IMG/VR virus record: IMGVR_UViG_3300017991_000083
Span: 1-64,000 of that record
Strand: one strand, 5' to 3'
Source: a virus
Length of the DNA stretch: 64,000 bases
Within the stretch, counting starts at the first letter, position 1. Each line of letters begins with the position of its first letter. The notes beneath the pieces are model-generated. The model did not search any database. It saw only the letters and a list, made by a program, of their open reading frames with translations, and was not told the DNA's origin. The translations under genes were made by a program, and so were the position numbers. This document shows, piece by piece, positions 1 to 64,000 of the stretch.

Positions 1-38
1 CTTGCGAGCGATATGTCGCCCCCTAGCTTGCGAGCGAT
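1..38. repeat. Partial 26-bp-period repeat array (core AGCTTGCGAGCGAT), cut by the window edge
   Basis: 1-38 matches 3505-3542 at 37/38 nt; two cores 26 bp apart. Confidence 0.9.
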
Positions 39-42
39 CCCG

Positions 43-375
43 TCAACCGGCGGCGGCGGCCGACGTGGGCTCTCGGTAGCCCAGGGGGACCCGGTTGCGA
101 ATCTGCCCCTTCAGTCGGTCGGCCCAGGCCTCGCCGGGGTCGGCATCTTCGTAGTTCATGCCAGTCGCCTGTTCGGCCAGGTCCTCGATCCAGGCGTCCG
201 GGCTCAGGCTCGGCTGCTCGTCGCCCAGGGTATAGCGACGGTGCCACGTTACCATCGTCCCCAGGCAACAGCCGGCGGCGTCCTCTCGAGGGTCCAGGGG
301 TGTCTCGTCGACGATAATCTCGATCAGGTGCCCTCGATATGTTTCCTCGTGTACTTTCGGCCAGGCATGGCTCAT
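43..375 (-). CDS. Early hypothetical protein, possibly C-terminally truncated
   Basis: ATG at 375 after a G-rich SD; motif YRGHLIEIIVDETPLDPRED..LGTMVTWHRRYTLGD resembles a common phage/plasmid hypothetical family. Confidence 0.7.
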   Translation of the reverse strand: MSHAWPKVHEETYRGHLIEIIVDETPLDPREDAAGCCLGTMVTWHRRYTLGDEQPSLSPDAWIEDLAEQATGMNYEDADPGEAWADRLKGQIRNRVPLGYREPTSAAAAG

Positions 376-407
376 AGCGCCCCCTTTCTTCCGGTCCTTC
401 TTGTCGG

Positions 408-659
408 CTAGTGACCATCCCGGAACATGCGGACCCTTGTGAGCCCTGCGTCCAGGAAGATGATCCACAGGGACTGACGGCTCGGCGTGATGTTCAGGTC
501 GATCCCCAGGCGCTTGGCCCGGTCGGCGCCGACGAACCTGGTCCACTCGTCCCGGTGATCCTTGAAGTAGCGCACAACGCGCTCGAGCTTGCGGTCCTGG
601 ACCGGCGTCAGTCGAACAGGGTCCTTCTTCTTTTCCTTTGCGAGCAGTTTTCTAGGCAT
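408..659 (-). CDS. Small basic early protein
   Basis: ATG at 659 (MPRKLLAKEKKK) with GGGAGAG SD; overlaps the stop of the upstream gene. Confidence 0.65.
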   Translation of the reverse strand: MPRKLLAKEKKKDPVRLTPVQDRKLERVVRYFKDHRDEWTRFVGADRAKRLGIDLNITPSRQSLWIIFLDAGLTRVRMFRDGH

Positions 660-867
660 GGCTCTCTCCCTGCTGTAGGTCCTCGAGTTCGTCAGCCGTC
701 GGGCAGAACGGCGCCCGCTCGGCCGGCGTGCCTGCTCCCCATCCATGCGAGACGTACCGGCGATAGGTCTCACAGTTGTCACACCATTCCTCTCCGTCCA
801 GCACCTTCCTAAGCGGGCCCCCGCATGTATGACAGTGCCCACAGTTGACGGCGCGGTCTCCTATCAT
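652..867 (-). CDS. Zn-ribbon early protein
   Basis: CHTC...CDNC cysteine pairs; G-rich SD. Confidence 0.7.
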   Translation of the reverse strand: MIGDRAVNCGHCHTCGGPLRKVLDGEEWCDNCETYRRYVSHGWGAGTPAERAPFCPTADELEDLQQGESHA

Positions 868-882
868 TCTCCCCCCCCTCGG

Positions 883-1218
883 CTAGAGCTCCCCGTCGAT
901 CTGCAGCAGCACGTTCTCGGCGGCGTACAGATACGAATCTTGATTGCATAGCGGATTCCCGCTGTCCTCAGGCCCTTCAGGGCCATAGATGTCGTGAAGC
1001 TCCTGCACGACGTACCGAAAGTATGTCAGGATCGAATCGAGCTCGACGCCGGCCTCGAATGCGGCGCGTAGCACTCCCCTCTCGATCAGCATGGCCCGCT
1101 TCTCGTGATCCTCTTGCCCACCTATCACGTCCCCCTCAGGGACCAGGCACACTCGGGCCTTGTCTAGGTCGCCCCAAGCGTCGGCGTCGGTCAGGACGAT
1201 GACCTTTCTCATGTTCAC
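883..1218 (-). CDS. Early hypothetical protein
   Basis: GTG at 1218 overlaps the upstream TGA (alternative ATG at 1212); N-terminus similar to 1215..2045. Confidence 0.7.
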   Translation of the reverse strand: MNMRKVIVLTDADAWGDLDKARVCLVPEGDVIGGQEDHEKRAMLIERGVLRAAFEAGVELDSILTYFRYVVQELHDIYGPEGPEDSGNPLCNQDSYLYAAENVLLQIDGEL

Positions 1219-2045
1219 TTGGCGCCCCCTTTCTGCGACGGCGGCGGCATCAGACTGTGCGGCCACCCTTCCGGCCGGACCTCGGGGCCGTCCGGGGGCT
1301 CCCCCTCGTCCCAAACGCCGGCGTTCTCGAGCTCGATCCTCAGGGCCCGGGCGTAGTCCTCGACGTCACAGTCTCCCTGCTCGAGGCCCTGGACCAGGAT
1401 GTTGGCGGCCGTCAGCACGCCCTCGGGAATCCCGTTGACCCGGGCGCCGCGGCGCTCGGTGACGGGCTCGAGCGACTCGAGCGCACACAGGAGCTTGGCC
1501 GGCCGGACGTCGACCGGGACGTCATACTCGTCCCGACCCGTCGCCAGGATCAGGGCCGTCCGGGCCCGGTTGATGTTCGGATGTTCCTCGGGCGCAAAGC
1601 CCTCGAGCATCCAGCGAAGCGAATCCAGGACGTCGCCCAGGGCCAGGGCGACCCGAGACGGCGACCCGGGATTGATCCCGCTGCAGGCATTCACACACAC
1701 ACAGGCAGTCTCGGCGAACATGCGGGTCCAGGGCGATCCGCCGGCGAACGTGGCGACGCCCAGGGGCTCGTCTACTCCGTCGTCGGCGTCACAAACGACG
1801 TCGATCTCGCAGTCATAGCCCTCGCCGTCGGGGTCCAGGGGCCGCATGGCACCGATCCCCCAGGGCGTGAAAGGCCCAGGCGTCTCAAGGTCGCCAAGCA
1901 CCGACACAGGCCGGCCCCTGTCATAGGCCTCTCGGATCGTGTCCTTGTCCAGGTCGGCGCCGGCGTCGACCAGGCAGACCCGGGCGCCGTCGGCCGCGCT
2001 GTAGGTCTCTCCGTCGTTCAGGACCACCAGCAGCATCTTCTCCAT
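1215..2045 (-). CDS. Acidic multidomain early protein
   Basis: 276-aa ORF with SD, packed in the operon. Confidence 0.8.
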   Translation of the reverse strand: MEKMLLVVLNDGETYSAADGARVCLVDAGADLDKDTIREAYDRGRPVSVLGDLETPGPFTPWGIGAMRPLDPDGEGYDCEIDVVCDADDGVDEPLGVATFAGGSPWTRMFAETACVCVNACSGINPGSPSRVALALGDVLDSLRWMLEGFAPEEHPNINRARTALILATGRDEYDVPVDVRPAKLLCALESLEPVTERRGARVNGIPEGVLTAANILVQGLEQGDCDVEDYARALRIELENAGVWDEGEPPDGPEVRPEGWPHSLMPPPSQKGGAK

Positions 2046-2057
2046 GTTGCCCCCTTC

Positions 2058-2416
<359 letters not shown>

Positions 2417-2420
<4 letters not shown>

Positions 2421-3082
2421 TCGCCCCCCTCTCCGGCCTCGGCCTCGGCGGCCTGGGCCTCGAGATACGTCAGAACCTGGTCAAACACTTCACGCTTCTC
2501 CCTTTCCTGGGCGATTGACAGGGCCTGGAATCCGTCCAGGTCGCCCCCGTATTCCTCGAGGGCCAAGCCCAGGAAGTAGACACGCCGGTTATCGCTGTTC
2601 AGCCATTCCGTCAGGGCGCTCGTGTAGCAATCGCCCTCGATCTCGGCCCCGAGCTCCAGGAAGTCGTCTCCGGGCCCGGCCTCAGCCAGGCGCCCCAGGG
2701 CGTCGACGATGTAGTCATAGCGCCAGTTGTCCGGGGGGACCTGGCCGTCCTCGTGTGCAGCGAACGCCAGGCCCTCGACCCAGGCCGGCGCCCCGTCGAC
2801 CAGCCTATAGAACAGGTCCTGCTCGACCGTCGGGAATGTGCGCTCGGCCTCGGCGGCCAGGACGTCGGCCCCGAGTTCGGCCTTGACGGCCTCGAGCTCC
2901 TGGTCGTAGACCGGCCGGCCCTCTCCCCCGTCCCGGAGACGGGCATAGGCCGCGGCCAGGCGTCTGACGTTGCGTTCCCTGACGGCCGCGGCCCGGTCGA
3001 CCTGCTCAAAGTAGCCCAGGGCGGTCTCGGCCAGGGCCGGGACCGTTGCCGGGCCCCTCTCCTGCTCCTGCTTCTCGCTCAT
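2417..3082 (-). CDS. First early gene; acidic Ocr-like (anti-restriction DNA mimic) candidate
   Basis: ATG at 3082 with AAAGGAG SD; acidic helical C-terminal half (AHEDGQVPPDNWRYDYI...DCYTSALTEWL); first gene after the consensus promoter. Function is inferred. Confidence 0.6.
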
Positions 3083-3147
3083 GGTCGGCTCCTTTCTGTG
3101 CCCCCGACCCGGGGGCGCCCCCTTCGTTTCCGTCAACCTCGACTATG

Positions 3148-3177
3148 ATTATAGCTGCCATGCCCCCATGCAGTCAA
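3148..3177 (-). promoter_or_regulatory. Sigma70-type early promoter TTGACT-N18-TATAAT
   Basis: -35 at 3177-3172 and -10 at 3153-3148, upstream of the early operon. Confidence 0.85.
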
Positions 3178-3220
3178 GCACTTTCTTCGACGGAGACCCC
3201 GGCGCCCTCGAAAGTTAGCC

Positions 3221-3239
3221 CTGTTCATATTCTGAACAG
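3221..3239. promoter_or_regulatory. Palindromic operator CTGTTCA-N5-TGAACAG
   Basis: Perfect 7-bp inverted repeat between divergent promoters; variants at 48942 and 61000. Confidence 0.7.
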
Positions 3240-3257
3240 TGGTATTTTTCTGTTCTG

Positions 3258-3287
3258 TTGACTCTAAGGGGCGATCAGTGCTAGACT
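3258..3287 (+). promoter_or_regulatory. Rightward sigma70-type promoter TTGACT-N18-TAGACT with TGn extension
   Basis: -35 at 3258-3263, TG at 3279-3280, -10 at 3282-3287. Confidence 0.6.
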
Positions 3288-3486
3288 TGCGACGGTTGCG
3301 GGTGTGATCTCGGCGTCCCCCAGGGGGCGCCAGGCGCACAAGGGGGTCGGCGCCCCCGTCGCCAGGCGGGGCGTCGCCCCCGGCGGGCCCAGGGCCAGGG
3401 GGAGCTCGAGGGCCGGCCCCGGGACCGGGCCCAGGGAGAGCTCGAGGGCCCGCCCCAGGGAGAGCGCCGCGGCCGGCGAGGGCCGA

Positions 3487-3618
3487 CGATATGCCGACCC
3501 CTAGCTTGCGAGCGATATGTCGTCCCCTAGCTTGCGAGCGATCTCCAGATTCAGAGCTTGGGAGCGATCTGCAGACCTGGAGCTTGTGAGCGATCGCGCA
3601 CGATAGCTTGGGAGCGAT
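3487..3618. repeat. Array of five AGCTTG(C/G/T)GAGCGAT cores
   Basis: Cores start at 3503, 3529, 3555, 3581 and 3605 (spacing 26, 26, 26, 24). Confidence 0.9.
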
Positions 3619-3664
3619 CACAACGCATACGTTTGTTTCTGAGATTACAACCCGGGGGGCTTGT

Positions 3665-3862
3665 ATGAGGGCAGTTACAAGGGCCCGGCTACGGGCAGAG
3701 GCGAAGCGCATCGGCACCGCCCAGGCCCGCCGGCGCATCAACCGCCTGAAGGACACACATCCCTACCTGACAGAGAAGGAGCTGGAGTCCATCGAAGCGG
3801 ACCTCCAGCTCTCCTACATCGCAGGATTCACCCGCGGACTTGCCCATCGCAACGACTACTAG
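3665..3862 (+). CDS. Small basic helical protein; the only credible plus-strand gene
   Basis: 65 aa (MRAVTRARLRAEAKR...); fills otherwise non-coding space; its TAG overlaps the convergent patatin TAG (CTAG 3859-3862). Confidence 0.6.
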   Translation: MRAVTRARLRAEAKRIGTAQARRRINRLKDTHPYLTEKELESIEADLQLSYIAGFTRGLAHRNDY

Positions 3863-4815
3863 GTCATCGGAGCACGCCGATAACAGTCCTCAAACTCGAT
3901 GAGGACCTGCCAGGCCTTCTCACGGCCGGCGTCGTAGAGCTTCCCGCATGACTTGAAGTCACGCGGAGAGAGCTTGCGGCCCTCCTGGTTGTGGAAGATG
4001 ACGAGCCACCCTCGACGCGGGCAGTAGCGCACGTTCTCGGAGACGAACTCTCCCCACCCCTCGATCTCCTGCTTGTACTCCTCGTAGGAGATCTTCTCGC
4101 GGGCCTCCGCACTCCACTCCCAGGGCCAGAACTTCGCCTGGTCTTCGACGGGCGACATGCCCGCGTACCCCAGGATCGAGACGAACGTGATCGTGTCGGG
4201 CCCACAGAGCTCGTCCATGATCGGGATCTTGTTCAACATGCAGGCAGCGTCGCCCCAATAGGCCCCCCGCCACTTCACCTGAGGGTAGAGCCCGGGGACT
4301 GCCATGCTGGTGATGACCGCCTCCAGCGGCGGCATCGAGGGATCGATACCGGGCCCAAACATCTCACGACCCGAACGACTGTAGCAGGACACCCCGACGT
4401 AGAGTGGGACCTCGAGAAGGTCCCACTTCGGGGGCAGGAACAGGTCCAGGTACTTCGCCAGAGGCTCAGGATTCAGGACGTGACTACGCCACTTCCGACG
4501 CAGGAACCCGATGAGCAGGCTCAGATTGTAGTCCCCGAACGACGAGCGCTTGACACTGTGCCACCACTCTCCGAGAACCTCCGGGGGCATTCCGTAGGCC
4601 CAATGCGAGAGGTTGAACGCCCCGATGCTGTTGCCGACCAGGGCCTTCAGCGTGAGAGGTTCCATCGCCCTCCGCTCGAGCCACCATCGGACGGACTCGA
4701 TGTGCCCGCCCTGAAGACAGCCCTTGTTCCCGCCACCTGTCCCGACAAACACGACGTTTGTCGGCCGACGGAACAGCGGCGCCAGTGGCGACGGCCCGAA
4801 TACATCCGCGATCAT
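3859..4815 (-). CDS. Patatin-like phospholipase
   Basis: GTGGGNKG oxyanion loop, GNSIG (GxSxG) nucleophile, SMAVPGLYP and catalytic Asp in WGDAA; ATG at 4815 with GAGGAGG SD. Confidence 0.85.
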   Translation of the reverse strand: MIADVFGPSPLAPLFRRPTNVVFVGTGGGNKGCLQGGHIESVRWWLERRAMEPLTLKALVGNSIGAFNLSHWAYGMPPEVLGEWWHSVKRSSFGDYNLSLLIGFLRRKWRSHVLNPEPLAKYLDLFLPPKWDLLEVPLYVGVSCYSRSGREMFGPGIDPSMPPLEAVITSMAVPGLYPQVKWRGAYWGDAACMLNKIPIMDELCGPDTITFVSILGYAGMSPVEDQAKFWPWEWSAEAREKISYEEYKQEIEGWGEFVSENVRYCPRRGWLVIFHNQEGRKLSPRDFKSCGKLYDAGREKAWQVLIEFEDCYRRAPMT

Positions 4816-4816
4816 G

Positions 4817-5569
4817 TCAGTCCTCCTCACCGAAACGTGACAGCTCGGCCTCGCGGTCGCGACGCGCCGCCCGCTTCTTCTCCCTGGCGCGACGATCCTT
4901 CGTCCGTCTCCGCGCCCGCTGCAACTCGCGCTTCTCCGCGTCGGCAGTCTGCCCGCTCACGTCCTCGAACTGAGCGTCGATGATCCCCTCTCCTCCCGTG
5001 CTCGTGAACCGCAGATCCGAAAGGATTCTATCTTGCAGGACCGTCCGCTTCGCGCAGGACCCACAGACGTCGTCGACGATGAACGCGAGCTGGCGCATCA
5101 TCGACGTCACATCGGACATCGTGAGGAACGCGCCGACCTTGACCTGCATCTCGATGATCGCCTTGAACGTCTTACGGATCTCGGCGCTCAACTGGATGAG
5201 GAGACGGATCTTGGGCTGGTTCTCTTCGGTGAGCCAATCGGACGGGCTCTCGGGAAGCGACCCGTAGATGTGTCCGAGCAGCCCCTTGAGAGAGAGCAGC
5301 TCAGCAGACAGATGGAAGAGCTCCGGATGCTGCCGGAGCTCCTCAGTCTTCTCTGCGAGTGAGAGGGTATAACTCTTGCTGTAGAGGCCGTGCTTGATAG
5401 GGCCTCCGGGACTGGCCCCGCCGTGGAACTTGCACCGGCCCGTGCCTACGTGGTCTGTGCCGAAGCCGGCCTGGAGACTACAGTAGCCTCCACTCCGGTT
5501 GACTGCGTTGCAGGTTTCCGTCGGTTCCCGCATCGGGAGCGTCGTCTTGCGGTCGCTGTTGCCGCCCAT
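4817..5569 (-). CDS. HGGxSTG-type Zn-finger protein, probable terminase small subunit
   Basis: C..C..GRCKFHGGAS..P.KHGLYSK followed by a helical body. Confidence 0.65.
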   Translation of the reverse strand: MGGNSDRKTTLPMREPTETCNAVNRSGGYCSLQAGFGTDHVGTGRCKFHGGASPGGPIKHGLYSKSYTLSLAEKTEELRQHPELFHLSAELLSLKGLLGHIYGSLPESPSDWLTEENQPKIRLLIQLSAEIRKTFKAIIEMQVKVGAFLTMSDVTSMMRQLAFIVDDVCGSCAKRTVLQDRILSDLRFTSTGGEGIIDAQFEDVSGQTADAEKRELQRARRRTKDRRAREKKRAARRDREAELSRFGEED

Positions 5570-5577
5570 GAATCCAC

Positions 5578-5847
5578 CTACATGAAGTCTGAGATGTCAA
5601 TACGGAGCTCCACGGACTCGACGATCTGCCCCCCGATGTTGGTCTGAGTCGTCACTCCTTCAACGCATCCGATCGTGCCCAGGGACCCGAACACGTCGAC
5701 CTCGCTCTGGTCGAACGTGATGATCGGCGGCATCCCCGCGTCCTGCATCCTCTTGATGTAGGCCGGGATCTGCTTCAGGGCCTTGTTGATCTCATCGATC
5801 TTCGACTGAGGCAGGTGCTGTTTCGGCCGGATGATGAGCAGGCCCAT
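5578..5847 (-). CDS. Hypothetical protein
   Basis: 89 aa, coupled start after the upstream TAG. Confidence 0.7.
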   Translation of the reverse strand: MGLLIIRPKQHLPQSKIDEINKALKQIPAYIKRMQDAGMPPIITFDQSEVDVFGSLGTIGCVEGVTTQTNIGGQIVESVELRIDISDFM

Positions 5848-6198
5848 CTAGCCCTCCAGATCATCGCCGGCCAGGGGCTTCGTAGCCTTCTTGGTCTCCT
5901 TCTTCGACGCCCTCTTGGAGCCGCCCTTGACCGTGGCCCCGTCCTCGAGCGCGTCGGCGATCGCCGACGTCTGATCGGCGATAGACTCCAGGAGCTTCAC
6001 GATCTCGCCGAGATAGAGCACCGGCATTCTGAACGGGCAGTCGTAGGCCTGCGCCTCCACTTCCTTGACGCCCCTCTTCCTGAGATCCTCCATGCCCGCC
6101 TCGTCGAGGACCCGGACCGCAATCGCACAGTCGTTGCACTGCGCCGGGGCGCTGCGCTTGATGGGACATACCCTATTCACTCGAAGTGCCTCTGGCAT
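5848..6198 (-). CDS. Cys-containing hypothetical protein
   Basis: ATG at 6198 with GGGGAG SD; CP..C.DC...CPF. Confidence 0.7.
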   Translation of the reverse strand: MPEALRVNRVCPIKRSAPAQCNDCAIAVRVLDEAGMEDLRKRGVKEVEAQAYDCPFRMPVLYLGEIVKLLESIADQTSAIADALEDGATVKGGSKRASKKETKKATKPLAGDDLEG

Positions 6199-6220
6199 TC
6201 TATCTCCCCTTGTCTGAGAC

Positions 6221-6481
6221 CTACCCCTTCGCGCCGTCCCGCTTACGTTCCTTCTGCTTCTCAACCATCCGGTCCAGCTTGTCGCGCTTGCCTCGCCAGA
6301 TCTGCATCTGGCGGTCGTCTCTCGGGATCATGAGCTCCGGGCCCTGGCTCGGGACCTTGCTCATGTCGGGCTCCACGAACTCGGGCCTCTTCACGACTTT
6401 CTTGCAGCCGCGACAGACAATCGACCAGGTCCGCTCCGTGACGTAGAGCAGCCCGCCGCAGTGCGGACAGCCGGCGATCAT
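6221..6481 (-). CDS. Zn-ribbon protein
   Basis: CPHCGG...CRGC; ATGA overlap with the upstream gene. Confidence 0.7.
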   Translation of the reverse strand: MIAGCPHCGGLLYVTERTWSIVCRGCKKVVKRPEFVEPDMSKVPSQGPELMIPRDDRQMQIWRGKRDKLDRMVEKQKERKRDGAKG

Positions 6482-6873
6482 GTCTTGAGCTCCCGGATAC
6501 GCACGCGGTCGACCTTCGAGGCCTGCTCGGCCGTGCAGATGAGAACGAGCCGGTTCCCTCTCGAGATGTAGGCATCGCTCACGCCGAACCAGACCTCCTG
6601 CAGCGTATCGTACGCCGCGATGCGTCCGGCGCCCTTGCACTCAGGACAGACCTCGACCGTCTGCCCTTCGTTGATCTCCTCGGGCGTTGCCGGACGACGC
6701 CCGTCCTCGGCGATGAACATCGCGCCGGCGCCCTTGCACTCCGGACATCTCTGGTATTCGTGCCCCTGCGTCATGAGCCCGACGTGATCGATGCGGGTCT
6801 GCGCCGGATCGACGCTCCGGCCTTCCTTTTCAGGCCACTTCTTCTTGAGTGCTTCCCGCGTCTCTCGGTCCAC
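6478..6873 (-). CDS. DnaJ-type Zn-finger (CxxCxGxG) protein
   Basis: Two CPECKGAG repeats; GTG at 6873 overlaps the upstream TAG. Confidence 0.75.
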   Translation of the reverse strand: MDRETREALKKKWPEKEGRSVDPAQTRIDHVGLMTQGHEYQRCPECKGAGAMFIAEDGRRPATPEEINEGQTVEVCPECKGAGRIAAYDTLQEVWFGVSDAYISRGNRLVLICTAEQASKVDRVRIRELKT

Positions 6874-7151
6874 TAGCCCTCCTCGTCGCCATCGAACTCC
6901 ATCTCCGCCTGCGGCTTGTCGCGCTCGGCTCGAACGCGACGCAGGACCTCGCGGAGCCAATCGATAGGGCTCTCTCCCCGGCACACGTTGAGGGCGCCAA
7001 GTATCCCGTCCAGGGCCTCGTCGGACTCCGTCCCCTCGGGCGCCAGCGTATCCAACAGGGCCATGCCTGTGTCGAACCCCATCTTGAGCCTGGCCACTAT
7101 CTCCTTGCACTCGTTCAGGGTCAGGTCTTCCGTCGGTGCCTTCTTCGCCAC
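6873..7151 (-). CDS. Hypothetical protein
   Basis: 92 aa with SD. Confidence 0.7.
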   Translation of the reverse strand: MAKKAPTEDLTLNECKEIVARLKMGFDTGMALLDTLAPEGTESDEALDGILGALNVCRGESPIDWLREVLRRVRAERDKPQAEMEFDGDEEG

Positions 7152-7172
7152 AATGCCCCCTCTCTCGAATCG

Positions 7173-9284
7173 CTACTCACGAATCGACGCTATACCATCT
7201 CGCTTCACAACTGTCAAGACATCAGGGAAGTTCTGCTGGATGTTCGGCAGATGACTGATGAGCACGATGGACCTGTCCTGTTCGCGCTCTGACTCGAACA
7301 GCTCGAGCGCCGCCTCCCGGCCCGTCGCGTCCAGGTCCGCCAGGACCTCGTCGAGCATCAGGAACCCGATGCGCGACTCCATCGCACGACTGGCAACAGC
7401 ATTCAGCCCCAGGTACAGGGCCAGGGCCATCCGCTTCTTCTCGCCCCCGCTCCAGGCGTCCCACGGGCTCTCACGTCCCGTCTCCAGGTCGGTGATGAGG
7501 ATCTCGAACTTCTCCGCAGTCCCTCCCGACTGCAGCGGCACTACGGTCTCGAACCGGACACGCACCGCCGGATAGAGCTTCTCAAGGTAGCTGTTGACTT
7601 CGCTCTCGAACTCCGGGATGAAACTGTCGACTACCAGAAGCCGGATCCGCGGGAAGCCGTCGGCCCAGTACTTGGCCATGCGGATGGCCTCGTTCAGGTC
7701 CCCGATCTGCTCGCCATATTCGGCCAGCTCCTTCTCGAGCTTCTTCTTCTCGCGCTTCGCAGACTCGATCGTCGCGATGTTCGACCGGGCCTCTTCGACC
7801 ACGAGCTTGCCGGCCTCGATGTCGTTCTCCATCTCCGTGAGATCGGGCTCCTCATCCGGCAGCCCCTCGCAGGCTTTCTCAGCAGCCTTGAGCTTCTTCT
7901 TTGCCTCGAAGATACGCTCATCGTGGTGGTGCTTGCGCTCCTCGATGGTCTTCTCGACCTCGCCCTGGTGTGCCTGAGCCGCCTCGATGGCAGACATCTC
8001 GTTCTCGAGCCCGTCGATGCGCTTCTGCATCGCGGCCAACTGCTGCTGCTTCTCCTTCAGCCGGAGAAGTTCCTCGGAGTTCTTGACCCGACGGGCACTG
8101 AGTTTCTTCAGGGTCTTCGAGTACTCACGGGCCTGGGCATCGAGCTCGTCGGCGGCCTCCTTTATCGCGTCCGCTGCCTTAGCATCGATGACCCGCCGGC
8201 ACGTCGGGCACGCCGACCCCTTCTGGCCCAGGACCTCGAGGAGCTTCTTGCGCGTACTGTCACAGGAACCGCGGAGAGTTGAGGTCTTGGCGATCTTAGT
8301 CTGCAGCTCGACTTCCCTTTCCTGGCCGGCGGCAATCGCTTCGGTCACATCCTCATCACCGGCCAGAGCAGCGTAGTCAGCCCGGGCACCTTCTATGTTC
8401 TTCTTGATCGTGCCGAGCTTCTCGATCTGCGCCGCGTCCTTCTCGAGCTGCCTCTTCCAACGTCCCAGGTCCTCACTCCGCTGATCCTTCCTGGCCTGGA
8501 CCTCAGACGCCCAATACTCCGCATCAGTCCTGAGCTCGTCCGCCCGCTTCGCCTTCTCCAGGTTCGATCGCAGTGTCTCGAGGAGCCGCTCCCTTGTCAC
8601 GAGAGTCTTCTGTGCCCGGGCCAGTGCAGCATCCCAATCGTCTTCCGTCACCGACCCCATCAGCCCCTCGAGGAGCTCCGTTGCCCGTTCCTTCTTGGCC
8701 ACAACGCGGCCGCGCTCTGACTCCCGCGCACCTGCCGTTGCCCGCGCCAGGCCGGCCGCACGCTCAACGATGTGCAGCCCAAGGATCTTCCCGACAATCT
8801 CGAGCCGGTCCTTGCTCGTGCCCTCGGCGAACACCGAGACGTCGCGCTGGCCGAAGTATGCTACGGACCTGAACGTCTCGAAGTCCATCCCGGTCAGACG
8901 GTTGATGGTCGCCTGGGTGAGCGTCGGCGTCTTGGCGGTCAGGTCCTCCACGCCGGCGTCGGTCTTGCGATGGAGCTCGACGCGGTTGTTCGAGCCACGA
9001 TAACGCCGGATGCGGTAGACATCGCCGGCGACCTCGAATGACAGAACGGCGTGCCCGTTCGTCGCGCCGTGACGGATGATGGCGTCCTTGGGGATCTTCC
9101 TCAGGAGCTTCCCGTAGAACGCCCAGGCAACCAGATCGAGGATAGAGCTCTTGCCCGACCCGTTGCTGTCCGCTCCGGGCGTCTGGTTGTCTCCGACAAT
9201 CAGGAGCATCCCGTACTTCGAGAAGTCGACGGACGCCTCCTCGAACGGGAGTAGGTTCTTGATTGTCAGCTTACGGAGTCTCAT
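7173..9284 (-). CDS. sbcC: SbcC/Rad50 (gp46-like) SMC ATPase
   Basis: Walker A NGSGKSS, CPTC zinc hook within coiled coil, SGGE signature, Walker B LMLDE, ISH. Confidence 0.95.
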   Translation of the reverse strand: MRLRKLTIKNLLPFEEASVDFSKYGMLLIVGDNQTPGADSNGSGKSSILDLVAWAFYGKLLRKIPKDAIIRHGATNGHAVLSFEVAGDVYRIRRYRGSNNRVELHRKTDAGVEDLTAKTPTLTQATINRLTGMDFETFRSVAYFGQRDVSVFAEGTSKDRLEIVGKILGLHIVERAAGLARATAGARESERGRVVAKKERATELLEGLMGSVTEDDWDAALARAQKTLVTRERLLETLRSNLEKAKRADELRTDAEYWASEVQARKDQRSEDLGRWKRQLEKDAAQIEKLGTIKKNIEGARADYAALAGDEDVTEAIAAGQEREVELQTKIAKTSTLRGSCDSTRKKLLEVLGQKGSACPTCRRVIDAKAADAIKEAADELDAQAREYSKTLKKLSARRVKNSEELLRLKEKQQQLAAMQKRIDGLENEMSAIEAAQAHQGEVEKTIEERKHHHDERIFEAKKKLKAAEKACEGLPDEEPDLTEMENDIEAGKLVVEEARSNIATIESAKREKKKLEKELAEYGEQIGDLNEAIRMAKYWADGFPRIRLLVVDSFIPEFESEVNSYLEKLYPAVRVRFETVVPLQSGGTAEKFEILITDLETGRESPWDAWSGGEKKRMALALYLGLNAVASRAMESRIGFLMLDEVLADLDATGREAALELFESEREQDRSIVLISHLPNIQQNFPDVLTVVKRDGIASIRE

Positions 9285-9543
9285 CTATGCACACTACCTT
9301 CAGGTGATCTGTTGTGATGCCTAACCTCTCCATCTCTGCAAGACACATCGGCGTGATTGTCGTGAGTCTGATGCGAGCCAAGCGGGCCTGTGCCAGCAGT
9401 CGAATCTTCCTGTCCATCCTGTCCTGCCCAAGGGGATAGAGCATTATCGGGAGCCCAAAGCGAGGCCCCACCCACAGGTATTTCATCCCCGTGGGTTTAC
9501 TGAACATAACCCCGCGGACAACCTTATCCCTGTCAGCTATCAT
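9271..9543 (-). CDS. Hypothetical protein
   Basis: ATG at 9543 (MIADRDK) with ATGA coupling. Confidence 0.55.
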   Translation of the reverse strand: MIADRDKVVRGVMFSKPTGMKYLWVGPRFGLPIMLYPLGQDRMDRKIRLLAQARLARIRLTTITPMCLAEMERLGITTDHLKVVCIDETP

Positions 9544-9680
9544 CCCACCCCCCCCATGACCACGGCGACCAGAAGAGCCAGAAACAGCGTCCCCATTCCG
9601 ACACAGAGCGCCAGGAACGAACATCCCATTAGGGCCAGAAATAGACCCCACAGCAGGCGGTCTTGTTCGTCAGGGTTCAC
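9540..9680 (-). CDS. 46-aa membrane peptide (absent from the ORF track)
   Basis: GTG-AAC-CCT... gives MNPDEQDRLLWGLFLALMGCSFLALCVGMGTLFLALLVAVVMGGVG; GAGGAG SD; ATGA coupling downstream. Confidence 0.6.
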   Translation of the reverse strand: MNPDEQDRLLWGLFLALMGCSFLALCVGMGTLFLALLVAVVMGGVG

Positions 9681-9927
9681 TATCTCTCCTCATCCCGTTC
9701 CGCTCGAGCCACTCCAGGAACTCCGCTCTGGTGTCCCACGACATCGGCACCCCGATCCTCTGGCCGCGGCTGTTCTTCAACGGCCCCACATGCTCGCACC
9801 AGGCGCCCTGCCGACTGACTCGCGCCTCCACGAGAGAGTACTGTCGAAGAAGGATCCCGGCCGAAAGGACCGCCAGCAGTGCGACCACACACAGGGCCCC
9901 GGGCAGATTACGGCTCCTCATGTTCAC
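9670..9927 (-). CDS. Membrane-anchored hypothetical protein
   Basis: N-terminal hydrophobic helix ALCVVALLAVLSAGILL. Confidence 0.6.
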   Translation of the reverse strand: MNMRSRNLPGALCVVALLAVLSAGILLRQYSLVEARVSRQGAWCEHVGPLKNSRGQRIGVPMSWDTRAEFLEWLERNGMRRDSEP

Positions 9928-11059
9928 GTGCCTCCATCAGGAGCGAACGCCCCAGGTCGATGAGCTGGTTCATGCCCCTGGCACCGGGCGGCGGTTCCTG
10001 CTCGACGTAGATCTCAATGGCGTCGTCCAGAGAGATGCCGACCTGCATCCCCGCCATCCGAGACTCGCGCTCGCGCTTGACGATATCGTAGGTGGCGATG
10101 ACGTCCCAAGCGCCACGGTCGCGTAGCTGCTTCTTGGCCGTCGCCAGGAGAGTCCCCGCGAACTGGTGACAGAATCCCGAGGACCCCCTGACGAACAGCT
10201 TGACCAGCGCATTCTTCGGGTCGACGGCGAGCCAGTTTGCTTTCGAGTTGGCCTGGTCTACCTCGACTTGGATGAACGGCCGGTCGTGGACGTCGGCGAA
10301 GAACACCTTGCGTACCTCGCCCGTATCCGGGTCGAGCTTGACGCACTTGAAGCCCTTCGCCTGGTCCCTTTCCGAGAACGTCACGCGCCCGATGGACCCG
10401 CTGTAGTAGAGCTGGTCCCCGCGATGGAAGTCGCCGAGCGCGACGTATGCGAACGGGTCGATATCTGCCTGGGTGATCTCGACCCCCTTCTCGGCCTCGT
10501 ACGTGTCCGATGCCCAGGCTCCCATGACAGGGAAGTGCCCGAGCAGAATGTTGATATACTCGTCATCAGTCCAGGCCTTCCACTCTCGAGGGTAGACATC
10601 CCTCGCCCACGGCTGCACGACCAGGTTCACGTTGGCCCTCGACCGGACTGTAGTGAACATGTGATTCCCGAGCTCGTCCAGGACCGCCACGTTGCCGCTC
10701 TGCAGCGGAAACTCCTCCATGACGTAGCTGAACGTCTCCAGGAAATGGCCCTCCCGACCTATGTCGTGCTGGCCGATCGTGATGAACGTCTGGACCCCCG
10801 AGAGTAGGAAGTCCCGGAGCACCCCGGCGAAGACGCGCCGCGTGACCTCGTCAGGCCTGGAGTGGAAGATGTCCCCCGCAACCAGGATGAAGTCGACCCG
10901 CTTCTCGACGGCGAACGCCAGCATCTTCCTGATGTTGGTCGCCAGGTCCAGTAGCCGACGGCTGACCCCGGCCTCGTCACGTCCCCCATAGGAACACGTG
11001 TTGGTCAGGTGCCAGTCGGCAGTGTGTATGAACTTGAGAGCGGGTCGCTTCTTCGACAT
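9908..11059 (-). CDS. sbcD: SbcD/Mre11 (gp47-like) nuclease
   Basis: HTADWH, AGDIFH, GQHD, LGH, ALGDFH, YSGS phosphoesterase motifs. Confidence 0.93.
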   Translation of the reverse strand: MSKKRPALKFIHTADWHLTNTCSYGGRDEAGVSRRLLDLATNIRKMLAFAVEKRVDFILVAGDIFHSRPDEVTRRVFAGVLRDFLLSGVQTFITIGQHDIGREGHFLETFSYVMEEFPLQSGNVAVLDELGNHMFTTVRSRANVNLVVQPWARDVYPREWKAWTDDEYINILLGHFPVMGAWASDTYEAEKGVEITQADIDPFAYVALGDFHRGDQLYYSGSIGRVTFSERDQAKGFKCVKLDPDTGEVRKVFFADVHDRPFIQVEVDQANSKANWLAVDPKNALVKLFVRGSSGFCHQFAGTLLATAKKQLRDRGAWDVIATYDIVKRERESRMAGMQVGISLDDAIEIYVEQEPPPGARGMNQLIDLGRSLLMEAREHEEP

Positions 11060-11062
11060 CTT

Positions 11063-11353
11063 CTAGTCGCCCCGGGAATGGGTCTTGCCAGGCCCACCCG
11101 GGCCCGGCGCCGCCATCGCCTTCGTGTGATCGACGAGCTTGAGCCTCTTCGAGTTGGGGACCTTCTTCAGCCGGCCCACGTCGACCCAGCAACAGGCCGC
11201 GGGTTTCCCCGAGTCCTTCTCGCACTTCTCCGGCTCGACGCACACGTGCATACAGCCCGTGTCGTAGACCGAGATCCCCGTCACCCGGCCCTTGAACTTG
11301 CTGATGACATCCTGAACGTGGTCTCCCCACTCGAACGGCGCTCTGAACTCCAT
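11063..11353 (-). CDS. Small SH3-like phage protein
   Basis: GDHVQDVISKFKGRVTG..YDTGC pattern; GAGGAGGGG SD. Confidence 0.7.
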   Translation of the reverse strand: MEFRAPFEWGDHVQDVISKFKGRVTGISVYDTGCMHVCVEPEKCEKDSGKPAACCWVDVGRLKKVPNSKRLKLVDHTKAMAAPGPGGPGKTHSRGD

Positions 11354-11365
11354 ACCCCCTCCTCT

Positions 11366-11398
11366 CAGAATCCGGACATTATCCGGACATTGATTCTG
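11366..11398. promoter_or_regulatory. Tandem 11-bp repeat ATCCGGACATT x2 inside a CAGAATC/GATTCTG inverted repeat
   Basis: Intergenic, just upstream of the SD of the sbcD/sbcC unit; a third CCGGACAT at 11449-11456. Confidence 0.5.
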
Positions 11399-11456
11399 GC
11401 CCGTGTCGAGTTAGGCCCTAGCCCGCAGGCCTTTCTCTGGACACGAACCCGGACAT

Positions 11457-11879
11457 CTACGTGGCCGGAACCACCCCGCACCCGCTAGGCGGCGTCAGGT
11501 TCGCCCGGGCGATGCTCTCAGTCTCGCACCACTCGGATTCCATGATGACCGTACCCTCGGAGTCGCGGGCAACGTGCTTCACATAGTAGGTGAACGTCTT
11601 ACCGGCGTCGGCCTCGGAGATCGAATCGCGATACGTGCCCTGCAGTCCCTCGCCCATGTAGGGCAAGTCGACCGCGACCAGCTCCATATCCGCCTGGCCC
11701 TCCTCGAGCCGTGCGAGGTCGGTCGTGATGATCGCATCGGCCGGCCCGATCCAGGTCCCGTCGAGCCACGTGACGTCGAGCAGGCCGGTCTGAGTGTAGA
11801 AGTCCGCCGCGCAACACGCGCCCGGCATCAGCGCCATCGCCACGAGCGCCATCGCCAGCAGGGTCACTGGTAGTCTCAT
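11457..11879 (-). CDS. Secreted beta-sandwich (FN3/Ig-like) protein
   Basis: Signal peptide MRLPVTLLAMALVAMALMPGACCA; Y.D......GKTFTYYV strand pattern. Confidence 0.7.
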   Translation of the reverse strand: MRLPVTLLAMALVAMALMPGACCAADFYTQTGLLDVTWLDGTWIGPADAIITTDLARLEEGQADMELVAVDLPYMGEGLQGTYRDSISEADAGKTFTYYVKHVARDSEGTVIMESEWCETESIARANLTPPSGCGVVPAT

Positions 11880-11888
11880 CGGTCCCTC

Positions 11889-12173
11889 CTAGTCTGTGGG
11901 AGCCACAGCACAGCCCCCGATCTCCAGCACATATCCAGTTGCCACTCTGAACATCAGCGTGTGCGTGCCGGGTCCGGCGTAGGGAGTCCAGAACTCCATC
12001 GTCCCCGCGCTGCTCGAGACGGGCTCGAGCTCCGGCACACGAACGCCGTCGACGTAGATCTCGTATGTCGTATCCGGCATAACACCTGACAGGGTGTGGT
12101 GCATGTTCATTGGCGCCGCAGCGACGACCGCCAGAACAAGCACCACCATCCCTGTCAGGGCGGGCCGGATCAT
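11889..12173 (-). CDS. Small secreted beta-rich protein
   Basis: Signal peptide [20 protein letters not shown]; TYEIYVDG. Confidence 0.7.
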   Translation of the reverse strand: MIRPALTGMVVLVLAVVAAAPMNMHHTLSGVMPDTTYEIYVDGVRVPELEPVSSSAGTMEFWTPYAGPGTHTLMFRVATGYVLEIGGCAVAPTD

Positions 12174-13087
12174 TACTTCAGGTCCTCCATCACCGTGAAG
12201 ATGTGGCCTCCGTTGTCGAACACGGTCGCGCCAGGACACATGCTGTCAGCGAAGTTCACCGCCTGGACGACGTCGTCGTCCGTGATGTTGTCGCCCGTCT
12301 GCGAGCCGGCGGGACCGCACGGGATGATGAGCGGCGGCAGCCGGAACGGGTTCTCGCGCAGGCCGTAGGGACCACCACGAATAACGTCGAGCCCACGGAG
12401 CCTCTGCGGCGAGCCGTCGTGGAACGAGTTCGGGAAGTTCTCGTAGCAGATGCCGTCACAGGCCGGGCAACGGTGCGTGCCGTTGCCGAACACGCTCACG
12501 CGCTCCTTGGTCCAGACTCTGCCCGACCGCTTGGCCAGATTGAATCTGAACGACGCGACGAAGAAGTAGAGGTCTTCGATGTAGCTCGTCAGCTCGAACT
12601 CCTCGAGCTTCACTCCGTTCCACTTCCCGAGCCACCAGTTGATGCCCTTGTCGGGCAGGTAGTCAAGGAACAGGCCGTCGGGGATGAGGCGGAAATGCGG
12701 TGCGTGCCCCACGAGCAGGCCACAGTGGACATCGACCAGGTCCCGGACCACGTTCTGATGCCGGAAGTCTATCATCGCCTGCGGGTTTGGCGTGTCACTG
12801 ACCACGACCTCGCCCTCCGCGTTGCGGAACCAGGCATTGTTCGCCTCAACCGCTTCTCGAATCCTGACCTGGGGCTCCGCCTGTGATGTCCAACTGATGT
12901 AGATCACGGGGACATGTAGCAGTATCAGCGCCCCTTCGCGCTGACGGGCGATGCACCAGTCCATCGCCGCCGGGTCCTGCATCGTCCGCCACTGGACGCA
13001 GATGACCTTGTAGCGCCCATCGATGTCCAAGGGCGGCTCCTGCGCTCGGAAGAAGTATCCGGGCTTCACTCTATCGGGAAGACTCAC
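12173..13087 (-). CDS. Putative glycoside hydrolase-like TIM-barrel protein
   Basis: MIDFR...PDGLFLDY...VFGNG...DGICYENFP motif order resembles uncharacterised GH-like barrels. Confidence 0.5.
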
Positions 13088-14175
13088 AGCGCCTCCTCAA
13101 TGGCTTTCGCCAGTTCCGCGTTCTCCTTCAGGACTCCCCTCAGCGCCTCACGACCCTGGGCGAGGGCCCCCTCCGGGAGCTTCCCGGAGAATGCGAGCTG
13201 GATCGCCGCCACCGTGTTCGCCGCCGGCGGATCTTCGCCCTCGCCCAGGTAGTAGAATGCGCCCTTGCGCGTGATGACGCCCGACGCCTCAGCCAGATCG
13301 ATGAGCTCGCCTATGCGATCGAGCCCCTCGCCGTAGATGATCGCCGAACGGGCGACCCGGAACGGCGGAGCGAGCTTGTTCTTCACGACCTTCAATCTGA
13401 GCCTGTGGCCAGTCGGGCCCTCGTCCTTCCCGCCCGCACCCTTGATCTTCTCGCCAGCCCGGACGTCGATGCGCTGACTCGCATAGAACTTCAGGGCCCG
13501 ACCACCTGGCGTCGTCTCGGGATTGCCATACATCACACCGATCTTCATGCGTATCTGGTTGATGAAGATGGCGCAGGTTCTGGTCTTGTTGATGGCCGCC
13601 GCGAGCTTCCTCAGCGCCTGGGACATCAGTCTGGCCTGCAGGCCCACGTGCGAGTCGCCCATACTGCCCTCGACCTCGGCACGCGGCAACAGGGCCGCTA
13701 CCGAATCCAGGACAACGATGTCTACCGCGCCGCTCATCACGAACTTCTCCATGATCTCGAGCGCCTCTTCGCCGCTGTCCGGCTGAGAGACGATGAGCGG
13801 GTTGTCCTTGGTGTCGATGTGGACTCCCAGGGCACCGGCGTAGTCCCTGTCGAGCGCGTTCTCGACGTCGATCATGACCGCCGTGCCGCCCTGGGCCTGG
13901 CACTGTGCGATGGCCGAAAGGGCCAGAGTCGTCTTGCCCGAGCCCTCGGGCCCGTAGACCTCGACGATGCGCCCCCTGGCGAACCCGCCTATGCCCAGGG
14001 CCCGGTCCAGGGCCGGGCTCCCGGTCGGGATCACGTCTATGTGTTGGGTCGGCACGGTCCCGTCCAGGGCGAGAACCGAGCCTACCCCGTACTGCTTTTC
14101 GATCTGGCCAACGGCCGCGGCAAGGGCCGCTTTACGGCCGTCTTCTTTGGCCGTTGTTTTCTTCTTTCCACCCAC
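13084..14175 (-). CDS. recA: RecA recombinase
   Basis: [67 protein letters not shown]. Confidence 0.98.
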
Positions 14176-14849
14176 GGCATCAGTCTCCGGATGAGTCGGA
14201 CCAGCTCGCGCACGTCCGACTTGTAGGGCCCATAGGTCGCAGCTTCGTCTCTGACCAGGACTGCAGGATGGAGCATCGCGAAGTAGAGGCGGTGCCCGGT
14301 CTCCTTGGTGTAGAACGTCTGGCCGCGCTTTTTCTTGATCCCCTGCAGGCCGATCAGCTCCTGCAGTGGCAGGCCCCCGAACAGAACCACGATCTTCGGC
14401 TTGACGAGCTCAATCTCGGCGTCGAGCCATCGCCGGCACGCATTGAGCTCCTTCCGACTAGGGTCACGGTTCCGTCCGTCAGTGAAGGGCCGGCACTTCA
14501 CGAGGTTCGTGACATAGACCTCGTCCCGTTCCAGGCCCACCTTGGACAGGATGCGGTCGAACCATTCGCCGGATGGCCCCACGAACGGCCGACCGATCCT
14601 GTCCTCGTCTCGGCCGGGGCCGATGCCGATGAACATCACATCAGCGTCGACCCCGCCCTCGCCGCACACCGCCCGGCCCCTGGTCCTTTCCAGGCCACAG
14701 GCGGTGCAGGCTCTCACTCCCGAACACAACTGCCTGAGGGAGTCAGCCGGACTAGAAGTTGTCGTCCTCTTCGTCGTCGTCGGCGACTTCTTCGTCTTCT
14801 TCGTCGTCTTCGACGTCCTCGTCTTCTTCGTCGTCGTCGGCATCCTCAT
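14082..14849 (-). CDS. Family-4 uracil-DNA glycosylase (start uncertain)
   Basis: CTACGL Fe-S motif, [29 protein letters not shown]. Confidence 0.88.
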
Positions 14850-15759
14850 CCTCAGACTCGTCGTCCTCTACCTCTTCGTCCTCAGACTCGTTGTCCTCTA
14901 CCTCTTCGTCCTCGGACTCGTCGTCCTCTACCTCTTCGTCCTCGGACTCGTCGTCCTCTACCTCTTCGTCCTCGATCTCGTCAGGGGCGACATCGTCGCC
15001 GTCATCGAAGGCGGCATCGACATCGACGTCCCCCTCGATCCCCTCGGAGATGCCGAGCGCCATGTAGATCTCGCCGAGCGGGGTCGGGTCCTGGTAGGCC
15101 AGCAGACCGTCGCCGAGCAGGTCCATCGGATCGGACATCTCGCTCAGGTCCGGCATCTTGCCCGACTCGGCCGGCGGGATGGGCTGCACGGTGTAGCGCG
15201 TCGCACGGCCAGAGCCCGTCTTCTTGATGTTCACGATCCACTTCGTCGGCGCACCGTAGCTATCCATCGCCGCGAAGTCGGCGATGCTCTCGAAGATCTG
15301 CGGGCCGATGCCATCACGCCCGCCGAGGAGCTCGATGCGGTCCCCGTAGACCGGAACCTGCTTGGTCGCCTGCTTGCCGTCCTTCATGACGGGGACCTTC
15401 TTCCCGTCCTTGCCCTTCTTCCAGCGCTTCTTCTTGACGAAGGTCACGGGGACCGCCGCCAGGTAGAACTTGCGCTGCCAGGAACAGCGCTGGTCAGGCG
15501 GCGGGACACCGGCCTCGCGCTCGTCCCTGATGAGCTGACAGGCCGGACACTTGTCGACCGCCATGCCCTGCTTCCTGTAGCCGCCAGGGCAACAGAGTCG
15601 GACGTTCCCGCCGTCCGGGTTCTCCGTCCAGTGAACCACGGCCTTGCCGTATGCGTCCCGGACGATTCGGACGAAGTTGTCCCCCTCCGCCAGCGTGATG
15701 CCCTTGCTGCGCCTCTCGCCGTCGAAGTCCTTGCTCAGTTGCCTACTCTCCTGCACCAC
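14752..15759 (-). CDS. gp32-like single-stranded DNA-binding protein with a very long acidic tail
   Basis: GTG at 15759 with AAGGAG SD; H..C..CPAC Zn ligands, IKKTGSG..TRYTV OB-fold end, about 90-aa D/E tail. Confidence 0.8.
   Translation of the reverse strand: MVQESRQLSKDFDGERRSKGITLAEGDNFVRIVRDAYGKAVVHWTENPDGGNVRLCCPGGYRKQGMAVDKCPACQLIRDEREAGVPPPDQRCSWQRKFYLAAVPVTFVKKKRWKKGKDGKKVPVMKDGKQATKQVPVYGDRIELLGGRDGIGPQIFESIADFAAMDSYGAPTKWIVNIKKTGSGRATRYTVQPIPPAESGKMPDLSEMSDPMDLLGDGLLAYQDPTPLGEIYMALGISEGIEGDVDVDAAFDDGDDVAPDEIEDEEVEDDESEDEEVEDDESEDEEVEDNESEDEEVEDDESEDEDADDDEEDEDVEDDEEDEEVADDDEEDDNF
14851..14970. repeat. Four tandem 30-bp repeats encoding DEEVEDDESE
   Basis: ctc(a/g)gactcgt(c/t)gtcctctacctcttcgtc x4. 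Confidence 0.9.
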
Positions 15760-16456
15760 TCTGAGATCTCCTTTCTCGGGCCTTCCTACCCGCCTCCTTC
15801 TGTCGCCGGGGCCGTATCTTGTGGGGCGTGATGCCCTCGACATCGATGAGGCCCATGTGCATCGTGTCGCCGAGCAGGTCCGCTATCTTCGTCATCGTGA
15901 ACGATCGAGACGACAGCGCGTCTGTGACCTGCCTCAGAACGTCGCGGTGCCGCGTGCGCTGCCTGACCCGCAGAGCGGCCTCGCGATACTCATCGCAGAC
16001 CTTGACGATAGTCTCTCCGTGCTTGGCCGCGATCTCGTCGCGGACCACGTCGGCGGTCTTCTCGCTCGCCGCCGCGAGCTTCCTGGCCGTCGCGCTCACC
16101 AGGTCCTTTACCCGGTCCACGCTCGGCTTCTTGCCCTCCGAAACCTCAGCCCATCGGTAGAGGGTCTCTTTCGCAGAACCCTCCGTCGCATTGAGGTACT
16201 CCTGGGCCCGCGAAACGCGCTCCTCTGCATGTGCGAGCTGCGTACCGAAGAACGCCTTGGTGGCCGGCAGCTCGTCGAGCGCGTGCAGGACCTGGAACGG
16301 GTCCTCGCACCCGTCCCCCAGGGTCAGCATCTCGTCCAGGTCGACCCTGACGGTCTCCTTGCCTACAGGCAGGTCGAACACCCGCATCGAGGCAGGTAGC
16401 CTCAGGATCGAGAGCGAGTCTAGTTGGTGGAGCTTCTTGCTGGCTTCTCCGGCCAT
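15743..16456 (-). CDS. UvsY-like recombination mediator (coiled-coil)
   Basis: Helical protein with KKPSVDRVKD...Y.EA...DALSSR pattern; adjacent to SSB and RecA. Confidence 0.55.
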   Translation of the reverse strand: MAGEASKKLHQLDSLSILRLPASMRVFDLPVGKETVRVDLDEMLTLGDGCEDPFQVLHALDELPATKAFFGTQLAHAEERVSRAQEYLNATEGSAKETLYRWAEVSEGKKPSVDRVKDLVSATARKLAAASEKTADVVRDEIAAKHGETIVKVCDEYREAALRVRQRTRHRDVLRQVTDALSSRSFTMTKIADLLGDTMHMGLIDVEGITPHKIRPRRQKEAGRKARERRSQSGAGE

Positions 16457-18405
16457 ACACCCCCCTCGAGAAAGAATCCTAGTGCCGTGACTTCGTGATG
16501 GAGCTCGGCCGCTCGCGACCAGGGCTTCACCTTCTTCTGCCCGAACAGGTCGCCCTGGTATTCCGCGCCGGCGAGCGCCGCCCGCAGGTCCGCCATGAGC
16601 TGCCACCTGGGCTTATCCATGTAGTCGAACGCGCCGGCCACGACCAGCTTCTTCGTGAGCACAGGCGACAGGTCATTGAGCCTCATGACCGTCGACATGT
16701 CGGGGAAGTGCCGCTCCTGGCGCCGGAGCAGTGACGCCAGGGCTTTCTCCCCGACCCCCTTGATAGCAGTCAGTGGGACACGGATGCCCCCGTCCTCGAT
16801 GGCGAATCGGGCAGCGCTCTTCCGCACATCGATGGGCAGGACACGAATCCCCATCCTCCGGCACTCGTCGAGCCCGCGGACTATGGACCTATTCCTCTTC
16901 TCGTTCGCGCCCTCGAGCGCGTTGTTCAGGAACGCACACATGAACTCCGTCGGGTAGTGGACCCTGAGCCACATCGTCTTGTAGGACCACTTCCCGCCGT
17001 AGCAGACGGCGTGCGACTTGTTGAATGCGTAGCGCGTCGCCGACTCCATGCGCTCCCATATCTCATCGGCCACGTCAGCGGGCACAACGCCCTGACGCTG
17101 ACAGCCTTCGATGAACATATGCTTGATGGCCTGGACCTCGGACCCGCCGCGGGCGAGCTTCTTGCCGATCATCCTGCGCGTGCGGTCGGCCTCCGAGGTC
17201 GACATGCCGGCGAGGGCGCGACAGATCTCGATGAACTGCTCCTGGTAGACGATGATGCCGTAGGTGTCCGCCAGGATGGGCTCGAGCGACGGATGCAGAT
17301 AGTGGGGCGTCCTCGAGGCGTAGTCGGCGACGAAGTCGATGGCGCCAGGGCGGCCGACGGCCGAGAGGTCGTAGAGCTCCCGGAACGACCGCGGCTGAAC
17401 CTCGGCAACGGAACGGCGGGACGTCTCGGTGTCTATCTGGAATCCGCCGAGCACGTCGCCCGCACACACGGCGTCGTAGACGGCAACATCCTCGAAGTCG
17501 ATGTTGTTCAGGTCCTCCAGGGTGTGGGGCCCATCCTCGTCCTCGATGAGCGCGAGGCAGCCCATCACCATCGTTATCGAGTCGACGCCCAGGATATCGA
17601 ACTTCACGAGTCCGAGCTTCTCGACCTGGTCCTTGTCCCACTGCGTCATGTAGACCTTTTCGCCGCCCGAGTCTGTGATGCGGAGCGGCATCAGAGTGTC
17701 GATAGGCGCCGGCGCTATCACCACGCCGGCCGCGTGTCGGCCCGTGTGTCGCGGCCTCGCGAGCAGGGTCTGGACCAGCTCGTAGAGGCCAGGATGCTTC
17801 TCGAGGTAGACCTTCAGCCGGTCGGGGTCGTCTGCATCGTCGAGCGTCAAAGGCTTGCCAGTCTCCTTGTCGACGTACTCTCCGTAGCGGAAGCAGGACT
17901 TGACCTTCTCGAGCGTCACCTGCGGGACCCTCAGAGTCCGCCCGGCCTCGTCGATGGCGCCACGGAGCCCGAAGGTCGCGAACGAGATGATCTGAGCGAC
18001 GTGCCGGGAACCGTACGTGTCCCTGATGTAGTCGAAGATCTCCTGGCGACGGCTATGCTGGAAGTCGAGGTCGATGTCCGGGGGACTGACTCTGGCGGGG
18101 TTCAGAAACCGCTCGAAGACCAGCCCGAACTCGAGCGGGTCCAGGTGCGTCACCCTGAGGCAGTAGCAGACGCAGGACGCCGGAGCGCTCCCGCGCCCGT
18201 CGTTCATGCCGATGCCCTGCTCTCGGGCGAATCGGCAGAGGTCGTAGGCTATCAGGAAGTACGGCGCCCACCCGCCCTCTTTGATGACCGAGAGCTCGTA
18301 GTTGCAGCGCTCCTCGTGCGCGGGCGTCAGTGCCCGGTCACGCAGGCCCTGGGTGGTGAGCATGGCGAGATGCTGCATGGGATCGCCAGGAAATGCCTTC
18401 TTCAC
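16420..18405 (-). CDS. dnaE: DNA polymerase III alpha, catalytic part (palm/thumb/fingers/HhH)
   Basis: GRGSA, FERFLNP.R..PPDIDLDF, HAAGVVI, KFDILG, YAFNKSHA, AIKGVG; clamp-binding motif QGDLF. Confidence 0.95.
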   Translation of the reverse strand: MKKAFPGDPMQHLAMLTTQGLRDRALTPAHEERCNYELSVIKEGGWAPYFLIAYDLCRFAREQGIGMNDGRGSAPASCVCYCLRVTHLDPLEFGLVFERFLNPARVSPPDIDLDFQHSRRQEIFDYIRDTYGSRHVAQIISFATFGLRGAIDEAGRTLRVPQVTLEKVKSCFRYGEYVDKETGKPLTLDDADDPDRLKVYLEKHPGLYELVQTLLARPRHTGRHAAGVVIAPAPIDTLMPLRITDSGGEKVYMTQWDKDQVEKLGLVKFDILGVDSITMVMGCLALIEDEDGPHTLEDLNNIDFEDVAVYDAVCAGDVLGGFQIDTETSRRSVAEVQPRSFRELYDLSAVGRPGAIDFVADYASRTPHYLHPSLEPILADTYGIIVYQEQFIEICRALAGMSTSEADRTRRMIGKKLARGGSEVQAIKHMFIEGCQRQGVVPADVADEIWERMESATRYAFNKSHAVCYGGKWSYKTMWLRVHYPTEFMCAFLNNALEGANEKRNRSIVRGLDECRRMGIRVLPIDVRKSAARFAIEDGGIRVPLTAIKGVGEKALASLLRRQERHFPDMSTVMRLNDLSPVLTKKLVVAGAFDYMDKPRWQLMADLRAALAGAEYQGDLFGQKKVKPWSRAAELHHEVTALGFFLEGGVWPEKPARSSTN

Positions 18406-18902
18406 TGCCCCCGTCTTTCTCGCTTGTAGAGGTCCGTGATGTCCTCAAGCGTCACATCGTCGGCTGAGACTGCAAGCGGCCGCAACTTGTCTCCGACGGC
18501 GGAGCGCTCGGCGGCCCCTGCCCTGGAGCTTTGCCCCCCCGCCTCAGGCTGACTGCCAGCGGTTATGGGAGCCTCGCCCGCGGGCGGAGCCGGTCGAGCG
18601 CCCGCCTGACGGTCGGCCTCATACCCCTCCCCCGGCAGAAGCCGAAACGGTTCGTCGCCGGCGCCGCCTAGAACGTCAATCCCCCTCTTCTTCGTCCGGT
18701 GAAGGACCGTATCCACGAGAGCGCGATGGTCGCGGCTCTCGATCTGCGATTCGACCACCGCTATCAGCTCGTTCCTCGTGTAGCCCAGGCGCAACAGCTC
18801 GAATACCTTGTACTGCTTCCCTGGTCGGAACGGATTGGGCGCCTCGGCTGCAAACTTGCTCGAGGGCTCCGGGTGGCGGGCGGTCCCATTGTCACCAGCC
18901 AT
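18402..18902 (-). CDS. Winged-helix-like DNA-binding protein between the dnaE halves
   Basis: NPFRPGKQYKVFELLRLGYTRNELI... plus an Ala/Pro-rich linker; GTGA coupling to dnaE-C. Confidence 0.65.
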   Translation of the reverse strand: MAGDNGTARHPEPSSKFAAEAPNPFRPGKQYKVFELLRLGYTRNELIAVVESQIESRDHRALVDTVLHRTKKRGIDVLGGAGDEPFRLLPGEGYEADRQAGARPAPPAGEAPITAGSQPEAGGQSSRAGAAERSAVGDKLRPLAVSADDVTLEDITDLYKRERRGQ

Positions 18903-18928
18903 ACCGAGTCTCCCTTGTCTGTGCCCTC

Positions 18929-18946
18929 ACTCGATATACGCCAATC
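18929..18946 (-). promoter_or_regulatory. 18-bp motif GATTGGCGTATATCGAGT (putative middle promoter), copy 1
   Basis: Identical to 30739-30756; both intergenic and upstream of an SD. Confidence 0.7.
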
Positions 18947-18958
18947 CAGCGGAATCGG

Positions 18959-19825
18959 TCAGGCGGTTTCTGCGCTCCTGAACGTCGGATACTTCGGCGA
19001 AGTGTCCATTTTGACGTGCATAACGCTATCTGCGATGGCCACAGCCCGGTCCATCGCTTCCGCCAGGAAGCCCCGGTCCATGTCCGAGTAGACGTTCCGG
19101 AAGGTCTCACAGAGCTCGGCGCGGGTCTTGAGCCAGAGATTCGACGTGTTCGCCTCCAGCCGACCCTTCGTGTTCACGAGCATGATGTCCTTGTGCATCT
19201 TCACCTGCGACCGGGTCGCGTAGTGGACGTCGTTCGTCACGACGACAGGAACCCCGTGCTTCCTCGAGAAGTCCACGATCTGATAATTCAGCTCATGGAC
19301 CTCAGGGATTGCGAGGGGCATCAGCTCGATGAACGCACGGTCGGGGAACATCTCGGCGAGCTGGCGATAGAACGCCAGAGCCCCGGCCTCATCGCCGGCT
19401 GCCAGAAGTCGCTGTATCTTGCCCATCATGCAGCCGCCAAGCACGACGAGACCCTCGGCATAGGTGCCGAGGGTCTCCAGGTCGATGCGCGGGCGACGAA
19501 AGAACCCTTCAACGAAGCTCGCGGTCGAGAGCTTGCACAGGTTCTCGTAGCCCTTCTTCGTTCTAGCGAGCACGGTCAGGTGCGTGACCGGGCCCTTCTC
19601 GGAGAGGTCGTCCGCCAGGTAGAACTCGCACCCGAAGATCGGCTTGACCTTGTGGCGCTCACAGGCCATCGCATGGTCGAACGTCCCGTACATATTCCCG
19701 TGGTCCGTCAGCGCGAGAGCCGACATCTTCTTCGCCGCCGCGGCCAGTGCGAGCTCGTCAGGAGAGCAGACCCCGTCGAGGAGCGAATACCAGGAGTGGA
19801 CGTGTAGGTGGACAAATGGTCTCAT
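18959..19825 (-). CDS. dnaE: DNA polymerase III alpha, N-terminal PHP domain as a separate gene
   Basis: FVHLHVHSWYSLLDG, ALTDHG, PIFGCE, HLTVLA, TNDVHY; ends at ...PKYPTF. Confidence 0.93.
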   Translation of the reverse strand: MRPFVHLHVHSWYSLLDGVCSPDELALAAAAKKMSALALTDHGNMYGTFDHAMACERHKVKPIFGCEFYLADDLSEKGPVTHLTVLARTKKGYENLCKLSTASFVEGFFRRPRIDLETLGTYAEGLVVLGGCMMGKIQRLLAAGDEAGALAFYRQLAEMFPDRAFIELMPLAIPEVHELNYQIVDFSRKHGVPVVVTNDVHYATRSQVKMHKDIMLVNTKGRLEANTSNLWLKTRAELCETFRNVYSDMDRGFLAEAMDRAVAIADSVMHVKMDTSPKYPTFRSAETA

Positions 19826-20037
19826 GCCTTGTGTAGGAACCCCTCTCTCACGAACCGCTTGATCTTGCCCTTCTCGCTCTTCGGACACCCGTCGACCTCG
19901 CACGACGCCGCGATGCCGTAGACGCCCATCGGATAGAACATGTAGTAGTCAGCATCATCCGGCAGCGCCGACAGCGACGTGATGATCGCGATGCGCGTGC
20001 CGGCCGGTGTCTCGAACACGAGCGGCGGGCGTTTCAG
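19822..20037 (-). CDS. Hypothetical protein (start uncertain: CTG 20037 or GTG 20019)
   Basis: ATGA coupling to dnaE-N; AGGAGG 7 nt before the CTG. Confidence 0.5.
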   Translation of the reverse strand: MKRPPLVFETPAGTRIAIITSLSALPDDADYYMFYPMGVYGIAASCEVDGCPKSEKGKIKRFVREGFLHKA

Positions 20038-20641
20038 CTCTCGACCTCCTCTGGCAGAACTGCTTGACCTCGGCGAACATGCGCCCAACTGCACGGCGGC
20101 GGCTCGGGCTCCGTTCGCCGAACATCTCGAACGCAACGTCTGAGAACGTCGCGCCAGTAGCGAGGAGCTCGAGGACCTGGGCACAGTCGGCCTTGCCGGC
20201 CTCTCGAAGCTCGCCGGCGAATGTCTCGATATCGATCCGGGCTCTGACGGCAGGGCCATGTGACTGCGTCTGCCAGGTCAGGCCGTAGTAGGATGCGTCG
20301 GGACGGGGATTCCTCTTCTGAGCGGCACCGCGACGGACCGCCCTGCACACGTGCTTGTCATGCACGAGTCTGAAGACCCAGGCCGCGAACGGTGCGCCGC
20401 GGCTCTCGTCCCAACGCACATGTCCCGTAGTGTCACACGCCGCGTGCCAGACGGCGTCCTGCACCCACAGAAGGAGCTCGTCTTCCTGAAGGGCCTGGTC
20501 GGAGAGCTCCTCGGCTCGCCGCCTGGCCCACGCTCGCACCTTCTCTGCTTCGAGGAACTCAGTGACGAGCCGCTCGAGCGCGACGTCGTCGCCGTCCCTC
20601 ACTTGCCCCACAAGGTTGTGAATCGCCATGTCGGATACCAC
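19955..20641 (-). CDS. Phage sigma70/ECF-like sigma factor
   Basis: GDDVALERLV (region 1.2/2.1), WDESRGAPFAAWVFR (region 2.3), GATFSDVA HTH (region 4). Confidence 0.75.
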   Translation of the reverse strand: MVSDMAIHNLVGQVRDGDDVALERLVTEFLEAEKVRAWARRRAEELSDQALQEDELLLWVQDAVWHAACDTTGHVRWDESRGAPFAAWVFRLVHDKHVCRAVRRGAAQKRNPRPDASYYGLTWQTQSHGPAVRARIDIETFAGELREAGKADCAQVLELLATGATFSDVAFEMFGERSPSRRRAVGRMFAEVKQFCQRRSRAETPAARVRDTGRHAHRDHHVAVGAAG

Positions 20642-20682
20642 GGTCAGCCTCCGGAACGGGTCCGCGTCGGTATCTGGCGGGG

Positions 20683-20982
20683 TCAGTCGTCGGTAGGAGT
20701 TGGACCAGGGCCCCCTGCCATCTGGATCTTGATGAGTTCACGTTCGACCGCTCGACGAATGATGTGCGACTCTGTCACCTTGAGCTGGCCCAGGTCAATG
20801 ACCTGTTCCCCGGTGCCAGACGTCACAGACCGCACGCTGGAACGGAGCTGCTCGGTCTCGTGCTCGGCCGCCCGCCTGAGCCAGTCCTTGATCTCGGGCG
20901 TCGTCTTGGCGACCAGTCTAGGCCGGGCTTCCCGTTTGCTCGAACGTGATGTCTTCCGACCCTTCCCATCTCGTGTATTCAT
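20683..20982 (-). CDS. Small DNA-binding regulator (RHH-like)
   Basis: RLVAKTTPEIKDWL...TESHIIRRAVEREL; AGGAGG SD; first gene after a strong promoter. Confidence 0.6.
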   Translation of the reverse strand: MNTRDGKGRKTSRSSKREARPRLVAKTTPEIKDWLRRAAEHETEQLRSSVRSVTSGTGEQVIDLGQLKVTESHIIRRAVERELIKIQMAGGPGPTPTDD

Positions 20983-21217
20983 CGTTGCACCCTCCTACAA
21001 CGAGAGTGTAACACGAGTCCCATTCCGTGTCAACAGGAAAAGTCCACTGGTTCGTCGAGTCGCAGGGCTCGTAGTGCATGGGCGGGGCAAGGCCCAGGCC
21101 AATGCAGTGAAGACAGGCATAGGAACCGTCTTCACAGAGGTAGAGACAGAGGACCATGTAGCCGCAAACGGGGCACTGAATGAGATGGGGATCGGGTGAG
21201 TTTGTGTAGCTCGGCAT
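20918..21217 (-). CDS. Cys-rich hypothetical protein
   Basis: CPVC...C...CLHC; overlaps the promoter and the next gene. Confidence 0.35.
   Translation of the reverse strand: MPSYTNSPDPHLIQCPVCGYMVLCLYLCEDGSYACLHCIGLGLAPPMHYEPCDSTNQWTFPVDTEWDSCYTLVVGGCNDEYTRWEGSEDITFEQTGSPA
21005..21033 (-). promoter_or_regulatory. Sigma70 promoter TTGACA-N17-TACACT with TGn extension
   Basis: -35 at 21033-21028 and -10 at 21010-21005, followed by SD and ATG at 20982. Confidence 0.85.
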
Positions 21218-21304
21218 GACGCCCCCTGGGAGAGGGTGTCGCGCACGCGGACAAGTTCTGCGCCGACCACAGAACCGGGGGCTGCCCGGCACGCGACACC
21301 GAAC

Positions 21305-21808
21305 CTACAGGTCGAACTCGCACAGCTCCACTCGGCAGAAGACGTCCCTGGGGTAGGGGCCGTGGATCTGCACCTGGATAAAGCCTACTCCCGCACAGTC
21401 ACGAACTAGCGCCAGCCGCCCATGCGCGAGGAGATCGTCGGGCCCGTCCGGGACCCTCTTCGACTTCTTCGGGAACAGGGCGTCCTCAATGCCCTTGACG
21501 ACGTTGCCGGTATCACCATGCTGCTTGCCCGCGAACTGGATCGCACAGTCGACGTAGTACTGGACGTTCCCCTCTCGAATCTCTGGCCAGACAACGTCGC
21601 GGATCCACTGCCAGAGGTCAAGGGGGATGGACTCGATGATGTAGTCCTTGAAGCCGATGTAGCGAGCGTACTGAGTTGGGCGCCCATCCTTCGTCCTCAT
21701 CATCTGCCACTTCTGTCGCGCAGTCGTCCTAGTCCAAGGGATGGGATTGCCTTCAGGGTCGTACTGGTTCCCTCTAACCTCGAAGGAAGCAAGGACCAGA
21801 GGTTTCAC
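21305..21808 (-). CDS. rusA: RusA-like Holliday junction resolvase
   Basis: GDTGNVVKGIEDAL...DD catalytic motif; P.PW.R N-terminal motif. Confidence 0.75.
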   Translation of the reverse strand: MKPLVLASFEVRGNQYDPEGNPIPWTRTTARQKWQMMRTKDGRPTQYARYIGFKDYIIESIPLDLWQWIRDVVWPEIREGNVQYYVDCAIQFAGKQHGDTGNVVKGIEDALFPKKSKRVPDGPDDLLAHGRLALVRDCAGVGFIQVQIHGPYPRDVFCRVELCEFDL

Positions 21809-21830
21809 AGAGGATCACTCCCTCAGGGGT

Positions 21831-22838
21831 CTATGCGGCTCCTGGTCGACGTACCCTATCTAGCCTCTGAGAGAGGCTACGGCTGCCAGGATAGGAGATT
21901 TCGCTCCCCTGAGAAAGTGAAAGTGATAACAGCTTCAGGAACGAGTCACGGTCCGGGACCTCGCCCGGGTCCTTGCACGGACCGAGGTAGAGAACGGACT
22001 GCTTGACCGCGCTCCCGCGCAGCGCACGGAACCCTTCGCCAGTTCCGACACGGCCGGCAACGTCGTTGTCCAGCGCCCATATCACTTCGTCGGCACGCAG
22101 CAGCATCTCGATCTGCCTGTTGCTCGGACGCGCACCCAGGAGCGCCACGACCTCGAACCCGAACGACCAGACCTTGAGAGCATCGAAGATGCCCTCGACG
22201 ACAATCACCGAAAGTAACCTCTGTCTCTGTGCGACGCGAAGAATCGGCGGCGTGAACAGGGGAACCAGGTGCTGGCCGTAGAGGACCTCGGACTTCTTCG
22301 CCCCCTTCGGGTAGCGATACTGCTTGCCGACCAGGGAGCGCGTTGCCTCGAACATGACCGGACCCATGTTCGGGCTCCGGACCGGGAAGTGTAGTAGCTC
22401 CCCGTCCCGCCCTCTCGACGTCCATAGGTCCCAGGACCGAGCCAGATCCGCTATCTGGCCGGCGTCGAACCCGCGCCCCTTCAGGTATTCGACCCCGCGC
22501 TCAGAGAGCGTACCATAGGACCTCGAGCGCGTCTTCCCGCCGAGCTCCAGGCGATGTATCGGGGCCTCGTGCCGGCGCAGGTCCCGGACCCTGTCGCCGA
22601 GTCTGTCGGCCCCCTGGTATCGCAGACTCGACGCATCGTAGCCCCACATCTTCAGGAGCTTCGCGAGCGATCCTCCACCACAGACGAAGCAGTTGTAGAC
22701 CCCCTTCTCGACATTCACCGAGAACGACGGGGTCGACTCGTCGTGGAGCGGGCAGCAGCACCAGACCTCGTCATCGCGGATCGCGACCTGGTCACAGCCC
22801 TGCTCCTCGAGGATCTCCGCTATCTTTTCGAGCGTCAT
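21831..22838 (-). CDS. dnaG: DNA primase
   Basis: CHC2 finger CPLHDESTPSFSVN..NCFVC; TOPRIM VEGIFDA and DND.AG. Confidence 0.92.
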   Translation of the reverse strand: MTLEKIAEILEEQGCDQVAIRDDEVWCCCPLHDESTPSFSVNVEKGVYNCFVCGGGSLAKLLKMWGYDASSLRYQGADRLGDRVRDLRRHEAPIHRLELGGKTRSRSYGTLSERGVEYLKGRGFDAGQIADLARSWDLWTSRGRDGELLHFPVRSPNMGPVMFEATRSLVGKQYRYPKGAKKSEVLYGQHLVPLFTPPILRVAQRQRLLSVIVVEGIFDALKVWSFGFEVVALLGARPSNRQIEMLLRADEVIWALDNDVAGRVGTGEGFRALRGSAVKQSVLYLGPCKDPGEVPDRDSFLKLLSLSLSQGSEISYPGSRSLSQRLDRVRRPGAA

Positions 22839-23139
22839 CAGGGAATCTCCCACAAGGGCTCTCCCACAAGTCGAGGTTCCTATCGAACAGGGCGCTGCCA
22901 CAGACCTGACACTTCACGGGGCTCACGTTACGCCAATAGACCTGCCCGCAACAGAAGCACGTCCAGTAGTGCTCGAGGAGATAGTGCATCAGCGCCGCAT
23001 CTACATCCCTCGCGATGGCCAAAGCGAACTCGTTGCGGACCTCCCGCATGAACTCGTGATCGTCCTCCGGCCACTCCTTCGGGGGAGTCTCCACTTTTCC
23101 TATGACACTTCGATGTCCCAGGGATCCCTGTGACCGCAT
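22792..23139 (-). CDS. Zn-ribbon hypothetical protein
   Basis: CFCCG...CQVCGS. Confidence 0.55.
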   Translation of the reverse strand: MRSQGSLGHRSVIGKVETPPKEWPEDDHEFMREVRNEFALAIARDVDAALMHYLLEHYWTCFCCGQVYWRNVSPVKCQVCGSALFDRNLDLWESPCGRFPDDARKDSGDPRGAGL

Positions 23140-23353
23140 TTCTTCTTCGCCCTCTCTATCAGCCAGAACATGAGGCAGATCAGCAGGTAGCGCATCTAGT
23201 AGAGCTCCGTCGGTTGCTGCCGTTGCCTGTTCCCCTCGATGACGATGCGCCTCAGCATCGCGTCGTCCGCCTCGGCCGTCCAGGTCCGCAAGGGCAGACT
23301 GCAGTCCCACTCCTGGAAGTTAGGGATACCGTCCGGAGTTTGGTCTCCGCGGC

Positions 23354-23638
23354 CTAACCCCAGTCGTCGACTCCCGTGACCGTCGGATTCGACCCCGGCC
23401 ATCTGTCCCATCTCACTATTCCCTCCGGCACCGACTCGTCGACCAGCACGGGGATTACCCCGAACAGCCGGCCGACGTACCGCCGCCCCGTCAGTGCCGC
23501 CAGGACGCAGTCGACCAGCTCCGCTGCCTGGTCACGCTTCTTGACTGTCCCCTTCTGGACCACAGGGCCCTCGAGAACGGCGTCGATCGCACGCTCCCGG
23601 AGCCCGGGGGTCAACAGCCGCATGGGCAGAAACTCCAT
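23354..23638 (-). CDS. Hypothetical protein
   Basis: GGAGG SD; 94 aa. Confidence 0.6.
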   Translation of the reverse strand: MEFLPMRLLTPGLRERAIDAVLEGPVVQKGTVKKRDQAAELVDCVLAALTGRRYVGRLFGVIPVLVDESVPEGIVRWDRWPGSNPTVTGVDDWG

Positions 23639-23648
23639 CGCGCCTCCG

Positions 23649-23846
23649 CTACTCCGATTCGTACTCTTCCTTGGTCAAGTAATCGCCCACGCCCAAGCTA
23701 GGCGGGACGCAACCGTCACAGCAGAACACCACGCCACCCGCCAGAGACTTCTCCACACCGCCCAATGATGGGATGGTCGCCGCCCTGGTAGGTGACTTCT
23801 TCTCGCAGACCTCACACAGCCTCGGCCACGGTCTTCTTATGCCCAT
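23649..23846 (-). CDS. Small Cys-rich protein
   Basis: CEVC...CCDGC; GGAAGGGG SD. Confidence 0.55.
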   Translation of the reverse strand: MGIRRPWPRLCEVCEKKSPTRAATIPSLGGVEKSLAGGVVFCCDGCVPPSLGVGDYLTKEEYESE

Positions 23847-23870
23847 CTCGCCCGCCCCTTCCTGGAGACC

Positions 23871-24236
23871 TCAGTCTTGCGGCGGGCACAGCTCATGTCC
23901 CGTCGCACTGTAGACGCACAGTGACGTGTCCAGACCGCTATCCCATCGGGCCCAACGCCAGTTCTCGGGCGACCAGTCGTCGACCACATGATACGTGCTC
24001 TCGCCCTCGCCGACCTTGCCCCACTCGTACGGGATGCCTTCGTGGACCTCACGCACGCCCATTATCACAGACCCGCGGCGCCAGACCTCGATGCTGTTCT
24101 CCTTGAACACGTAGGACCGGATGCCCGTCGGATCATACGGATCGTCGAACCTATCGCGCATCGTCTGGCCCATCTCCCGGATCGCGCTGCACCCGGCCAG
24201 GGCCAGGGCCAGGACTACCACCAGCACCACTCTCAT
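23871..24236 (-). CDS. Lipoprotein
   Basis: Signal peptide II MRVVLVVVLALALAG-C with LAGC lipobox. Confidence 0.8.
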   Translation of the reverse strand: MRVVLVVVLALALAGCSAIREMGQTMRDRFDDPYDPTGIRSYVFKENSIEVWRRGSVIMGVREVHEGIPYEWGKVGEGESTYHVVDDWSPENWRWARWDSGLDTSLCVYSATGHELCPPQD

Positions 24237-24401
24237 ATCAACCCCCAGGATCGCGGCCCCACATCAGGAACAGGCTGATCCCCTTCAGGCTCACGCCCAT
24301 ATCGCCGCCCCTGGCCGGCGCCTTCTTCGGCCGGGGGCGAAACCACCAGTGCCTCGGCTCCTGCTGCCCCTTGGTCAGTCCGACCGTGAAGAGATAGACC
24401 A

Positions 24402-25835
24402 TCAGAACTCTCCTCCCATCTTGTGTTCGCCCAGGATCCGCTTCCTCATCTTCGGCGAGTCCAGTCTACAGACCCGGAAATCGGGGAAGAGCAGGCCGTA
24501 CTTCTCAGACCCGAAGTCTCGGGCAGCGACCCATCCGAAGTTCAGGGTCCCCTCTTCCTCGTTCTCCTTGGTCTTCGTCAGGTAGCAGACGGCGTTCGCG
24601 TGCTCACGCGGCCGCGGCGAGTAGGCGAAGTCCTTCTGCGTCAGGACCTTCTTGCCGGCAGACTCCGTCTTGGCCTGATTTGCCGTCACGATCGCAAGTC
24701 CAGACGGGCGGTCCGGCGCCTCATCGAAGTGGACGTAGCCCTTCGCGAGCTGAGACAGGTCCCAACTGATGGTGCCCAGGGACTGCCACTCGCTGTCGTC
24801 GCCGCGGCGCTCCGCCGGGGTCATGTCGTTTAGGTAGTCGACTGTGACGACGTCGACGCGACGCTGATACTTCTCCTCCGCCCGCCGGACCTCAGCCTCG
24901 ATGGCCGGGACCGTGCAGGACCGACCCTTGAACTCGACGATCTCGTAGATGCCGCCGCGCTTCGCCAGGGTCGCGAGCCGTTTCTTCAGCAGCTTGAAGT
25001 CGGCCGGCGACATCGCCGGATGCTCGGGGTCCTGGCCGAGCGGATCGCGGAAGCTCGAGAACCTGATCCCGCTCCGCCGCGAGAAGAACCTGTTGGCCGC
25101 CTTGTATCGGTCCATCTCGATCGTCACGTGGAGCGTGAACTTGCCCTGCATCGCGACGTTGTGGCCGACCTCGAGTAGGAACGTGCTCTTGCCGACCTTC
25201 GCACAGGCCAGCATGATGATGAGCTCCTTCGGGAACAGACCGCCGGTCGAAGCGTCGTAGAGCCCTATGCCCGTCGGGATGCCGGCGAAGCGCTCGGGCT
25301 CGCGGATCTTCTGCTTGATGACCTGGCGATGGTGTCCGAAGTCCTCAACGGGGTTCGTCCGGAAGACGGTGATCTCGCCAGTCCCGAACTCGCGGCTCGC
25401 GAGCACCATCTCCCGCTCGACGGCGTCGATGTCGCCCTTCTCGAAGCTCCTGGTCGCCGAGTCCAGGCGGACCCAGGCGCGACGGACCTTCTCCAGACGC
25501 CGGAGCTCCTCGCAGTAGAGCTGGAACGCCTCAGTCTCGCCCTGGCCCAGGTTCTGGCCCAGGGCGTAGACCTTCTCGACCAGGGCCTCAACTGCCGCCA
25601 TCTTCGTCGGCGACAGGTTGAACGTCGCCTTCTTGACGATCAGGTCGGACGCCGGCTGTTCCTTGCCCTTGTAGTCGCGCAGGACCCCGAAGAGACGCCG
25701 GCACGAGTCATCGCTGAACGAGTCGGCCGAGAGCAGCGCGAGGTTGCTCGCGAGCTGCTTCCGAATGTCCCGCCGCAGCATGAGCGCGAGAACGGTCTGC
25801 TCGAAGTCCAGGTTCTCGAACTCGACGTTAGGCAT
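24402..25835 (-). CDS. dnaB: DnaB-like replicative helicase
   Basis: GIPTG...GGL, Walker A variant ACAKVGKST, TIEM, VDYL, ANQ. Confidence 0.9.
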   Translation of the reverse strand: MPNVEFENLDFEQTVLALMLRRDIRKQLASNLALLSADSFSDDSCRRLFGVLRDYKGKEQPASDLIVKKATFNLSPTKMAAVEALVEKVYALGQNLGQGETEAFQLYCEELRRLEKVRRAWVRLDSATRSFEKGDIDAVEREMVLASREFGTGEITVFRTNPVEDFGHHRQVIKQKIREPERFAGIPTGIGLYDASTGGLFPKELIIMLACAKVGKSTFLLEVGHNVAMQGKFTLHVTIEMDRYKAANRFFSRRSGIRFSSFRDPLGQDPEHPAMSPADFKLLKKRLATLAKRGGIYEIVEFKGRSCTVPAIEAEVRRAEEKYQRRVDVVTVDYLNDMTPAERRGDDSEWQSLGTISWDLSQLAKGYVHFDEAPDRPSGLAIVTANQAKTESAGKKVLTQKDFAYSPRPREHANAVCYLTKTKENEEEGTLNFGWVAARDFGSEKYGLLFPDFRVCRLDSPKMRKRILGEHKMGGEF

Positions 25836-26217
25836 CGTTCTCCTCGGGGGGCACCAGCATATCGACCCTGTCCATGTGCAGGCCCAGGTTCGGGACGATG
25901 TGCGACAGCAGGCACGGACTCGTGACCAGGTCAAACGACTCCGTTCCCTTCCCCGCGACAATGGCGACCATCACCGTCTGCGGGACCCTCCGGCCGTCCC
26001 CCGACTCGATGACGCTCTGACCCTTGATGTGCAGCTCCGTCACCCGTCCCTCGAACATCGCTCGCAGGAACCTGTCGAACGGCCTCTGGCTTTCCTGACT
26101 CTCCCGGCTCTCCTGGCAAACCTGCTGAGCCCGTGGTGGCGCTGGCGGCGGTGCCGGCTTACGGGCGCCTGCAGGCGGCGGCGTCGGCTCCTTGCGATCT
26201 CCTGGCATCCCGCTCAT
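25828..26217 (-). CDS. Hypothetical protein with Pro-rich N-terminus
   Basis: ATG at 26217 with AAGGGGGG SD; overlaps the dnaB start. Confidence 0.65.
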   Translation of the reverse strand: MSGMPGDRKEPTPPPAGARKPAPPPAPPRAQQVCQESRESQESQRPFDRFLRAMFEGRVTELHIKGQSVIESGDGRRVPQTVMVAIVAGKGTESFDLVTSPCLLSHIVPNLGLHMDRVDMLVPPEENDA

Positions 26218-26234
26218 CTGTCCCCCCTTTAGCA

Positions 26235-26290
26235 TATTCGGCCAAGTTCCCGAACTTAGCCGTATTCGGTTGATTTCCCGAACATCAACC
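26235..26290 (-). promoter_or_regulatory. Two tandem hairpins with identical loop and covarying stems
   Basis: GGTTGAT-GTTCGGGAA-ATCAACC-GAATA and GGCTAA-GTTCGGGAA-CTTGGCC-GAATA. Confidence 0.6.
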
Positions 26291-26307
26291 CATTCCGGTT
26301 GAATCGC

Positions 26308-26583
26308 CTAACCGCCGCCCGCCTCCGCGGCCGGCCGCACATGTTCCTCAGGGATCCCCTCGTCAAGAGCGGGGACCCTCGCATTCAGCGGGAAGATTGC
26401 GTAGACCCACATCCACTCGATCGGGGCTCCGGGCCCGGCCGTCCTCGCCTCGACCTGGCTACTGTGGACCTTCCCCGTCGACCTCTGCCCGCCGCGATAC
26501 CAGACCGTCTCCCCGATCGCATACGCTGGCCGTCGCGGGACATCGGCCTCTCGCTCGTAGACGGCGTGCCGAATCATCCCCAT
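26308..26583 (-). CDS. Small SH3-like hypothetical protein
   Basis: YAIGETVWY...GKV pattern; GGGAGGG SD. Confidence 0.65.
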   Translation of the reverse strand: MGMIRHAVYEREADVPRRPAYAIGETVWYRGGQRSTGKVHSSQVEARTAGPGAPIEWMWVYAIFPLNARVPALDEGIPEEHVRPAAEAGGG

Positions 26584-26586
26584 GAG

Positions 26587-27501
26587 CTATCCCTCCCGCA
26601 TCTCCGCACAGGCGGCCCGGCGCAGGCAGACCCGGCAGATCTTGTCGCCGGGATCGTAGAGCCGCCAGGCCAGTGAGTCCTCGATCTCGATGCCGCCCTT
26701 CTCGGCCTTCCTGCACCGGAGCGACCCGTTGCCCTTCGTCACGTCGACTCTGCCCCGCAGCTCCGAACGGCGACGCTGCACTTCGGTCAGGAACCCGTCC
26801 TGGACCGCCGGCGAGCAGATCGCGCCGATGCCGATGTTCTCCAGGGACTCGGACTTGGTCTCGAACAGCCAGACCAGGTAGCCCCTCGCGTCGGTCTTCG
26901 ACAGCCCGAGCCGAGCGAAGCGGCCGAGGACGTCGCGCTTGAACCGGGCCAGGACCTGGCCCTGGCGCTTCTCCCCGGCGACCGAGCCCTCGAGCTCCAG
27001 CGAGACATGCCCGTAGTGCTCGACGTAGAGCTCGTTCGCGAACCGGAGAAAGTCGACCGAGGTCCACGAGTCAACCGGCTTCGGCTCCGGGTCGGGGAGA
27101 CTCGGCCCCCCTCCCCCCCCTTTAGGGGGGGGAGAAGGGGGGCCGCCCGCCGCGCCAGCACTTTTGCGGACAGCTTTCGTAAGCAGGGCGATGGCCGCCT
27201 GGACGTCCCGGTAGTCCTGGTCGCCCTCGGCGGTCGGATCCAGGGGCCGGTAGACCGCGAGCGAGTCCTGGCCCTCGGGGCGGTGCCGCTCGAGCAGCCC
27301 GTGATCGTCGAGCGCGTGCAGGTGGCGCCGGGCAGTCTCGACGTGAACGCCGCGGATCTCCGCGAACCGGGCCAGTGTCCGGGACGTGACGGGCACCACG
27401 TCCGAGACGATCCGCAGCAGCAGCCAGGTCGTTTTCGCGGCGTCTTCGAGCTTCGAGTAGCCGAGTAGCAGCACCATCAGGGCATCAAGCAGCTCCACCA
27501 T
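26587..27501 (-). CDS. Probable replication initiator (N-terminal wHTH)
   Basis: FAEIRGVHVETARRHLHALDDHGLLER helix-turn-helix, PPSPPPKGGG linker, C-terminal Cys cluster; upstream of dnaB and dnaG. Confidence 0.65.
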   Translation of the reverse strand: MVELLDALMVLLLGYSKLEDAAKTTWLLLRIVSDVVPVTSRTLARFAEIRGVHVETARRHLHALDDHGLLERHRPEGQDSLAVYRPLDPTAEGDQDYRDVQAAIALLTKAVRKSAGAAGGPPSPPPKGGGGGPSLPDPEPKPVDSWTSVDFLRFANELYVEHYGHVSLELEGSVAGEKRQGQVLARFKRDVLGRFARLGLSKTDARGYLVWLFETKSESLENIGIGAICSPAVQDGFLTEVQRRRSELRGRVDVTKGNGSLRCRKAEKGGIEIEDSLAWRLYDPGDKICRVCLRRAACAEMREG

Positions 27502-27642
27502 CTCCTCCTCGGCCCCGTGTAGGGCAGCTTACGCAAGTCAGCACAGATGCGGGTCAGCCGCATATCTGCGGACCGCACGGTCCTTACAAACTTGGCGCCC
27601 TCTGTAAGTATAACTTCTAGGCGCTTACAGTGAGCTGTCAGG

Positions 27643-28080
27643 CTAACCACAGTCGCACCCTTTCAGCGTATCTGCTGGTTCCCGCCCGTGCCATCCGACC
27701 ACCAGGGTCCAGCGCCAGAGCGGGACGAGAATCTCCCCCTTCCAGCACGGCGCCGCAGGCCGGATGAACCTCTTGCCGGCGCGTCGGCCGGACACCATCA
27801 TCGCCCATACGATCCGGTCGTCCATCACGACCTCCTTGACGAGTGCGTCTACAGCCTTCTCCGCCAAGGCTGACGCTATCGTCTTGAGAAGTGGAGCGGC
27901 TGACCCCTCTAGCTGTCGGACGTCGCGCTCCAGCTCTATCCTGCGAAGCACTGTCAGGGCGTGCTTGAGACAGATCTGGCGCTGGTTCGAGAACGACTGT
28001 CTGAACGGGAGTAGCCCTATGTCCTGGGCCATCTCGTCGTAGGCCTGCTCGAAGATCAGCATCCTCTGTCGGCTGTCCAT
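27643..28080 (-). CDS. Hypothetical protein
   Basis: ATG at 28080, TGATG coupling. Confidence 0.6.
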   Translation of the reverse strand: MDSRQRMLIFEQAYDEMAQDIGLLPFRQSFSNQRQICLKHALTVLRRIELERDVRQLEGSAAPLLKTIASALAEKAVDALVKEVVMDDRIVWAMMVSGRRAGKRFIRPAAPCWKGEILVPLWRWTLVVGWHGREPADTLKGCDCG

Positions 28081-28286
28081 CAACGTCTCCTTCGCAGGGC
28101 AGGATGCCGGTCGGGGCCGCGATGTTTCCGGTTGTCCATGAACGTGCGAATGCCGTTGTAGCAGGCAGGACAACACTCGAACCAGACCCCCGGGCGGACG
28201 TCGATACGCTTCTTTTTGGGATTCTGCACCCTGCCCTTACAGATAGGGCAGTCCTCGAATAGCTCGGTCTCGCCTTGCCTGTGCAT
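28080..28286 (-). CDS. Zn-finger protein
   Basis: CPIC...CCPAC; TGATG coupling. Confidence 0.6.
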   Translation of the reverse strand: MHRQGETELFEDCPICKGRVQNPKKKRIDVRPGVWFECCPACYNGIRTFMDNRKHRGPDRHPALRRRR

Positions 28287-28477
28287 CAGCTCACCCCCTC
28301 GAGCTGTTCGACCCTCTGTCTCAGATCGTTGATGTCGCTTCGGAACTGCCACGGCCACCACTGCCAGACCCAAGTCGTCAGCCAGATGGAGACTATCAGC
28401 GCGATGAGGGAGATCACGATAGCCCATCTCTGCCGAGCCTCCATCTTGGCCTCTTCACTGACGAAGATGTCGTCCAC
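28286..28477 (-). CDS. Small single-pass membrane protein
   Basis: WAIVISLIALIVSIWLTTWVW followed by a short coiled coil. Confidence 0.65.
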   Translation of the reverse strand: MDDIFVSEEAKMEARQRWAIVISLIALIVSIWLTTWVWQWWPWQFRSDINDLRQRVEQLEGVS

Positions 28478-28487
28478 TGTGCCCCCT

Positions 28488-30293
28488 CTATGAGATCAGC
28501 GCCCGGATCTTCTGGACGGTCAGGCGGTCGCTTCGCCACCCGCCCTCCACGACTATGTCGAACAGATCCTGCTTATCCTCGAGGACGGCCTTCATCCGGG
28601 CCTCGACGGTGTCCTCGGCGATGATGTTGATGACGTTCAGGATGGGGCTCTTCTGGCCTACGCGGTCGATGCGGCCGGTCCGCTGGCGCATGGCCTGGGG
28701 GTTCCAGAGCAGGTCGAAGTTGATGAGCGTGCTGGCGCCCTGCATGTCCTGGCCCTCACGGAGCGCGTCTGAGGCGACGATGACTCGGCAGGGGCGCTTG
28801 CCCGTCATCAATGTGCCCTCGTTGAACTGTCGGCAGAGCTCGTTCCGCTCGTCGGGCTTCGAGTTCTTTCCGTGAACGGAGAGGGCCCCGTAGCCGCGCC
28901 TGTTCAGTTCGTGGGCGATCATGTCGCACATGTCGGTGAAGAAGCAGAAGACCACGAACTTCTCGTCAGGCTCGAATCCTCCGAGGATGCGGTAGAGCTC
29001 AGTGAGCTTGGTGCTGCCGCGATGGCTCTCCTTGGCCCCGATAAGGACCGGGGAGAGGCAGGCCTGGCGGAGATAGGTGAGGAGCGGGAGCACTTCGGCC
29101 ATGATGATCTTCTTGGCCTTCTGCATGTCCTCGAGGAGCCCGGCGAGCTGGTCCTTGACCTGATCGTACAACTGACGCTGTTCGGGCGCCAGTTCTATCC
29201 AGCGGTCGGTCTCGATGATGTTGCCGGCGATGCGGCCCTTGAGCTGCTCGGCGACCTCTTCCTTCCGGCGCCGAAGTACGTAGGGCCCTATCCGCTCGGT
29301 CACGATCTCCAGGTTCTTGTAGCCCTTCACGCCCCCGAAGAAGTCTCGGACGATGAACCTCGAGTCGAACAGGGCGAAGTTGTCGAGGAACGCTCCCGGA
29401 TCGATGATCTGGAACACGCTGAACAGGTCCTCGAGCGTGTTCTCGAGGAACGTCGCCGAGAGCCCAACGACTCTTGGAACCCGCTTCGCGAGCTTGATCG
29501 CGGCCTTTGTGCGCTTCGCCTTCAGAGACTTCGCGTACTGAATCTCGTCCAGGACGAGCAGGCCAGGCTTCATGCCGGCGAACTCGTCGGGATAGCGCCA
29601 GAGCAGATCGTAGTTGACGATGGTGTAGGGATGTCCCGCGGACCACTGTTCTGCCCAGGCTTTCGCTCCCACCTTGCTCTTCGCCTGCAGGACCGTCACG
29701 GGATGGTCGGTGAACTTATGGATCTCCGCCTCCCACTTCTTCTTGAGCGAGGCGGGGCAGACTACCAGGACGGTCGCGAGCTCCCCCTGCTCCCGGAGCG
29801 ATTCGGCGAACGCGATGGCCTCGACCGTCTTCCCGAGCCCGACCACGTCACCCAGGATAGCGCCGCCCTCCCTAGAGGCCGAAAAAGCCCCGTGAAGCCA
29901 TTCGACGGCCGCAGACTGGTATGGGGGCAGTTCGCCCTTGAACGTCGCAGGAACGAGCAATTTGGGGGGCTCAGCGCCGTTCTGAGGGGCCTTTTGAGAC
30001 CTGTCCAGGCCCTGGCCCTGGGCCTGGACCATGCTCTCGCGCCAGGCCATGTGCCGATCGTAGGCCACCTGGGCCTTCGCATCGACCGCGATGACGCCCT
30101 GGCCGCACAGGTGCTCGTCGACGAGCACCCTGAGCTCGTCCAGGCACTCGAGCGGTGCGATCCACACGCGCTCGCGAGGCTTCCACTCCCGGGTAGAGAG
30201 CTTCGTTCCGGCCACGTGCTTGTAGCGCGTGAAATGGGGACCGTTGAACCGGAACGCAAAGGTCCGGCTGTCACGATATGACACCGTCAGCAT
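28488..30293 (-). CDS. SNF2-family helicase
   Basis: GDVVGLGKT, CPASL, DEIQ, SAT, EGQDM, WNP..M.QRTGRIDRVGQ; HARP-like N-terminus. Confidence 0.92.
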   Translation of the reverse strand: MLTVSYRDSRTFAFRFNGPHFTRYKHVAGTKLSTREWKPRERVWIAPLECLDELRVLVDEHLCGQGVIAVDAKAQVAYDRHMAWRESMVQAQGQGLDRSQKAPQNGAEPPKLLVPATFKGELPPYQSAAVEWLHGAFSASREGGAILGDVVGLGKTVEAIAFAESLREQGELATVLVVCPASLKKKWEAEIHKFTDHPVTVLQAKSKVGAKAWAEQWSAGHPYTIVNYDLLWRYPDEFAGMKPGLLVLDEIQYAKSLKAKRTKAAIKLAKRVPRVVGLSATFLENTLEDLFSVFQIIDPGAFLDNFALFDSRFIVRDFFGGVKGYKNLEIVTERIGPYVLRRRKEEVAEQLKGRIAGNIIETDRWIELAPEQRQLYDQVKDQLAGLLEDMQKAKKIIMAEVLPLLTYLRQACLSPVLIGAKESHRGSTKLTELYRILGGFEPDEKFVVFCFFTDMCDMIAHELNRRGYGALSVHGKNSKPDERNELCRQFNEGTLMTGKRPCRVIVASDALREGQDMQGASTLINFDLLWNPQAMRQRTGRIDRVGQKSPILNVINIIAEDTVEARMKAVLEDKQDLFDIVVEGGWRSDRLTVQKIRALIS

Positions 30294-30304
30294 CTAGGCT
30301 CCGG

Positions 30305-30703
30305 CTAGTGATATGGCCCTGCAGGACAGCCCTTGTCGCGCCACTTCTGGATGATCTCTTCGTAGCGTGCGCGGAACTGCATCGTGGACATGCCGCCGAT
30401 GTGACGCATGAACTCGGCCACCAGATCTGCTACCCGATTGTCGAGGGTGCGGGGTGGTGTGGCCGGCAGCGGCTTGGGCTCGATGCGATGAATGACCCTG
30501 TGTGCCACAACGCTCCAGGGACAGTAAGGCCCGGGCTTGGTCGGCGGTGGCTGGCGGAACAGCGGTGTCCCGCCGCAGATCGTTATCTTCGACCGCGGCG
30601 CACAGCGCCGGCGCCAGAACCAGAGATGGGTCACGAGGATAGCGCTGTAGGACGCCAGGACGAAGAGGCAGAACAGCAGGATCTTGAAGAACACAATCGA
30701 CAT
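30305..30703 (-). CDS. Membrane-anchored hypothetical protein; first gene of the replication unit
   Basis: N-terminal transmembrane helix; downstream of the 18-bp motif. Confidence 0.6.
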   Translation of the reverse strand: MSIVFFKILLFCLFVLASYSAILVTHLWFWRRRCAPRSKITICGGTPLFRQPPPTKPGPYCPWSVVAHRVIHRIEPKPLPATPPRTLDNRVADLVAEFMRHIGGMSTMQFRARYEEIIQKWRDKGCPAGPYH

Positions 30704-30738
30704 GGGAGCCCCCTTCCCGTGTGAGAGAGACCGTTCCT

Positions 30739-30756
30739 ACTCGATATACGCCAATC
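30739..30756 (-). promoter_or_regulatory. 18-bp motif GATTGGCGTATATCGAGT, copy 2
   Basis: Identical to 18929-18946; lies at the late/replication module boundary. Confidence 0.7.
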
Positions 30757-30779
30757 GGGCGCGTTTTGGGCGCTACTTT

Positions 30780-31391
30780 CTAGGAGAAACTCTCTGGTCG
30801 GAACGGGACCCTGGCCGGATCGAGACAGGCTGCCCACATGTGACGCTTCTTCTTCGTCGTCGTCGTGAGCTTCGCCCGGTGCTCGTAACGCTCCTTCGCG
30901 CACTGATACCAGGGCCGTTCAGCGTCGTGCAGCAGCAGGATCCCGTTCGGCTTGAGGAGAGTCCGGGACCTGATAACGCATCGCCGACGGAAGCGGCCGT
31001 CGACAATGACGATGTCGAACTTCTGACGCTTGATCGCACTCTCCGGGACGTCCTTGAGCTCCTCGGGATCTCCGTCTAGCCAGGGGAGCGCGATGTAGGT
31101 GTTCCCGTTCGTGTTCAGGGGCATGAAGTGGACGGTGACGGCCCCTTTCGGTATCTTCTCTTCCTTGACGCTGACCGCCACCTTGCCGCGGACGCGCTTG
31201 TTCCAGCTCTGGTGATGTTCGATGGACCGCCAGCGGAACCGGACCCCGAGCTTGTGCAGGAGCTCGGCGCACATGAGCGTACTGCCGCCGGAGCCCCACT
31301 CGAGGATCTCGAGCGGCTGGCCGGTCTCGGCGTAGGCCCGCATCACTTCCCGGAGAATCTCTATGTCGTCGGGGTCCATCCAGGGCTTCAT
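30780..31391 (-). CDS. Class I SAM-dependent methyltransferase (not a DNA MTase)
   Basis: ILEWGSGGST, SIEH, FDIVIVDGRFR, LKPNGILLLHD; no DPPY or PC motif. Confidence 0.85.
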   Translation of the reverse strand: MKPWMDPDDIEILREVMRAYAETGQPLEILEWGSGGSTLMCAELLHKLGVRFRWRSIEHHQSWNKRVRGKVAVSVKEEKIPKGAVTVHFMPLNTNGNTYIALPWLDGDPEELKDVPESAIKRQKFDIVIVDGRFRRRCVIRSRTLLKPNGILLLHDAERPWYQCAKERYEHRAKLTTTTKKKRHMWAACLDPARVPFRPESFS

Positions 31392-32047
31392 AGCTGGCTC
31401 ATGTAGCCGGCGACCTTCCGCCGGAACTCGTAGGGGTCGAGGTTCTCGCCGGGACACATCTTCCTGTAGACCTTCTCGCCGCTCGGACCCATGCTCCACC
31501 CGGTCCCCTGGAGCTCGCGATGGAACACGGCGCCCGTCGACGGTAGGCCGAGCTCGTGCAGGACCCAGGCGACGGTCTTCGCCGCTGCTGCCCACTTCAT
31601 CTCCGGGAGATTCGAGATGCCGTCATAGTCGATGGCGACCGCGAGCGAGGTCTTGTTCCAGGATGCAACGTGCCAGGCCCGAACGTCGTAGTCGAGACAC
31701 CAGTGAACGACGCAGTCCCCACCCACAAACTCGATGACATAGTGATAGGTGATCGTCGGACAACCCTCGTTCGGGTTGATGTGGCATTCGGGGCTCGTGT
31801 CGTAGAGCGCCAGGTCGTAGACGTCGGCCGCGGGCTTGTCGTCGTCGGCCGTGCAGTGCAGCACAACGCGCTCGATGACGTCGACCGGGCGCCGGGGGAT
31901 CGGCAGGGTCGGATGCGCGTACTCGCCCTGCATCTCTTCGCGGATGTCAGAGAACTTTACACTCTCGCCGAGCAGATCTGCCAGGCTACTGAATGTCTTC
32001 TTCTGTCCCAAGATGAGCCTTATCCAGTTGAGGAATCGCGTCCACAT
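31388..32047 (-). CDS. N-acetylmuramoyl-L-alanine amidase (endolysin)
   Basis: VLHCT, YHY, AWH, FHRE, CPG Zn-amidase_2 motifs. Confidence 0.9.
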   Translation of the reverse strand: MWTRFLNWIRLILGQKKTFSSLADLLGESVKFSDIREEMQGEYAHPTLPIPRRPVDVIERVVLHCTADDDKPAADVYDLALYDTSPECHINPNEGCPTITYHYVIEFVGGDCVVHWCLDYDVRAWHVASWNKTSLAVAIDYDGISNLPEMKWAAAAKTVAWVLHELGLPSTGAVFHRELQGTGWSMGPSGEKVYRKMCPGENLDPYEFRRKVAGYMSQL

Positions 32048-32868
32048 CAGCTACCGCCACTGGTGATGATCGACTCGGAGAAGAGTAGATCAAGTCCTTC
32101 GAGCAGGAGAGCCTCGTCGTCGTCGGGAGTGAACCTGCTATTGAACACGTAGCGCATGACCGCGGCGCTGGACGACGGCCGGCACGACGCACAGTCTTCT
32201 TCGTCGGAGTGCGGCCAGTAGACTATAACCTCGGCATTCTGAAGGGCGCTGACGACAGCCTGCTCGTCCAGGGTCAGGCCCGGCCACTTGAGATAGCCGT
32301 AGAACCGCCAGCCTGTGGCCAGGGCACTGATGGAGAGCCCGTTTATCGTCTGCGGCCTGAGCTCGCGAGCGTGCTTCAGCTCCTCGTATGTCGGATTCGG
32401 CATACCCAGGGAGACAGTGTCGACTTCGTAGCACTTGACTCCGTCGATGTTCAGCGTCCCCGAGCTCGTGATCTTCACCAGGAACGACGTCGCCTCGCGG
32501 TAGTGCGCGAACGTCTTGATAACGGCCCGCTCCTTGTAGGCCGAGCTTGAGAGCCCTGTGATGGAGAAGCTCTCGTCTCCGACCATCACGGTCGCTGTCG
32601 CCGTTGCCGACTTCGCAAAGAAGCTCACTACGAAGGACCGCGACCCAAGAGCGCCCGTGACCGTGCAGGTGGTCTGTACGGTCTCGCTGCTGATCTTGAA
32701 GGAGTAGTCGCCAAGCGGCGTCGAGGAGTCGGCCTCGCGGGTGCCTCCGGTCCATCCGCTCGTGTCGGTCTCGAACTCGCCGTTCGTGATGTAGTCCGTA
32801 TCGTCATCGCAGACGGCGAACTTCGGCTGTTCGTCGCCGATCGTGAGCGGGTGTATCCAGAGCGGCAT
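32047..32868 (-). CDS. Minor tail protein with CBM-like beta-sandwich
   Basis: ITNGEFE..TSGW; paralog of 32868..33707. Confidence 0.75.
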   Translation of the reverse strand: MPLWIHPLTIGDEQPKFAVCDDDTDYITNGEFETDTSGWTGGTREADSSTPLGDYSFKISSETVQTTCTVTGALGSRSFVVSFFAKSATATATVMVGDESFSITGLSSSAYKERAVIKTFAHYREATSFLVKITSSGTLNIDGVKCYEVDTVSLGMPNPTYEELKHARELRPQTINGLSISALATGWRFYGYLKWPGLTLDEQAVVSALQNAEVIVYWPHSDEEDCASCRPSSSAAVMRYVFNSRFTPDDDEALLLEGLDLLFSESIITSGGS

Positions 32869-33707
32869 TAGCTAATCACCTCTATCGGCTTCGCAGACAG
32901 CAGGTCGGCTCCGATGAGTGCGATGGTCCCGACGTGGCCGAGGTATCTGTTGTGGAAGTAGCGCCGGCGGTACTTCGTGTCGTCCCACAGGCACGACATG
33001 ACGAAGTTGGCGTCCGTGTGCGGCCAGAAGATAATGATCCCTGCCTCGCTGATCTGCGTCCGACGGATCTCCTGCATCGCCGTCAGCAGATCGTACTTGA
33101 GCTCCGCAGTGAACCGCCAGCCCAGGACGTAGTCCGTGATGGTCAGGTCAGCGCGAATGGTCCGGGCCTGGAGTTGGCGCTCGAAATCATACTGGTCCAC
33201 GGACGGCAGTGGCAGCCCCGTGATGTCGCGCATAACCCTGTGACAACGGATTCGGTCTACGTGGAGAGCCGCTGTGGCAGTACACGACACGGTGAACTCC
33301 GTGTCTGTCTGGCCGGCGGAGAACGTGACCACGCCGGCCCTCGGGCGATACTCCGAAGAGTCGAGGTCTCTGAGATAGACGGTGTGTGACTCTGCCGGCG
33401 ACGTTGCTGAGATGGTGAACGACTCGACGCCCGAGCCTCTTGCGAACAGGGTCAGGGCGAAGGACATCCCGCCGAGAGCCCCGAGGCTAGGAGATATCGT
33501 CTGATACATCGTGTCTGTCGGATCGAGGCGCCCAACGAAGTCTCCGAACGGGGTTAGAGGGTCGGCGTACTGAGATACGCCCCCGCCGTCCCAATCGTCG
33601 CCGTTGACCTCGAACTCGCCGTTTGTGATGTGGTTCTCGGAGTCGCAGAGCACGAAGCGCGGGGGGAGCACTCCACCGATGACGTTCGCTTCCCAAGGAT
33701 GTGACAT
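32868..33707 (-). CDS. Minor tail protein with CBM-like beta-sandwich
   Basis: ITNGEFE...W, GWRF and WPH motifs shared with the downstream gene. Confidence 0.75.
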   Translation of the reverse strand: MSHPWEANVIGGVLPPRFVLCDSENHITNGEFEVNGDDWDGGGVSQYADPLTPFGDFVGRLDPTDTMYQTISPSLGALGGMSFALTLFARGSGVESFTISATSPAESHTVYLRDLDSSEYRPRAGVVTFSAGQTDTEFTVSCTATAALHVDRIRCHRVMRDITGLPLPSVDQYDFERQLQARTIRADLTITDYVLGWRFTAELKYDLLTAMQEIRRTQISEAGIIIFWPHTDANFVMSCLWDDTKYRRRYFHNRYLGHVGTIALIGADLLSAKPIEVIS

Positions 33708-33716
33708 GCTAACCCC

Positions 33717-36700
33717 CTACGTTTCTTCTCCGTCCCACACCAGGGCCTTGACATCGAGTGAGTTCTTCCTCATATCCAGGCCGAGCTCCGAGATGCTCCA
33801 TCGAACGGTTCTGTCAGAGCACCCGAACGTCGAGGATACAAAGAGCCTAAAGACGTCCTTCAGCTCGAGCCAGGGCATGAACACCACTGCCATGTCCACA
33901 ACCATCCTGGCGACCTGGAAGTAGGCATCGTACACCTGCGCCATCGCGTCTGCAACGTACATGTCCTGGACGAACGGGTTCGTCAGTTGCAGAACCTTGG
34001 CTCCCCACTCAGACGAGCCAGATATCTCAGTCCCGTTCTCGCCGTAGATATCTGTCCAGTCCACGTGGACGCCGTCGTACTGATGGGGCCAGGTCTCTAC
34101 GCCGTTGATCTTGACCAGGTGTTCTGGCTCCGTGATCTGAAGGACGTTGCCACTGGCGATAGAGTGGTCTCGCTTCTGCACGTAGGCCTCGCGCTCGGGC
34201 GAGATTCGGAAGACGGTGTTTGTGATCTCGCAGAGGTACGTGATGGCCTGTCGAATGCTCATGCCCTGACCGAAGTTGGCGATGGTCACGCGAGGGTAGA
34301 CCTCAGTGTCGTAGTGAAACAGGATCCCTCGAGGATGCGTCACGCCGTAGATGCGTCCCGTCCCCGTGGCGAGCAGCTTGCCCGAGATGCCCCAATCGGA
34401 TGCTTGTAGGTTATCGAGGCGCGTCAGCGTGATGGTGCTCCCGTTGTAGGTCGCGCTTACGAGGATGGCGCCGCGGTCCTTGTACAGTGGATGCGCCAGG
34501 ACAGAGTAGACCTTGTCGCTATGCGGGTCGAAGACGTGGCCCATGAACTGGCTGTTGCTCGTGTCCGTGGCGTCGGACAGGGACTGAGACTTGACCATCG
34601 TCACGCCGCTGGAGTCGATGTCGAGCACGAAGTAGAAGTACTGAAGCGCGTCCAAGTCCCCGGTTTCCGCACCGTCATCGCGGTCCCAAAGGGCGCCGTG
34701 GATGATGTGGTTGCTCGAGGAGCTGTCGCCGTCGCAGAGGTTGAGGATGGTATAGCCCTTGTGCCCTCCGTCGTCGTATATCCAGTTGTCCCACACGACT
34801 ACGGACTCGGAGTAGACCCTGTCTATCCGGACCGTGTTCGATGAGATGGAACTCATCCGGATGCGGATCCAGTAGAACTCATCCGTATTGGAGACCTGGG
34901 TCTGTGTCCCGGGGTTCGTCAGGTTATAGAACGTAGACGGGGTCCACCTTTGCTTGTCTGCCGAGTTGAACGGTGGATGGATGCAGATGACTCCGCTCGC
35001 AGACAGCTCGTACGTCCCGTCGAAGTAACGCCTCTCTGACGACTCATCGCTGCCGACGTCGGACATCGTCTCCCAAGCAGAGCCGGTCCAGATCTGTATC
35101 TCCATCGTCCCGCTGACGGTCGGGTCCACGAACTCGAGCTGGACGGAGAGGAACTGCTCTGCCATGCCGAGGTAGAGATAGTCGTCAGTGCTGTCGAGCT
35201 CGACGGTGTACGAAGGCGCGTCCTCCGATGCGAGGTCTGACGAAGAGTCGGTCCACCCCGACGCCGAGTTGTACCAGTAGGCCACACCCGGGCGCTGGAG
35301 ATTGGGGGCGCCGGAGCTGACGAAGAAGAACCCTTCGTCCTTGTAGCTAATGACACGGAGCGCCGCCATGCTGGTCTCGCCGTACCCCATCTCAACGATC
35401 TGCATGACCGCGATGTACCTGTAGTCGTCTATGCCGAGGCACCCGCACAGAACCTGCGTGTCGACACCCTTCCTGTGCCATCGCAGGTACTTGGGACCGT
35501 CCGCGTGCCAGGTGTCGTCTCCTATCCGATGGCGATACATCGCAGAGTGAAGGACACAGCCCGATCCGTTCGTCTCGATGTTCTGGAACCGTTGCTGGTG
35601 GATGCTACCTGTGGCAGATTCGTACTCCAGGAATCCCTCCTGGCCGAACGTGTAGCGCAGTCGGGCAGGATACTTGTGAATGTTGATGGGGAAGTGATCC
35701 CAATGACTGTAGAAGCCTGCCGGGAGATAGATCCACGGGTAGCCCTTAGCCCCGGTAAAGATGGTCGAGACGTCTCGGCCGATGTACATGTAGAGCCCCA
35801 TGAAGAAGACTCCCCTGGACACCAGGCCGGCAGCCGACTGCATTCCAGAGAACAGGTACTGCGCTCCGTTGTACTTGAACTTGCCGCACGTTACGAGCTG
35901 GCCGAACGGGAGAGAGATGTTCTCCCCGTTGTTCATCCCGGCCCCGCCCTCGGTCCACTGTCCGGTCATTCTCTGGTAGGTGCCAGAGGCCTCTCCATCG
36001 ATGTGCTGATCTCGCCCCGGGCGGACGATGTGGGTGCCGGGCCAGACGCCGTAGTAGTAGTCGTCGGCCGCGGCATTCTTCAGGTCATACGTGTATATCT
36101 CGAGGACCGCATCGTCGATGTCGTACTGGAACGCGATGCCAGGACAAGTGTACTGGCTCCAACACCAGTACTTGTATGGGTGAATGGCCAGTCCCCGCAG
36201 GGTCAGATTGCCAGAGACGGTCTCAAGTGCGAGAACGACGATCTGGTAGTCCTCAGACCAGGTGGTCTCATAGTTCCATCCGGTGTCGGATCCCTCTACG
36301 GGGTCTGTGTACCCTGGCCGCGGCACAGTGTAGACGTGCTCGAACTCGGTGTCGCCCTTCACGCGCCAGATCTCGAGCCCTGACGCGACGTAGAGATAGC
36401 CACTCGAAGAGTCGTAGGTCATCGCGGAAATGGGATGCCGGGCCGTCAGGTGTGGGCACCTGCCCCCGTACCCGAATATCTGAGCAGTGTCTATCTCGAG
36501 GTTGAGATCGTCGATGTGCTGAATGCCGGGGGCATACCCGCCACGGACGAGCAGCTTCTGGATGAGCCCGTGTGCGGACATGAGCTGATACCAAGTCGCC
36601 GGCACGGGAATGACCGTGTTGTTCTCGTCGACGTCATGCTTGATTATCACCTGCTGATTCACGGATTCGCCGGGGATGTTCGGGATGTCGACCATTACAT

Positions 36701-39356
36701 TGAGCTGGTCGCCGCGCTTGCCCACCAGGCCGATGATCTTCTGGACCCGGTTGCAGGTGCCGGCAACAGGCGGGTCTCCTGCTGTCGGGGTTCCGGGCCC
36801 GATGACGGCAACGTGGTCGAGCGAGTACATCGTGACGAAGAGATACTCTCCGCACCAGAAGATGAAGTCGGGCGTGATGAACCCCTCGTCGTAGTCTCCG
36901 CTGATGCCCCAAGACTGATGGTCGTAGTACTCGACAGTGGCCCCGTTGTCCTTCAGGACGGTAATCATGTGCTGCTCGGCGGCGACGCCACTAGTGATGC
37001 AAATATAGCCGTCCCTGTCGGGATAGTGCTGGCGGCTGACTCCGCGGACGTTGCGGATCCATCCGTTCTCGGGATCTTCGTTGCCCTGGCCAGGCCCTGC
37101 CGCATCGTCCGATCGTCTGCCCCATCGCCAGATGACCGACTCCGTGTCGGCCCAATCGTACTTGTACAGGGCCCGATCTTCGGTCGTCGGCAGGTGCCAA
37201 ACCGTCGTCGCGAAGAGGCCGTCCTCTTCCTCTACACAGAGCTCAAGGTCATACGTCCTGTCGCCAGCATCGATAAACTCTGGCTGCGTCTCTGTCGTAT
37301 CCTCCGACTTGTTCGTGATGTAGACGTCGTTGTTCCCGCCCTCCCGGCAGATGAACAGCTTGTCGTCCATGTCGAAACGGTCCTGATGCGACGCGACAAT
37401 GCCCCTGTGGGTCTGAGACGGAGAGCTCCCGTAGTCGAAGTAGCCGGCGAAGGTGTAGGGGGCTGTCTTGAGATAGGCCTTCGTCAGTACCCCGTAGGGA
37501 AAGTTGCCGTTGGAACCGTGGACATAGATGTAGGTCCCGTCGCCAGTGATGCTGCGAATGACAAAGCCGCTACCTTCCGTTTGGATGTCCGCTACCCATG
37601 TGCATCCGTCGGGCGGGTCGTTGGTATAGATGAGGACCTTGTTGGCGGTTGTGCCGTTGGTCGCATCGGCCACATAGATGTAGTCCTCGTCAGCCCAAAT
37701 GCCCTTCGGCTGATTCATCTGCCCTTCGCCCGTCCCACTCTCGCCGAAAGTGGCGGCGACCTCGAGGTAGGGCGTCTCGGGGATCTCGTAATCGGCCTCG
37801 GTCTCTATCTTCACGAAGTAGAGTCCGGCCCACCCGAAGTCGGCATCGGGGTCGTTCTCGTCTACGATAGTTACAGGGCGCCAGTCCTCGGGCATCTGCC
37901 AGGTGATCCATCCGTCGACAGAGAATCTCTCCGTTCCGTCGACGTACCCCTCAATGCCGAGATCAGGATCCGCCTCAGGGATCTCGACCCAATTCCCCGG
38001 GCCCTTGCTATAGTAGACCTTGATAGAGAAGTCGCCAGAGGCGGGGTCCTGGATGTCGAAGTACACTCCGCCGAACCGCTCATTGTCGCCCAGGTACAGC
38101 GTGTCGTTTGATCCAAGGAGATCGAAGGGGGTCCCTGGGATTGCGGCCTGATTCGTTCTGTCAGTCCACGTGTCGGTATCGCTGTCGTGGACGATGACAG
38201 CATTGAAGTCGGGTATCGCCTCAGCCTTTCTGCCGCTATCGAACGTGAGAGTGGGCAGGCCCTTCTCATATACCTGTGTCCCGTTCTCCGCAAAGTCTAT
38301 CCAGACGATGTCGGCAGTGTGGTAGTTGGGATTCTTCGCGATGGCCGTCGGACGTCCGAAGTTGAAGATGGCCCGGTTCCCTGCATAGTCGTAGAGATTC
38401 TTGTCGCCGTCAGAGTTGACGTCGTCTTCGTCCTGCACCAGAACCGTGTCGCCGTAGTCCCACTGATATCTGTTCGGATGGACGTACTTGAAGACACGCC
38501 CGCCGGTACGCATGTCGAGACCCGACACCCGGACAATGTCGACCCCCTCGGTCGCTTCGCCGTCAGGGAAGACATACGCCAGGTTCTTCGGTCCGTAGTA
38601 GACCTCGCTCCCATCTAGGGGAGCGTAGTACCGAACAAGCTGGACGCCGGTGAGCTCGACCATCGGGCCGTACGCATTCGAGCACTCGTAGGCGGCCTTA
38701 TGATCGAGATCCTTCATGTAGCCGTAGACTTGGATGGTCAGAGATCGCTCGCTCTTACTCCAGGTTGTCCCGGACGGGTCGACGACGCCGCCGATGATGA
38801 TGGGGCGCTCGTTTGTCTCTGTTAGCCCCTTGTATCCCAACTTCACGGTTATCCAGATGCGATCCGTCGTGTTGAAGAACCCGTCTTCGGTTATCTCGTT
38901 GTAGAGATCCCTGTCGGGGTCGAGCATACTGACCTTGAACGTCCCCGTGTCGAACACGTTCAGGGTCTGTGACTCGACGGACTGTCGGATTCTGGCGATA
39001 GGGCGCTGCGCGAGGTAGGACACAAGCGAGAACTTGTACGCTATGAGACTGTAGAGATCCTCGGTGGCGCTGTAGGTGAAGCCGCTGAGTGTGAGGGTGG
39101 TCCAGTCGTCCGAAGATGAGTACGCCGGCGCCGAGCCGATGGTATATTCGGTCGCAATCCCGCGTGACATCACGCAGACCACGTCGCCGTTCGAGAAGTG
39201 CGAGGTCGCATCGCCGGCCACCCGGATAGCCGTTCCCGACCCACTGACTACGATGCCCGCCCACTGATGCCAGGCATAGACTTCAGTGACAACGGGCGGG
39301 GCCTTGCCCACCCGCGACGACTGCAGTTTGTACCTGTCTGTGACTGTCAGGGTCAT
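33717..39356 (-). CDS. Large tail tip/hub protein (1879 aa)
   Basis: Follows the tape measure; NHL-like repeat (GEGQMNQPKGIWAD..YIYVAD); two beta-sandwich modules; hub-like C-terminus. Confidence 0.85.
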   Translation of the reverse strand: MTLTVTDRYKLQSSRVGKAPPVVTEVYAWHQWAGIVVSGSGTAIRVAGDATSHFSNGDVVCVMSRGIATEYTIGSAPAYSSSDDWTTLTLSGFTYSATEDLYSLIAYKFSLVSYLAQRPIARIRQSVESQTLNVFDTGTFKVSMLDPDRDLYNEITEDGFFNTTDRIWITVKLGYKGLTETNERPIIIGGVVDPSGTTWSKSERSLTIQVYGYMKDLDHKAAYECSNAYGPMVELTGVQLVRYYAPLDGSEVYYGPKNLAYVFPDGEATEGVDIVRVSGLDMRTGGRVFKYVHPNRYQWDYGDTVLVQDEDDVNSDGDKNLYDYAGNRAIFNFGRPTAIAKNPNYHTADIVWIDFAENGTQVYEKGLPTLTFDSGRKAEAIPDFNAVIVHDSDTDTWTDRTNQAAIPGTPFDLLGSNDTLYLGDNERFGGVYFDIQDPASGDFSIKVYYSKGPGNWVEIPEADPDLGIEGYVDGTERFSVDGWITWQMPEDWRPVTIVDENDPDADFGWAGLYFVKIETEADYEIPETPYLEVAATFGESGTGEGQMNQPKGIWADEDYIYVADATNGTTANKVLIYTNDPPDGCTWVADIQTEGSGFVIRSITGDGTYIYVHGSNGNFPYGVLTKAYLKTAPYTFAGYFDYGSSPSQTHRGIVASHQDRFDMDDKLFICREGGNNDVYITNKSEDTTETQPEFIDAGDRTYDLELCVEEEDGLFATTVWHLPTTEDRALYKYDWADTESVIWRWGRRSDDAAGPGQGNEDPENGWIRNVRGVSRQHYPDRDGYICITSGVAAEQHMITVLKDNGATVEYYDHQSWGISGDYDEGFITPDFIFWCGEYLFVTMYSLDHVAVIGPGTPTAGDPPVAGTCNRVQKIIGLVGKRGDQLNVMVDIPNIPGESVNQQVIIKHDVDENNTVIPVPATWYQLMSAHGLIQKLLVRGGYAPGIQHIDDLNLEIDTAQIFGYGGRCPHLTARHPISAMTYDSSSGYLYVASGLEIWRVKGDTEFEHVYTVPRPGYTDPVEGSDTGWNYETTWSEDYQIVVLALETVSGNLTLRGLAIHPYKYWCWSQYTCPGIAFQYDIDDAVLEIYTYDLKNAAADDYYYGVWPGTHIVRPGRDQHIDGEASGTYQRMTGQWTEGGAGMNNGENISLPFGQLVTCGKFKYNGAQYLFSGMQSAAGLVSRGVFFMGLYMYIGRDVSTIFTGAKGYPWIYLPAGFYSHWDHFPINIHKYPARLRYTFGQEGFLEYESATGSIHQQRFQNIETNGSGCVLHSAMYRHRIGDDTWHADGPKYLRWHRKGVDTQVLCGCLGIDDYRYIAVMQIVEMGYGETSMAALRVISYKDEGFFFVSSGAPNLQRPGVAYWYNSASGWTDSSSDLASEDAPSYTVELDSTDDYLYLGMAEQFLSVQLEFVDPTVSGTMEIQIWTGSAWETMSDVGSDESSERRYFDGTYELSASGVICIHPPFNSADKQRWTPSTFYNLTNPGTQTQVSNTDEFYWIRIRMSSISSNTVRIDRVYSESVVVWDNWIYDDGGHKGYTILNLCDGDSSSSNHIIHGALWDRDDGAETGDLDALQYFYFVLDIDSSGVTMVKSQSLSDATDTSNSQFMGHVFDPHSDKVYSVLAHPLYKDRGAILVSATYNGSTITLTRLDNLQASDWGISGKLLATGTGRIYGVTHPRGILFHYDTEVYPRVTIANFGQGMSIRQAITYLCEITNTVFRISPEREAYVQKRDHSIASGNVLQITEPEHLVKINGVETWPHQYDGVHVDWTDIYGENGTEISGSSEWGAKVLQLTNPFVQDMYVADAMAQVYDAYFQVARMVVDMAVVFMPWLELKDVFRLFVSSTFGCSDRTVRWSISELGLDMRKNSLDVKALVWDGEET

Positions 39357-42300
39357 CAGTCAATCGCCTCGCCAGTGGCGTTGCGGAGCCGCTGGATCAT
39401 CCGCCTCTTCGCCGGGAGCATCACCTTCTCGTAGAAGTCGTCGACGGAGTCCTCGTCGATCGAGAGCATCCCGCCAGGAGCGACGATGATCTGGTCCGGA
39501 GTGCTTCCGGCGATGATGGAGAGAAAGTCCTCTCTGTCCATGCCCATCGACTCCCAGGGCGCCTGTGCCGGCCGGGTCTCCGGTATCGTTGCCTGTCCCA
39601 TGCCGGCGCCAGGAAACGGCATCTCTGCCATCGACTCGACAAGGTCTGTGAGCTTCGGCGACAATAGCCGTTCGTCATGGTGGATGTAGGCGAATCCGTC
39701 CCGGACATTCTTGCCACCGACCTTTCCCACGAACGGCGTGTTGCCAGATACCGGGTCCTGCGTGCTGAACGCCGTCGACGCTGCTCCACTGGACGTCGAT
39801 GAGCTAGCCGCGCCTGCAGCGTCTCCGAGGCCGGGGAGCAGGTTCAGCATCCAGGCCAGGGCCTTCGCGAAGAGCAGGCGCCAGATGAGCTTGCCGACCT
39901 CCTCGAGCATGATGGCAACGGCGTTGACTACGGCCTCGGCGACCGGGTCCAGGGCCTTCTTGATGATGGCGTCCTTGATGGTCTGGCCGAGATCCGTCCA
40001 GATCTGTTCGGCCTCCTTCGAGTCGCGCCGCAGGGCGTTCAGCCAGTTGACCGTCGCGTTGCTCAGGGAGTTGGCGATATTGCTCGACCAGCGCTCCCAC
40101 GACTGGCGGCGCTGTTCGGCGATCTCCTGCTCAACTTCCACAAGCTCAGCCTGCAGTGCGAGATAATCTTCGTTCCCCTCGGCCGTCGCCGCCAGACGTG
40201 CCTGTATGTAGTCGCGGTACTCTGTCAGGCTCATGCGGTTCTTGTTTCGTTCGGCCTGGAGCTCCTCCTCGAGCTCGCTTCTGCGAATGGCTACAAGGGC
40301 CTGCTTCAGAACGATGGCCGCCAGGGTCTCGATCTCGTTGCGGTGCTCGCCGGCCTCTTTGGCCAGATCCATGTCTTCAGCGTACTGGGCATGGGCCCGG
40401 GCCCGGGCTTCGGCGTACTGCCCCTCTTCGGCAGCTATCCGGAGCTGCTTGAGCCTGTCGAGGAACTGCTTCCGGTTCCTGAGGGTCTCTTCGTCAGCGT
40501 CCTTCTGGATCTGTGCCTTGGCGAGCTGCAGGGCCTTCTCGGCCGCGAGGCGGAGATCCGATTCCTGACTCGCAAGGTCCTCGATCAGAGTAAGCAGGAT
40601 ATCCCTCGTCGCCTCGGCTTCGGCGATCTTCTGGACGTCGGTCTCCTTGGCCATTGACGCTTCGATGTCCGCGACCTGCTCCCTGAGATTCTCCTGGTAT
40701 CCCGCCAGGCCATCGGCCAGGGCAATATCCTCGTCATACTGACGCTGTGCGGCCTCGCGACGGCGGTCGAACTCGTTCTCGATATTGTCGAGGGTGATAG
40801 CCTTCAGCCTTTCGGCCGCTTCCGTCTGCAGCTTGACGATGGCGTCTATCTCTTCCTCGCTGAGGCCGTAGTTGGTGTCCTCGCCCCCTCCGAGATCGGT
40901 GAGCCAGCCTTTCAGTGTGGCGATGGTCATGATGAGCTCGCGCATCTCCGCGTCTATCTCGTTGATCCTCGCGAGCTGCTCGTTGTACTCCTTCTCGGTG
41001 CCCAGGTACTCGGAGATGGAAATGCCACCAGCGCCGCCCTCCCCGGCCGACAGCGCCTCGAGCCTGGCCTTCTTATAGCCCTCCCACTTCGCCGAAAGCT
41101 CGGCAAAGCCTTCGTTCTCTGTGGCGAATCGCTTCTTGACCATCTCCAGATCCATCTGAGCGATCTCGAGCTGAGCCTGCCACCTGTCCTGGTTCAACTT
41201 CAGCATCATCTGGTGATTGGCTACGAGAGTCGTGCGGTACTCCTCCAGGGCATCGCGGTTGATCCCGATCACGTTCCCGAGATCATCGAACCCGGTGACG
41301 ACCTGCGGGAGTGCGTTGCCGAGCATGTTCATGACGCGCTGGAGCTCTGCTGTCTCGGCGTTGCTCTTGGCGGTGATGCCGTTGAGCTCGTCGAGCTTGG
41401 TGGTGAGCTTGTCCAGGCTCTCGATCTCGCTACCCATCGCGTCGATGGTCTTCTTTATCTCGGCACTACGCTCGACCTGGCCCTGGATCGAGAGCTCTTC
41501 CATCTTCCGGGCGGCGGCGCCAACTCCCACGAACGCGGCGACAAGGGCACCGAGCGCGGCGACGATCCACCCGACCGGACCGGCCAGGCCAAGAAGCACG
41601 TTCTTGACCATTGATAGGCCAACGGCGATGCGCGGCAGCAGCGACACCATGAATCCAAGGACGCCCGTGAGCAGGGTGAGTCCGCCCGCGGCCGTCGTCG
41701 AGAACGCGGCGACACGCTGCATCCATTCCGGCAGATCGCCGAGAAATAGCGCCGTCTCTCGTAGGCCGTCCGCGACCTTGCGGAGCACGGGGACCAGCGC
41801 CTGGCCGAACTGGAGCACGATCTCGTTGATGGAGTTCCGGAGTTTCTTCAGGGTCCCAATGAACGTGTCCGTCTGGATATCGAGCATCTCGTAGGCCTTG
41901 TTCGTGCCGGAGATGCTCATCTCCATCTCCTCGAGCCTGGCCGAGCCGGCCGTCACAAGGTTCAGAATGCCCGCCAGAGCACGAGCGCCGAAGATGACCG
42001 AGGCCGCTCGCGGCGTTATCTTGTGCTCCTCGAACTGCCTGACGATATCGACGAGGCTGTTCAGGGTCGGATCGACGTCCTTCGCTGCGATGCCTAGGTT
42101 CTCGATTTCGCGACGGGCCATAGGCGTGAGTCTCGCGAGCCGGACCAGCGACATCCTGAGCGCCGTGCCGGCCATCGAGGCCTCCATGCCAGAGTTGTAG
42201 AGCAGCCCAAGCGCGGCAACGACGGTCTCGAACTCCTGGCCGGCGTTGTGCGCGATAGGCGCCACATACCTCATGGAGATCGCCAGGCGCTCGGCCGTGG

Positions 42301-42868
42301 CCTGAGACTTGGAGATGGCCGCGGCGTAGGCGTTCGCGACACGGTCCGCGTTCTCCGTCCCCATCGCGAAGGCGTTCATGGCGGCGACGACCATCTGAGT
42401 CGTCTGACCCAGGTCGTTCATCGTCGCGCCGGCAAGGGTCAGGGTCGCGCCAAGGGCCTCGACGGTCTGTTCGGCATTGTAACCGGCACTGGCCAGGTAG
42501 TACATCGCCTGGGCCGTCTCGCGGGCGGAGAAGATGGTCGTCTGACCCCAATCTCGGGCAATCTCGCGCATCGAGGTCATGTCCCGGAAGTGCTCGCCCA
42601 GGACCGACCCGACGTTCGCCATCTCCTGCTCGAACTGCGCGAACTGCCGGACCGACATCGCGGCCATCGCGGTGATGGCGGCGCCGGCGATCGTCGCCGC
42701 CATCCCCATCCGCTGGAGCTGAGGGCTGACCTCAGCGACCTGACGCTGGAAGTGACCGAGATGAGCCTTGGCGAGCTGTGTTCCGGAGACAAGCCCGGTC
42801 AGGTTCGCGTTGATAGCCACGAACACTGTGCCGAGCGATACCGCCCCCATGCCTACGCCGAACGCCAT
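39356..42868 (-). CDS. Tape measure protein, TP901 family
   Basis: FEQEMANV, T.FSARETAQAM..LA.AG, ASMAGTALR; hydrophobic segment and long coiled coil. Confidence 0.95.
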   Translation of the reverse strand: MAFGVGMGAVSLGTVFVAINANLTGLVSGTQLAKAHLGHFQRQVAEVSPQLQRMGMAATIAGAAITAMAAMSVRQFAQFEQEMANVGSVLGEHFRDMTSMREIARDWGQTTIFSARETAQAMYYLASAGYNAEQTVEALGATLTLAGATMNDLGQTTQMVVAAMNAFAMGTENADRVANAYAAAISKSQATAERLAISMRYVAPIAHNAGQEFETVVAALGLLYNSGMEASMAGTALRMSLVRLARLTPMARREIENLGIAAKDVDPTLNSLVDIVRQFEEHKITPRAASVIFGARALAGILNLVTAGSARLEEMEMSISGTNKAYEMLDIQTDTFIGTLKKLRNSINEIVLQFGQALVPVLRKVADGLRETALFLGDLPEWMQRVAAFSTTAAGGLTLLTGVLGFMVSLLPRIAVGLSMVKNVLLGLAGPVGWIVAALGALVAAFVGVGAAARKMEELSIQGQVERSAEIKKTIDAMGSEIESLDKLTTKLDELNGITAKSNAETAELQRVMNMLGNALPQVVTGFDDLGNVIGINRDALEEYRTTLVANHQMMLKLNQDRWQAQLEIAQMDLEMVKKRFATENEGFAELSAKWEGYKKARLEALSAGEGGAGGISISEYLGTEKEYNEQLARINEIDAEMRELIMTIATLKGWLTDLGGGEDTNYGLSEEEIDAIVKLQTEAAERLKAITLDNIENEFDRRREAAQRQYDEDIALADGLAGYQENLREQVADIEASMAKETDVQKIAEAEATRDILLTLIEDLASQESDLRLAAEKALQLAKAQIQKDADEETLRNRKQFLDRLKQLRIAAEEGQYAEARARAHAQYAEDMDLAKEAGEHRNEIETLAAIVLKQALVAIRRSELEEELQAERNKNRMSLTEYRDYIQARLAATAEGNEDYLALQAELVEVEQEIAEQRRQSWERWSSNIANSLSNATVNWLNALRRDSKEAEQIWTDLGQTIKDAIIKKALDPVAEAVVNAVAIMLEEVGKLIWRLLFAKALAWMLNLLPGLGDAAGAASSSTSSGAASTAFSTQDPVSGNTPFVGKVGGKNVRDGFAYIHHDERLLSPKLTDLVESMAEMPFPGAGMGQATIPETRPAQAPWESMGMDREDFLSIIAGSTPDQIIVAPGGMLSIDEDSVDDFYEKVMLPAKRRMIQRLRNATGEAID

Positions 42869-42871
42869 CTT

Positions 42872-43432
42872 CTATCCCTTCTTCCGTTTCTTCTTCCGCT
42901 TGTCGATTACCTGGAAGCCCGGCACTGTCCCTGGCTTGGCGCCCGGAAGGCCGAACAGGGCCCGAGGGTCTTGGATCTTGAGCTTCGACTTCGTGATGCG
43001 GCCGGACTTGTCCTTGACCTGATCGACCTCTGTCGTCGCTCTAGGTGGGCAGACCAGGACATTACCCTTCCCCTTCACGTAGCGGGCGGTATAGGCGCCC
43101 TGTCCGTCCCCTCGCTGTCCTCCTACCTTGAGCCCGGGGCCGGGGGTTTCCCCGGCATCTCCCCCATGTGCCTTCAGCGCTTCCTTCTGCAGATGGCTCC
43201 TTACCTGCATCGACTCACGGAGACCCTGCAGCAGCAGCCTGGCCTGAGGACGGGTAAGCTGCAGGATGTCCCCCAGGGGCCACTTGAACTCTTGAGCAAA
43301 TCGGACCACCAGTGCCCGCCACGAGCCCATCGCCTTGAGGAGCTCAGGGGGCAGGGTCTCTATTTGCTCGCCGGTCTCGCTGCGAGGACCGCTTCGCCCG
43401 CCGCCGAGACCGTTTTCATCCCGTCGAAAAAA
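42872..43432 (-). CDS. Tail assembly chaperone, -1 frameshift extension (gpGT-like)
   Basis: The -1 frame is open from the slippery site; WPLGDILQLTRPQ motif typical of gpT parts. Confidence 0.7.
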   Translation of the reverse strand, partial: FFRRDENGLGGGRSGPRSETGEQIETLPPELLKAMGSWRALVVRFAQEFKWPLGDILQLTRPQARLLLQGLRESMQVRSHLQKEALKAHGGDAGETPGPGLKVGGQRGDGQGAYTARYVKGKGNVLVCPPRATTEVDQVKDKSGRITKSKLKIQDPRALFGLPGAKPGTVPGFQVIDKRKKKRKKG

Positions 43433-43830
43433 TCGTTGAGGTTGAGAATCGCCATCAGGAGCGGCGGGAAGCACCCGATCGGCATCTTCTTCAGCCGCTC
43501 AACGGTCAGATGTGGGTGGTGCTGGCGAAGTCCGTAGTGCGCGATATCGGCCAGGACCTGAATCGCCTCCTCAGGAACGACCTGCCCATCTTTCAGCTCC
43601 AGGGCATCCAGCTCGAAGAGCTTCGCCTGCAGGTCCGGAAGCTCGTCCATCGGGACGGCGCAGACCTTGAACGGCACGCCGCGCAGAATCACGGGCTCCG
43701 GGGCGTTCCGGAGCGCATCGATCTCATCCTGCTCGGGCGGTATCGCGGATTCGTCGACCGCCGCCGCGATCGGCTTCTCCTCAGGTGCCGCTCCGTCCTG
43801 CTCCACTGCCTCGTTCTTCTCTTCGGCCAT
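43360..43830 (-). CDS. Tail assembly chaperone (gpG-like)
   Basis: Lies between the tail tube and tape measure genes; contains the slippery site. Confidence 0.8.
   Translation of the reverse strand: MAEEKNEAVEQDGAAPEEKPIAAAVDESAIPPEQDEIDALRNAPEPVILRGVPFKVCAVPMDELPDLQAKLFELDALELKDGQVVPEEAIQVLADIAHYGLRQHHPHLTVERLKKMPIGCFPPLLMAILNLNDFFDGMKTVSAAGEAVLAARPASK
43426..43432 (-). other. -1 ribosomal frameshift heptamer T TTT TTC
   Basis: GAT TTT TTC in the gpG frame; the -1 frame continues to 42872. Confidence 0.75.
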
Positions 43831-43856
43831 TTACAGGCTCCTTTTCGAGGGGCGGT

Positions 43857-43884
43857 CCGGGCCAGGTCGACACCCCTGGCCCGG
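43857..43884 (-). terminator. GC-rich hairpin after the tail tube gene (attenuator or mRNA stabiliser; no U-tract)
   Basis: CCGGGCCAGG-N8-CCTGGCCCGG. Confidence 0.5.
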
Positions 43885-43898
43885 CCCTATCCCCAGGC

Positions 43899-44351
43899 CT
43901 AGCTCTCGTCTCCGAGTTCGATCGTGCCGACGCTGTTGCTGCTGTCGGCCGTGGCCTCGAAGTCGAAGTTGGGAATGACGTGCGAGTCTCGTGCGAACGG
44001 GAACCTCAGGTTCGTCGCCCGGCACTCGTTGAGCGTGATGGTGAACGTCACGCTGTCGGTTGTCATGGTGAACTCGAGCTGCCAGGTGTCGGGATACGAC
44101 GTGTTGGAGAGCGCCACCGACGTCCCGGTTCTCGTGCCACCAGTGAGTCGCTCGACTCCCTTCGCGGTCAGATTCGCGAACTCGGCGCTGCCGGTGATCG
44201 ACCCGGTATGCGTCCGAATGTCCTTCGGGAAGAGACCCGCACCGCTGTAGAGCTTCGCGACGTCGAAGCTGAAGTCGAGACTGAAGTTCTGCAGATGGCC
44301 CAGGATCTCCCCGTCCTGGCGCATTGTGCCAAGACCGAACTGGATAGCCAC
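43899..44351 (-). CDS. Major tail tube protein
   Basis: 150-aa beta-rich protein between terminator and chaperone genes; strong SD; 3' hairpin. Confidence 0.8.
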   Translation of the reverse strand: MAIQFGLGTMRQDGEILGHLQNFSLDFSFDVAKLYSGAGLFPKDIRTHTGSITGSAEFANLTAKGVERLTGGTRTGTSVALSNTSYPDTWQLEFTMTTDSVTFTITLNECRATNLRFPFARDSHVIPNFDFEATADSSNSVGTIELGDES

Positions 44352-44382
44352 TAGATATTCACCCCCTCCCTAAGTGGGTCTA

Positions 44383-44838
44383 TTACGTCGTTCCGAGGAC
44401 GACCGTGAAGGTCATCGACGTATGGAGCAGGTTAGCCTCTGGCTCCGGGATCTCGATCGAGGAGACCAGGTTACAGCGCCTGCACCTAACTGTGAACGCC
44501 TGGGCGTTCAGATTCGTGACTCCTGCCTCTCCTACCTCACCATGCAGCAGGTCGAACACTTCCTGCTCCAGGGTATCCATCGTCGTTTTCGGGTAGCCTC
44601 TGTTCGTGGGCACCCAAAGGTGGATCTTGACGTCGAAGCCGGCCGAAGGGAGCCGGTGCGCTGCATTGGTCCATGTCACCTGGAACGTGAGCTGCGGGTA
44701 GTCCCGGTCCTTCACCCGTACAACGGGCAGCGCCGAGTCGTGGATGCGCGTACTGCACTTCCCCGTGATGATCGCGCTGGACGTGAACAGCGCTTTCAGG
44801 GCCCCCTTCAGGGCGATCTTCATGCGCTCGTTGCTCAT
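44383..44838 (-). CDS. Tail terminator protein
   Basis: Synteny; RIHD....YPQLTF pattern. Confidence 0.65.
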   Translation of the reverse strand: MSNERMKIALKGALKALFTSSAIITGKCSTRIHDSALPVVRVKDRDYPQLTFQVTWTNAAHRLPSAGFDVKIHLWVPTNRGYPKTTMDTLEQEVFDLLHGEVGEAGVTNLNAQAFTVRCRRCNLVSSIEIPEPEANLLHTSMTFTVVLGTT

Positions 44839-45386
44839 CTACCTGCCGCTCCTGCAGCCCCTACTGTGCCACTTGCCCTCATCGCCGCGGCTACCGCGGC
44901 GCCGATCTCTGCCTGGACCTGCTGCTGCTTGTTTATCATCGCGGTCCGGATGTAGGGTCGCGGAGCCATCGGCGGCTCCGCACGGCCCTCATGGACGTAG
45001 AGCACGTAGAACGGGGTTGTCCTCCTCCGGCCGTACTTGTCGACCCACTTGCCGGGGGCCGTGTAGCCGGGATGCACGCCAATCTTCCAGCGCCAGTGCA
45101 GGAACGAGACCTCCTCGGGCATGAATGCCTTCGTCGATGCCCTCATGAGGCCGGTGTCAACCGCACGGAGAGCGCCAGACGATACGAGTTCTACCGCCTC
45201 CCTCTCGATGAGCTGAGCGCCCCTGGTGCCGGCCAGGACCACGTTCTTGACCGCTCTCGAGGCGAACAGGGTCAGGGCGACCTGCACTTCCTTCACGCCG
45301 ATCACATGGACTCCGCCCCGGAACAGTGTCCCGGGAATGACCCCTGTCGCCCCGCCCGTGAGGCCCGAAAGTGTGCTGAGAGGCAC
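44835..45386 (-). CDS. HK97 gp10-like neck/tail completion protein
   Basis: VDTGLMRAS, Y..YVHEG...MAPRPYIRTA. Confidence 0.85.
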   Translation of the reverse strand: MPLSTLSGLTGGATGVIPGTLFRGGVHVIGVKEVQVALTLFASRAVKNVVLAGTRGAQLIEREAVELVSSGALRAVDTGLMRASTKAFMPEEVSFLHWRWKIGVHPGYTAPGKWVDKYGRRRTTPFYVLYVHEGRAEPPMAPRPYIRTAMINKQQQVQAEIGAAVAAAMRASGTVGAAGAAGR

Positions 45387-45742
45387 TAGCTATACCCGCC
45401 CTCTCCGTAAGCGTCCATGTAGACCTGCTTGTGGTGATCCTTCACGCCGCCTGGTCGATTGTCGACATAGCGGACGATGAACGTCTCGCCTGTGACCTCC
45501 TGGGTCAGAATGTCGTCGACCTTGACTATCGCCGTCGGCAGCATAAACCCGAGATGGGAGCTCGACCCGATGACGCCGCCGACGCCGGCCTCTGCGGCCC
45601 CCTTGTTGCGCGTGATGCGGATGGGCTGATCGGTCGCCGCGAGCCGAGGGCCAGTGGCGATGTCGCCTGTGGCCGTGGTCGCCTGCGCCGGCACCCGCGC
45701 TATGCTCACCCGCTCGGGGAGTAGCCCCACCTTGATTGCCAT
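45386..45742 (-). CDS. Head closure (stopper) protein
   Basis: Synteny; beta-rich; ..DIL...GETFIV...HH. Confidence 0.7.
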   Translation of the reverse strand: MAIKVGLLPERVSIARVPAQATTATGDIATGPRLAATDQPIRITRNKGAAEAGVGGVIGSSSHLGFMLPTAIVKVDDILTQEVTGETFIVRYVDNRPGGVKDHHKQVYMDAYGEGGYS

Positions 45743-46722
45743 CAGACCATCCCGTAGCCGTACTTCTGAACCACGAGCTTCATCATCCTCTGGACGCCGC
45801 CCGTGACCTTATCTCCGAACTTGGACTCGACCATCTTGAGATCCTGGCCGAACGTCGCCTCGTAGTCGGCCATGACGATGCTCTTCACGCCGAGCGCACT
45901 CACTGAGGCCTGCTCCTCCTCCAGGAGCCAGACCTGGGCCCGGAACGCGACCAGCATGTTCGCGAGCATCCTTACGTCGCTTGGGACCTCGGTGTAGCCG
46001 TAGGTGTACTGCACGTCGACGTTGACCGGGCCCTTCGTGAAGTAGGAGTAGGTATCGCTCACGAGCCGGATGCGCCCGTCGGCCGTGTAGACGTGGTAGT
46101 GGTCGCTCGAGATGGTCGTGGGCGTCGAGGAAGTCACGCCGTTGATGCAGTCCCTAAGGCGCGTCACTGAGAGAACAGGCCAATGCCTGAGGATCACAGT
46201 GTCCTGGTCGTCGCGGTCGATGTCATGAACCTCGGTGCCGGCATCGTTGGCGTAGAAGTCATGCTGGCATTCCTGGTCGATGATAGTCTTTGCCCAATCG
46301 CGCCAGGTCTCCTTGATGTCGTCGACGGTGACTCCCTCGACAAGCTCCACAACCTCAGCCTTACTGTCGTAAGGATTTGTGTAGGCAGCCGCCCCGCCGG
46401 TCGTGACCTCGAAGTATTCCGTCCTGGCCGTGGCAGCTATCAGATTCCCGTTGACCTCGAAGTACCACACGATCCGCCAGTTGGACCCTACGGTCGCGTC
46501 GACCGGCAGCGTGTAGCCCGTGAACTGGTAGTGGCCCTCTGCGAGCCTGGTGATGTTGCTGTTGTCCGTCTCCTCGTGGACCAGGGTCCCGCCCTGGTCA
46601 TAGATCTTGAGAGTGGGCTCGGTCCCGCCGGCGTAGCCGTCGGGGTCGACGAGCGCCCCGCCCTCAGACACGTAGATGTAGATGTCGAGGTTGACGGCGT
46701 TGCCCTGTGCAAATGTCAGCAT
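45742..46722 (-). CDS. Head-tail adaptor with extra N-terminal Ig-like domain
   Basis: LRHWPVLSV, V.VQYTYGYTEVPSDV typical of gp6/gp15-like adaptors. Confidence 0.8.
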   Translation of the reverse strand: MLTFAQGNAVNLDIYIYVSEGGALVDPDGYAGGTEPTLKIYDQGGTLVHEETDNSNITRLAEGHYQFTGYTLPVDATVGSNWRIVWYFEVNGNLIAATARTEYFEVTTGGAAAYTNPYDSKAEVVELVEGVTVDDIKETWRDWAKTIIDQECQHDFYANDAGTEVHDIDRDDQDTVILRHWPVLSVTRLRDCINGVTSSTPTTISSDHYHVYTADGRIRLVSDTYSYFTKGPVNVDVQYTYGYTEVPSDVRMLANMLVAFRAQVWLLEEEQASVSALGVKSIVMADYEATFGQDLKMVESKFGDKVTGGVQRMMKLVVQKYGYGMV

Positions 46723-46737
46723 GACCGAATCCCCCTT

Positions 46738-48141
46738 CTACTCGAACTCACAGTAGCCGCCCTCTGCAGACGTTGTGTCATAGATGGCCTGAAGAATCGC
46801 CGACAGCGAGCCGGCGGCAGTGTGCTCGCTCAGGAGCTCGTCCAGGACAGCGTCTGCAACGTCAAGTGCCGTGATGCTTATCCCGTCTATCTGGTCACTC
46901 AGCGTCTCCAGCGTATCGCTGTCGGCCCCGCGAATGTTCGACTCTGTCGTGCTGATAGCCTGATCGAGGTCGGACAGGTTCGCGATGAGCGCTCCGGCGA
47001 ACGGGGTCGAATCGGACAGGATGTCTGTCACGGCGATGTCGTTCAGGCTGGCTATGGCCGCATCGATGGCATCGAGCTCGGACGCGGTGTCCGCCGGCAG
47101 ATTGTCCGTCTTCGTCTTGATGGCGGAGACGTTCGATCCGACCACGGCCAGGGCGACAGTTGTGGCAAGGCCGCTAACGTCTGCCTTGAACTGGTCAGGA
47201 TTGTCGAGGTCAGCCTGGACAGCCGCGATCTCGTCACTGAGATCCTTCAGGTCGTCGGAGTCCGCTCCACGGATATTGCTCTCGGTCGTGCTCAGGGCCT
47301 GGTCCAGAGTGCTGTCCAGGAGCTCAGCCAGGGATCCGGCAACTCCGGAGTGATCTGCAATCGCCTCCTCGAGAACGGCGTCGGCGATAGCGCCCGCTGT
47401 CGGATCGTTCAGGCCGGCTATGGCCGCATCGATAGCATCGAGCTCGGACGCAGTGTCCGCCGGCAGATTGTCGGTCTTTGCCTTGATGCCCGCCATGTCG
47501 ATCACCAGGTTGACAACGGCGCCGCCGAATGTGCCTCCAGTAGCGTGTCCGGCAGTAGACTCGTCCCACACGGCATCTGCGTTGTCTCCGGCGGTCGGGA
47601 TGCTGAGTCCGGCTATCTCGTCTGAGATATCCTTCAGATCGTCGTCATCTGAGCCGCGGATGTTGCTCTCAGTCGTGCTGATGGCCTGATCGACCCGGGT
47701 GTTCAGGCTATCCATGTACCCGCCGAACGTGCCGCCGGTCGTGTGGCCGGCCATCGCTTCATCCAGGACAGCGTCGGCGATGGCCGCAGCGGTCGGGTCA
47801 TTCAGTCCGGCGATGTCTGTGGCGAGGTCGTCGAAGACGTTGTCGGTTACATAGACGGCGCCCTCGTACTGTACACAGTCGTTCGCCTGGACGATGTAGA
47901 GGAGCGGGCCCTCTGTATCCAGGTCGCCTGAGGCGGGGTTCCAGGTATAGTGCCCGTCCCCGACCTCCGTCCAGTTGTCCGCGGTGATGGAATCGGTAGT
48001 CCAGGACGTCGCGTTCTTCTTGCGAAACTTCAGCGTGACGGACCCGTAGGCGATGCCCGTCTTGACGGAATGATAGGTGTCGTCATCGCGAAAGATGACA
48101 GGCAGCTCTTCTGTAGACGAGTCCTTCGTTACGGGGTACAT
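46738..48141 (-). CDS. Virion fibre-like protein with internal repeats
   Basis: IADAVLDE-type x4, DQAISTTESNIRG x3, IK.KTDNLPADTASELDAIDAAIA x2. Confidence 0.75.
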   Translation of the reverse strand: MYPVTKDSSTEELPVIFRDDDTYHSVKTGIAYGSVTLKFRKKNATSWTTDSITADNWTEVGDGHYTWNPASGDLDTEGPLLYIVQANDCVQYEGAVYVTDNVFDDLATDIAGLNDPTAAAIADAVLDEAMAGHTTGGTFGGYMDSLNTRVDQAISTTESNIRGSDDDDLKDISDEIAGLSIPTAGDNADAVWDESTAGHATGGTFGGAVVNLVIDMAGIKAKTDNLPADTASELDAIDAAIAGLNDPTAGAIADAVLEEAIADHSGVAGSLAELLDSTLDQALSTTESNIRGADSDDLKDLSDEIAAVQADLDNPDQFKADVSGLATTVALAVVGSNVSAIKTKTDNLPADTASELDAIDAAIASLNDIAVTDILSDSTPFAGALIANLSDLDQAISTTESNIRGADSDTLETLSDQIDGISITALDVADAVLDELLSEHTAAGSLSAILQAIYDTTSAEGGYCEFE

Positions 48142-48143
48142 GC

Positions 48144-48866
48144 CTAAGCCATCCTTGGAGCGAATCGGGTGACGACGTGGATGTCCGCGCCGTCGACCCT
48201 ATCTACGCGACTGTTCGGCGGGATGATCCCCTCTGCCATCAGAAGCCTTGACAGGGCCATCAGGCAGCCGCCGTAGAAGGTCAGGTTGCCGCTTGGCAGC
48301 TTGTTGAGGGCACCCTGGCGAACGTAGCCGACCTGCAGATAGCATCGATAGCCGCCCTTGCTCCGCCAGCCCTTGAACCTCCAGAGCAGGGAACCAGGCG
48401 GATCGGTGAAGCCCCCAACGTCGCGGAGCTCACAGTCTGTGTCGCCATCGATGTTGATGCACGAGAAGTCTGTGGCGTCGATAGTGAAAACGGCCGATGA
48501 CCCTGGGTTCGAGGCCCAAGACTTGCTCCCCCAATAGTTCCCGGTTGGGAAGCCGTAGTCGCCGAGATCGAGCGCCCCCCCGATGATATCGTGGTCGTAG
48601 TACAGGCCCACGACATACGTCCCGTTGTACCCTATTGGCTCCGTGACGGAGTGTGTTTCGCACGTGAACCTGGCCAAGTCCAGGACAACGCCGCCGGGAA
48701 TGCTCGACGTGTCGAACGAATAGTAGGCCCTCCACTCCACAGGGTCGACCGAGTCGCCCTGCTGGACGTTCGGATTCCACTCCGTTCCCGTGAAGTCGTG
48801 CGCTGACACCCCGTCCTTGATGTAGCCCCAAACGTCGGGGTTGAAAGAGTCGATGACGAGCGACAT
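48144..48866 (-). CDS. Virion beta-sandwich protein (DNRLRE/CBM-like)
   Basis: RAYYSFDTSSIP...A.F pattern; first gene after the late regulatory motif. Confidence 0.6.
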   Translation of the reverse strand: MSLVIDSFNPDVWGYIKDGVSAHDFTGTEWNPNVQQGDSVDPVEWRAYYSFDTSSIPGGVVLDLARFTCETHSVTEPIGYNGTYVVGLYYDHDIIGGALDLGDYGFPTGNYWGSKSWASNPGSSAVFTIDATDFSCINIDGDTDCELRDVGGFTDPPGSLLWRFKGWRSKGGYRCYLQVGYVRQGALNKLPSGNLTFYGGCLMALSRLLMAEGIIPPNSRVDRVDGADIHVVTRFAPRMA

Positions 48867-48923
48867 AGGGCGTCTCCAGGCCGGTTCCAGGTCATCTCCC
48901 GGCCATACTGCGACTGACGTACT

Positions 48924-48960
48924 CTGAAAGCAAGACCGTAAGTGCTCAACATCTGAACAG
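48924..48960 (-). promoter_or_regulatory. Late control region: palindrome GTGCTCA-ACATC-TGAACAG plus 23-bp motif AGCACTTACGGTCTTGCTTTCAG
   Basis: Both elements recur at 61000-61066. Confidence 0.65.
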
Positions 48961-48961
48961 C

Positions 48962-50065
48962 TTAGCCGACGATGTTCTTCGAGCTGCCCTCTACGAGCTC
49001 GAGCGCGGTCCGGCCCCGGCCCAGGCTCCGGTTCAGTTCCTCGTACCAGGTCGCGTGAGCCGCGAGCAGTTCTTCTGCCCGGTGCCTGTATGTGTGGCCT
49101 GCCAGAACGAGCTCGCGGCCGGCCCTGGCGATCCGGGTTCGGTCCTGATCCCGACGCGGGTCGACGAGGTCCTGGATGACTGCCACTGCCTTTTCTATCC
49201 GGTTGAACGAGACCAGGTTCACGCCGTTCTTGAACAGGCCCCCCATCCCCTCGAAGGCATAGGTCACATAGACAGCCGTGCCGCAACACATCACGTTCCA
49301 GGTCCGGTTGCTCGTGTACTGGTCGATGTCGTTGTAGGCGTTGATTCCGAGCACAACCTTGGCGCTTGCGACTGCGATCGAGAAGTCCTTCTCATAGACC
49401 TTCCCGAAACAGGGGGCCCCGGCACCCCAATTCGTACCGTAGACCCGCAGCTTCAGGTCCGACTGTGCCACCAGGGACATGAGCTTCGCCCGCAGCGCCG
49501 AGTCCGGGAAGTGGGAGTAGTTTCCGCCCATGAATGCCACATCGCACTCGAACGCGGGGTCGGGCTTGACGGGCTTGTAGACATCCGGGTCACTGGCCGT
49601 GTGCCAGGTCATCACCCTGGGCACACCCAGGCGCCGGTAGCACTCGAACTGCAGCTCATCGGCGTTGCTCAGGAGCAGCATGTCACACACCGCTCCGAGC
49701 CTGGCGATGTCCCGCACCGCCATCCCGCGCTGATCCCCAAAGAACAGGGCGACGAATGTGCGAGGGGCGCTCTGCTTGATCGAGCGGACTATCGCGGGGT
49801 CGAGTCGCTCGCCCTTGTTGATGAGCACGATGTCAGGCTTCCAGGATCCGACCTTTTGCAGAACCTCTATTCCCATCCCCTCACCGCCGAGCTTCTTGGC
49901 TCTCGAACGGTAGTCGTAGTCGATGACCTCACATCCGGCCTGGCGAAGGCCCCGCGTACGCAGGTGATCTGATACGTGGTCCTGCAGGAAGGTCCCGATG
50001 TGGAAGACCTTCAGCGGCCCGTCACTTTCCGACCTTGTCGGGGATGAACTCCGGAGCGGCGCCAT
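48962..50065 (-). CDS. CgeB-like GT-B glycosyltransferase
   Basis: PDIVLINKG, DP.VYKP, DVAFMG, YG..W, SNRTWNVMCCG, HTYRHRAEEL. Confidence 0.88.
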   Translation of the reverse strand: MAPLRSSSPTRSESDGPLKVFHIGTFLQDHVSDHLRTRGLRQAGCEVIDYDYRSRAKKLGGEGMGIEVLQKVGSWKPDIVLINKGERLDPAIVRSIKQSAPRTFVALFFGDQRGMAVRDIARLGAVCDMLLLSNADELQFECYRRLGVPRVMTWHTASDPDVYKPVKPDPAFECDVAFMGGNYSHFPDSALRAKLMSLVAQSDLKLRVYGTNWGAGAPCFGKVYEKDFSIAVASAKVVLGINAYNDIDQYTSNRTWNVMCCGTAVYVTYAFEGMGGLFKNGVNLVSFNRIEKAVAVIQDLVDPRRDQDRTRIARAGRELVLAGHTYRHRAEELLAAHATWYEELNRSLGRGRTALELVEGSSKNIVG

Positions 50066-50810
50066 CTGGACTCCTCTTGATGCGGCCTCGCTTGGCCTGG
50101 TCTCTGAACGCGGTGTACTTCTTGTAGGCCTGGCGCTTGCACTTGGGGTGCTTCGGGTGGTCCATCGCCTCGACATAGGAGTGGATCTTCCCCTTCTCGT
50201 CTTCCCACCTGTTCGCGAGCTGTGCAACCTGCCAGCCCTTGGCCCGGACCCTGGCACAGAGCGGCGTTCCTGCGAAGCCCATGACCTGTCGCGGTCCGAG
50301 CTGGAACCCGCCGGCGTCTACGAGCGCCTTCTTGTGGCACACCCAATGGATCGGGCAGAGCATCTTCCTGAAGATGACCGTGATGTCGCCTCGGGTCTCG
50401 GTCCCGATGACGTTCGTCTTCCTGGGCTCCCCGTGATTGTGCCCGTTCACAAAAGCGAGCTCAGGGAATAGGCGTAGCGCCTCCATACAGATTTCGAGCC
50501 AGCCCGGGTTGTACCAGGCGTCGTCGTCGCTGATGGCGATTATCTTGCTCTTCGTCGCCTTGATCCCGATCATCCGGGCCTTCGCCGAGCCCTTGTTGTC
50601 GTCGAGCAGGATGGCAGTGAGCTTTCCCTGGTCCTGCATCTCCTGGAGCCATTCGCGGGTGCCGTCGGCGGAGTTGTTGTCGACCACGATGATACGGTGC
50701 GGATGGAGAGTGTTCTCGATCATCGAGCCGATGCAGTCCTTGAGATAGAGCAGCCGGTTGAACGTGATGACAACGATGTCGACCACGGGGCGATCGTCCT
50801 TAGCTGCCAT
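50022..50810 (-). CDS. GT2 glycosyltransferase
   Basis: VITFNR, VVDNNSADGT, N.G.A.A, SDDD DxD motif. Confidence 0.9.
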   Translation of the reverse strand: MAAKDDRPVVDIVVITFNRLLYLKDCIGSMIENTLHPHRIIVVDNNSADGTREWLQEMQDQGKLTAILLDDNKGSAKARMIGIKATKSKIIAISDDDAWYNPGWLEICMEALRLFPELAFVNGHNHGEPRKTNVIGTETRGDITVIFRKMLCPIHWVCHKKALVDAGGFQLGPRQVMGFAGTPLCARVRAKGWQVAQLANRWEDEKGKIHSYVEAMDHPKHPKCKRQAYKKYTAFRDQAKRGRIKRSPDGAAPEFIPDKVGK

Positions 50811-51642
50811 TGTCTTCTCCCTTCTCCACTGGCTTTGGCACGAACTCGGGATCTCCGCCGAGCTTCGCACGGCGGGCGAACTCCTTGTATCCCGTGCTCT
50901 CATAGTAGTCATGGTGCGACTTCGGATGAGACGGATGGGCCATGTGTTCGACGTACCGAACGCCTTCGGCATCTGCGTTGCCGAGCTCTGTATAGGGCCG
51001 GATGAGTCGGTTGACGTTCCCTCGGTCCGCCAGTGTCTCGATAGTGAACTTCGCAGAATGCCCTCCGATCTCGTGCAGCTTGCCGAACGGGAACCCGCTC
51101 CCGAGCAGCTTGCCACGTGCGATCTTCATGCCGCCGGCCTCCTCAACGATGGAGCGTCGGAAGACCAGATGAAACGTCCGAAGCGAGGTCCGGAAGTCTA
51201 TCGAGATGCCCTTGCGCCGTTCCGTTCTGACGTACTCCAACGTGCGACGATGGTCGGCCGACGTCACAGAGACTTCGGGCCAGAGCTCGAGAATCCTCAT
51301 GCAAACGGTTAGCCAGCCCGGGTTGTACCAGGCATCGTCATCGCTGATGGCCACGATCTCGCAGTCCGAGAGCTCCATGCCGGCGTAGAGCCCCTTGATG
51401 CGTCCGACGTTCTTCTCGAGGAAGACCGGAATGAGATTGCCCTCTGCAGCCTGTTCCTGGAGCCATTCTACAGTCCCATCCTCGGAATGGTTGTCGACCA
51501 CGATGAGCTTCCCGTAGGGGTAGCGCGTGTTCTCGCGGATTGACCGGATACACTCCTTGAGGTAGAGCAGCCGGTTGAAGGTAACTACGATGATGTCGAC
51601 GGGCTCTGTGGGTGTTCCGTCATCCCATTCCGCATGGCTCAT
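50800..51642 (-). CDS. GT2 glycosyltransferase (paralog)
   Basis: VVTFNR, VVDNHSEDGT, AISDDDAWYNPGWL. Confidence 0.9.
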   Translation of the reverse strand: MSHAEWDDGTPTEPVDIIVVTFNRLLYLKECIRSIRENTRYPYGKLIVVDNHSEDGTVEWLQEQAAEGNLIPVFLEKNVGRIKGLYAGMELSDCEIVAISDDDAWYNPGWLTVCMRILELWPEVSVTSADHRRTLEYVRTERRKGISIDFRTSLRTFHLVFRRSIVEEAGGMKIARGKLLGSGFPFGKLHEIGGHSAKFTIETLADRGNVNRLIRPYTELGNADAEGVRYVEHMAHPSHPKSHHDYYESTGYKEFARRAKLGGDPEFVPKPVEKGEDNGS

Positions 51643-51643
51643 G

Positions 51644-52801
51644 TCAGACCCCCATCATGTGCGACGCGACCTCGACGATGGTCTCGGCCCGCGCCTGGAA
51701 CGTGTGCTTGTGCGCTATCTCCATGCCCTTCGCCGAGAGCTCGGCGCGTGCCGCGTCGTCGGCCAGGAACCGATGCACGAGACGGTTCAGGTCGTCGGCA
51801 TTCCGGTACTCGGGAACGGTCTCCTTCATGAACGACTTCAGACCCTTGGCCCGATCACTGATACAGAACCCGCCACTGGCCAGGACGTCGAGAATCCTGA
51901 ACGACAGGAAGCCTTCCTTGGCCATCGGCTTATGATGGTCATTGAGCGAGATGGCGGTAGAGTTGTAGAGGTCGGGCAGGCGCTCATAGGGCCAGTACTG
52001 GCCGGCGTACCAGCTCAGATCGAACCCGGGCTTTGACGGCCACTTGCATCCGATGACGACCGGCGTGTACCCGACCGGCTCCAGGTCCCGGATGATCTCG
52101 CGCCCAAAGCCCAGGGACCCGCGGGCGTTCCCAACGAACACGACGTTGTGCGAGAACGGCGGTTTCTTCTTCGGCGGCCGCATATCTGTACAGACCTCGA
52201 GCGGATGGACCGGCGGGCCCATGTCCCTGATCTGACTGATGAACGACGGCGACAGACAGAACACTACGTCGTACTTCGCCATCTCCTCAGCGTCCATCTT
52301 CTGAGGATGAGAGTGGAACCAGCAGACGTTGAAGCTGCTCGGGTTGTAGAAGAACGGGTACTTGTCCTTCTGCGGGAACGGGTGCCCGAACAGGTAGACC
52401 GTCACATCAGCGAGCTCCGGGAAGACCTCAACGGTGTGCCCCATCGCCAGGAACCCGGCCTCGAGCCGTTTCTTGACCCACCAGTCGCCCCAACACTCGA
52501 AGGTCCTGGGATCGGTCTCGGCCCAGGTCCTGACGTTGATCGCCAGGCCCTTGATGTTCTTCGAGTTGTTGCGGATCTCCGTGAGCCTCCGTTCCGTCAC
52601 CATCCGAGAGAGACGATTGCGCTCGGCCTTCAGAGCGTCGCGTTGGTTCGACCGACGGCCGCCGTCCACGCCGGCCAGCCTCGCCTCGAGCTTGCGGTCC
52701 TCTTCCGTCTGCTCTCGGAGCGGCTTGTTCACAAAGAGATGTCTTACCCGTTCACGTTCCGCGTCTACCGGATTCAGGAAGTTCTTCGAGCTCTTGGGCA
52801 T
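51644..52801 (-). CDS. CgeB-like GT-B glycosyltransferase
   Basis: WGDWW, VFVGNAR, LNDHH..M...GF.SFRILDVLASGG..ISD, HTFQARA. Confidence 0.88.
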   Translation of the reverse strand: MPKSSKNFLNPVDAERERVRHLFVNKPLREQTEEDRKLEARLAGVDGGRRSNQRDALKAERNRLSRMVTERRLTEIRNNSKNIKGLAINVRTWAETDPRTFECWGDWWVKKRLEAGFLAMGHTVEVFPELADVTVYLFGHPFPQKDKYPFFYNPSSFNVCWFHSHPQKMDAEEMAKYDVVFCLSPSFISQIRDMGPPVHPLEVCTDMRPPKKKPPFSHNVVFVGNARGSLGFGREIIRDLEPVGYTPVVIGCKWPSKPGFDLSWYAGQYWPYERLPDLYNSTAISLNDHHKPMAKEGFLSFRILDVLASGGFCISDRAKGLKSFMKETVPEYRNADDLNRLVHRFLADDAARAELSAKGMEIAHKHTFQARAETIVEVASHMMGV

Positions 52802-53769
52802 CAGAGATTCTCCACTGCCGCGATAACTCGCTTCGCGGCGCCAAGGAACGTCAGGGGCGGGACCTGGGCCCGCATCTTCTCGCAGATCCTCTTTCTGTCA
52901 GCCTCTGTCAGGGACGTCAGGTGCGCGAGTTGTATCCTGGCGTCTGCGGGACTGAAATAGGTCGGCCAGTGAGTCTGGATGGCGCCGTCGTCGGACAGCT
53001 TGACCGGATCAACCAGGGGCAGTCCGCCGGCCGCGATGACGTCGAGGACCTGGTGCTTCAGGAACCCGCGTATCGCCATTGGGGTCTGATGGTCGATGAG
53101 AACGACCTTCGCAGAGTGATAGAGATCCTGCAGGCGCCAGAAGTCATGGTACTTCGCAATCCACCTGTCTCCTGCCCTGTTCCAGTTCCGGCCCCATACC
53201 CCGAACGAGAATGCCAGGTCCCGGCGATCCAACAGATAGTCGGCAACCGGGCGCCCCCCGCGACTAGGCCGGGCGTTGCCGATGAACACCACGTCGGGAC
53301 ACTCTGCGTCGATCTGCGTAGTGGTCTGATTCACGAAATTCTTGCCCTGGATCATCCGGTCGGTGCTCGGTCGGATGAGGACAGGATCGGCTGTGCCGAA
53401 CAGGTGCGAGCAGGGGGGCAGGTACTTGACCACGGCCTCGGCGTCGCGGATCTGCCCGTTGGCCTCCTGTTCTATCCACGTGGCAGATGTGCAGAATACG
53501 ATGCTGTACTTCCGCAGCTCGCTCAGGGTCATCAGTTCGGGATGACTGTAGAACCAGGCTACGTTCAACTTGCCCGGGGGAACGGCCCGCTTGGCCGGCG
53601 CCTTCCCCCAACAGTAGAAGTTCAGATCTGATCGATAGGGATTGTCGACGAGCCGATGCCCGAGCTCCTCGAATGCGTGCCCCATCAGAACCCGGACCCA
53701 ATGATCGCCCCAAAAGGGCTGTGAGGGCCCGGGTTCGTGACTGGACCTGTCGTAGAGATGTATCCGCAC
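52801..53769 (-). CDS. CgeB-like GT-B glycosyltransferase (paralog)
   Basis: WGDHW, WFYSHP, VFIGNAR, IDH...M..RGF....LDVIAAGG. Confidence 0.82.
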   Translation of the reverse strand: MRIHLYDRSSHEPGPSQPFWGDHWVRVLMGHAFEELGHRLVDNPYRSDLNFYCWGKAPAKRAVPPGKLNVAWFYSHPELMTLSELRKYSIVFCTSATWIEQEANGQIRDAEAVVKYLPPCSHLFGTADPVLIRPSTDRMIQGKNFVNQTTTQIDAECPDVVFIGNARPSRGGRPVADYLLDRRDLAFSFGVWGRNWNRAGDRWIAKYHDFWRLQDLYHSAKVVLIDHQTPMAIRGFLKHQVLDVIAAGGLPLVDPVKLSDDGAIQTHWPTYFSPADARIQLAHLTSLTEADRKRICEKMRAQVPPLTFLGAAKRVIAAVENL

Positions 53770-56081
53770 TAGAGCTCCCTGACGTCTGCAACCCCGTAGT
53801 ACATGTGCGTTATCATCCGAGGCGGCAGATCCCCACGGAACGGTTCCGCAGTCCCGCCGCCGGTTGTGGGCTGAGTCTCTTCGCCAGGCTGCCAGTTGGA
53901 GTAGCGGTCCTCAACATTCCGCTCGATGCCGCGGCCGGCATAGTAGCCGAGCTTAGCCCGGATCTTCGAGGTCGGCTGCACGTAGCCGAAGTGGTAGACC
54001 AGTTTGTCTGCCACTACCGCCTCTTTGTAGCCCGTCTCTGAGCGGACCGGGCGGCCCTCGCTGTCGACGAACGTATTGAACGACTTCTCGTGATGGAAGC
54101 CCTGACTCCAGCGCCACATTCTCGGGATCTTCGACTCCCACTGAGGGCAGCCGACAGCGACCGTTGTGAAGTTCGTCCAGAAGTGATGGAAGCCCACGCG
54201 GACGATTGCCAGCTCACGGTCGTCTACGAACATCTTCATGAGGCGAGCGACGTCTTTCGGCTCCCATATCTCGTCGCTATCGACCTTCATGTAGATGTCG
54301 CCCGTCACACGCTTGGCGATCGCGTTCTGCATCTCAACCTTGTCCTTCCACCGATGATCCTTGGGCGGGGGGACGAGAGTGATCTTCTCATCCGGGTCGG
54401 GATAGGCCGCGATCTTCTGGAGTGTCGCATCGGTGCTGGAGCCGCGCTCGTCGGCGTGTTGCCACATCCCTTCGACTGCCCCCTCGACGATGATGATCTC
54501 GTGGGCGAGATCGTAGATGCCGTCGAGCGCCTCCGTGATGTAGGAGTCGCCGTTGAAGACTATCATGCCGACGGAGAGCTTCGGGCCGTAGCCCCCTACC
54601 CGGAAGATGTCGAGGGACTTCTTGGTGCTCGCCTCGATGGTACACCAGTCCAGAATCCGGTCCCGGCCTCGGGCCACAGTCGCTGAGACTTCGGCGCGGT
54701 TTTCTGGCTCGAGCACCCAGGACACCTTTTCCGCGAAGTCGCCAGGGTCGCCCAGGCGTGCGTAGAAGACGCCGTCCCCGTAGGAACCACGGAGCACCGG
54801 GAGATCGTAAGCGACAACGGGCGTGTTCATGTAGAGCGCCTCTTCGGGGGGCATTCCGAACCCCTCGAACATGCTCGGGAACAGCAGTACGTCGGCTTTC
54901 TTGATGGCCTCGAACTTGGAGCGGTCGTCGACAATGCCCTGAACGTCGACGTAGAGATGGTTCTCAGCCCACTCGGGCCTCTTGGCGTCGAGCCTCTTCT
55001 GCTCGTTCGGGCCGACCTTACCCATCACCGTCACATGTGCCGAGCACTGCAGGGTCTCCGCAAGCGCATCGAACACCGCGATCGGGTTCTTGAAGTCGAC
55101 CATCCTGGCACAGAACACGAGCTCGGCCCCGTACTCGGGCTCCTGCTCCCGCTCACGCGCCTCCGCCCTCGAGAGCTCGTCGTCTATCTCGTCCACATCA
55201 TCGAAGATGGGATCGGCGATGCCCGCCAGAGTGGCGTCGGCCACAAGCTGGTTGATCGGCGGCTCGAGCACGAACCAGGGACCCTCGAAATCCGGAAGCC
55301 ACTGTTGGGCCCATCTCGAGCTTACCGCGGACGGACTCACGATCCCGTCGCAGGTGAGCAGGCACTTCTTGTAGTTCGCCCAGTACTCCTCTGTCGCATC
55401 TCTGCCAGACGGATAGGTCATCCCCTTGAAGTTCGGGCTCTCGAAGAGGATCAGGTAACAGGGAATGCCGAAACGCTCGGCGTAGGACTTGGCGAACTGG
55501 CCTCCGATGTTCGGCACACCAATGACGAAGTCGAACTCGTTCTCGGAGATGTCCATCCCCCATCGGGTGTCGACGATGCGCTCGAACCGCTCGAGGTTGT
55601 AGCCAAGGAAGTCCTTCTCGAACGGCGCCGGCGTGTTCGTGATGACCTTGACGTCCATGACCTGGGACAGGATGACGCCAAGCAGATACATTGAGTAGCG
55701 TCCGCCCGTGTAGTGCGGCATCTGCTCCATGAAGATAGCGCAGCTCCGCGGGGCCTTGCTCGGGCCGTAGGTCAGATACTGGCGTTCTGATGGGAGAGGG
55801 ATGAAGAGCGGGCTGGTCGCAAGCGCGACGAGCTGCCCGAGCTTGTGCGAGTCAGCGTTCTCGATGAACTTCTTGGGGATGGTTAGCTGATAGGCAGTAG
55901 GCAGTTCTTCAATGGAGATGTCCGGCACATCCTCATCGGCAGCGATGACGGGGCCGGACTCTACTGGCGTAGGGGCGGTTTCGCCCACAAAGGCCTTGCG
56001 ACTCTCCAGCGGTGCGCCCCCGCCTTCGACGAAGTTCTTTGTGGGCTCGTCCCGCTCGAGGGACCGTTTCGTATCTCCCAT
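53769..56081 (-). CDS. Bifunctional GT4 + GT2 glycosyltransferase
   Basis: GT4 FPSMFEGFGMPPEEA; GT2 LSVGMIVFNG..IIIVEG..S.D.T..KVDSDE..HFGY. Confidence 0.9.
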   Translation of the reverse strand: MGDTKRSLERDEPTKNFVEGGGAPLESRKAFVGETAPTPVESGPVIAADEDVPDISIEELPTAYQLTIPKKFIENADSHKLGQLVALATSPLFIPLPSERQYLTYGPSKAPRSCAIFMEQMPHYTGGRYSMYLLGVILSQVMDVKVITNTPAPFEKDFLGYNLERFERIVDTRWGMDISENEFDFVIGVPNIGGQFAKSYAERFGIPCYLILFESPNFKGMTYPSGRDATEEYWANYKKCLLTCDGIVSPSAVSSRWAQQWLPDFEGPWFVLEPPINQLVADATLAGIADPIFDDVDEIDDELSRAEAREREQEPEYGAELVFCARMVDFKNPIAVFDALAETLQCSAHVTVMGKVGPNEQKRLDAKRPEWAENHLYVDVQGIVDDRSKFEAIKKADVLLFPSMFEGFGMPPEEALYMNTPVVAYDLPVLRGSYGDGVFYARLGDPGDFAEKVSWVLEPENRAEVSATVARGRDRILDWCTIEASTKKSLDIFRVGGYGPKLSVGMIVFNGDSYITEALDGIYDLAHEIIIVEGAVEGMWQHADERGSSTDATLQKIAAYPDPDEKITLVPPPKDHRWKDKVEMQNAIAKRVTGDIYMKVDSDEIWEPKDVARLMKMFVDDRELAIVRVGFHHFWTNFTTVAVGCPQWESKIPRMWRWSQGFHHEKSFNTFVDSEGRPVRSETGYKEAVVADKLVYHFGYVQPTSKIRAKLGYYAGRGIERNVEDRYSNWQPGEETQPTTGGGTAEPFRGDLPPRMITHMYYGVADVREL

Positions 56082-56128
56082 TCCTCCATCGCTTGACCAC
56101 GACGAGCTGCCTGACGGGGCGCTCTAGG

Positions 56129-56497
56129 CTAGAAGACTCCCATGATACCGACGTTGACTGTCGTTGCCGTCGACGCTATCCGGCGGACATAGAAATGGTC
56201 CTCGGGCTCGTCCAGGACGATGTCGAGCGGGGCCGCGACCCCGACCATAACACGCCCGTTCTCGTGCGCTGTGTGATCGGTGCCCCACGAGAACCACACC
56301 GACCAGGCGGTCGAGACCGATCCGTCGACCACAACCCGTATCCTGCGACACGGCTTCGAGAGAACGATCTCAGAGGTCGCGTCGTGAACCACTGCCAGAG
56401 CCTCGCCGCAGCAGACCTTGTTCTGTGGAATGACGATCGCGGCCTTGAGGATACTGTCGCCGTCCTCGAGTTCGTGCTTCCTGACTCCCGGGGGCAT
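56129..56497 (-). CDS. Beta-rich hypothetical protein (possible capsid decoration)
   Basis: 122 aa with GGAGGAGGG SD; downstream of the capsid gene. Confidence 0.55.
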   Translation of the reverse strand: MPPGVRKHELEDGDSILKAAIVIPQNKVCCGEALAVVHDATSEIVLSKPCRRIRVVVDGSVSTAWSVWFSWGTDHTAHENGRVMVGVAAPLDIVLDEPEDHFYVRRIASTATTVNVGIMGVF

Positions 56498-56501
56498 AGT
56501 C

Positions 56502-56798
56502 CTACCCTCCTCCAGATGACATCGCCCGTGCAACGGCTCCCAGGGCGGCCGTTATCTTGTCGAGATTCGCCAGAACGGCAACGATCAGGCCAGTGGACCC
56601 GCCCGATATCGCAGCCCGTCTACTCAGCTCTCCCTTGATGCGCTCGTCAGCCAGGCGGAGATCGATGACCTCCCTCTTGAGCTGCTTGCGCTCCTCTTCG
56701 GCCCGTTCCAGGGCGTTGAGCAGCAGTCGACGGTACTCTGCGAACTCACCGTTGCCGTGCCCGTTCCCGCCTCCGTTGCCGTTGCTAACAGGGACCAT
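56502..56798 (-). CDS. Coiled-coil protein with C-terminal hydrophobic helix (holin-like candidate)
   Basis: LERAEEERKQLKREV coil, then AISGGSTGLIVAVLA. Confidence 0.5.
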   Translation of the reverse strand: MVPVSNGNGGGNGHGNGEFAEYRRLLLNALERAEEERKQLKREVIDLRLADERIKGELSRRAAISGGSTGLIVAVLANLDKITAALGAVARAMSSGGG

Positions 56799-57246
56799 CG
56801 GGCCAGCCCTCCAGCTCCCCAGGGTCTGTGGTGTAGATGATGCCAATCATCCAAGTCTCGCAGTCGGCTATGAAGGTATGGACCTGACCCGGTTCCAGAA
56901 TGGCCTCATCTCCAGGAAGGAGCTCGAAGGACCTGTTGTCTATCGTCAGAGTGCCGCCACCATCCAGGATGATGAGCCACTCCTTGCCTACATGTGCATG
57001 GTCCGGGAACGATGCCCCGGCCGCGAAGTACGCCTTCTGCCCGGCGCTCACGCGATTCTTCCACAGCCCGAACCCGAATACGGTTCCGCATCCGGGCTGA
57101 GATAGATCTACAAATGATACACCCTTCGGCGCGAGTTCGAGCTCGCTCAGGCGAGGCGTCAGAGCGCGGAGTTTGTCCAGCGGGGTAGACTCCAGGCTCT
57201 GCTCTTGGTCGTGCTGTTCAAGTGCTGGTGCTGAATGCTCAGGCAT
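56785..57246 (-). CDS. Cupin-domain protein
   Basis: FPDHAH..KEW.IILDG...L.PGD....PGQVH. Confidence 0.88.
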   Translation of the reverse strand: MPEHSAPALEQHDQEQSLESTPLDKLRALTPRLSELELAPKGVSFVDLSQPGCGTVFGFGLWKNRVSAGQKAYFAAGASFPDHAHVGKEWLIILDGGGTLTIDNRSFELLPGDEAILEPGQVHTFIADCETWMIGIIYTTDPGELEGWPDGPC

Positions 57247-57264
57247 GAAGCCCCCAGGTTCGTG

Positions 57265-57299
57265 GCGCCCGCCGCGATGTGTCGGACCGCGGCGGGCGC
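57265..57299 (-). terminator. 12-bp-stem hairpin after the capsid gene (attenuator or mRNA stabiliser; no U-tract)
   Basis: GCGCCCGCCGCG-N11-CGCGGCGGGCGC. Confidence 0.55.
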
Positions 57300-57322
57300 A
57301 CACGCTATCTACTCGAGACGGC

Positions 57323-58309
57323 CTAGCTCGTGGAGCTCGGGTGCTCGAGGTTGTAGATCTGGCACAGCGCCGCGTGATGCTCGACGTTGAAGTCCATCCT
57401 CACGCTGATGACCGACCTGCGAGCGTCGTAGTGGATGACCTCCTCCGACTTGAACTTGATGAGCCGCCTGTCACCGATGACAGGGTTCTGCACATGCGTC
57501 ATCACGCCGCCGCCGTCAGGAAGGTAGTTGCTCGCGAAGACGGTGATCTTCCCGTAGAGCTTCCCGAACTCGCCGGAGTGGATGGTCGCGTTCGGACCGT
57601 ACTTGTCGACGGTCACGAGCTTCGCATCGTCCAGGAGCTGGTTCACGCTCCACGGATTGAGGAAGACGACCAGGTCCTGCATCTTGCGCCCGTACTTGCC
57701 GAGGTTGAACATCGCCTCGCGCAGGAACGCTGTACTCATCGCAGCGCCATTCGCGTTGACTCTCGGAGCCGAAGACGCGACGCGGCCGGCGCGAGTGTAG
57801 AGCCCGTCCCAGGTCGTCCTGTGGTCCTTCGTGAACCAGTTGGCGTCCGTCGCGAGCGCCTCGGTGGCGGCCGTAGCCGTGTGGGTGGTATCACCCACGA
57901 GCATGGCCTCCTCCTCAGCCTCCGCGATAGCAGCGCCGAACTGGTCACGGACGATTGCCTGGAAGTCCGTGTTGGCGTCCTCGTAGAGCTCTTCACTGAC
58001 CATCATCTGCGACATGAGCTTCTTCGCCGTCAGGCGAATCGTGCCCGTAGTGAAGCTGGTCTCGGTCGCCTCGGCAGCCTGGGTCGACTGATGGTAGACC
58101 TTGGCCGCACTCAGAACCTTCGGGAAGTCGAGCGTCATGCTCGTCATCGTGACGGTCCTGAAGATCTGACGGCAGACGTTCCTCTCCCTCACGAAGTCGA
58201 TAAACTCATCGGCCAGTGGGGTCGGAAGGAAGTCGCCGCCGGTGCCGGCCGTAGTGTTCATCGCCTTTCGCAGGGCATCGCCGAGCGTACCGATTTTCCT
58301 CTTAGCCAC
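57323..58309 (-). CDS. Major capsid protein, HK97 fold
   Basis: GGDFLPT....FID.V, L.AKKL.....SEELYED, E....LVGD; GGAGGTGA SD. Confidence 0.93.
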   Translation of the reverse strand: MAKRKIGTLGDALRKAMNTTAGTGGDFLPTPLADEFIDFVRERNVCRQIFRTVTMTSMTLDFPKVLSAAKVYHQSTQAAEATETSFTTGTIRLTAKKLMSQMMVSEELYEDANTDFQAIVRDQFGAAIAEAEEEAMLVGDTTHTATAATEALATDANWFTKDHRTTWDGLYTRAGRVASSAPRVNANGAAMSTAFLREAMFNLGKYGRKMQDLVVFLNPWSVNQLLDDAKLVTVDKYGPNATIHSGEFGKLYGKITVFASNYLPDGGGVMTHVQNPVIGDRRLIKFKSEEVIHYDARRSVISVRMDFNVEHHAALCQIYNLEHPSSTS

Positions 58310-58378
58310 GTTAGTTTCACCTCCTCTCGTATAGAATCTATGCAGCGGCGTTTCCGCCCCGCGAAGTGTACCTATGTG

Positions 58379-59122
58379 CTACGACCGCGAATGCAGGTGC
58401 ATCCAGCGGCTGAGCAGTGCCTTCCGAACGTCCTTGTCCAGAGACTTGAAGACGTCCGCGTCGTCCTCGCCGATGTCCATCAGGGTCTCGTCCGGGACGT
58501 CCTCGGCCTTCTTCACCTTGCTGAAGTCAAAGCCCTCGGAAGCGTCCACGTCGGCGCCCTTCTCAACCAGACGGCTACGCTTCCCGACCCTGACGATCTC
58601 CAGCTCGGACATGCGCTTGGCGACCCCGGCCTCCACGGCCTTGGCGATCCGCTTGTCCAGATCCTCGCCGAGCTTCTTGACGAGAGAAGTCGTAAGAGCC
58701 TCGACGTCGACGGACTTCTCAGCGGCATCGTCTTCCTCCTCCTCCTCCTCCTCCTCCTCTTCCTCTTCCTCGTCGTCATCGCCGCCCTCGTCCTCGTCGT
58801 CCTCGGGCTCTTCCTCCTCGTCGTCCTCGCCCTCTTCGTCCTCGGTCTCCTCGGCCTCTTCCTCCTCGTCGTCCTCAGACTCGTCGTCGCCCTCGTCGAC
58901 CTCTTCGGTCTCCTCGGCCTCCTCCTCGCCCTCGGTCTCCTCGGTCTCTTCGGTCTCCTCGGTTTCCTCGGCCTCGTCAAGGGCCTTGCCGAACGCCTCG
59001 GCGAGCGCGTCCTCTACCGCGCCCTCGAGATCAGGCATGATCTCCGCCTTCGCAAGCTGGACGATCTCGCCCAGGTTGATGAGATCGATACCGCCGGCCT
59101 CGTCCTTGCTCTTCTTCGCCAA
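58379..59122 (-). CDS. Scaffolding protein with long poly-E/D tract
   Basis: Lies between protease and capsid genes; low-complexity acidic core. Confidence 0.75.
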   Translation of the reverse strand: MAKKSKDEAGGIDLINLGEIVQLAKAEIMPDLEGAVEDALAEAFGKALDEAEETEETEETEETEGEEEAEETEEVDEGDDESEDDEEEEAEETEDEEGEDDEEEEPEDDEDEGGDDDEEEEEEEEEEEEEDDAAEKSVDVEALTTSLVKKLGEDLDKRIAKAVEAGVAKRMSELEIVRVGKRSRLVEKGADVDASEGFDFSKVKKAEDVPDETLMDIGEDDADVFKSLDKDVRKALLSRWMHLHSRS

Positions 59123-59163
59123 TCAGTTCACCCCCTCTCACCGTAGTCTTTCGGGCAGCAGGT

Positions 59164-60981
59164 TCACTGCTGGTATGGCTCCTGGCCGAACAGGTCGCTC
59201 ACGACCTTCCCGATGAGCTCTGAGCCGATATGGCCCATGCTCGTACTGATCGCCTTCCGGAGAGCCACCTTCTGGTTGCCGTCCAGATTGCGTATGTCGA
59301 TGTCCTTCGCGAGCCTCACGATCGCACTGCGAAGCTCATCGAGAACGTCCGTGTCCTTCAGGACGTACTCGACACTGCACTTCACACAGAGCTCTATGCC
59401 CTCGCGTGCCACGCTCTTCTCGAGGCCGAGAGCCTTCCTGTGCCTCTGGACGTGCTGGATCGCAGCCTGCGGGCCGCGCTGACCAGACCTGGCGCCCATA
59501 AGGGCACTCCAGGCCGCGATGACGCCGCCACGATGGCACAGCATGTCGCCCGTCGTGTAGACGCCAAGGTCACTCAGCTTGCCGCCTCCCTTCACCCAAT
59601 GATGGGGGTACTTCCAGGTCGACTTCTTGTTCGCTTCCCCGGTGACGGCATGTGCGCCGCGGGGGAGCTTCGTCTTGTCGACGCTGCCCCACGAGGGCTC
59701 ATTGGAGTCGATCTTGCTGTTGTGAGTCAGAGCCTTGTCCATGCGCTCACCGTCGTCGCTCTTCGCCATCTCCGCCGACTCGTCACCGTCCGCGTCGTCC
59801 TCGTCCTCGACCTCGTCGTCAAGACCGCCTCGGAACGACTTGACGGCTCGGACCAGGGACAGGTCCTCGGCATCCGGATTCGAGGGCATCGATGTGATGG
59901 AGTACTCGGCGAGCTCGCCGTCCATGATCGTCGGGACCTCTCTGCCGTGTTCCTGGTAGAAGACGTCCTCGACCTTCGTCACCCATCCCGCCACGGAATA
60001 CCCAAGGGTCGTTCCGTGCTCGAGCTTCATGACGATGTCCGACACTACCCTGTTGCCACGTTCCTTGACGGGATCCCACTGCGGCTCGAGATGGGTCCAG
60101 GCCTTGAACGCCCGTCCATCCCTGATGAGCTCGGTCTCCGTGCAGACCCCGACTGTGTGCTGGATTCCGTACCTGTGCTCCTCGTAGACGTTCAGTCCCT
60201 TGGCCATCGCAGCCATCTTCTGAACGAACGCCGCGGCCATGATCTCCCCGTCACGGTCGAGCGAATCGCTGCTCGCGATGCCGCAGACGTAGAGCCCGTC
60301 CTTCCGCTTCTCGAGAATGCACTTGCTTCCGCCCTCGGCATTCTTGGCCATCTCGAACGGGACGAAGACCCGGAAGTAGCCGGGGCGCTTCCTGCGCCGC
60401 TTCTCTTCCTGTTCCCATTCCCGGTCGAGATCCTTGGGGCTCGAGCTCTTCATGATGACCCCCTTAGTGTCCAGGTCCAGGGGCTCGCCATCCGCGCACT
60501 GGTGCAGTGCCTTCGTGAGAGCCTCGCCCATCCGACGGCGCCGGCCGTGCCGGCGGCTCTTCTTGTAGTGCCATTCGCCGTCGTAGTAGCTGTAGAGCTT
60601 CTTGACCGCGTCCCACGCCTCGTTGCAGCGCCGTTCGCGGGATGATGCCGTGCTCCGGTTGTAGACGTCAGCCCACAGCTTCATGCCGAAGATGGGGAGC
60701 TCCTGCACGTCGTCGGGGAGCTCGTCGGATCGTTGGTAGGTGTCCTGCAGAGGGACTCGGGTCTTCTTCGCGTGCCAGCGACCGTCCTCGAGATAGAACC
60801 GGCGCCGGACGGCACGCCAGCCGGCGTCGTCACACAGCTTCGCCTGATCCGCGCCATTCTTGAACGGCCGATTCGATCGGGCGTTGTATCCGAAGACGTA
60901 GGCTTTCTGAACGCCTGGCCCATGCGTTTTGACCGCATCGGGCACGTCACCAGGGAAGCTGAGCTTCGCTATCTTGGACAT
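59164..60981 (-). CDS. Prohead protease fused to two ChaB-like domains and a C-terminal domain
   Basis: ELPDDVQEL..GMKLWADVYN...AW.AVKK.Y...DG.W (ChaB-like, twice); GIASSDSLDRDGE, EEH, YSVAG, EYSITSMPSNPDA (HK97-type protease); ATG at 60981. Confidence 0.85.
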   Translation of the reverse strand: MSKIAKLSFPGDVPDAVKTHGPGVQKAYVFGYNARSNRPFKNGADQAKLCDDAGWRAVRRRFYLEDGRWHAKKTRVPLQDTYQRSDELPDDVQELPIFGMKLWADVYNRSTASSRERRCNEAWDAVKKLYSYYDGEWHYKKSRRHGRRRRMGEALTKALHQCADGEPLDLDTKGVIMKSSSPKDLDREWEQEEKRRRKRPGYFRVFVPFEMAKNAEGGSKCILEKRKDGLYVCGIASSDSLDRDGEIMAAAFVQKMAAMAKGLNVYEEHRYGIQHTVGVCTETELIRDGRAFKAWTHLEPQWDPVKERGNRVVSDIVMKLEHGTTLGYSVAGWVTKVEDVFYQEHGREVPTIMDGELAEYSITSMPSNPDAEDLSLVRAVKSFRGGLDDEVEDEDDADGDESAEMAKSDDGERMDKALTHNSKIDSNEPSWGSVDKTKLPRGAHAVTGEANKKSTWKYPHHWVKGGGKLSDLGVYTTGDMLCHRGGVIAAWSALMGARSGQRGPQAAIQHVQRHRKALGLEKSVAREGIELCVKCSVEYVLKDTDVLDELRSAIVRLAKDIDIRNLDGNQKVALRKAISTSMGHIGSELIGKVVSDLFGQEPYQQ

Positions 60982-60999
60982 CCGAACCCTCTCTCTTGG

Positions 61000-61066
61000 C
61001 TGTTCAACATCTGAACACCTACTCTGCATAAGGGCTTCGTCAACTGTAAGCAAGACTGAAAGTGCT
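61000..61066 (-). promoter_or_regulatory. Late control region: 23-bp motif AGCACTTTCAGTCTTGCTTACAG plus palindrome CTGTTCA-ACATC-TGAACAC
   Basis: Matches 48924-48960 and 3221-3239. Confidence 0.65.
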
Positions 61067-62570
61067 ACGCCGGGCGTCTGAGACCGGCGATCTTATACTC
61101 TCCGCCCCTCAGTCGAGACACGACGATGTCGTTCTGGTGCGACTTCTGTGTCACGTCCTGGATGAACTCGAGTGTCATGCGCCGGCCCTCGTCGGTATCG
61201 GTGTGCTCGGCCTCCTGATGTACATAGGACTCCAGGTCTTCCCGCCCGACGATGGCGAGCATCCGGTTGAACACCTGATGCTGGAGCGTCCCGGTCTCGA
61301 AGGGGTTCTTCACGTCCTCGGGCGGCGCGGTCATCATGTAGTAGGCAACCGCGTTCCGCCAGGCGAGCTCGGTCATGGCCTCGAGCTGCTCCGGCGTTGA
61401 CTCCTCGAGTGCCGACGGGGGCAGGGCCTTCTCGACGTACGGTCGAGGATCGAGTCCAAGCAGCTCGATCAGCGGCAGCATCTCGGCGTGATCTGCCAGG
61501 GACCAGCCCGGGCCCAGGATCTGGTAGCTGAGCTCGAGCGCTTCCGGCCCTGCCTCTGGCACGGCGATCTCGAACATGAGCTCGGTCGGCTCCCCAATGA
61601 CGGGTCGCCAGGTGCAGCGGCACCGGCAGTGCAGGGGCAGCATCCCCGATGCGTCCTCGACGGAATAGACCTGATCGTGTTCCGCAAGGCAATCGGGGCA
61701 TGTGCGATGGTCGTCGGTCGCCGTGTACTGGACGTAGCCGACACCCGTCTGCCGGTAGCCCTCGAGCTTCCCCTCGTTGTACCAGCGCAGGACCTCGGTC
61801 CTGGCCGTGATAGTCGCCCAATTCGAGGCCTCCAGGTTGTACTCGTAGCCGCGGCGTAGAACCTCGTCAGTCACGGGGTCGATGAGCGGCTCTACCGCGA
61901 TCGGGATGGGCTTGTTCCAGACCGCCAGGATGCGATCGCGGATCACCGGGATGGACTCGCCCTGGCGCAGCCCCTCGACGAGTGCCGCCTTGATCTGGTC
62001 CGAGATGTGCAGTGCGATGTGCGCCGAGAGCTGCAGGATGTACTCTTCGGCTATCTGGACGGTCAGCGGATCGCGCATCTCGAACTCGATGGGGATCTCG
62101 AACTCGGCGAACGCGCTGTCGCCGCCGGCCTTCAGGGCCTCGAACAGGTTCGCGGCGAAGATGTTGCGGTAGGGCTCGTAGTCGACATAGCTGATGGTCC
62201 TGATGGCATCGGACGCGATGTCCTGCTTCTGGAGCCATCGGCGGACGGGTGCCGGCATGGGCCGGCGCTCGAAGACGGTCTCGATCTGGTAGGGATGCTT
62301 CCAGGGGAACTCTTTGACTCGCTTCTCGACCTTGCGGCCCTTGAGGTAGCTGAAGGCCTCTTTCCTGGCCTTTTCGGTCATGTGCTTATCGAACAGGGCC
62401 AGGCACCGATCGCGCTGAGTCTCGAGGACGCGCATGAGCGCGACCTCTATCCAGAGCTGCTGGAGCATCGTCCACTGGTAGAGGGGCGCATCGGGATCGA
62501 AGAACCGATCCCACACGTCGACCCGGCGCGAGCCGGTTATCTGTTCTGCGAGCTGTTCCTTCAGCGGCAT
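61065..62570 (-). CDS. MuF/SPP1 gp7-like head morphogenesis protein with C-terminal extension
   Basis: ARTE, D.RTCPDC, PLHCRCRCTW; roughly 180 extra C-terminal residues. Confidence 0.9.
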   Translation of the reverse strand: MPLKEQLAEQITGSRRVDVWDRFFDPDAPLYQWTMLQQLWIEVALMRVLETQRDRCLALFDKHMTEKARKEAFSYLKGRKVEKRVKEFPWKHPYQIETVFERRPMPAPVRRWLQKQDIASDAIRTISYVDYEPYRNIFAANLFEALKAGGDSAFAEFEIPIEFEMRDPLTVQIAEEYILQLSAHIALHISDQIKAALVEGLRQGESIPVIRDRILAVWNKPIPIAVEPLIDPVTDEVLRRGYEYNLEASNWATITARTEVLRWYNEGKLEGYRQTGVGYVQYTATDDHRTCPDCLAEHDQVYSVEDASGMLPLHCRCRCTWRPVIGEPTELMFEIAVPEAGPEALELSYQILGPGWSLADHAEMLPLIELLGLDPRPYVEKALPPSALEESTPEQLEAMTELAWRNAVAYYMMTAPPEDVKNPFETGTLQHQVFNRMLAIVGREDLESYVHQEAEHTDTDEGRRMTLEFIQDVTQKSHQNDIVVSRLRGGEYKIAGLRRPA

Positions 62571-62573
62571 CGT

Positions 62574-63998
62574 CTAGCCCAGGCCCCCGGGCTGCAGAAA
62601 GAGCTTGTTCAGGGCGCTCTCGCGCCTCGAGAGGTAACGCACGATCCCGAGCTCGACTTCGGTCTCATCCAGACCCTCGAGGCCTGGCGAGGACATCAGA
62701 GCATCATGCGATACCATCTTGGCCGCCGCCGGCATCTGGCCCGTAGCGGCCAGGGTCGCGGCCATGTCGACCGGAATGAAGTCAGACGAGATGAACGGCG
62801 TGTCCGCCCACTCCTCGTCGATGCGATCGAGACCAAGCTCCTCGCGGATCATGTTGATTGTGAGAGCGCCTATCTTCCAGTAGATCTCGTGGATCTTGGC
62901 GAGCTCCTCTTCGTCCTTCTGCAGGAACGCACGCCAGTCGAGATAGACGTCCCTGTAGCCGAAGCCTAGGTCGGACCAGATGACTTCCTGGTTGAAGTGG
63001 TGCTTGAACAGGCGCAGGTGCGGCGCCACAGCGTCGCGCTTGAACTGCTCCGTCTGCTCCTGCGAGTTCAGCTTGCCCGTGGTCTGGTCGACGACCCCCA
63101 GGATGAACGGGGGGACGCCGTACATCGCCGCGATCTTGAGCATGAGAACACGGCTGTACTCCTGGTACTGCATCTCGTTCTGTGTGTTGGCCACCTTGGC
63201 GAACTGGACGCCGCCGCCGGCCGTACCCAGGAGCAGGGGCCGGTGCGGGTTGCCACGGAGCTCGTGATCCCACCACTGGCGTATCCGGGTCATGGCCTCA
63301 TTCACGGTCCCGCTCGGCAGGCCACTGAACATGACAGCGAACCGCGGAGTGGCGTCGTTCGCGAAGAAGTCCAGGTTGTACTGCGATGCGTAGAGCTCCG
63401 CTGTCACCGTCTGGCGGAGACTCTCGAGCGGCGAGAGCGGGTAGATGCGCCCGGACTCGGGGTAGGCGTTCATGTAGATGAGCTCGTCGCTCGGGAACTT
63501 GGCGACGACCTTGCCGCCGCCGTCGACCTGGTGGTAGGCCTCGGCGAGGCTACGGAAGATGCCCCGGTTGTCGACGTTCAGCTTGACCGTCTGTGAGGGC
63601 ACCGAATAGAGCTCGAACGGGGTCTTGGTCCCCTTTCCGCTGACGGCCTTGACGACCTCCATCGCGCCGGCGCCGTAGATGAGAGAGTCCTTCGTCACGC
63701 GCTGACGGATGGCGCTGAAGCTCTCCGTCGTCGCGTTCGGGTTCGCGATGAAGTCCTCGATCTCTTCCTTGTGGCGCAGCGTTTCGTCGGAGACCTTACC
63801 GCCCTTCCCCGGGACCACCTTGACGATCGGCTCGACTGAGACGATCCGATTCGTTGTCCTGTCGACGCAGACGCGCACCCACACGTTCCCGACATACATC
63901 AGTCGCATCTCGACGTAGGACAGGCCCTTATAGAGCTGCTTCGTCGGGAGCTCCTGTGCGTGCGAGAACTCCGGACCTCCGATCACGCTCTCCTTGCC
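62574..63998 (-). CDS. Portal protein, HK97-like (probably 5'-partial)
   Basis: LSPLESL, FFANDATP, IAAMYGVPP..LG, TINMIREELGL; frame open to the window edge. Confidence 0.93.
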   Translation of the reverse strand, partial: GKESVIGGPEFSHAQELPTKQLYKGLSYVEMRLMYVGNVWVRVCVDRTTNRIVSVEPIVKVVPGKGGKVSDETLRHKEEIEDFIANPNATTESFSAIRQRVTKDSLIYGAGAMEVVKAVSGKGTKTPFELYSVPSQTVKLNVDNRGIFRSLAEAYHQVDGGGKVVAKFPSDELIYMNAYPESGRIYPLSPLESLRQTVTAELYASQYNLDFFANDATPRFAVMFSGLPSGTVNEAMTRIRQWWDHELRGNPHRPLLLGTAGGGVQFAKVANTQNEMQYQEYSRVLMLKIAAMYGVPPFILGVVDQTTGKLNSQEQTEQFKRDAVAPHLRLFKHHFNQEVIWSDLGFGYRDVYLDWRAFLQKDEEELAKIHEIYWKIGALTINMIREELGLDRIDEEWADTPFISSDFIPVDMAATLAATGQMPAAAKMVSHDALMSSPGLEGLDETEVELGIVRYLSRRESALNKLFLQPGGLG

Positions 63999-64000
63999 CG

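Follow-up and report, generated by a model that had tools for sequence, protein, structure and literature searches.

Soluble glycosyltransferases encoded beside the capsid gene in a lineage of uncultured tailed phages: a candidate system for virion glycosylation

The major capsid gene of an uncultured tailed phage is followed downstream, on the minus strand, by a cupin gene, two small ORFs and six glycosyltransferase (GT) genes, which together specify seven catalytic domains: those of a GT4+GT2 fusion, three CgeB-like enzymes and two GT2 enzymes (Table 1). We examined this locus in the window, a stretch of 64,000 nucleotides, and in the complete genome of 91,366 bp. The adjacency of capsid and GT genes throughout the lineage, the occurrence of an unrelated GT at the same position, the solubility of the GTs and the absence of both export machinery and DNA-hypermodification genes lead us to favor, as the probable explanation, cytoplasmic glycosylation of the virion by the phage GTs, with the capsid C-terminus as the candidate acceptor. 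The virion-glycosylation reading offered in a preliminary description is thus strengthened by the comparative evidence, the acceptor keeping the status of a candidate. The features that we report as new are the retention of a capsid-adjacent GT across the lineage, the presence of the fusion in all close relatives, the serine-terminated tail of the capsid protein and a KNF[VL] motif common to three of the GTs.

Pfam searches and six-frame searches, run over the whole genome, recover GT domains only in these six genes, bearing out the earlier count of six coupled genes with seven catalytic domains. All seven domains are encoded in one translationally coupled block within the structural operon, between the capsid and head-tail adaptor genes: from the fusion gene onward the junctions measure -44 to +1 nt, Shine-Dalgarno-like sequences are present, and inside the block we found neither a credible promoter nor a credible terminator. 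The layout between capsid and neck genes that had been described is real, with the amendment that two small ORFs split the cupin from the fusion, and that on the neck side a 240-aa ORF and a 467-aa repeat protein separate the last GT from the adaptor.

Table 1. Features of the capsid-linked GT locus and its surroundings (positions in the window)
Feature	Coordinates	Strand	Evidence
Major capsid protein, HK97 fold, 328 aa	57323..58309	-	PF05065 E 6e-19
Cupin_2 protein, 153 aa	56785..57246	-	PF07883 E 7e-11, 42 bits
Small ORF, up to 114 aa	56502..56846	-	One hydrophobic segment; no Pfam/PHROG match
122-aa beta-sandwich (jelly-roll-like) protein	56129..56497	-	AF2 pLDDT 67; homologs in L004, L042
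GT4+GT2 fusion, 770 aa	53769..56081	-	PF00534 55 bits (cut-off 26), PF00535 30 bits
CgeB-like GT-B, short alpha-type paralog, 322 aa	52801..53769	-	PF13524 21 bits, below cut-off 25
CgeB-like GT-B, alpha-type, 385 aa	51644..52801	-	PF13524 70 bits
GT2 (GT-A), 280 aa, DDD motif	50800..51642	-	PF00535 79 bits; six-frame match
GT2 paralog, 262 aa, start taken at MAAKDD	50022..50810	-	PF00535 88 bits
CgeB-like GT-B, beta-type, ~367 aa, start uncertain	48962..50065	-	PF13524 70 bits
240-aa ORF	48144..48866	-	ESM Atlas CBM96-like lead; no Pfam/PHROG match
467-aa repeat protein	46738..48141	-	Sequence repeats
Head-tail adaptor, downstream boundary of block	45742..46722	-	PHROG 442 E 9e-15
Class I SAM methyltransferase (Methyltransf_24)	30780..31595	-	PF13578 22 bits, weak match

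The GT4 domain of the fusion is a retaining GT-B domain with the motif FEGFGMPPxE (E-x7-E), whose E406 and E414 are unchanged in 8 homologs, as are D601, D603 and E604 of the DxDE motif in the GT2 domain that follows. DxD-type motifs mark all three GT2 domains as inverting GT-A enzymes; both small GT2s carry DDD and are 37% identical to each other. Among the CgeB-like proteins, the 322-aa version is a paralog of the 385-aa one (BLASTP 30% identity, E 3e-32) with homologs in L004, L042 and other clade-I loci (see below), the 385-aa version is distinguished by a 100-aa N-terminal extension, and the beta-type version belongs to a separate subfamily also kept in L005, L006, L007 and L009. A hydropathy scan detects no membrane segments in any of the GTs. 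The KNF[VL] motif occurs in three of them and nowhere else in the proteome, as TKNFV at residues 14-18 of the fusion, as an internal GKNFV insert in the 322-aa protein and as SKNFL at the start of the extension of the 385-aa protein. By sequence, the solved structures closest to the fusion GT4 domain are the mannosyltransferase PimA and MshA (PDB 2gej, 4n9w, 7qsg; E ~7e-6), the match spanning only residues 302-504 of the fusion, and no solved structure matches the CgeB-like GTs by sequence. The fusion family comprises 35 protein clusters among 5.8 billion proteins, with at least 11 of the 35 on contigs equal in length to those of the capsid family, and judging from these clusters it appears to be restricted to this phage lineage. 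In 50,697 phage records neither megablast nor tblastn finds a relative of the phage, the whole yield being a weak capsid match in Bacillus phage Flasso and, for GT2, weak matches among gut contigs.

Of the related metagenomic loci, 31 have 1 kb or more of DNA downstream of the capsid gene, and in 29 of these a GT gene comes next on the same strand; the loci span GC contents of 28-63% and capsid identities of 34-84%. The fusion occupies this position in all ten close relatives. Clade I loci encode GT4+GT2a; those of clade II encode GT4+GT2b or simply GT2b, and one locus (L037) combines all three domains; the GT2a and GT2b profiles are unrelated to each other (hhalign probability 0.1). In distant relatives the partner of GT4 in the fusion is an unrelated GT2, which can also stand by itself, and relatives that at first sight seemed to be GT-less actually carry a different GT2. 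Relatives also possess extra genes for DegT-type sugar aminotransferases, SAM methyltransferases, polysaccharide pyruvyl transferase and further GT2s; hence, the glycan product is likely to be decorated in a manner that varies between lineages. The shared order of capsid and GT genes could in part reflect common descent. Some relatives derive from MAGs labeled as Asgard archaea; since the phage has bacterial-type DnaE, DnaN, DnaB, DnaG and RecA, we treat these labels as a matter of binning and do not use them as evidence of the host.

The capsid protein ends in ...NLEHPSSTS. In its AF2 model (pLDDT 84, pTM 0.80), for which the best Foldseek matches are the T5/DT57C capsids, the last strand covers residues 315-319 and is followed by a 9-residue coil. 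We collected 103 capsid homologs, with genomic contexts read from IMG/VR loci, and in 91 of the 91 with at least 43% identity the last residue is Ser, at the end of a short Ser/Thr-rich tail with the pattern L[DE]x[PA][ST]xxS-COOH. A terminal Ser/Thr is seen in 19/19 loci with GT4 versus 3/10 loci without it; however, GT4 presence switches only twice on the capsid tree and an independent-pairs test offers 1-2 usable pairs only, so that this association is not phylogenetically independent. Position and conservation mark the C-terminus as a candidate glycan acceptor—alternatively, the invariant terminal Ser could have a structural role.

In the mechanism that we propose, the block would be expressed with the late head genes, and its soluble GTs would take nucleotide sugars from the host to build up a glycan directly on a virion protein that is assembled or in the course of assembly, with no lipid carrier and no export step. 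The GT4+GT2 fusion, as the core enzyme of the lineage, would most likely start the glycan, which the CgeB-like GT-Bs and the two GT2 paralogs would then extend and branch. The most likely acceptor would be the exposed Ser/Thr-rich tail of the capsid protein (...HPSSTS), and the KNF[VL] peptide may dock the three enzymes bearing it to a common partner. Counting against this mechanism, the GTs show no detectable sequence relationship to any GT of the 50,697 phage records, those of mycobacteriophages with proven glycosylation included, and soluble GT4 and GT2 enzymes in cells also use lipid-linked or small-molecule acceptors. A bolder version, which we put forward only tentatively and hold to be somewhat unlikely as a whole, is that glycosylation of the invariant C-terminal Ser tail of the capsid protein is ancestral to the lineage and all but obligatory in head maturation, being performed by a lineage-specific capsid-adjacent GT that has undergone domain shuffling (GT4+GT2a, GT4+GT2b, GT2b), with several enzymes recruited to the particle through KNF[VL] docking.

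The remaining genes around the GTs show a patchier distribution. The cupin, which had been listed together with the GT genes, stands outside the conserved system: tblastn finds no match to it in any of the related loci, and since neither of the closest relatives, L042 and L004, has it, we class it as accessory. It has an HxH...E...H metal motif (3His-1Glu), and its sequence matches in the PDB are generic cupins and quercetinase. Roles as a sugar epimerase/isomerase of the RmlC/FdtA kind and as a TET/JBP dioxygenase were both rejected in view of its purely generic Cupin_2 matches, its 3His-1Glu motif, which is not the HxD...H of such a dioxygenase, and its absence from the nearest relatives. 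The small ORF overlapping the cupin gene encodes a Gly/Asn-rich stretch and a coiled-coil-like region, and L042 has a similar small ORF in the equivalent position. The 122-aa protein has homologs in L004 (41%) and L042 (58%), and its gene adjoins the fusion gene in high-GC relatives; its fold searches give only weak matches to jelly-roll coat proteins, CBM6 and uncharacterized phage proteins, and it is possibly a capsid decoration protein. For the 240-aa ORF, similarity to CBM96 clusters of the ESM Atlas (feature score 0.94, TM 0.63) provides a lead, and only that, toward a CBM96-like carbohydrate-binding beta-sandwich. The 467-aa protein contains three ...STTESNIRG.DSD.L... repeats and 18% Ser+Thr; the clusters resembling it are phage-only, no homolog was found in the related loci, and from its sequence it is probably a head or neck fiber. 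It is also an alternative candidate for the glycan acceptor. Farther away, the class I methyltransferase of the window is a possible glycan methyltransferase; a second, stronger one (genome 64448-65110, PF13578 29 bits) lies between the terminase and portal genes, just beyond the end of the window.

The nearest rival to capsid glycosylation is that another virion component, such as the putative tail tube (150 aa, 43899-44351), the repeat fiber or the jelly-roll protein, receives the glycan. The Ser+Thr content of the putative tail tube (23%) and of the repeat protein is compatible with this, mycobacteriophages glycosylate their tail tube too (as cited in PMC12619734), and in L004 and L042 the jelly-roll ORF keeps its place beside the fusion gene. 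We nevertheless regard it as unlikely: relatives that keep the GTs lack homologs of both the repeat protein and the 240-aa ORF, the jelly-roll ORF is confined to the high-GC subgroup, and it is the capsid gene alone whose linkage to a GT holds across the whole lineage. Distinctly unlikely, too, is late remodeling of a host glycoconjugate—a cell-wall polymer, capsule precursor, glycolipid or storage glycan—which would use the lipid carriers and exporters of the host and could serve to block superinfection, aid lysis or divert the sugar pool. GT4, GT2, pyruvyl transferase and DegT aminotransferase genes are indeed typical of envelope polysaccharide loci, and PimA, a GT4 enzyme with a lipid acceptor, is the nearest solved structure by sequence. 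Against this, the phage has neither an initiating phosphoglycosyl transferase nor a membrane GT, flippase or polymerase of the Gtr or Wzx/Wzy kind, and a hydropathy scan, a crude method, found no ORF with at least five hydrophobic segments. Further, the GT genes sit in the head module, not in an early or lysogeny module, and their capsid linkage holds over hosts of 28-63% GC, whose envelopes must differ.

Two other kinds of target were considered. Classic phage GTs modify DNA, as in T4, and DNA hypermodification by multiple GTs has a precedent in Pyle et al. 2024 (as cited in PMC12619734). Yet, glycosylation of the phage DNA bases for restriction evasion is here extremely improbable, given that no thymidylate-synthase or dCMP-hydroxymethylase homolog that could supply hydroxymethyl bases is found (PF00303 is absent from the complete genome, with positive controls matched), that the cupin lacks the TET/JBP-type motif, and that the GT genes belong to a late head operon. 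Moreover, 6-bp palindromes are strongly avoided in the genome (46% have an observed/expected ratio <0.5 versus 2% of non-palindromes), the pattern expected of unprotected DNA. Nucleotidyltransferase (PF00483) and epimerase (PF01370) domains are likewise absent from the whole genome; together with the hydropathy scan, this upholds the earlier statement that flippase, polymerase, membrane GT, nucleotide-sugar and base-hydroxymethylase genes are lacking. Glycosylation of host proteins or small molecules for take-over or counter-defense draws on a match of the GT4 domain to PF20706, ‘GT4 in conflict systems’ (E 7e-8), but this lies beneath the stronger general GT4 match, and six enzymes, late co-expression and linkage to the capsid gene would be unexpected for such a function, which makes it very improbable.

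To our knowledge, virion glycosylation by phage enzymes has been demonstrated in a few mycobacteriophages only, in which the glycans shield particles from antibodies. If the bolder version were true, it would be a widespread phage trait and not a mycobacteriophage peculiarity. That an uncultured lineage over varied hosts keeps a capsid-adjacent GT while varying the remainder of the cassette suggests that capsids bearing a sugar coat occur commonly in nature and are subject to diversifying selection. This bears on phage stability, adhesion and immune recognition in therapy, and also on how ‘CgeB’ and other GT ‘auxiliary metabolic genes’ of viromes are annotated. The capsid protein with its 9-residue tail, the core enzyme and the candidate docking motif offer concrete targets for which no cultured host is required.

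Among known systems, PimA and MshA share with the fusion GT4 domain the E-x7-E motif of retaining GT-B enzymes, but their acceptors are lipid or inositol. CgeB functions in spore-surface maturation and is tied to glycosylation of a proteinaceous surface layer. When CgeB-like genes turn up on viral contigs, they are usually taken for sporulation auxiliary genes, which does not fit the capsid-adjacent context seen here. The C-terminal GT-B half-domain (PF13524) of Bacillus subtilis CgeB (for surface-layer glycosylation, see PMC13436329) is of the same family as that in our three proteins, so that the CgeB link made earlier stands at the level of the domain family only. In chlorovirus PBCV-1, the capsid protein Vp54 is glycosylated in the cytoplasm by GTs that the virus encodes, among them the multidomain A064R and A111/114R (PMC7019647). 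Compared by description, that system, in which several soluble virus GTs, some of them joined with methyltransferases in multidomain proteins, make an unusual glycan on the major capsid protein without cellular export, resembles the one proposed here; it differs in being that of a eukaryotic giant virus with N-linked glycans, a double-jelly-roll capsid and scattered GT genes. A further parallel is with the mycobacteriophages Corndog (gp35-38), Che8 and Myrna (Freeman et al. 2023, cited through other papers), which likewise have soluble phage GTs and a methyltransferase in the structural block. Their GTs are made in infected cells and are not virion components, and, as cited in PMC12619734, glycans have been reported on the C-terminal ends of their capsid and tail-tube subunits. 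This phage also shares with Corndog a Pol III beta clamp, as well as a class I methyltransferase near the portal gene. However, the enzyme families differ, with the GT4+GT2 fusion and CgeB-like GTs found here, and tblastn against the 50,697 phage records detects no homology to the Che8, Corndog or Myrna GTs and no actinophage match for the fusion, one CgeB-like GT and one GT2. The mycobacteriophage genes lie between portal and protease rather than after the capsid gene, and in mycobacterial hosts as against an uncultured lineage of 28-63% GC, in which glycosylation is predicted from the genes. The present system has six genes and seven domains versus three or four genes, and the earlier claim of a size beyond that of known systems holds against Corndog with its four genes (gene map in PMC4351075), although L006 and similar relatives have GT clusters at least as large.

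The window, with a GC content of about 62% and no tRNA genes, spans the opening 64 kb of a complete IMG/VR virus record of 91,366 bp with 123-bp direct terminal repeats. The replication genes are bacterial in type, namely a split DnaE with a PHP domain, DnaN, DnaB, DnaG and RecA. A gene for a patatin-like phospholipase (3859-4830; PF01734, E 2e-11) also lies within the early or replication region. The late genes occupy the minus strand and follow the order of the table, with the block of glycosyltransferase (GT) genes lying between those for the capsid and the head-tail adaptor.

Late genes in their order on the minus strand, followed by the copies of the KNF[VL] motif (window positions unless marked)
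Feature	Position	Strand	Remark
Terminase	genome 65031-66833	-	
Methyltransf_24 methyltransferase		-	between terminase and portal
Portal	62574-64055	-	
MuF		-	3' of portal
ChaB-containing protein, 629 aa		-	3' of MuF
Acidic scaffold-like protein		-	before capsid gene
Major capsid protein	57323-58309	-	
GT block	48962-57246	-	
Head-tail adaptor	45742-46722	-	first listed after GT block
Neck proteins		-	after adaptor
Putative tail tube, 150 aa		-	after neck proteins
Chaperones		-	after putative tail tube
Tape measure, 1170 aa		-	last in late order listed
KNF[VL] in GT4+GT2 fusion	56036-56050	-	residue 14
KNF[VL] in 385-aa CgeB-like enzyme	52783-52797	-	residue 5
KNF[VL] in 322-aa paralogue	53335-53349	-	internal insert

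Pfam and six-frame searches bear out the preliminary description of this block, including its coordinates: it holds a cupin gene and six GT genes, which between them encode seven catalytic domains, and all GT domains of the genome reside within it. The CgeB-like protein specified by 52801-53769 falls under the Pfam cut-off, yet is 30% identical (E 3e-32) to the adjoining paralogue; the two GT2 proteins are likewise paralogues, with 37% identity. The CgeB-like proteins form two subfamilies, alpha and beta, both of which are kept in relatives. From the fusion gene onward, neighboring genes overlap or are directly adjacent, with spacings of -44 to +1 nt, and show Shine-Dalgarno-like sequences, and no promoter or terminator signal above the shuffled background was found inside the block. 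Three adjacent GTs contain all the copies of a KNF[VLI] motif, which occurs three times in the predicted proteome of 26,343 residues against 0.17 expected from composition. The fusion and CgeB-like families retain the related pattern [STGD]-K-N-[FIL]-[ILVT] close to the N-terminus in relatives, including those with GC contents as low as 28-38%. The motif may be a docking peptide.

Two further proteins are encoded past the block. One of 240 aa (48144-48866), immediately beyond it, shows a likeness to CBM96 carbohydrate-binding β-sandwiches in the ESM Atlas (TM 0.63) and, as a lead only, could be a lectin-like virion protein. The other, of 467 aa (46738-48141), combines an N-terminal domain resembling that of the neighboring adaptor protein with three long repeats (...AISTTESNIRG.DSD.L.D.SDEI...), is present only in this phage among the loci examined, and is probably a head or neck fiber.

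No cultured phage relative was found, though homologs of the capsid protein form 103 clusters in metagenomes. A set of close relatives, clade I, comprises 10 IMG/VR loci and one contig of a metagenome-assembled genome (MAG), with capsids 55-84% identical to that of the window. In all 10 clade I loci with enough downstream DNA, the capsid gene is followed on its own strand by one for a GT4+GT2 fusion with 32-70% identity to the window protein, mostly after a gap of 0.2-1 kb (3.9 kb in locus L014). Around this constant element, the copy number of the CgeB-like and GT2 genes differs. Further genes in the relatives specify sugar aminotransferases of the DegT type (E 1e-74 to 1e-96), a polysaccharide pyruvyl transferase, additional GT2 enzymes and several SAM methyltransferases, one of which resembles rhamnosyl-O-methyltransferases in type. 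The cupin occurs in no clade I relative, and only two of them, L004 and L042, both high in GC, retain the 122-aa ORF directly upstream of the fusion. The GC content of clade I ranges from 28% to 63%; such a spread at 55-84% capsid identity (L004-L014, L042 and the window) reflects either a very wide range of hosts or rapid compositional drift in one phage lineage. Homologs of the capsid and fusion GT have been deposited in MAGs labeled Hodarchaeales and Lokiarchaeota, which, given the bacterial-type replication genes of the window phage, is probably a matter of binning.

A more distant set of 27 loci, clade II, has capsids 34-44% identical to that of the window. The first impression that it is partly devoid of GTs was ruled out by Pfam and all-against-all comparison, which show a GT directly after the capsid gene. 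This GT comes in two forms: an 845-936-aa protein that joins the same GT4 domain to a GT2-like domain of another kind (GT2b), and GT2b by itself (~420 aa). The GT2b profile has no detectable relationship beyond the fold (hhalign probability 0.1) to that of GT2a, the GT2 domain of the clade I fusion; all three domains occur within one protein in locus L037. The next gene in clade II usually codes for a Rossmann-type protein of ~300 aa. Overall, of the 31 related loci in which 1 kb or more of sequence extends beyond the capsid gene, 29 have a GT gene in first or second place after it. The fusion family itself amounts to 35 clusters at E <= 1e-10 in a search of 5.8 billion proteins, in which only the 8000 candidates sharing most words with the query were scored. 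At least 11 of the 35 are on contigs exactly equal in length to those of capsid homologs, which we take as co-residence. This suggests that the fusion enzyme is a hallmark of the lineage rather than a wandering moron.

Among the distant relatives, a 334-aa protein in the capsid-linked cassette of L040 (15301-16305) has a weak match to the MptE-like (Maf flagellin glycosyltransferase) family; scoring 28 bits against a cut-off of 34.6, and so falling short of it, the match hints at a protein-directed GT. The head module of L036 codes for a protein with a concanavalin-A-like lectin domain (13561-14223; Laminin_G_3, E 1e-32).

As a candidate acceptor, the C-terminal tail of the capsid protein stands out. 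Its last residue is serine in 91 of 91 homologs of at least 43% identity, within a tail of the form L[DE]x[PA][ST]xxS, and Ser/Thr-rich tails are seen in clade II too (e.g. ...NLSTTIVS). In the AF2 model (pLDDT 84), residues 315-319 make up the last strand and 320-328 a coil extension, in a fold nearest to the T5-type capsids. In HK97-fold shells such as those of T7 10B display and the encapsulins the C-terminus faces outward, as would that of this capsid. In mycobacteriophages, capsid and tail-tube subunits reportedly bear glycans at the C-terminus, according to work cited in PMC12619734. A terminal Ser/Thr is present in 19/19 loci with GT4 versus 3/10 without; this association is inseparable from descent because no more than two gains or losses of GT4 are seen across the capsid tree.

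We favor, with moderate confidence, virion glycosylation by a soluble set of GTs expressed late, in which the fusion would be the core enzyme and the capsid tail the best candidate acceptor. Next in probability comes another virion protein as the acceptor, followed by remodeling of host glycoconjugates and then by modification of host proteins or small molecules. A crude hydropathy scan found no hydrophobic segments in the GTs and, genome-wide, no ORF with five or more, pointing to the lack of a flippase, polymerase, permease or membrane GT. PF00483 (nucleotidyltransferase), PF01370 (epimerase) and PF00303 (thymidylate synthase/hydroxymethylase) are absent from the complete genome, whereas control genomes all matched; the gene absences claimed in the preliminary description hold in these searches. 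DNA glycosylation ranks last. Throughout the genome, 6-bp palindromes are strongly avoided, with observed/expected below 0.5 for 46% of them versus 2% of non-palindromic hexamers; several with 20-44 expected occurrences each are wholly missing (e.g. AACGTT, AAGCTT, ACCGGT, ACGCGT, CAGCTG, CCATGG and CGCGCG), as is TTAA. Judged from this composition, restriction would have been escaped through site loss and not through bulky base modification.

Glycosylation of mycobacteriophage virions was reportedly described by Freeman in 2023. The virion glycosylation favored here would be alike in its working to the mycobacteriophage systems (PMC4351075), though no sequence relationship was detected between the mycobacteriophage GTs and those of this phage. 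It would equally resemble the glycosylation of chlorovirus capsids by multidomain GTs (PMC7019647).

What the first reader, a model, noticed from the sequence alone, without database searches (positions are those of the whole stretch)
61085..61307. MuF head protein carries a C-terminal domain homologous to the protein that interrupts dnaE
The MuF tail NPFETGTLQHQVFNRMLAIVGREDLESYVHQEAEHTD...TQK...DIV...EYKI aligns with NPFRPGK-QYKVFELLRLGYTRNELIAVVESQIESRD...TKK..IDV...PFRL (about 18836-18640), a winged-helix-like pattern. Known: MuF/gp7 proteins are packaged, bind portal and DNA, and often carry C-terminal toxin domains. Inference: here the cargo is a DNA-binding domain delivered with the genome, with a free paralog made later. 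The pair could act on the shared palindrome or the 26-bp arrays, forming a virion-delivered regulatory or genome-end-protection system.
Basis: partly seen in the sequence, partly recalled or inferred. Interest (0 to 1): 0.7.

Follow-up and report, generated by a model that had tools for sequence, protein, structure and literature searches.

The report
MuF tail weakly resembles replication winged-helix protein
A phage head protein (MuF) ends in an extra domain of about 80 residues that is probably, but not provably, a distant copy of the winged-helix domain of a small protein encoded between the two halves of the phage's split DNA polymerase; nothing shows that the two act together on DNA.

Summary
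The alignment is at the stated coordinates. MuF aa 418-497 (61080-61319, minus strand) lines up with aa 19-90 of the 166-aa ORF 18402-18902, which lies between the PHP and polymerase-core genes of a split dnaE.

**Sequence evidence is marginal.**
- Pairwise, the match is at chance level: BLASTP does not report it.
- Profiles improve it: hhalign P goes from 0.0028 to 0.0007 to 0.0003 as homologues are added.
- A winged-helix-only HMM of the small ORF's family finds MuF as the best non-self hit among 111 genome ORFs (E=0.0046).
- Identities concentrate on positions invariant in that family (P=0.006).

**Structure evidence is split.**
- The small ORF folds as a winged helix in AF2 and ESMFold models, and nearly all structural hits are winged helices.
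- The MuF tail has the same helix-helix-helix-strand-strand order, in register (52/59 columns).
- However, its model is poor (pLDDT 58) and matches no winged helix.

**The proposed function is not supported.**
- The MuF tail is acidic (pI about 5), whereas the free protein's domain is neutral to basic.
- The free gene is translationally coupled to the polymerase core, and a distant relative keeps it next to the split dnaE.

Homology is plausible, at roughly 50%. The proposed virion-delivered DNA-binding pair is unsupported. Both families are tiny orphans. The scan has unchecked notes of MuF-plus-winged-helix paralogue pairs in other genomes.

The parts
61065..62570 (-). MuF / SPP1-gp7-like minor head protein gene, 501 aa (P0001)
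   Evidence: PF04233 on aa 192-320, 45.2 bits. TIGR01641, 54.4 bits. PHROG minor head protein families. One continuous ORF, kept at 502-504 aa in two orthologues.
61587..61997 (-). MuF domain proper (aa 192-328)
   Evidence: Pfam, NCBIfam and PHROG matches all end near aa 320-331.
61419..61583 (-). Acidic, indel-rich linker (aa 330-384)
   Evidence: pI 4.05. It holds the only indels among the orthologues.
61320..61418 (-). Nearly invariant helix that opens the C-terminal domain (aa 385-417)
   Evidence: Nearly invariant in the four sequences. Modelled as a helix at aa 393-412. Not part of the match to the free ORF.
61080..61319 (-). Winged-helix-like block of the MuF tail (aa 418-497); contains the reported 61085-61307
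   Evidence: Aligned to the free ORF by hhalign and hmmsearch. The AF2 model gives H-H-H-E-E at pLDDT 40-72. No winged-helix structural match.
18402..18902 (-). 166-aa ORF between the dnaE halves (P0002)
   Evidence: GGGAGA-type ribosome-binding site before the ATG. Its TGA overlaps the GTG of the polymerase core gene. Eight family members are known.
18627..18848 (-). Winged-helix domain of P0002 (aa 19-92)
   Evidence: AF2 gives H29-38, H43-53, H59-72, E75-78 and E87-90 at pLDDT about 80. Hits from the ESM Atlas model, Foldseek and VIA are almost all winged helices, Z 4.3-5.7.
18405..18602 (-). Disordered linker (aa 101-150) and conserved acidic C-terminal helix (aa 151-166) of P0002
   Evidence: pLDDT is below 50 for aa 101-153, with a helix at 152-164. 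The C-terminal motif is conserved in all eight members.
18959..19903 (-). dnaE N-terminal half: PHP-domain gene
   Evidence: PF02811, E=9e-45.
16420..18405 (-). dnaE C-terminal half: Pol III alpha core (NTPase/palm, fingers, HhH)
   Evidence: PF07733, PF17657 and PF14579.
62574..63986 (-). Portal gene directly upstream of MuF
   Evidence: PF04860, E=3e-41.

Best explanation
The MuF minor head protein of this 91-kb phage has a lineage-specific C-terminal domain. The domain is one long helix followed by a three-helix, two-strand unit. That unit is most likely a much-diverged copy of the winged-helix domain of the small protein encoded between the split dnaE genes.

The free protein has a neutral-to-basic winged helix, a disordered linker and an acidic C-terminal helix. 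It is co-translated with the polymerase core. It probably works as a DNA-binding or tethering accessory of the phage replisome.

The MuF copy has become acidic and has lost the free protein's recognition-helix residues. It more likely serves as a protein-contact module than as a sequence-specific DNA binder. It would be carried into the capsid by the MuF-portal interaction and possibly released on infection.

Shown: gene identities, the winged-helix fold of the free protein, the translational coupling, the synteny and the weak profile-level similarity. Inferred: the homology itself (about 50%), packaging and ejection, and both functions.
For: - hhalign significance rises as independent homologues are added: P=0.0028, 0.00071, 0.00033.
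- By hhalign each is the other's best non-self hit within the genome. MuF scores P=0.0018 against 0.025 for the next ORF; P0002 scores 0.0078 against 0.088.
- The winged-helix-only HMM finds MuF at E=0.0046 among 111 ORFs.
- The column-shuffle null is 11.9 +/- 2.3 (maximum 21.3) against an observed score of 29.1.
- Nine of the 15 identities fall on the 18 of 59 aligned positions that are invariant in the P0002 family, P=0.006.
- DSSP states of the two separately predicted AF2 models agree in 52 of 59 aligned columns, with the maximum at zero shift.
- P0002 is a winged helix.
- The stop of P0002 overlaps the start of the polymerase core gene.
- Locus L002, a relative of 33% identity, has the order PHP gene, PTPS gene, P0002 homologue.
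- MuF proteins with C-terminal extensions of unknown domain are a recognised class (PMC5576092).
Against: - Pairwise similarity is at chance level.
- hhalign probability is only 11-38%.
- The hypothesis was picked by eye from roughly 6000 possible protein pairs, so per-pair P values of 1e-3 to 1e-5 are not decisive.
- The reverse HMM search is not significant.
- A HMMER scan of 1.8 billion representatives with the P0002 profile found no MuF.
- The tail model has mean pLDDT 58. Neither it nor the ESM Atlas model matches any winged helix.
- The match rests mainly on helices 1 and 2 and the short motif before them; helix 3 is not conserved.
Confidence: 0.5

Rival explanations
1. Chance resemblance. 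The MuF tail is an unrelated, mostly helical, lineage-specific extension, for example a contact surface for portal, scaffold or packaged DNA. It shares a short motif and a common helix-helix-helix-hairpin pattern with a genuine winged-helix protein by coincidence.
For: - BLASTP is silent, and the Smith-Waterman score lies within the upper tail of shuffles.
- hhalign probability is at most 38%.
- The reverse HMM search gives E=2.2.
- The tail models from AF2 and ESMFold hit helical hairpins and bundles, not winged helices.
- The charge is opposite to that of P0002's domain.
- The pair was chosen post hoc from thousands of possible pairs.
Against:
- Identities are enriched at family-invariant positions.
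- MuF is the top hit of the P0002 profile by two different methods, and P0002 is the top hit of the tail profile by hhalign.
- Secondary structure is in register over the whole domain.
Confidence: 0.38
2. Both domains bind the same phage DNA motif (the palindrome, the 18-bp motif or the 26-bp arrays). The MuF copy is delivered with the genome as an immediate regulator or end protector, and the free copy takes over later.
For: - P0002 has a winged-helix fold and a neutral-to-basic domain.
- SPP1 gp7 is a portal-targeted DNA-binding protein that supports the start of infection (references cited in PMC6316719 and PMC5576092).
- A variant of the palindrome lies just downstream of MuF at 61000-61018.
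Against: - The MuF tail is acidic in all orthologues, and the putative recognition helix is not conserved between the families.
- Nothing links either protein to any of the motifs.
- The coupling of P0002 to the dnaE core and its synteny point to replication rather than transcription control.
Confidence: 0.08
3. The tail is a toxin or effector cargo of the MuF polymorphic-toxin type.
For: MuF proteins often carry C-terminal effector domains (PMC5576092, PMC5512222).
Against: - No toxin or enzyme family matches the tail in Pfam, PHROGs or NCBIfam.
- There is no small immunity-type ORF after the gene. The ORF that follows, as listed, is 629 aa and begins 11 nt after the MuF stop codon.
- The domain is small, with no conserved catalytic-looking residues.
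Confidence: 0.04

Closest known systems
MuF proteins with a C-terminal extension of unknown domain (Jamet et al. 2017, PMC5576092)
   Same: A MuF domain followed by about 170 extra residues, in a gene directly after the portal gene.
   Different: No recognisable toxin and no small downstream immunity-like ORF. The extension may be a winged-helix-like unit related to a replication-module protein of the same phage.
SPP1 gp7 (minor capsid protein; Stiege 2003 and Vinga 2006, as cited in PMC6316719)
   Same: Same family (TIGR01641 and PF04233) and same gene position.
   Different: gp7 is a short MuF without the extension. Portal binding and virion location are assumed here, not tested.
Polyvalent and MuF-fused effector proteins of phages (Iyer et al. 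2017, PMC5512222)
   Same: MuF used as a carrier for an added C-terminal module. That paper notes rare DNA-binding modules (wHTH, HTH) in polyvalent proteins.
   Different: Only one added module is present. It is acidic and of uncertain fold, and no enzymatic domain accompanies it.
Winged-helix DNA-binding domains (Fur/PerR/Zur, MecI/BlaI, TFE-alpha, histone H5, MCM and ORC winged-helix domains)
   Same: P0002 aa 19-92 has the H1-H2-H3-hairpin topology and matches these structures (Z 4.3-5.7, rmsd about 2.3-3.6 A over 59-86 residues).
   Different: No sequence-level membership in any Pfam winged-helix or HTH family. It sits inside a split dnaE and carries a disordered linker and an acidic C-terminal helix.

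Membership tests
MuF / SPP1 gp7 minor head protein (PF04233, TIGR01641) | Match to the family models above their curated cut-offs | tested here: met
   PF04233 45.2 bits against 29.6; TIGR01641 54.4 bits against 39.65.
MuF / SPP1 gp7 minor head protein (PF04233, TIGR01641) | Gene placed next to the portal gene in the head module | tested here: met
   The portal gene (PF04860) ends at 62574 and MuF starts at 62570.
MuF / SPP1 gp7 minor head protein (PF04233, TIGR01641) | Bound to the portal and present in a few copies in the capsid | not testable with these tools
   Needs virion proteomics or cryo-EM.
MuF polymorphic toxins (Jamet 2017) | C-terminal extension beyond the MuF domain | tested here: met
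   About 170 residues follow the end of the MuF models.
MuF polymorphic toxins (Jamet 2017) | Recognisable toxin domain in the extension | tested here: not met
   No family matches the tail in Pfam (E up to 10), NCBIfam or PHROGs.
MuF polymorphic toxins (Jamet 2017) | Small immunity-type ORF immediately downstream | tested here: not met
   The next ORF as listed is 629 aa and contains a ChaB domain.
Winged-helix fold, free ORF P0002 | Three helices followed by a beta-hairpin wing, and structural matches to solved winged helices | tested here: met
   AF2 model at pLDDT about 80. Nearly all of the top 50 VIA hits, and the Foldseek and ESM Atlas hits, are winged helices, although Z is only 4.3-5.7.
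Winged-helix fold, MuF tail | Same element order and structural matches to solved winged helices | tested here: inconclusive
   The element order H-H-H-E-E is present and in register. The model has pLDDT 58 and gives no winged-helix match.
One family: MuF tail and P0002 winged helix | Statistically significant sequence or profile similarity | tested here: inconclusive
   hhalign P=3e-4 to 3e-3, probability 11-38%. hmmsearch E=0.0046 within the genome in one direction and 2.2 in the other. Pairwise similarity is not significant.
One family: MuF tail and P0002 winged helix | Co-occurrence of both in related phages | not testable with these tools

The most novel reading that the evidence does not exclude
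A phage duplicated the winged-helix module of a replisome accessory protein onto its portal-bound MuF protein. A copy would then enter the cell with the DNA and recruit the same partner (polymerase half, clamp or host factor) to the incoming genome before any phage gene is expressed. This would be virion-delivered priming of replication.
Probability: 0.1. Interest if true: 0.6.

Novelty: new member of a known kind. Interest (0 to 1): 0.3.

Why it matters
If the relationship is real, MuF carriers can deliver copies of the phage's own replication-module domains as well as toxins and enzymes. That would widen the known repertoire of virion-packaged cargo. It would also give a handle on the function of the small protein that is conserved inside the split dnaE of this orphan phage lineage. 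As it stands, the evidence supports only a plausible distant duplication with no demonstrated common function, so the finding is a modest curiosity.

Tried and rejected
**Searches that found nothing relevant**
- BLASTP of the two proteins did not report the alignment.
- Pfam, PHROGs and NCBIfam on both domains gave no family.
- A PDB sequence search with the P0002 profile returned only low-complexity noise.
- A HMMER scan of 1.8 billion representatives with the P0002 profile found three clusters, all free proteins of 166-175 aa and no MuF.
- Word-indexed searches found only five close P0002 relatives and three MuF tails, one of them a fragment at a contig end.
- Scans of IMG/VR, JGI metagenomes and GTDB genomes, and tblastn of INPHARED, gave one distant P0002 relative (L002) and nothing else.
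- Two degenerate DNA patterns for the shared motif, scanned in IMG/VR, gave one antisense chance match and none.
- The Atlas search by language-model features gave no usable lead for either domain.

**Tests that could not be run**
- The two models could not be superposed directly, because model files are not exposed.

**Ideas rejected**
- An intein or homing-endonuclease origin for the dnaE insert. The three ORFs lie in three different frames (from the coordinates), P0002 matches no Pfam, PHROG or NCBIfam family, and its position is conserved.
- A third paralogue at G000 81796-82023. The match is weak and covers a different segment.

Full report
**What is there.**
The window is the first 64 kb of a complete 91,366-bp virus record with direct terminal repeats. 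ORF 61065-62570 on the minus strand encodes a 501-aa protein. It matches Phage_Mu_F (PF04233, 45.2 bits, aa 192-320), TIGR01641 phageSPP1_gp7 (54.4 bits) and many PHROG minor head protein families. It follows the portal gene (PF04860). All family matches stop near aa 320-331, so about 170 residues are an extension.

ORF 18402-18902 on the minus strand encodes a 166-aa protein, P0002. It lies between a PHP-domain ORF (18959-19903) and a Pol III alpha core ORF (16420-18405). The three ORFs are in three different frames. P0002 has its own ribosome-binding site, and its TGA overlaps the GTG start of the core gene.

**Is the similarity real?**
Pairwise, it is not distinguishable from chance.
- BLASTP does not report it.
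- The best local alignment covers 40 columns and scores 43. It is reached by 27 of 500 whole-protein shuffles and by 10 of 2000 shuffles of the pre-selected segments.

Both families are tiny.
- P0002 has five close relatives (53-80% identity).
- It has two more distant relatives (30-35%), found by a full HMMER scan of 1.8 billion representatives. That scan did not find any MuF.
- The MuF tail has three relatives at 70-75% identity.

With these alignments the signal increases steadily.
- hhalign gives P=0.0028 with six P0002-family sequences.
- It gives 0.00071 with eight.
- It gives 0.00033 (probability 38%) when the MuF profile is cut to the tail.

I then compared each profile against a crude set of 111 ORFs from the whole genome.
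- MuF is the best non-self hit of the P0002 profile: P=0.0018, with the next ORF at 0.025.
- P0002 is the best non-self hit of the tail profile: P=0.0078, with the next ORF at 0.088.
- hmmsearch with a profile of the winged-helix part only gives MuF E=0.0046 for that set.
- The reverse search, with the shallow tail HMM, is not significant: E=2.2, rank 6.
- Column-shuffled P0002 profiles score 11.9 +/- 2.3 (maximum 21.3 of 300) against an observed score of 29.1.

Of the 15 identities in the hhalign alignment, 9 fall on the 18 of 59 aligned positions that are invariant in the P0002 family (hypergeometric P=0.006).

These results favour a true distant relationship. However, the pair was picked by eye from several thousand possible pairs, and the per-pair probabilities (about 1e-3 to 4e-5) do not settle the matter.

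**Fold.**
The P0002 model has aa 21-90 at pLDDT about 80. Its elements are H29-38, H43-53, H59-72, E75-78 and E87-90, followed by a disordered linker and a C-terminal helix.
- The ESM Atlas model hits FUR, PadR, HTH_11 and BlaI-type clusters.
- Foldseek hits against the PDB are Zur/Fur, histone H1/H5, MecI and similar proteins. None reaches E <= 0.001.
- An exhaustive VIA search returns almost only winged helices, at Z 4.3-5.7.
- BFVD hits are phage HTH proteins.

So the free protein's domain is a winged helix.

The MuF tail model (aa 380-501, four sequences) has mean pLDDT 58. It shows a long helix, then H-H-H-E-E. Over the hhalign columns, its DSSP states agree with those of P0002 in 52 of 59 positions, and agreement is maximal at zero shift. 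The three-dimensional model is another matter. It matches only helical hairpins and bundles in Foldseek and VIA, and the ESM Atlas model does no better.

**Function.**
- Charge: the P0002-family winged helices have pI 6.8-10.4, and the rest of the protein is acidic. The MuF tails have pI 4.9-5.7 in all four sequences.
- Where the match lies: it rests on a short motif before helix 1 and on helices 1 and 2. The putative recognition helix is not conserved between the families. Sequence-specific DNA binding by the MuF tail is thus not predicted.
- Gene context: P0002 is translationally coupled to the polymerase core. In the only distant relative with context, the 2.6-kb contig L002, the order is sigma-like gene, PHP gene, a PTPS/QueD gene, then the P0002 homologue. 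The association with the split dnaE is therefore conserved, which points to a replication role.
- Toxin cargo: no toxin family and no small immunity-like ORF accompany the MuF gene. The toxin-cargo reading of MuF extensions (PMC5576092, PMC5512222) does not apply here.
Nothing links it to either protein.

**Comparison with what is known.**
- MuF proteins with C-terminal extensions of unknown domain are a described class (PMC5576092).
- MuF is a known carrier of added modules, and DNA-binding modules occur rarely in the related polyvalent proteins (PMC5512222).
- SPP1 gp7 is a short MuF that is targeted to the procapsid by the portal and supports the start of infection (PMC6316719).
- This protein is a member of the MuF family with a new, orphan extension.
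- This scan holds unchecked first-reader notes of MuF proteins with winged-helix inserts paralogous to free ORFs in other genomes. These are leads only.

**Limits.**
- No relatives exist in IMG/VR, INPHARED or the GTDB genomes.
- The two models could not be superposed directly.

**Verdict.**
Homology is plausible, at about 50%. The proposed virion-delivered DNA-binding pair is unsupported. Interest is modest.

Noticed in passing
window 18402-18405: The stop codon of the 166-aa ORF overlaps the GTG start of the dnaE polymerase-core gene (GTGA). This implies translational coupling of the small winged-helix protein with the core half of the split polymerase.
   Followed up: partly
L002:691-2547: A distant relative on a JGI metagenome contig has the same split dnaE. 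There, a 6-pyruvoyl-tetrahydropterin synthase (PTPS/QueD-like) gene is inserted between the PHP gene and the P0002 homologue. The gap between the dnaE halves therefore accepts extra genes while the small ORF is kept.
   Followed up: partly
window 18405-18452: All eight members of the small-ORF family end in a conserved acidic amphipathic helix after a disordered linker of about 50 residues. This looks like a partner-binding tail, as in SSB-type proteins. The partner is unknown.
   Followed up: no
window 59164-61053: The 629-aa ORF directly after MuF contains a ChaB domain (PF06150, aa 112-164), which is unusual in a head module. The 1-mismatch copy of the palindrome (61000-61018) lies inside the listed 5' end of this ORF, so the true start may be further downstream.
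   Followed up: no
window 58379-59122: A 247-aa protein with long Glu/Asp runs lies between the ChaB-domain protein and the capsid region; it is likely a scaffold. No Pfam match.
   Followed up: no
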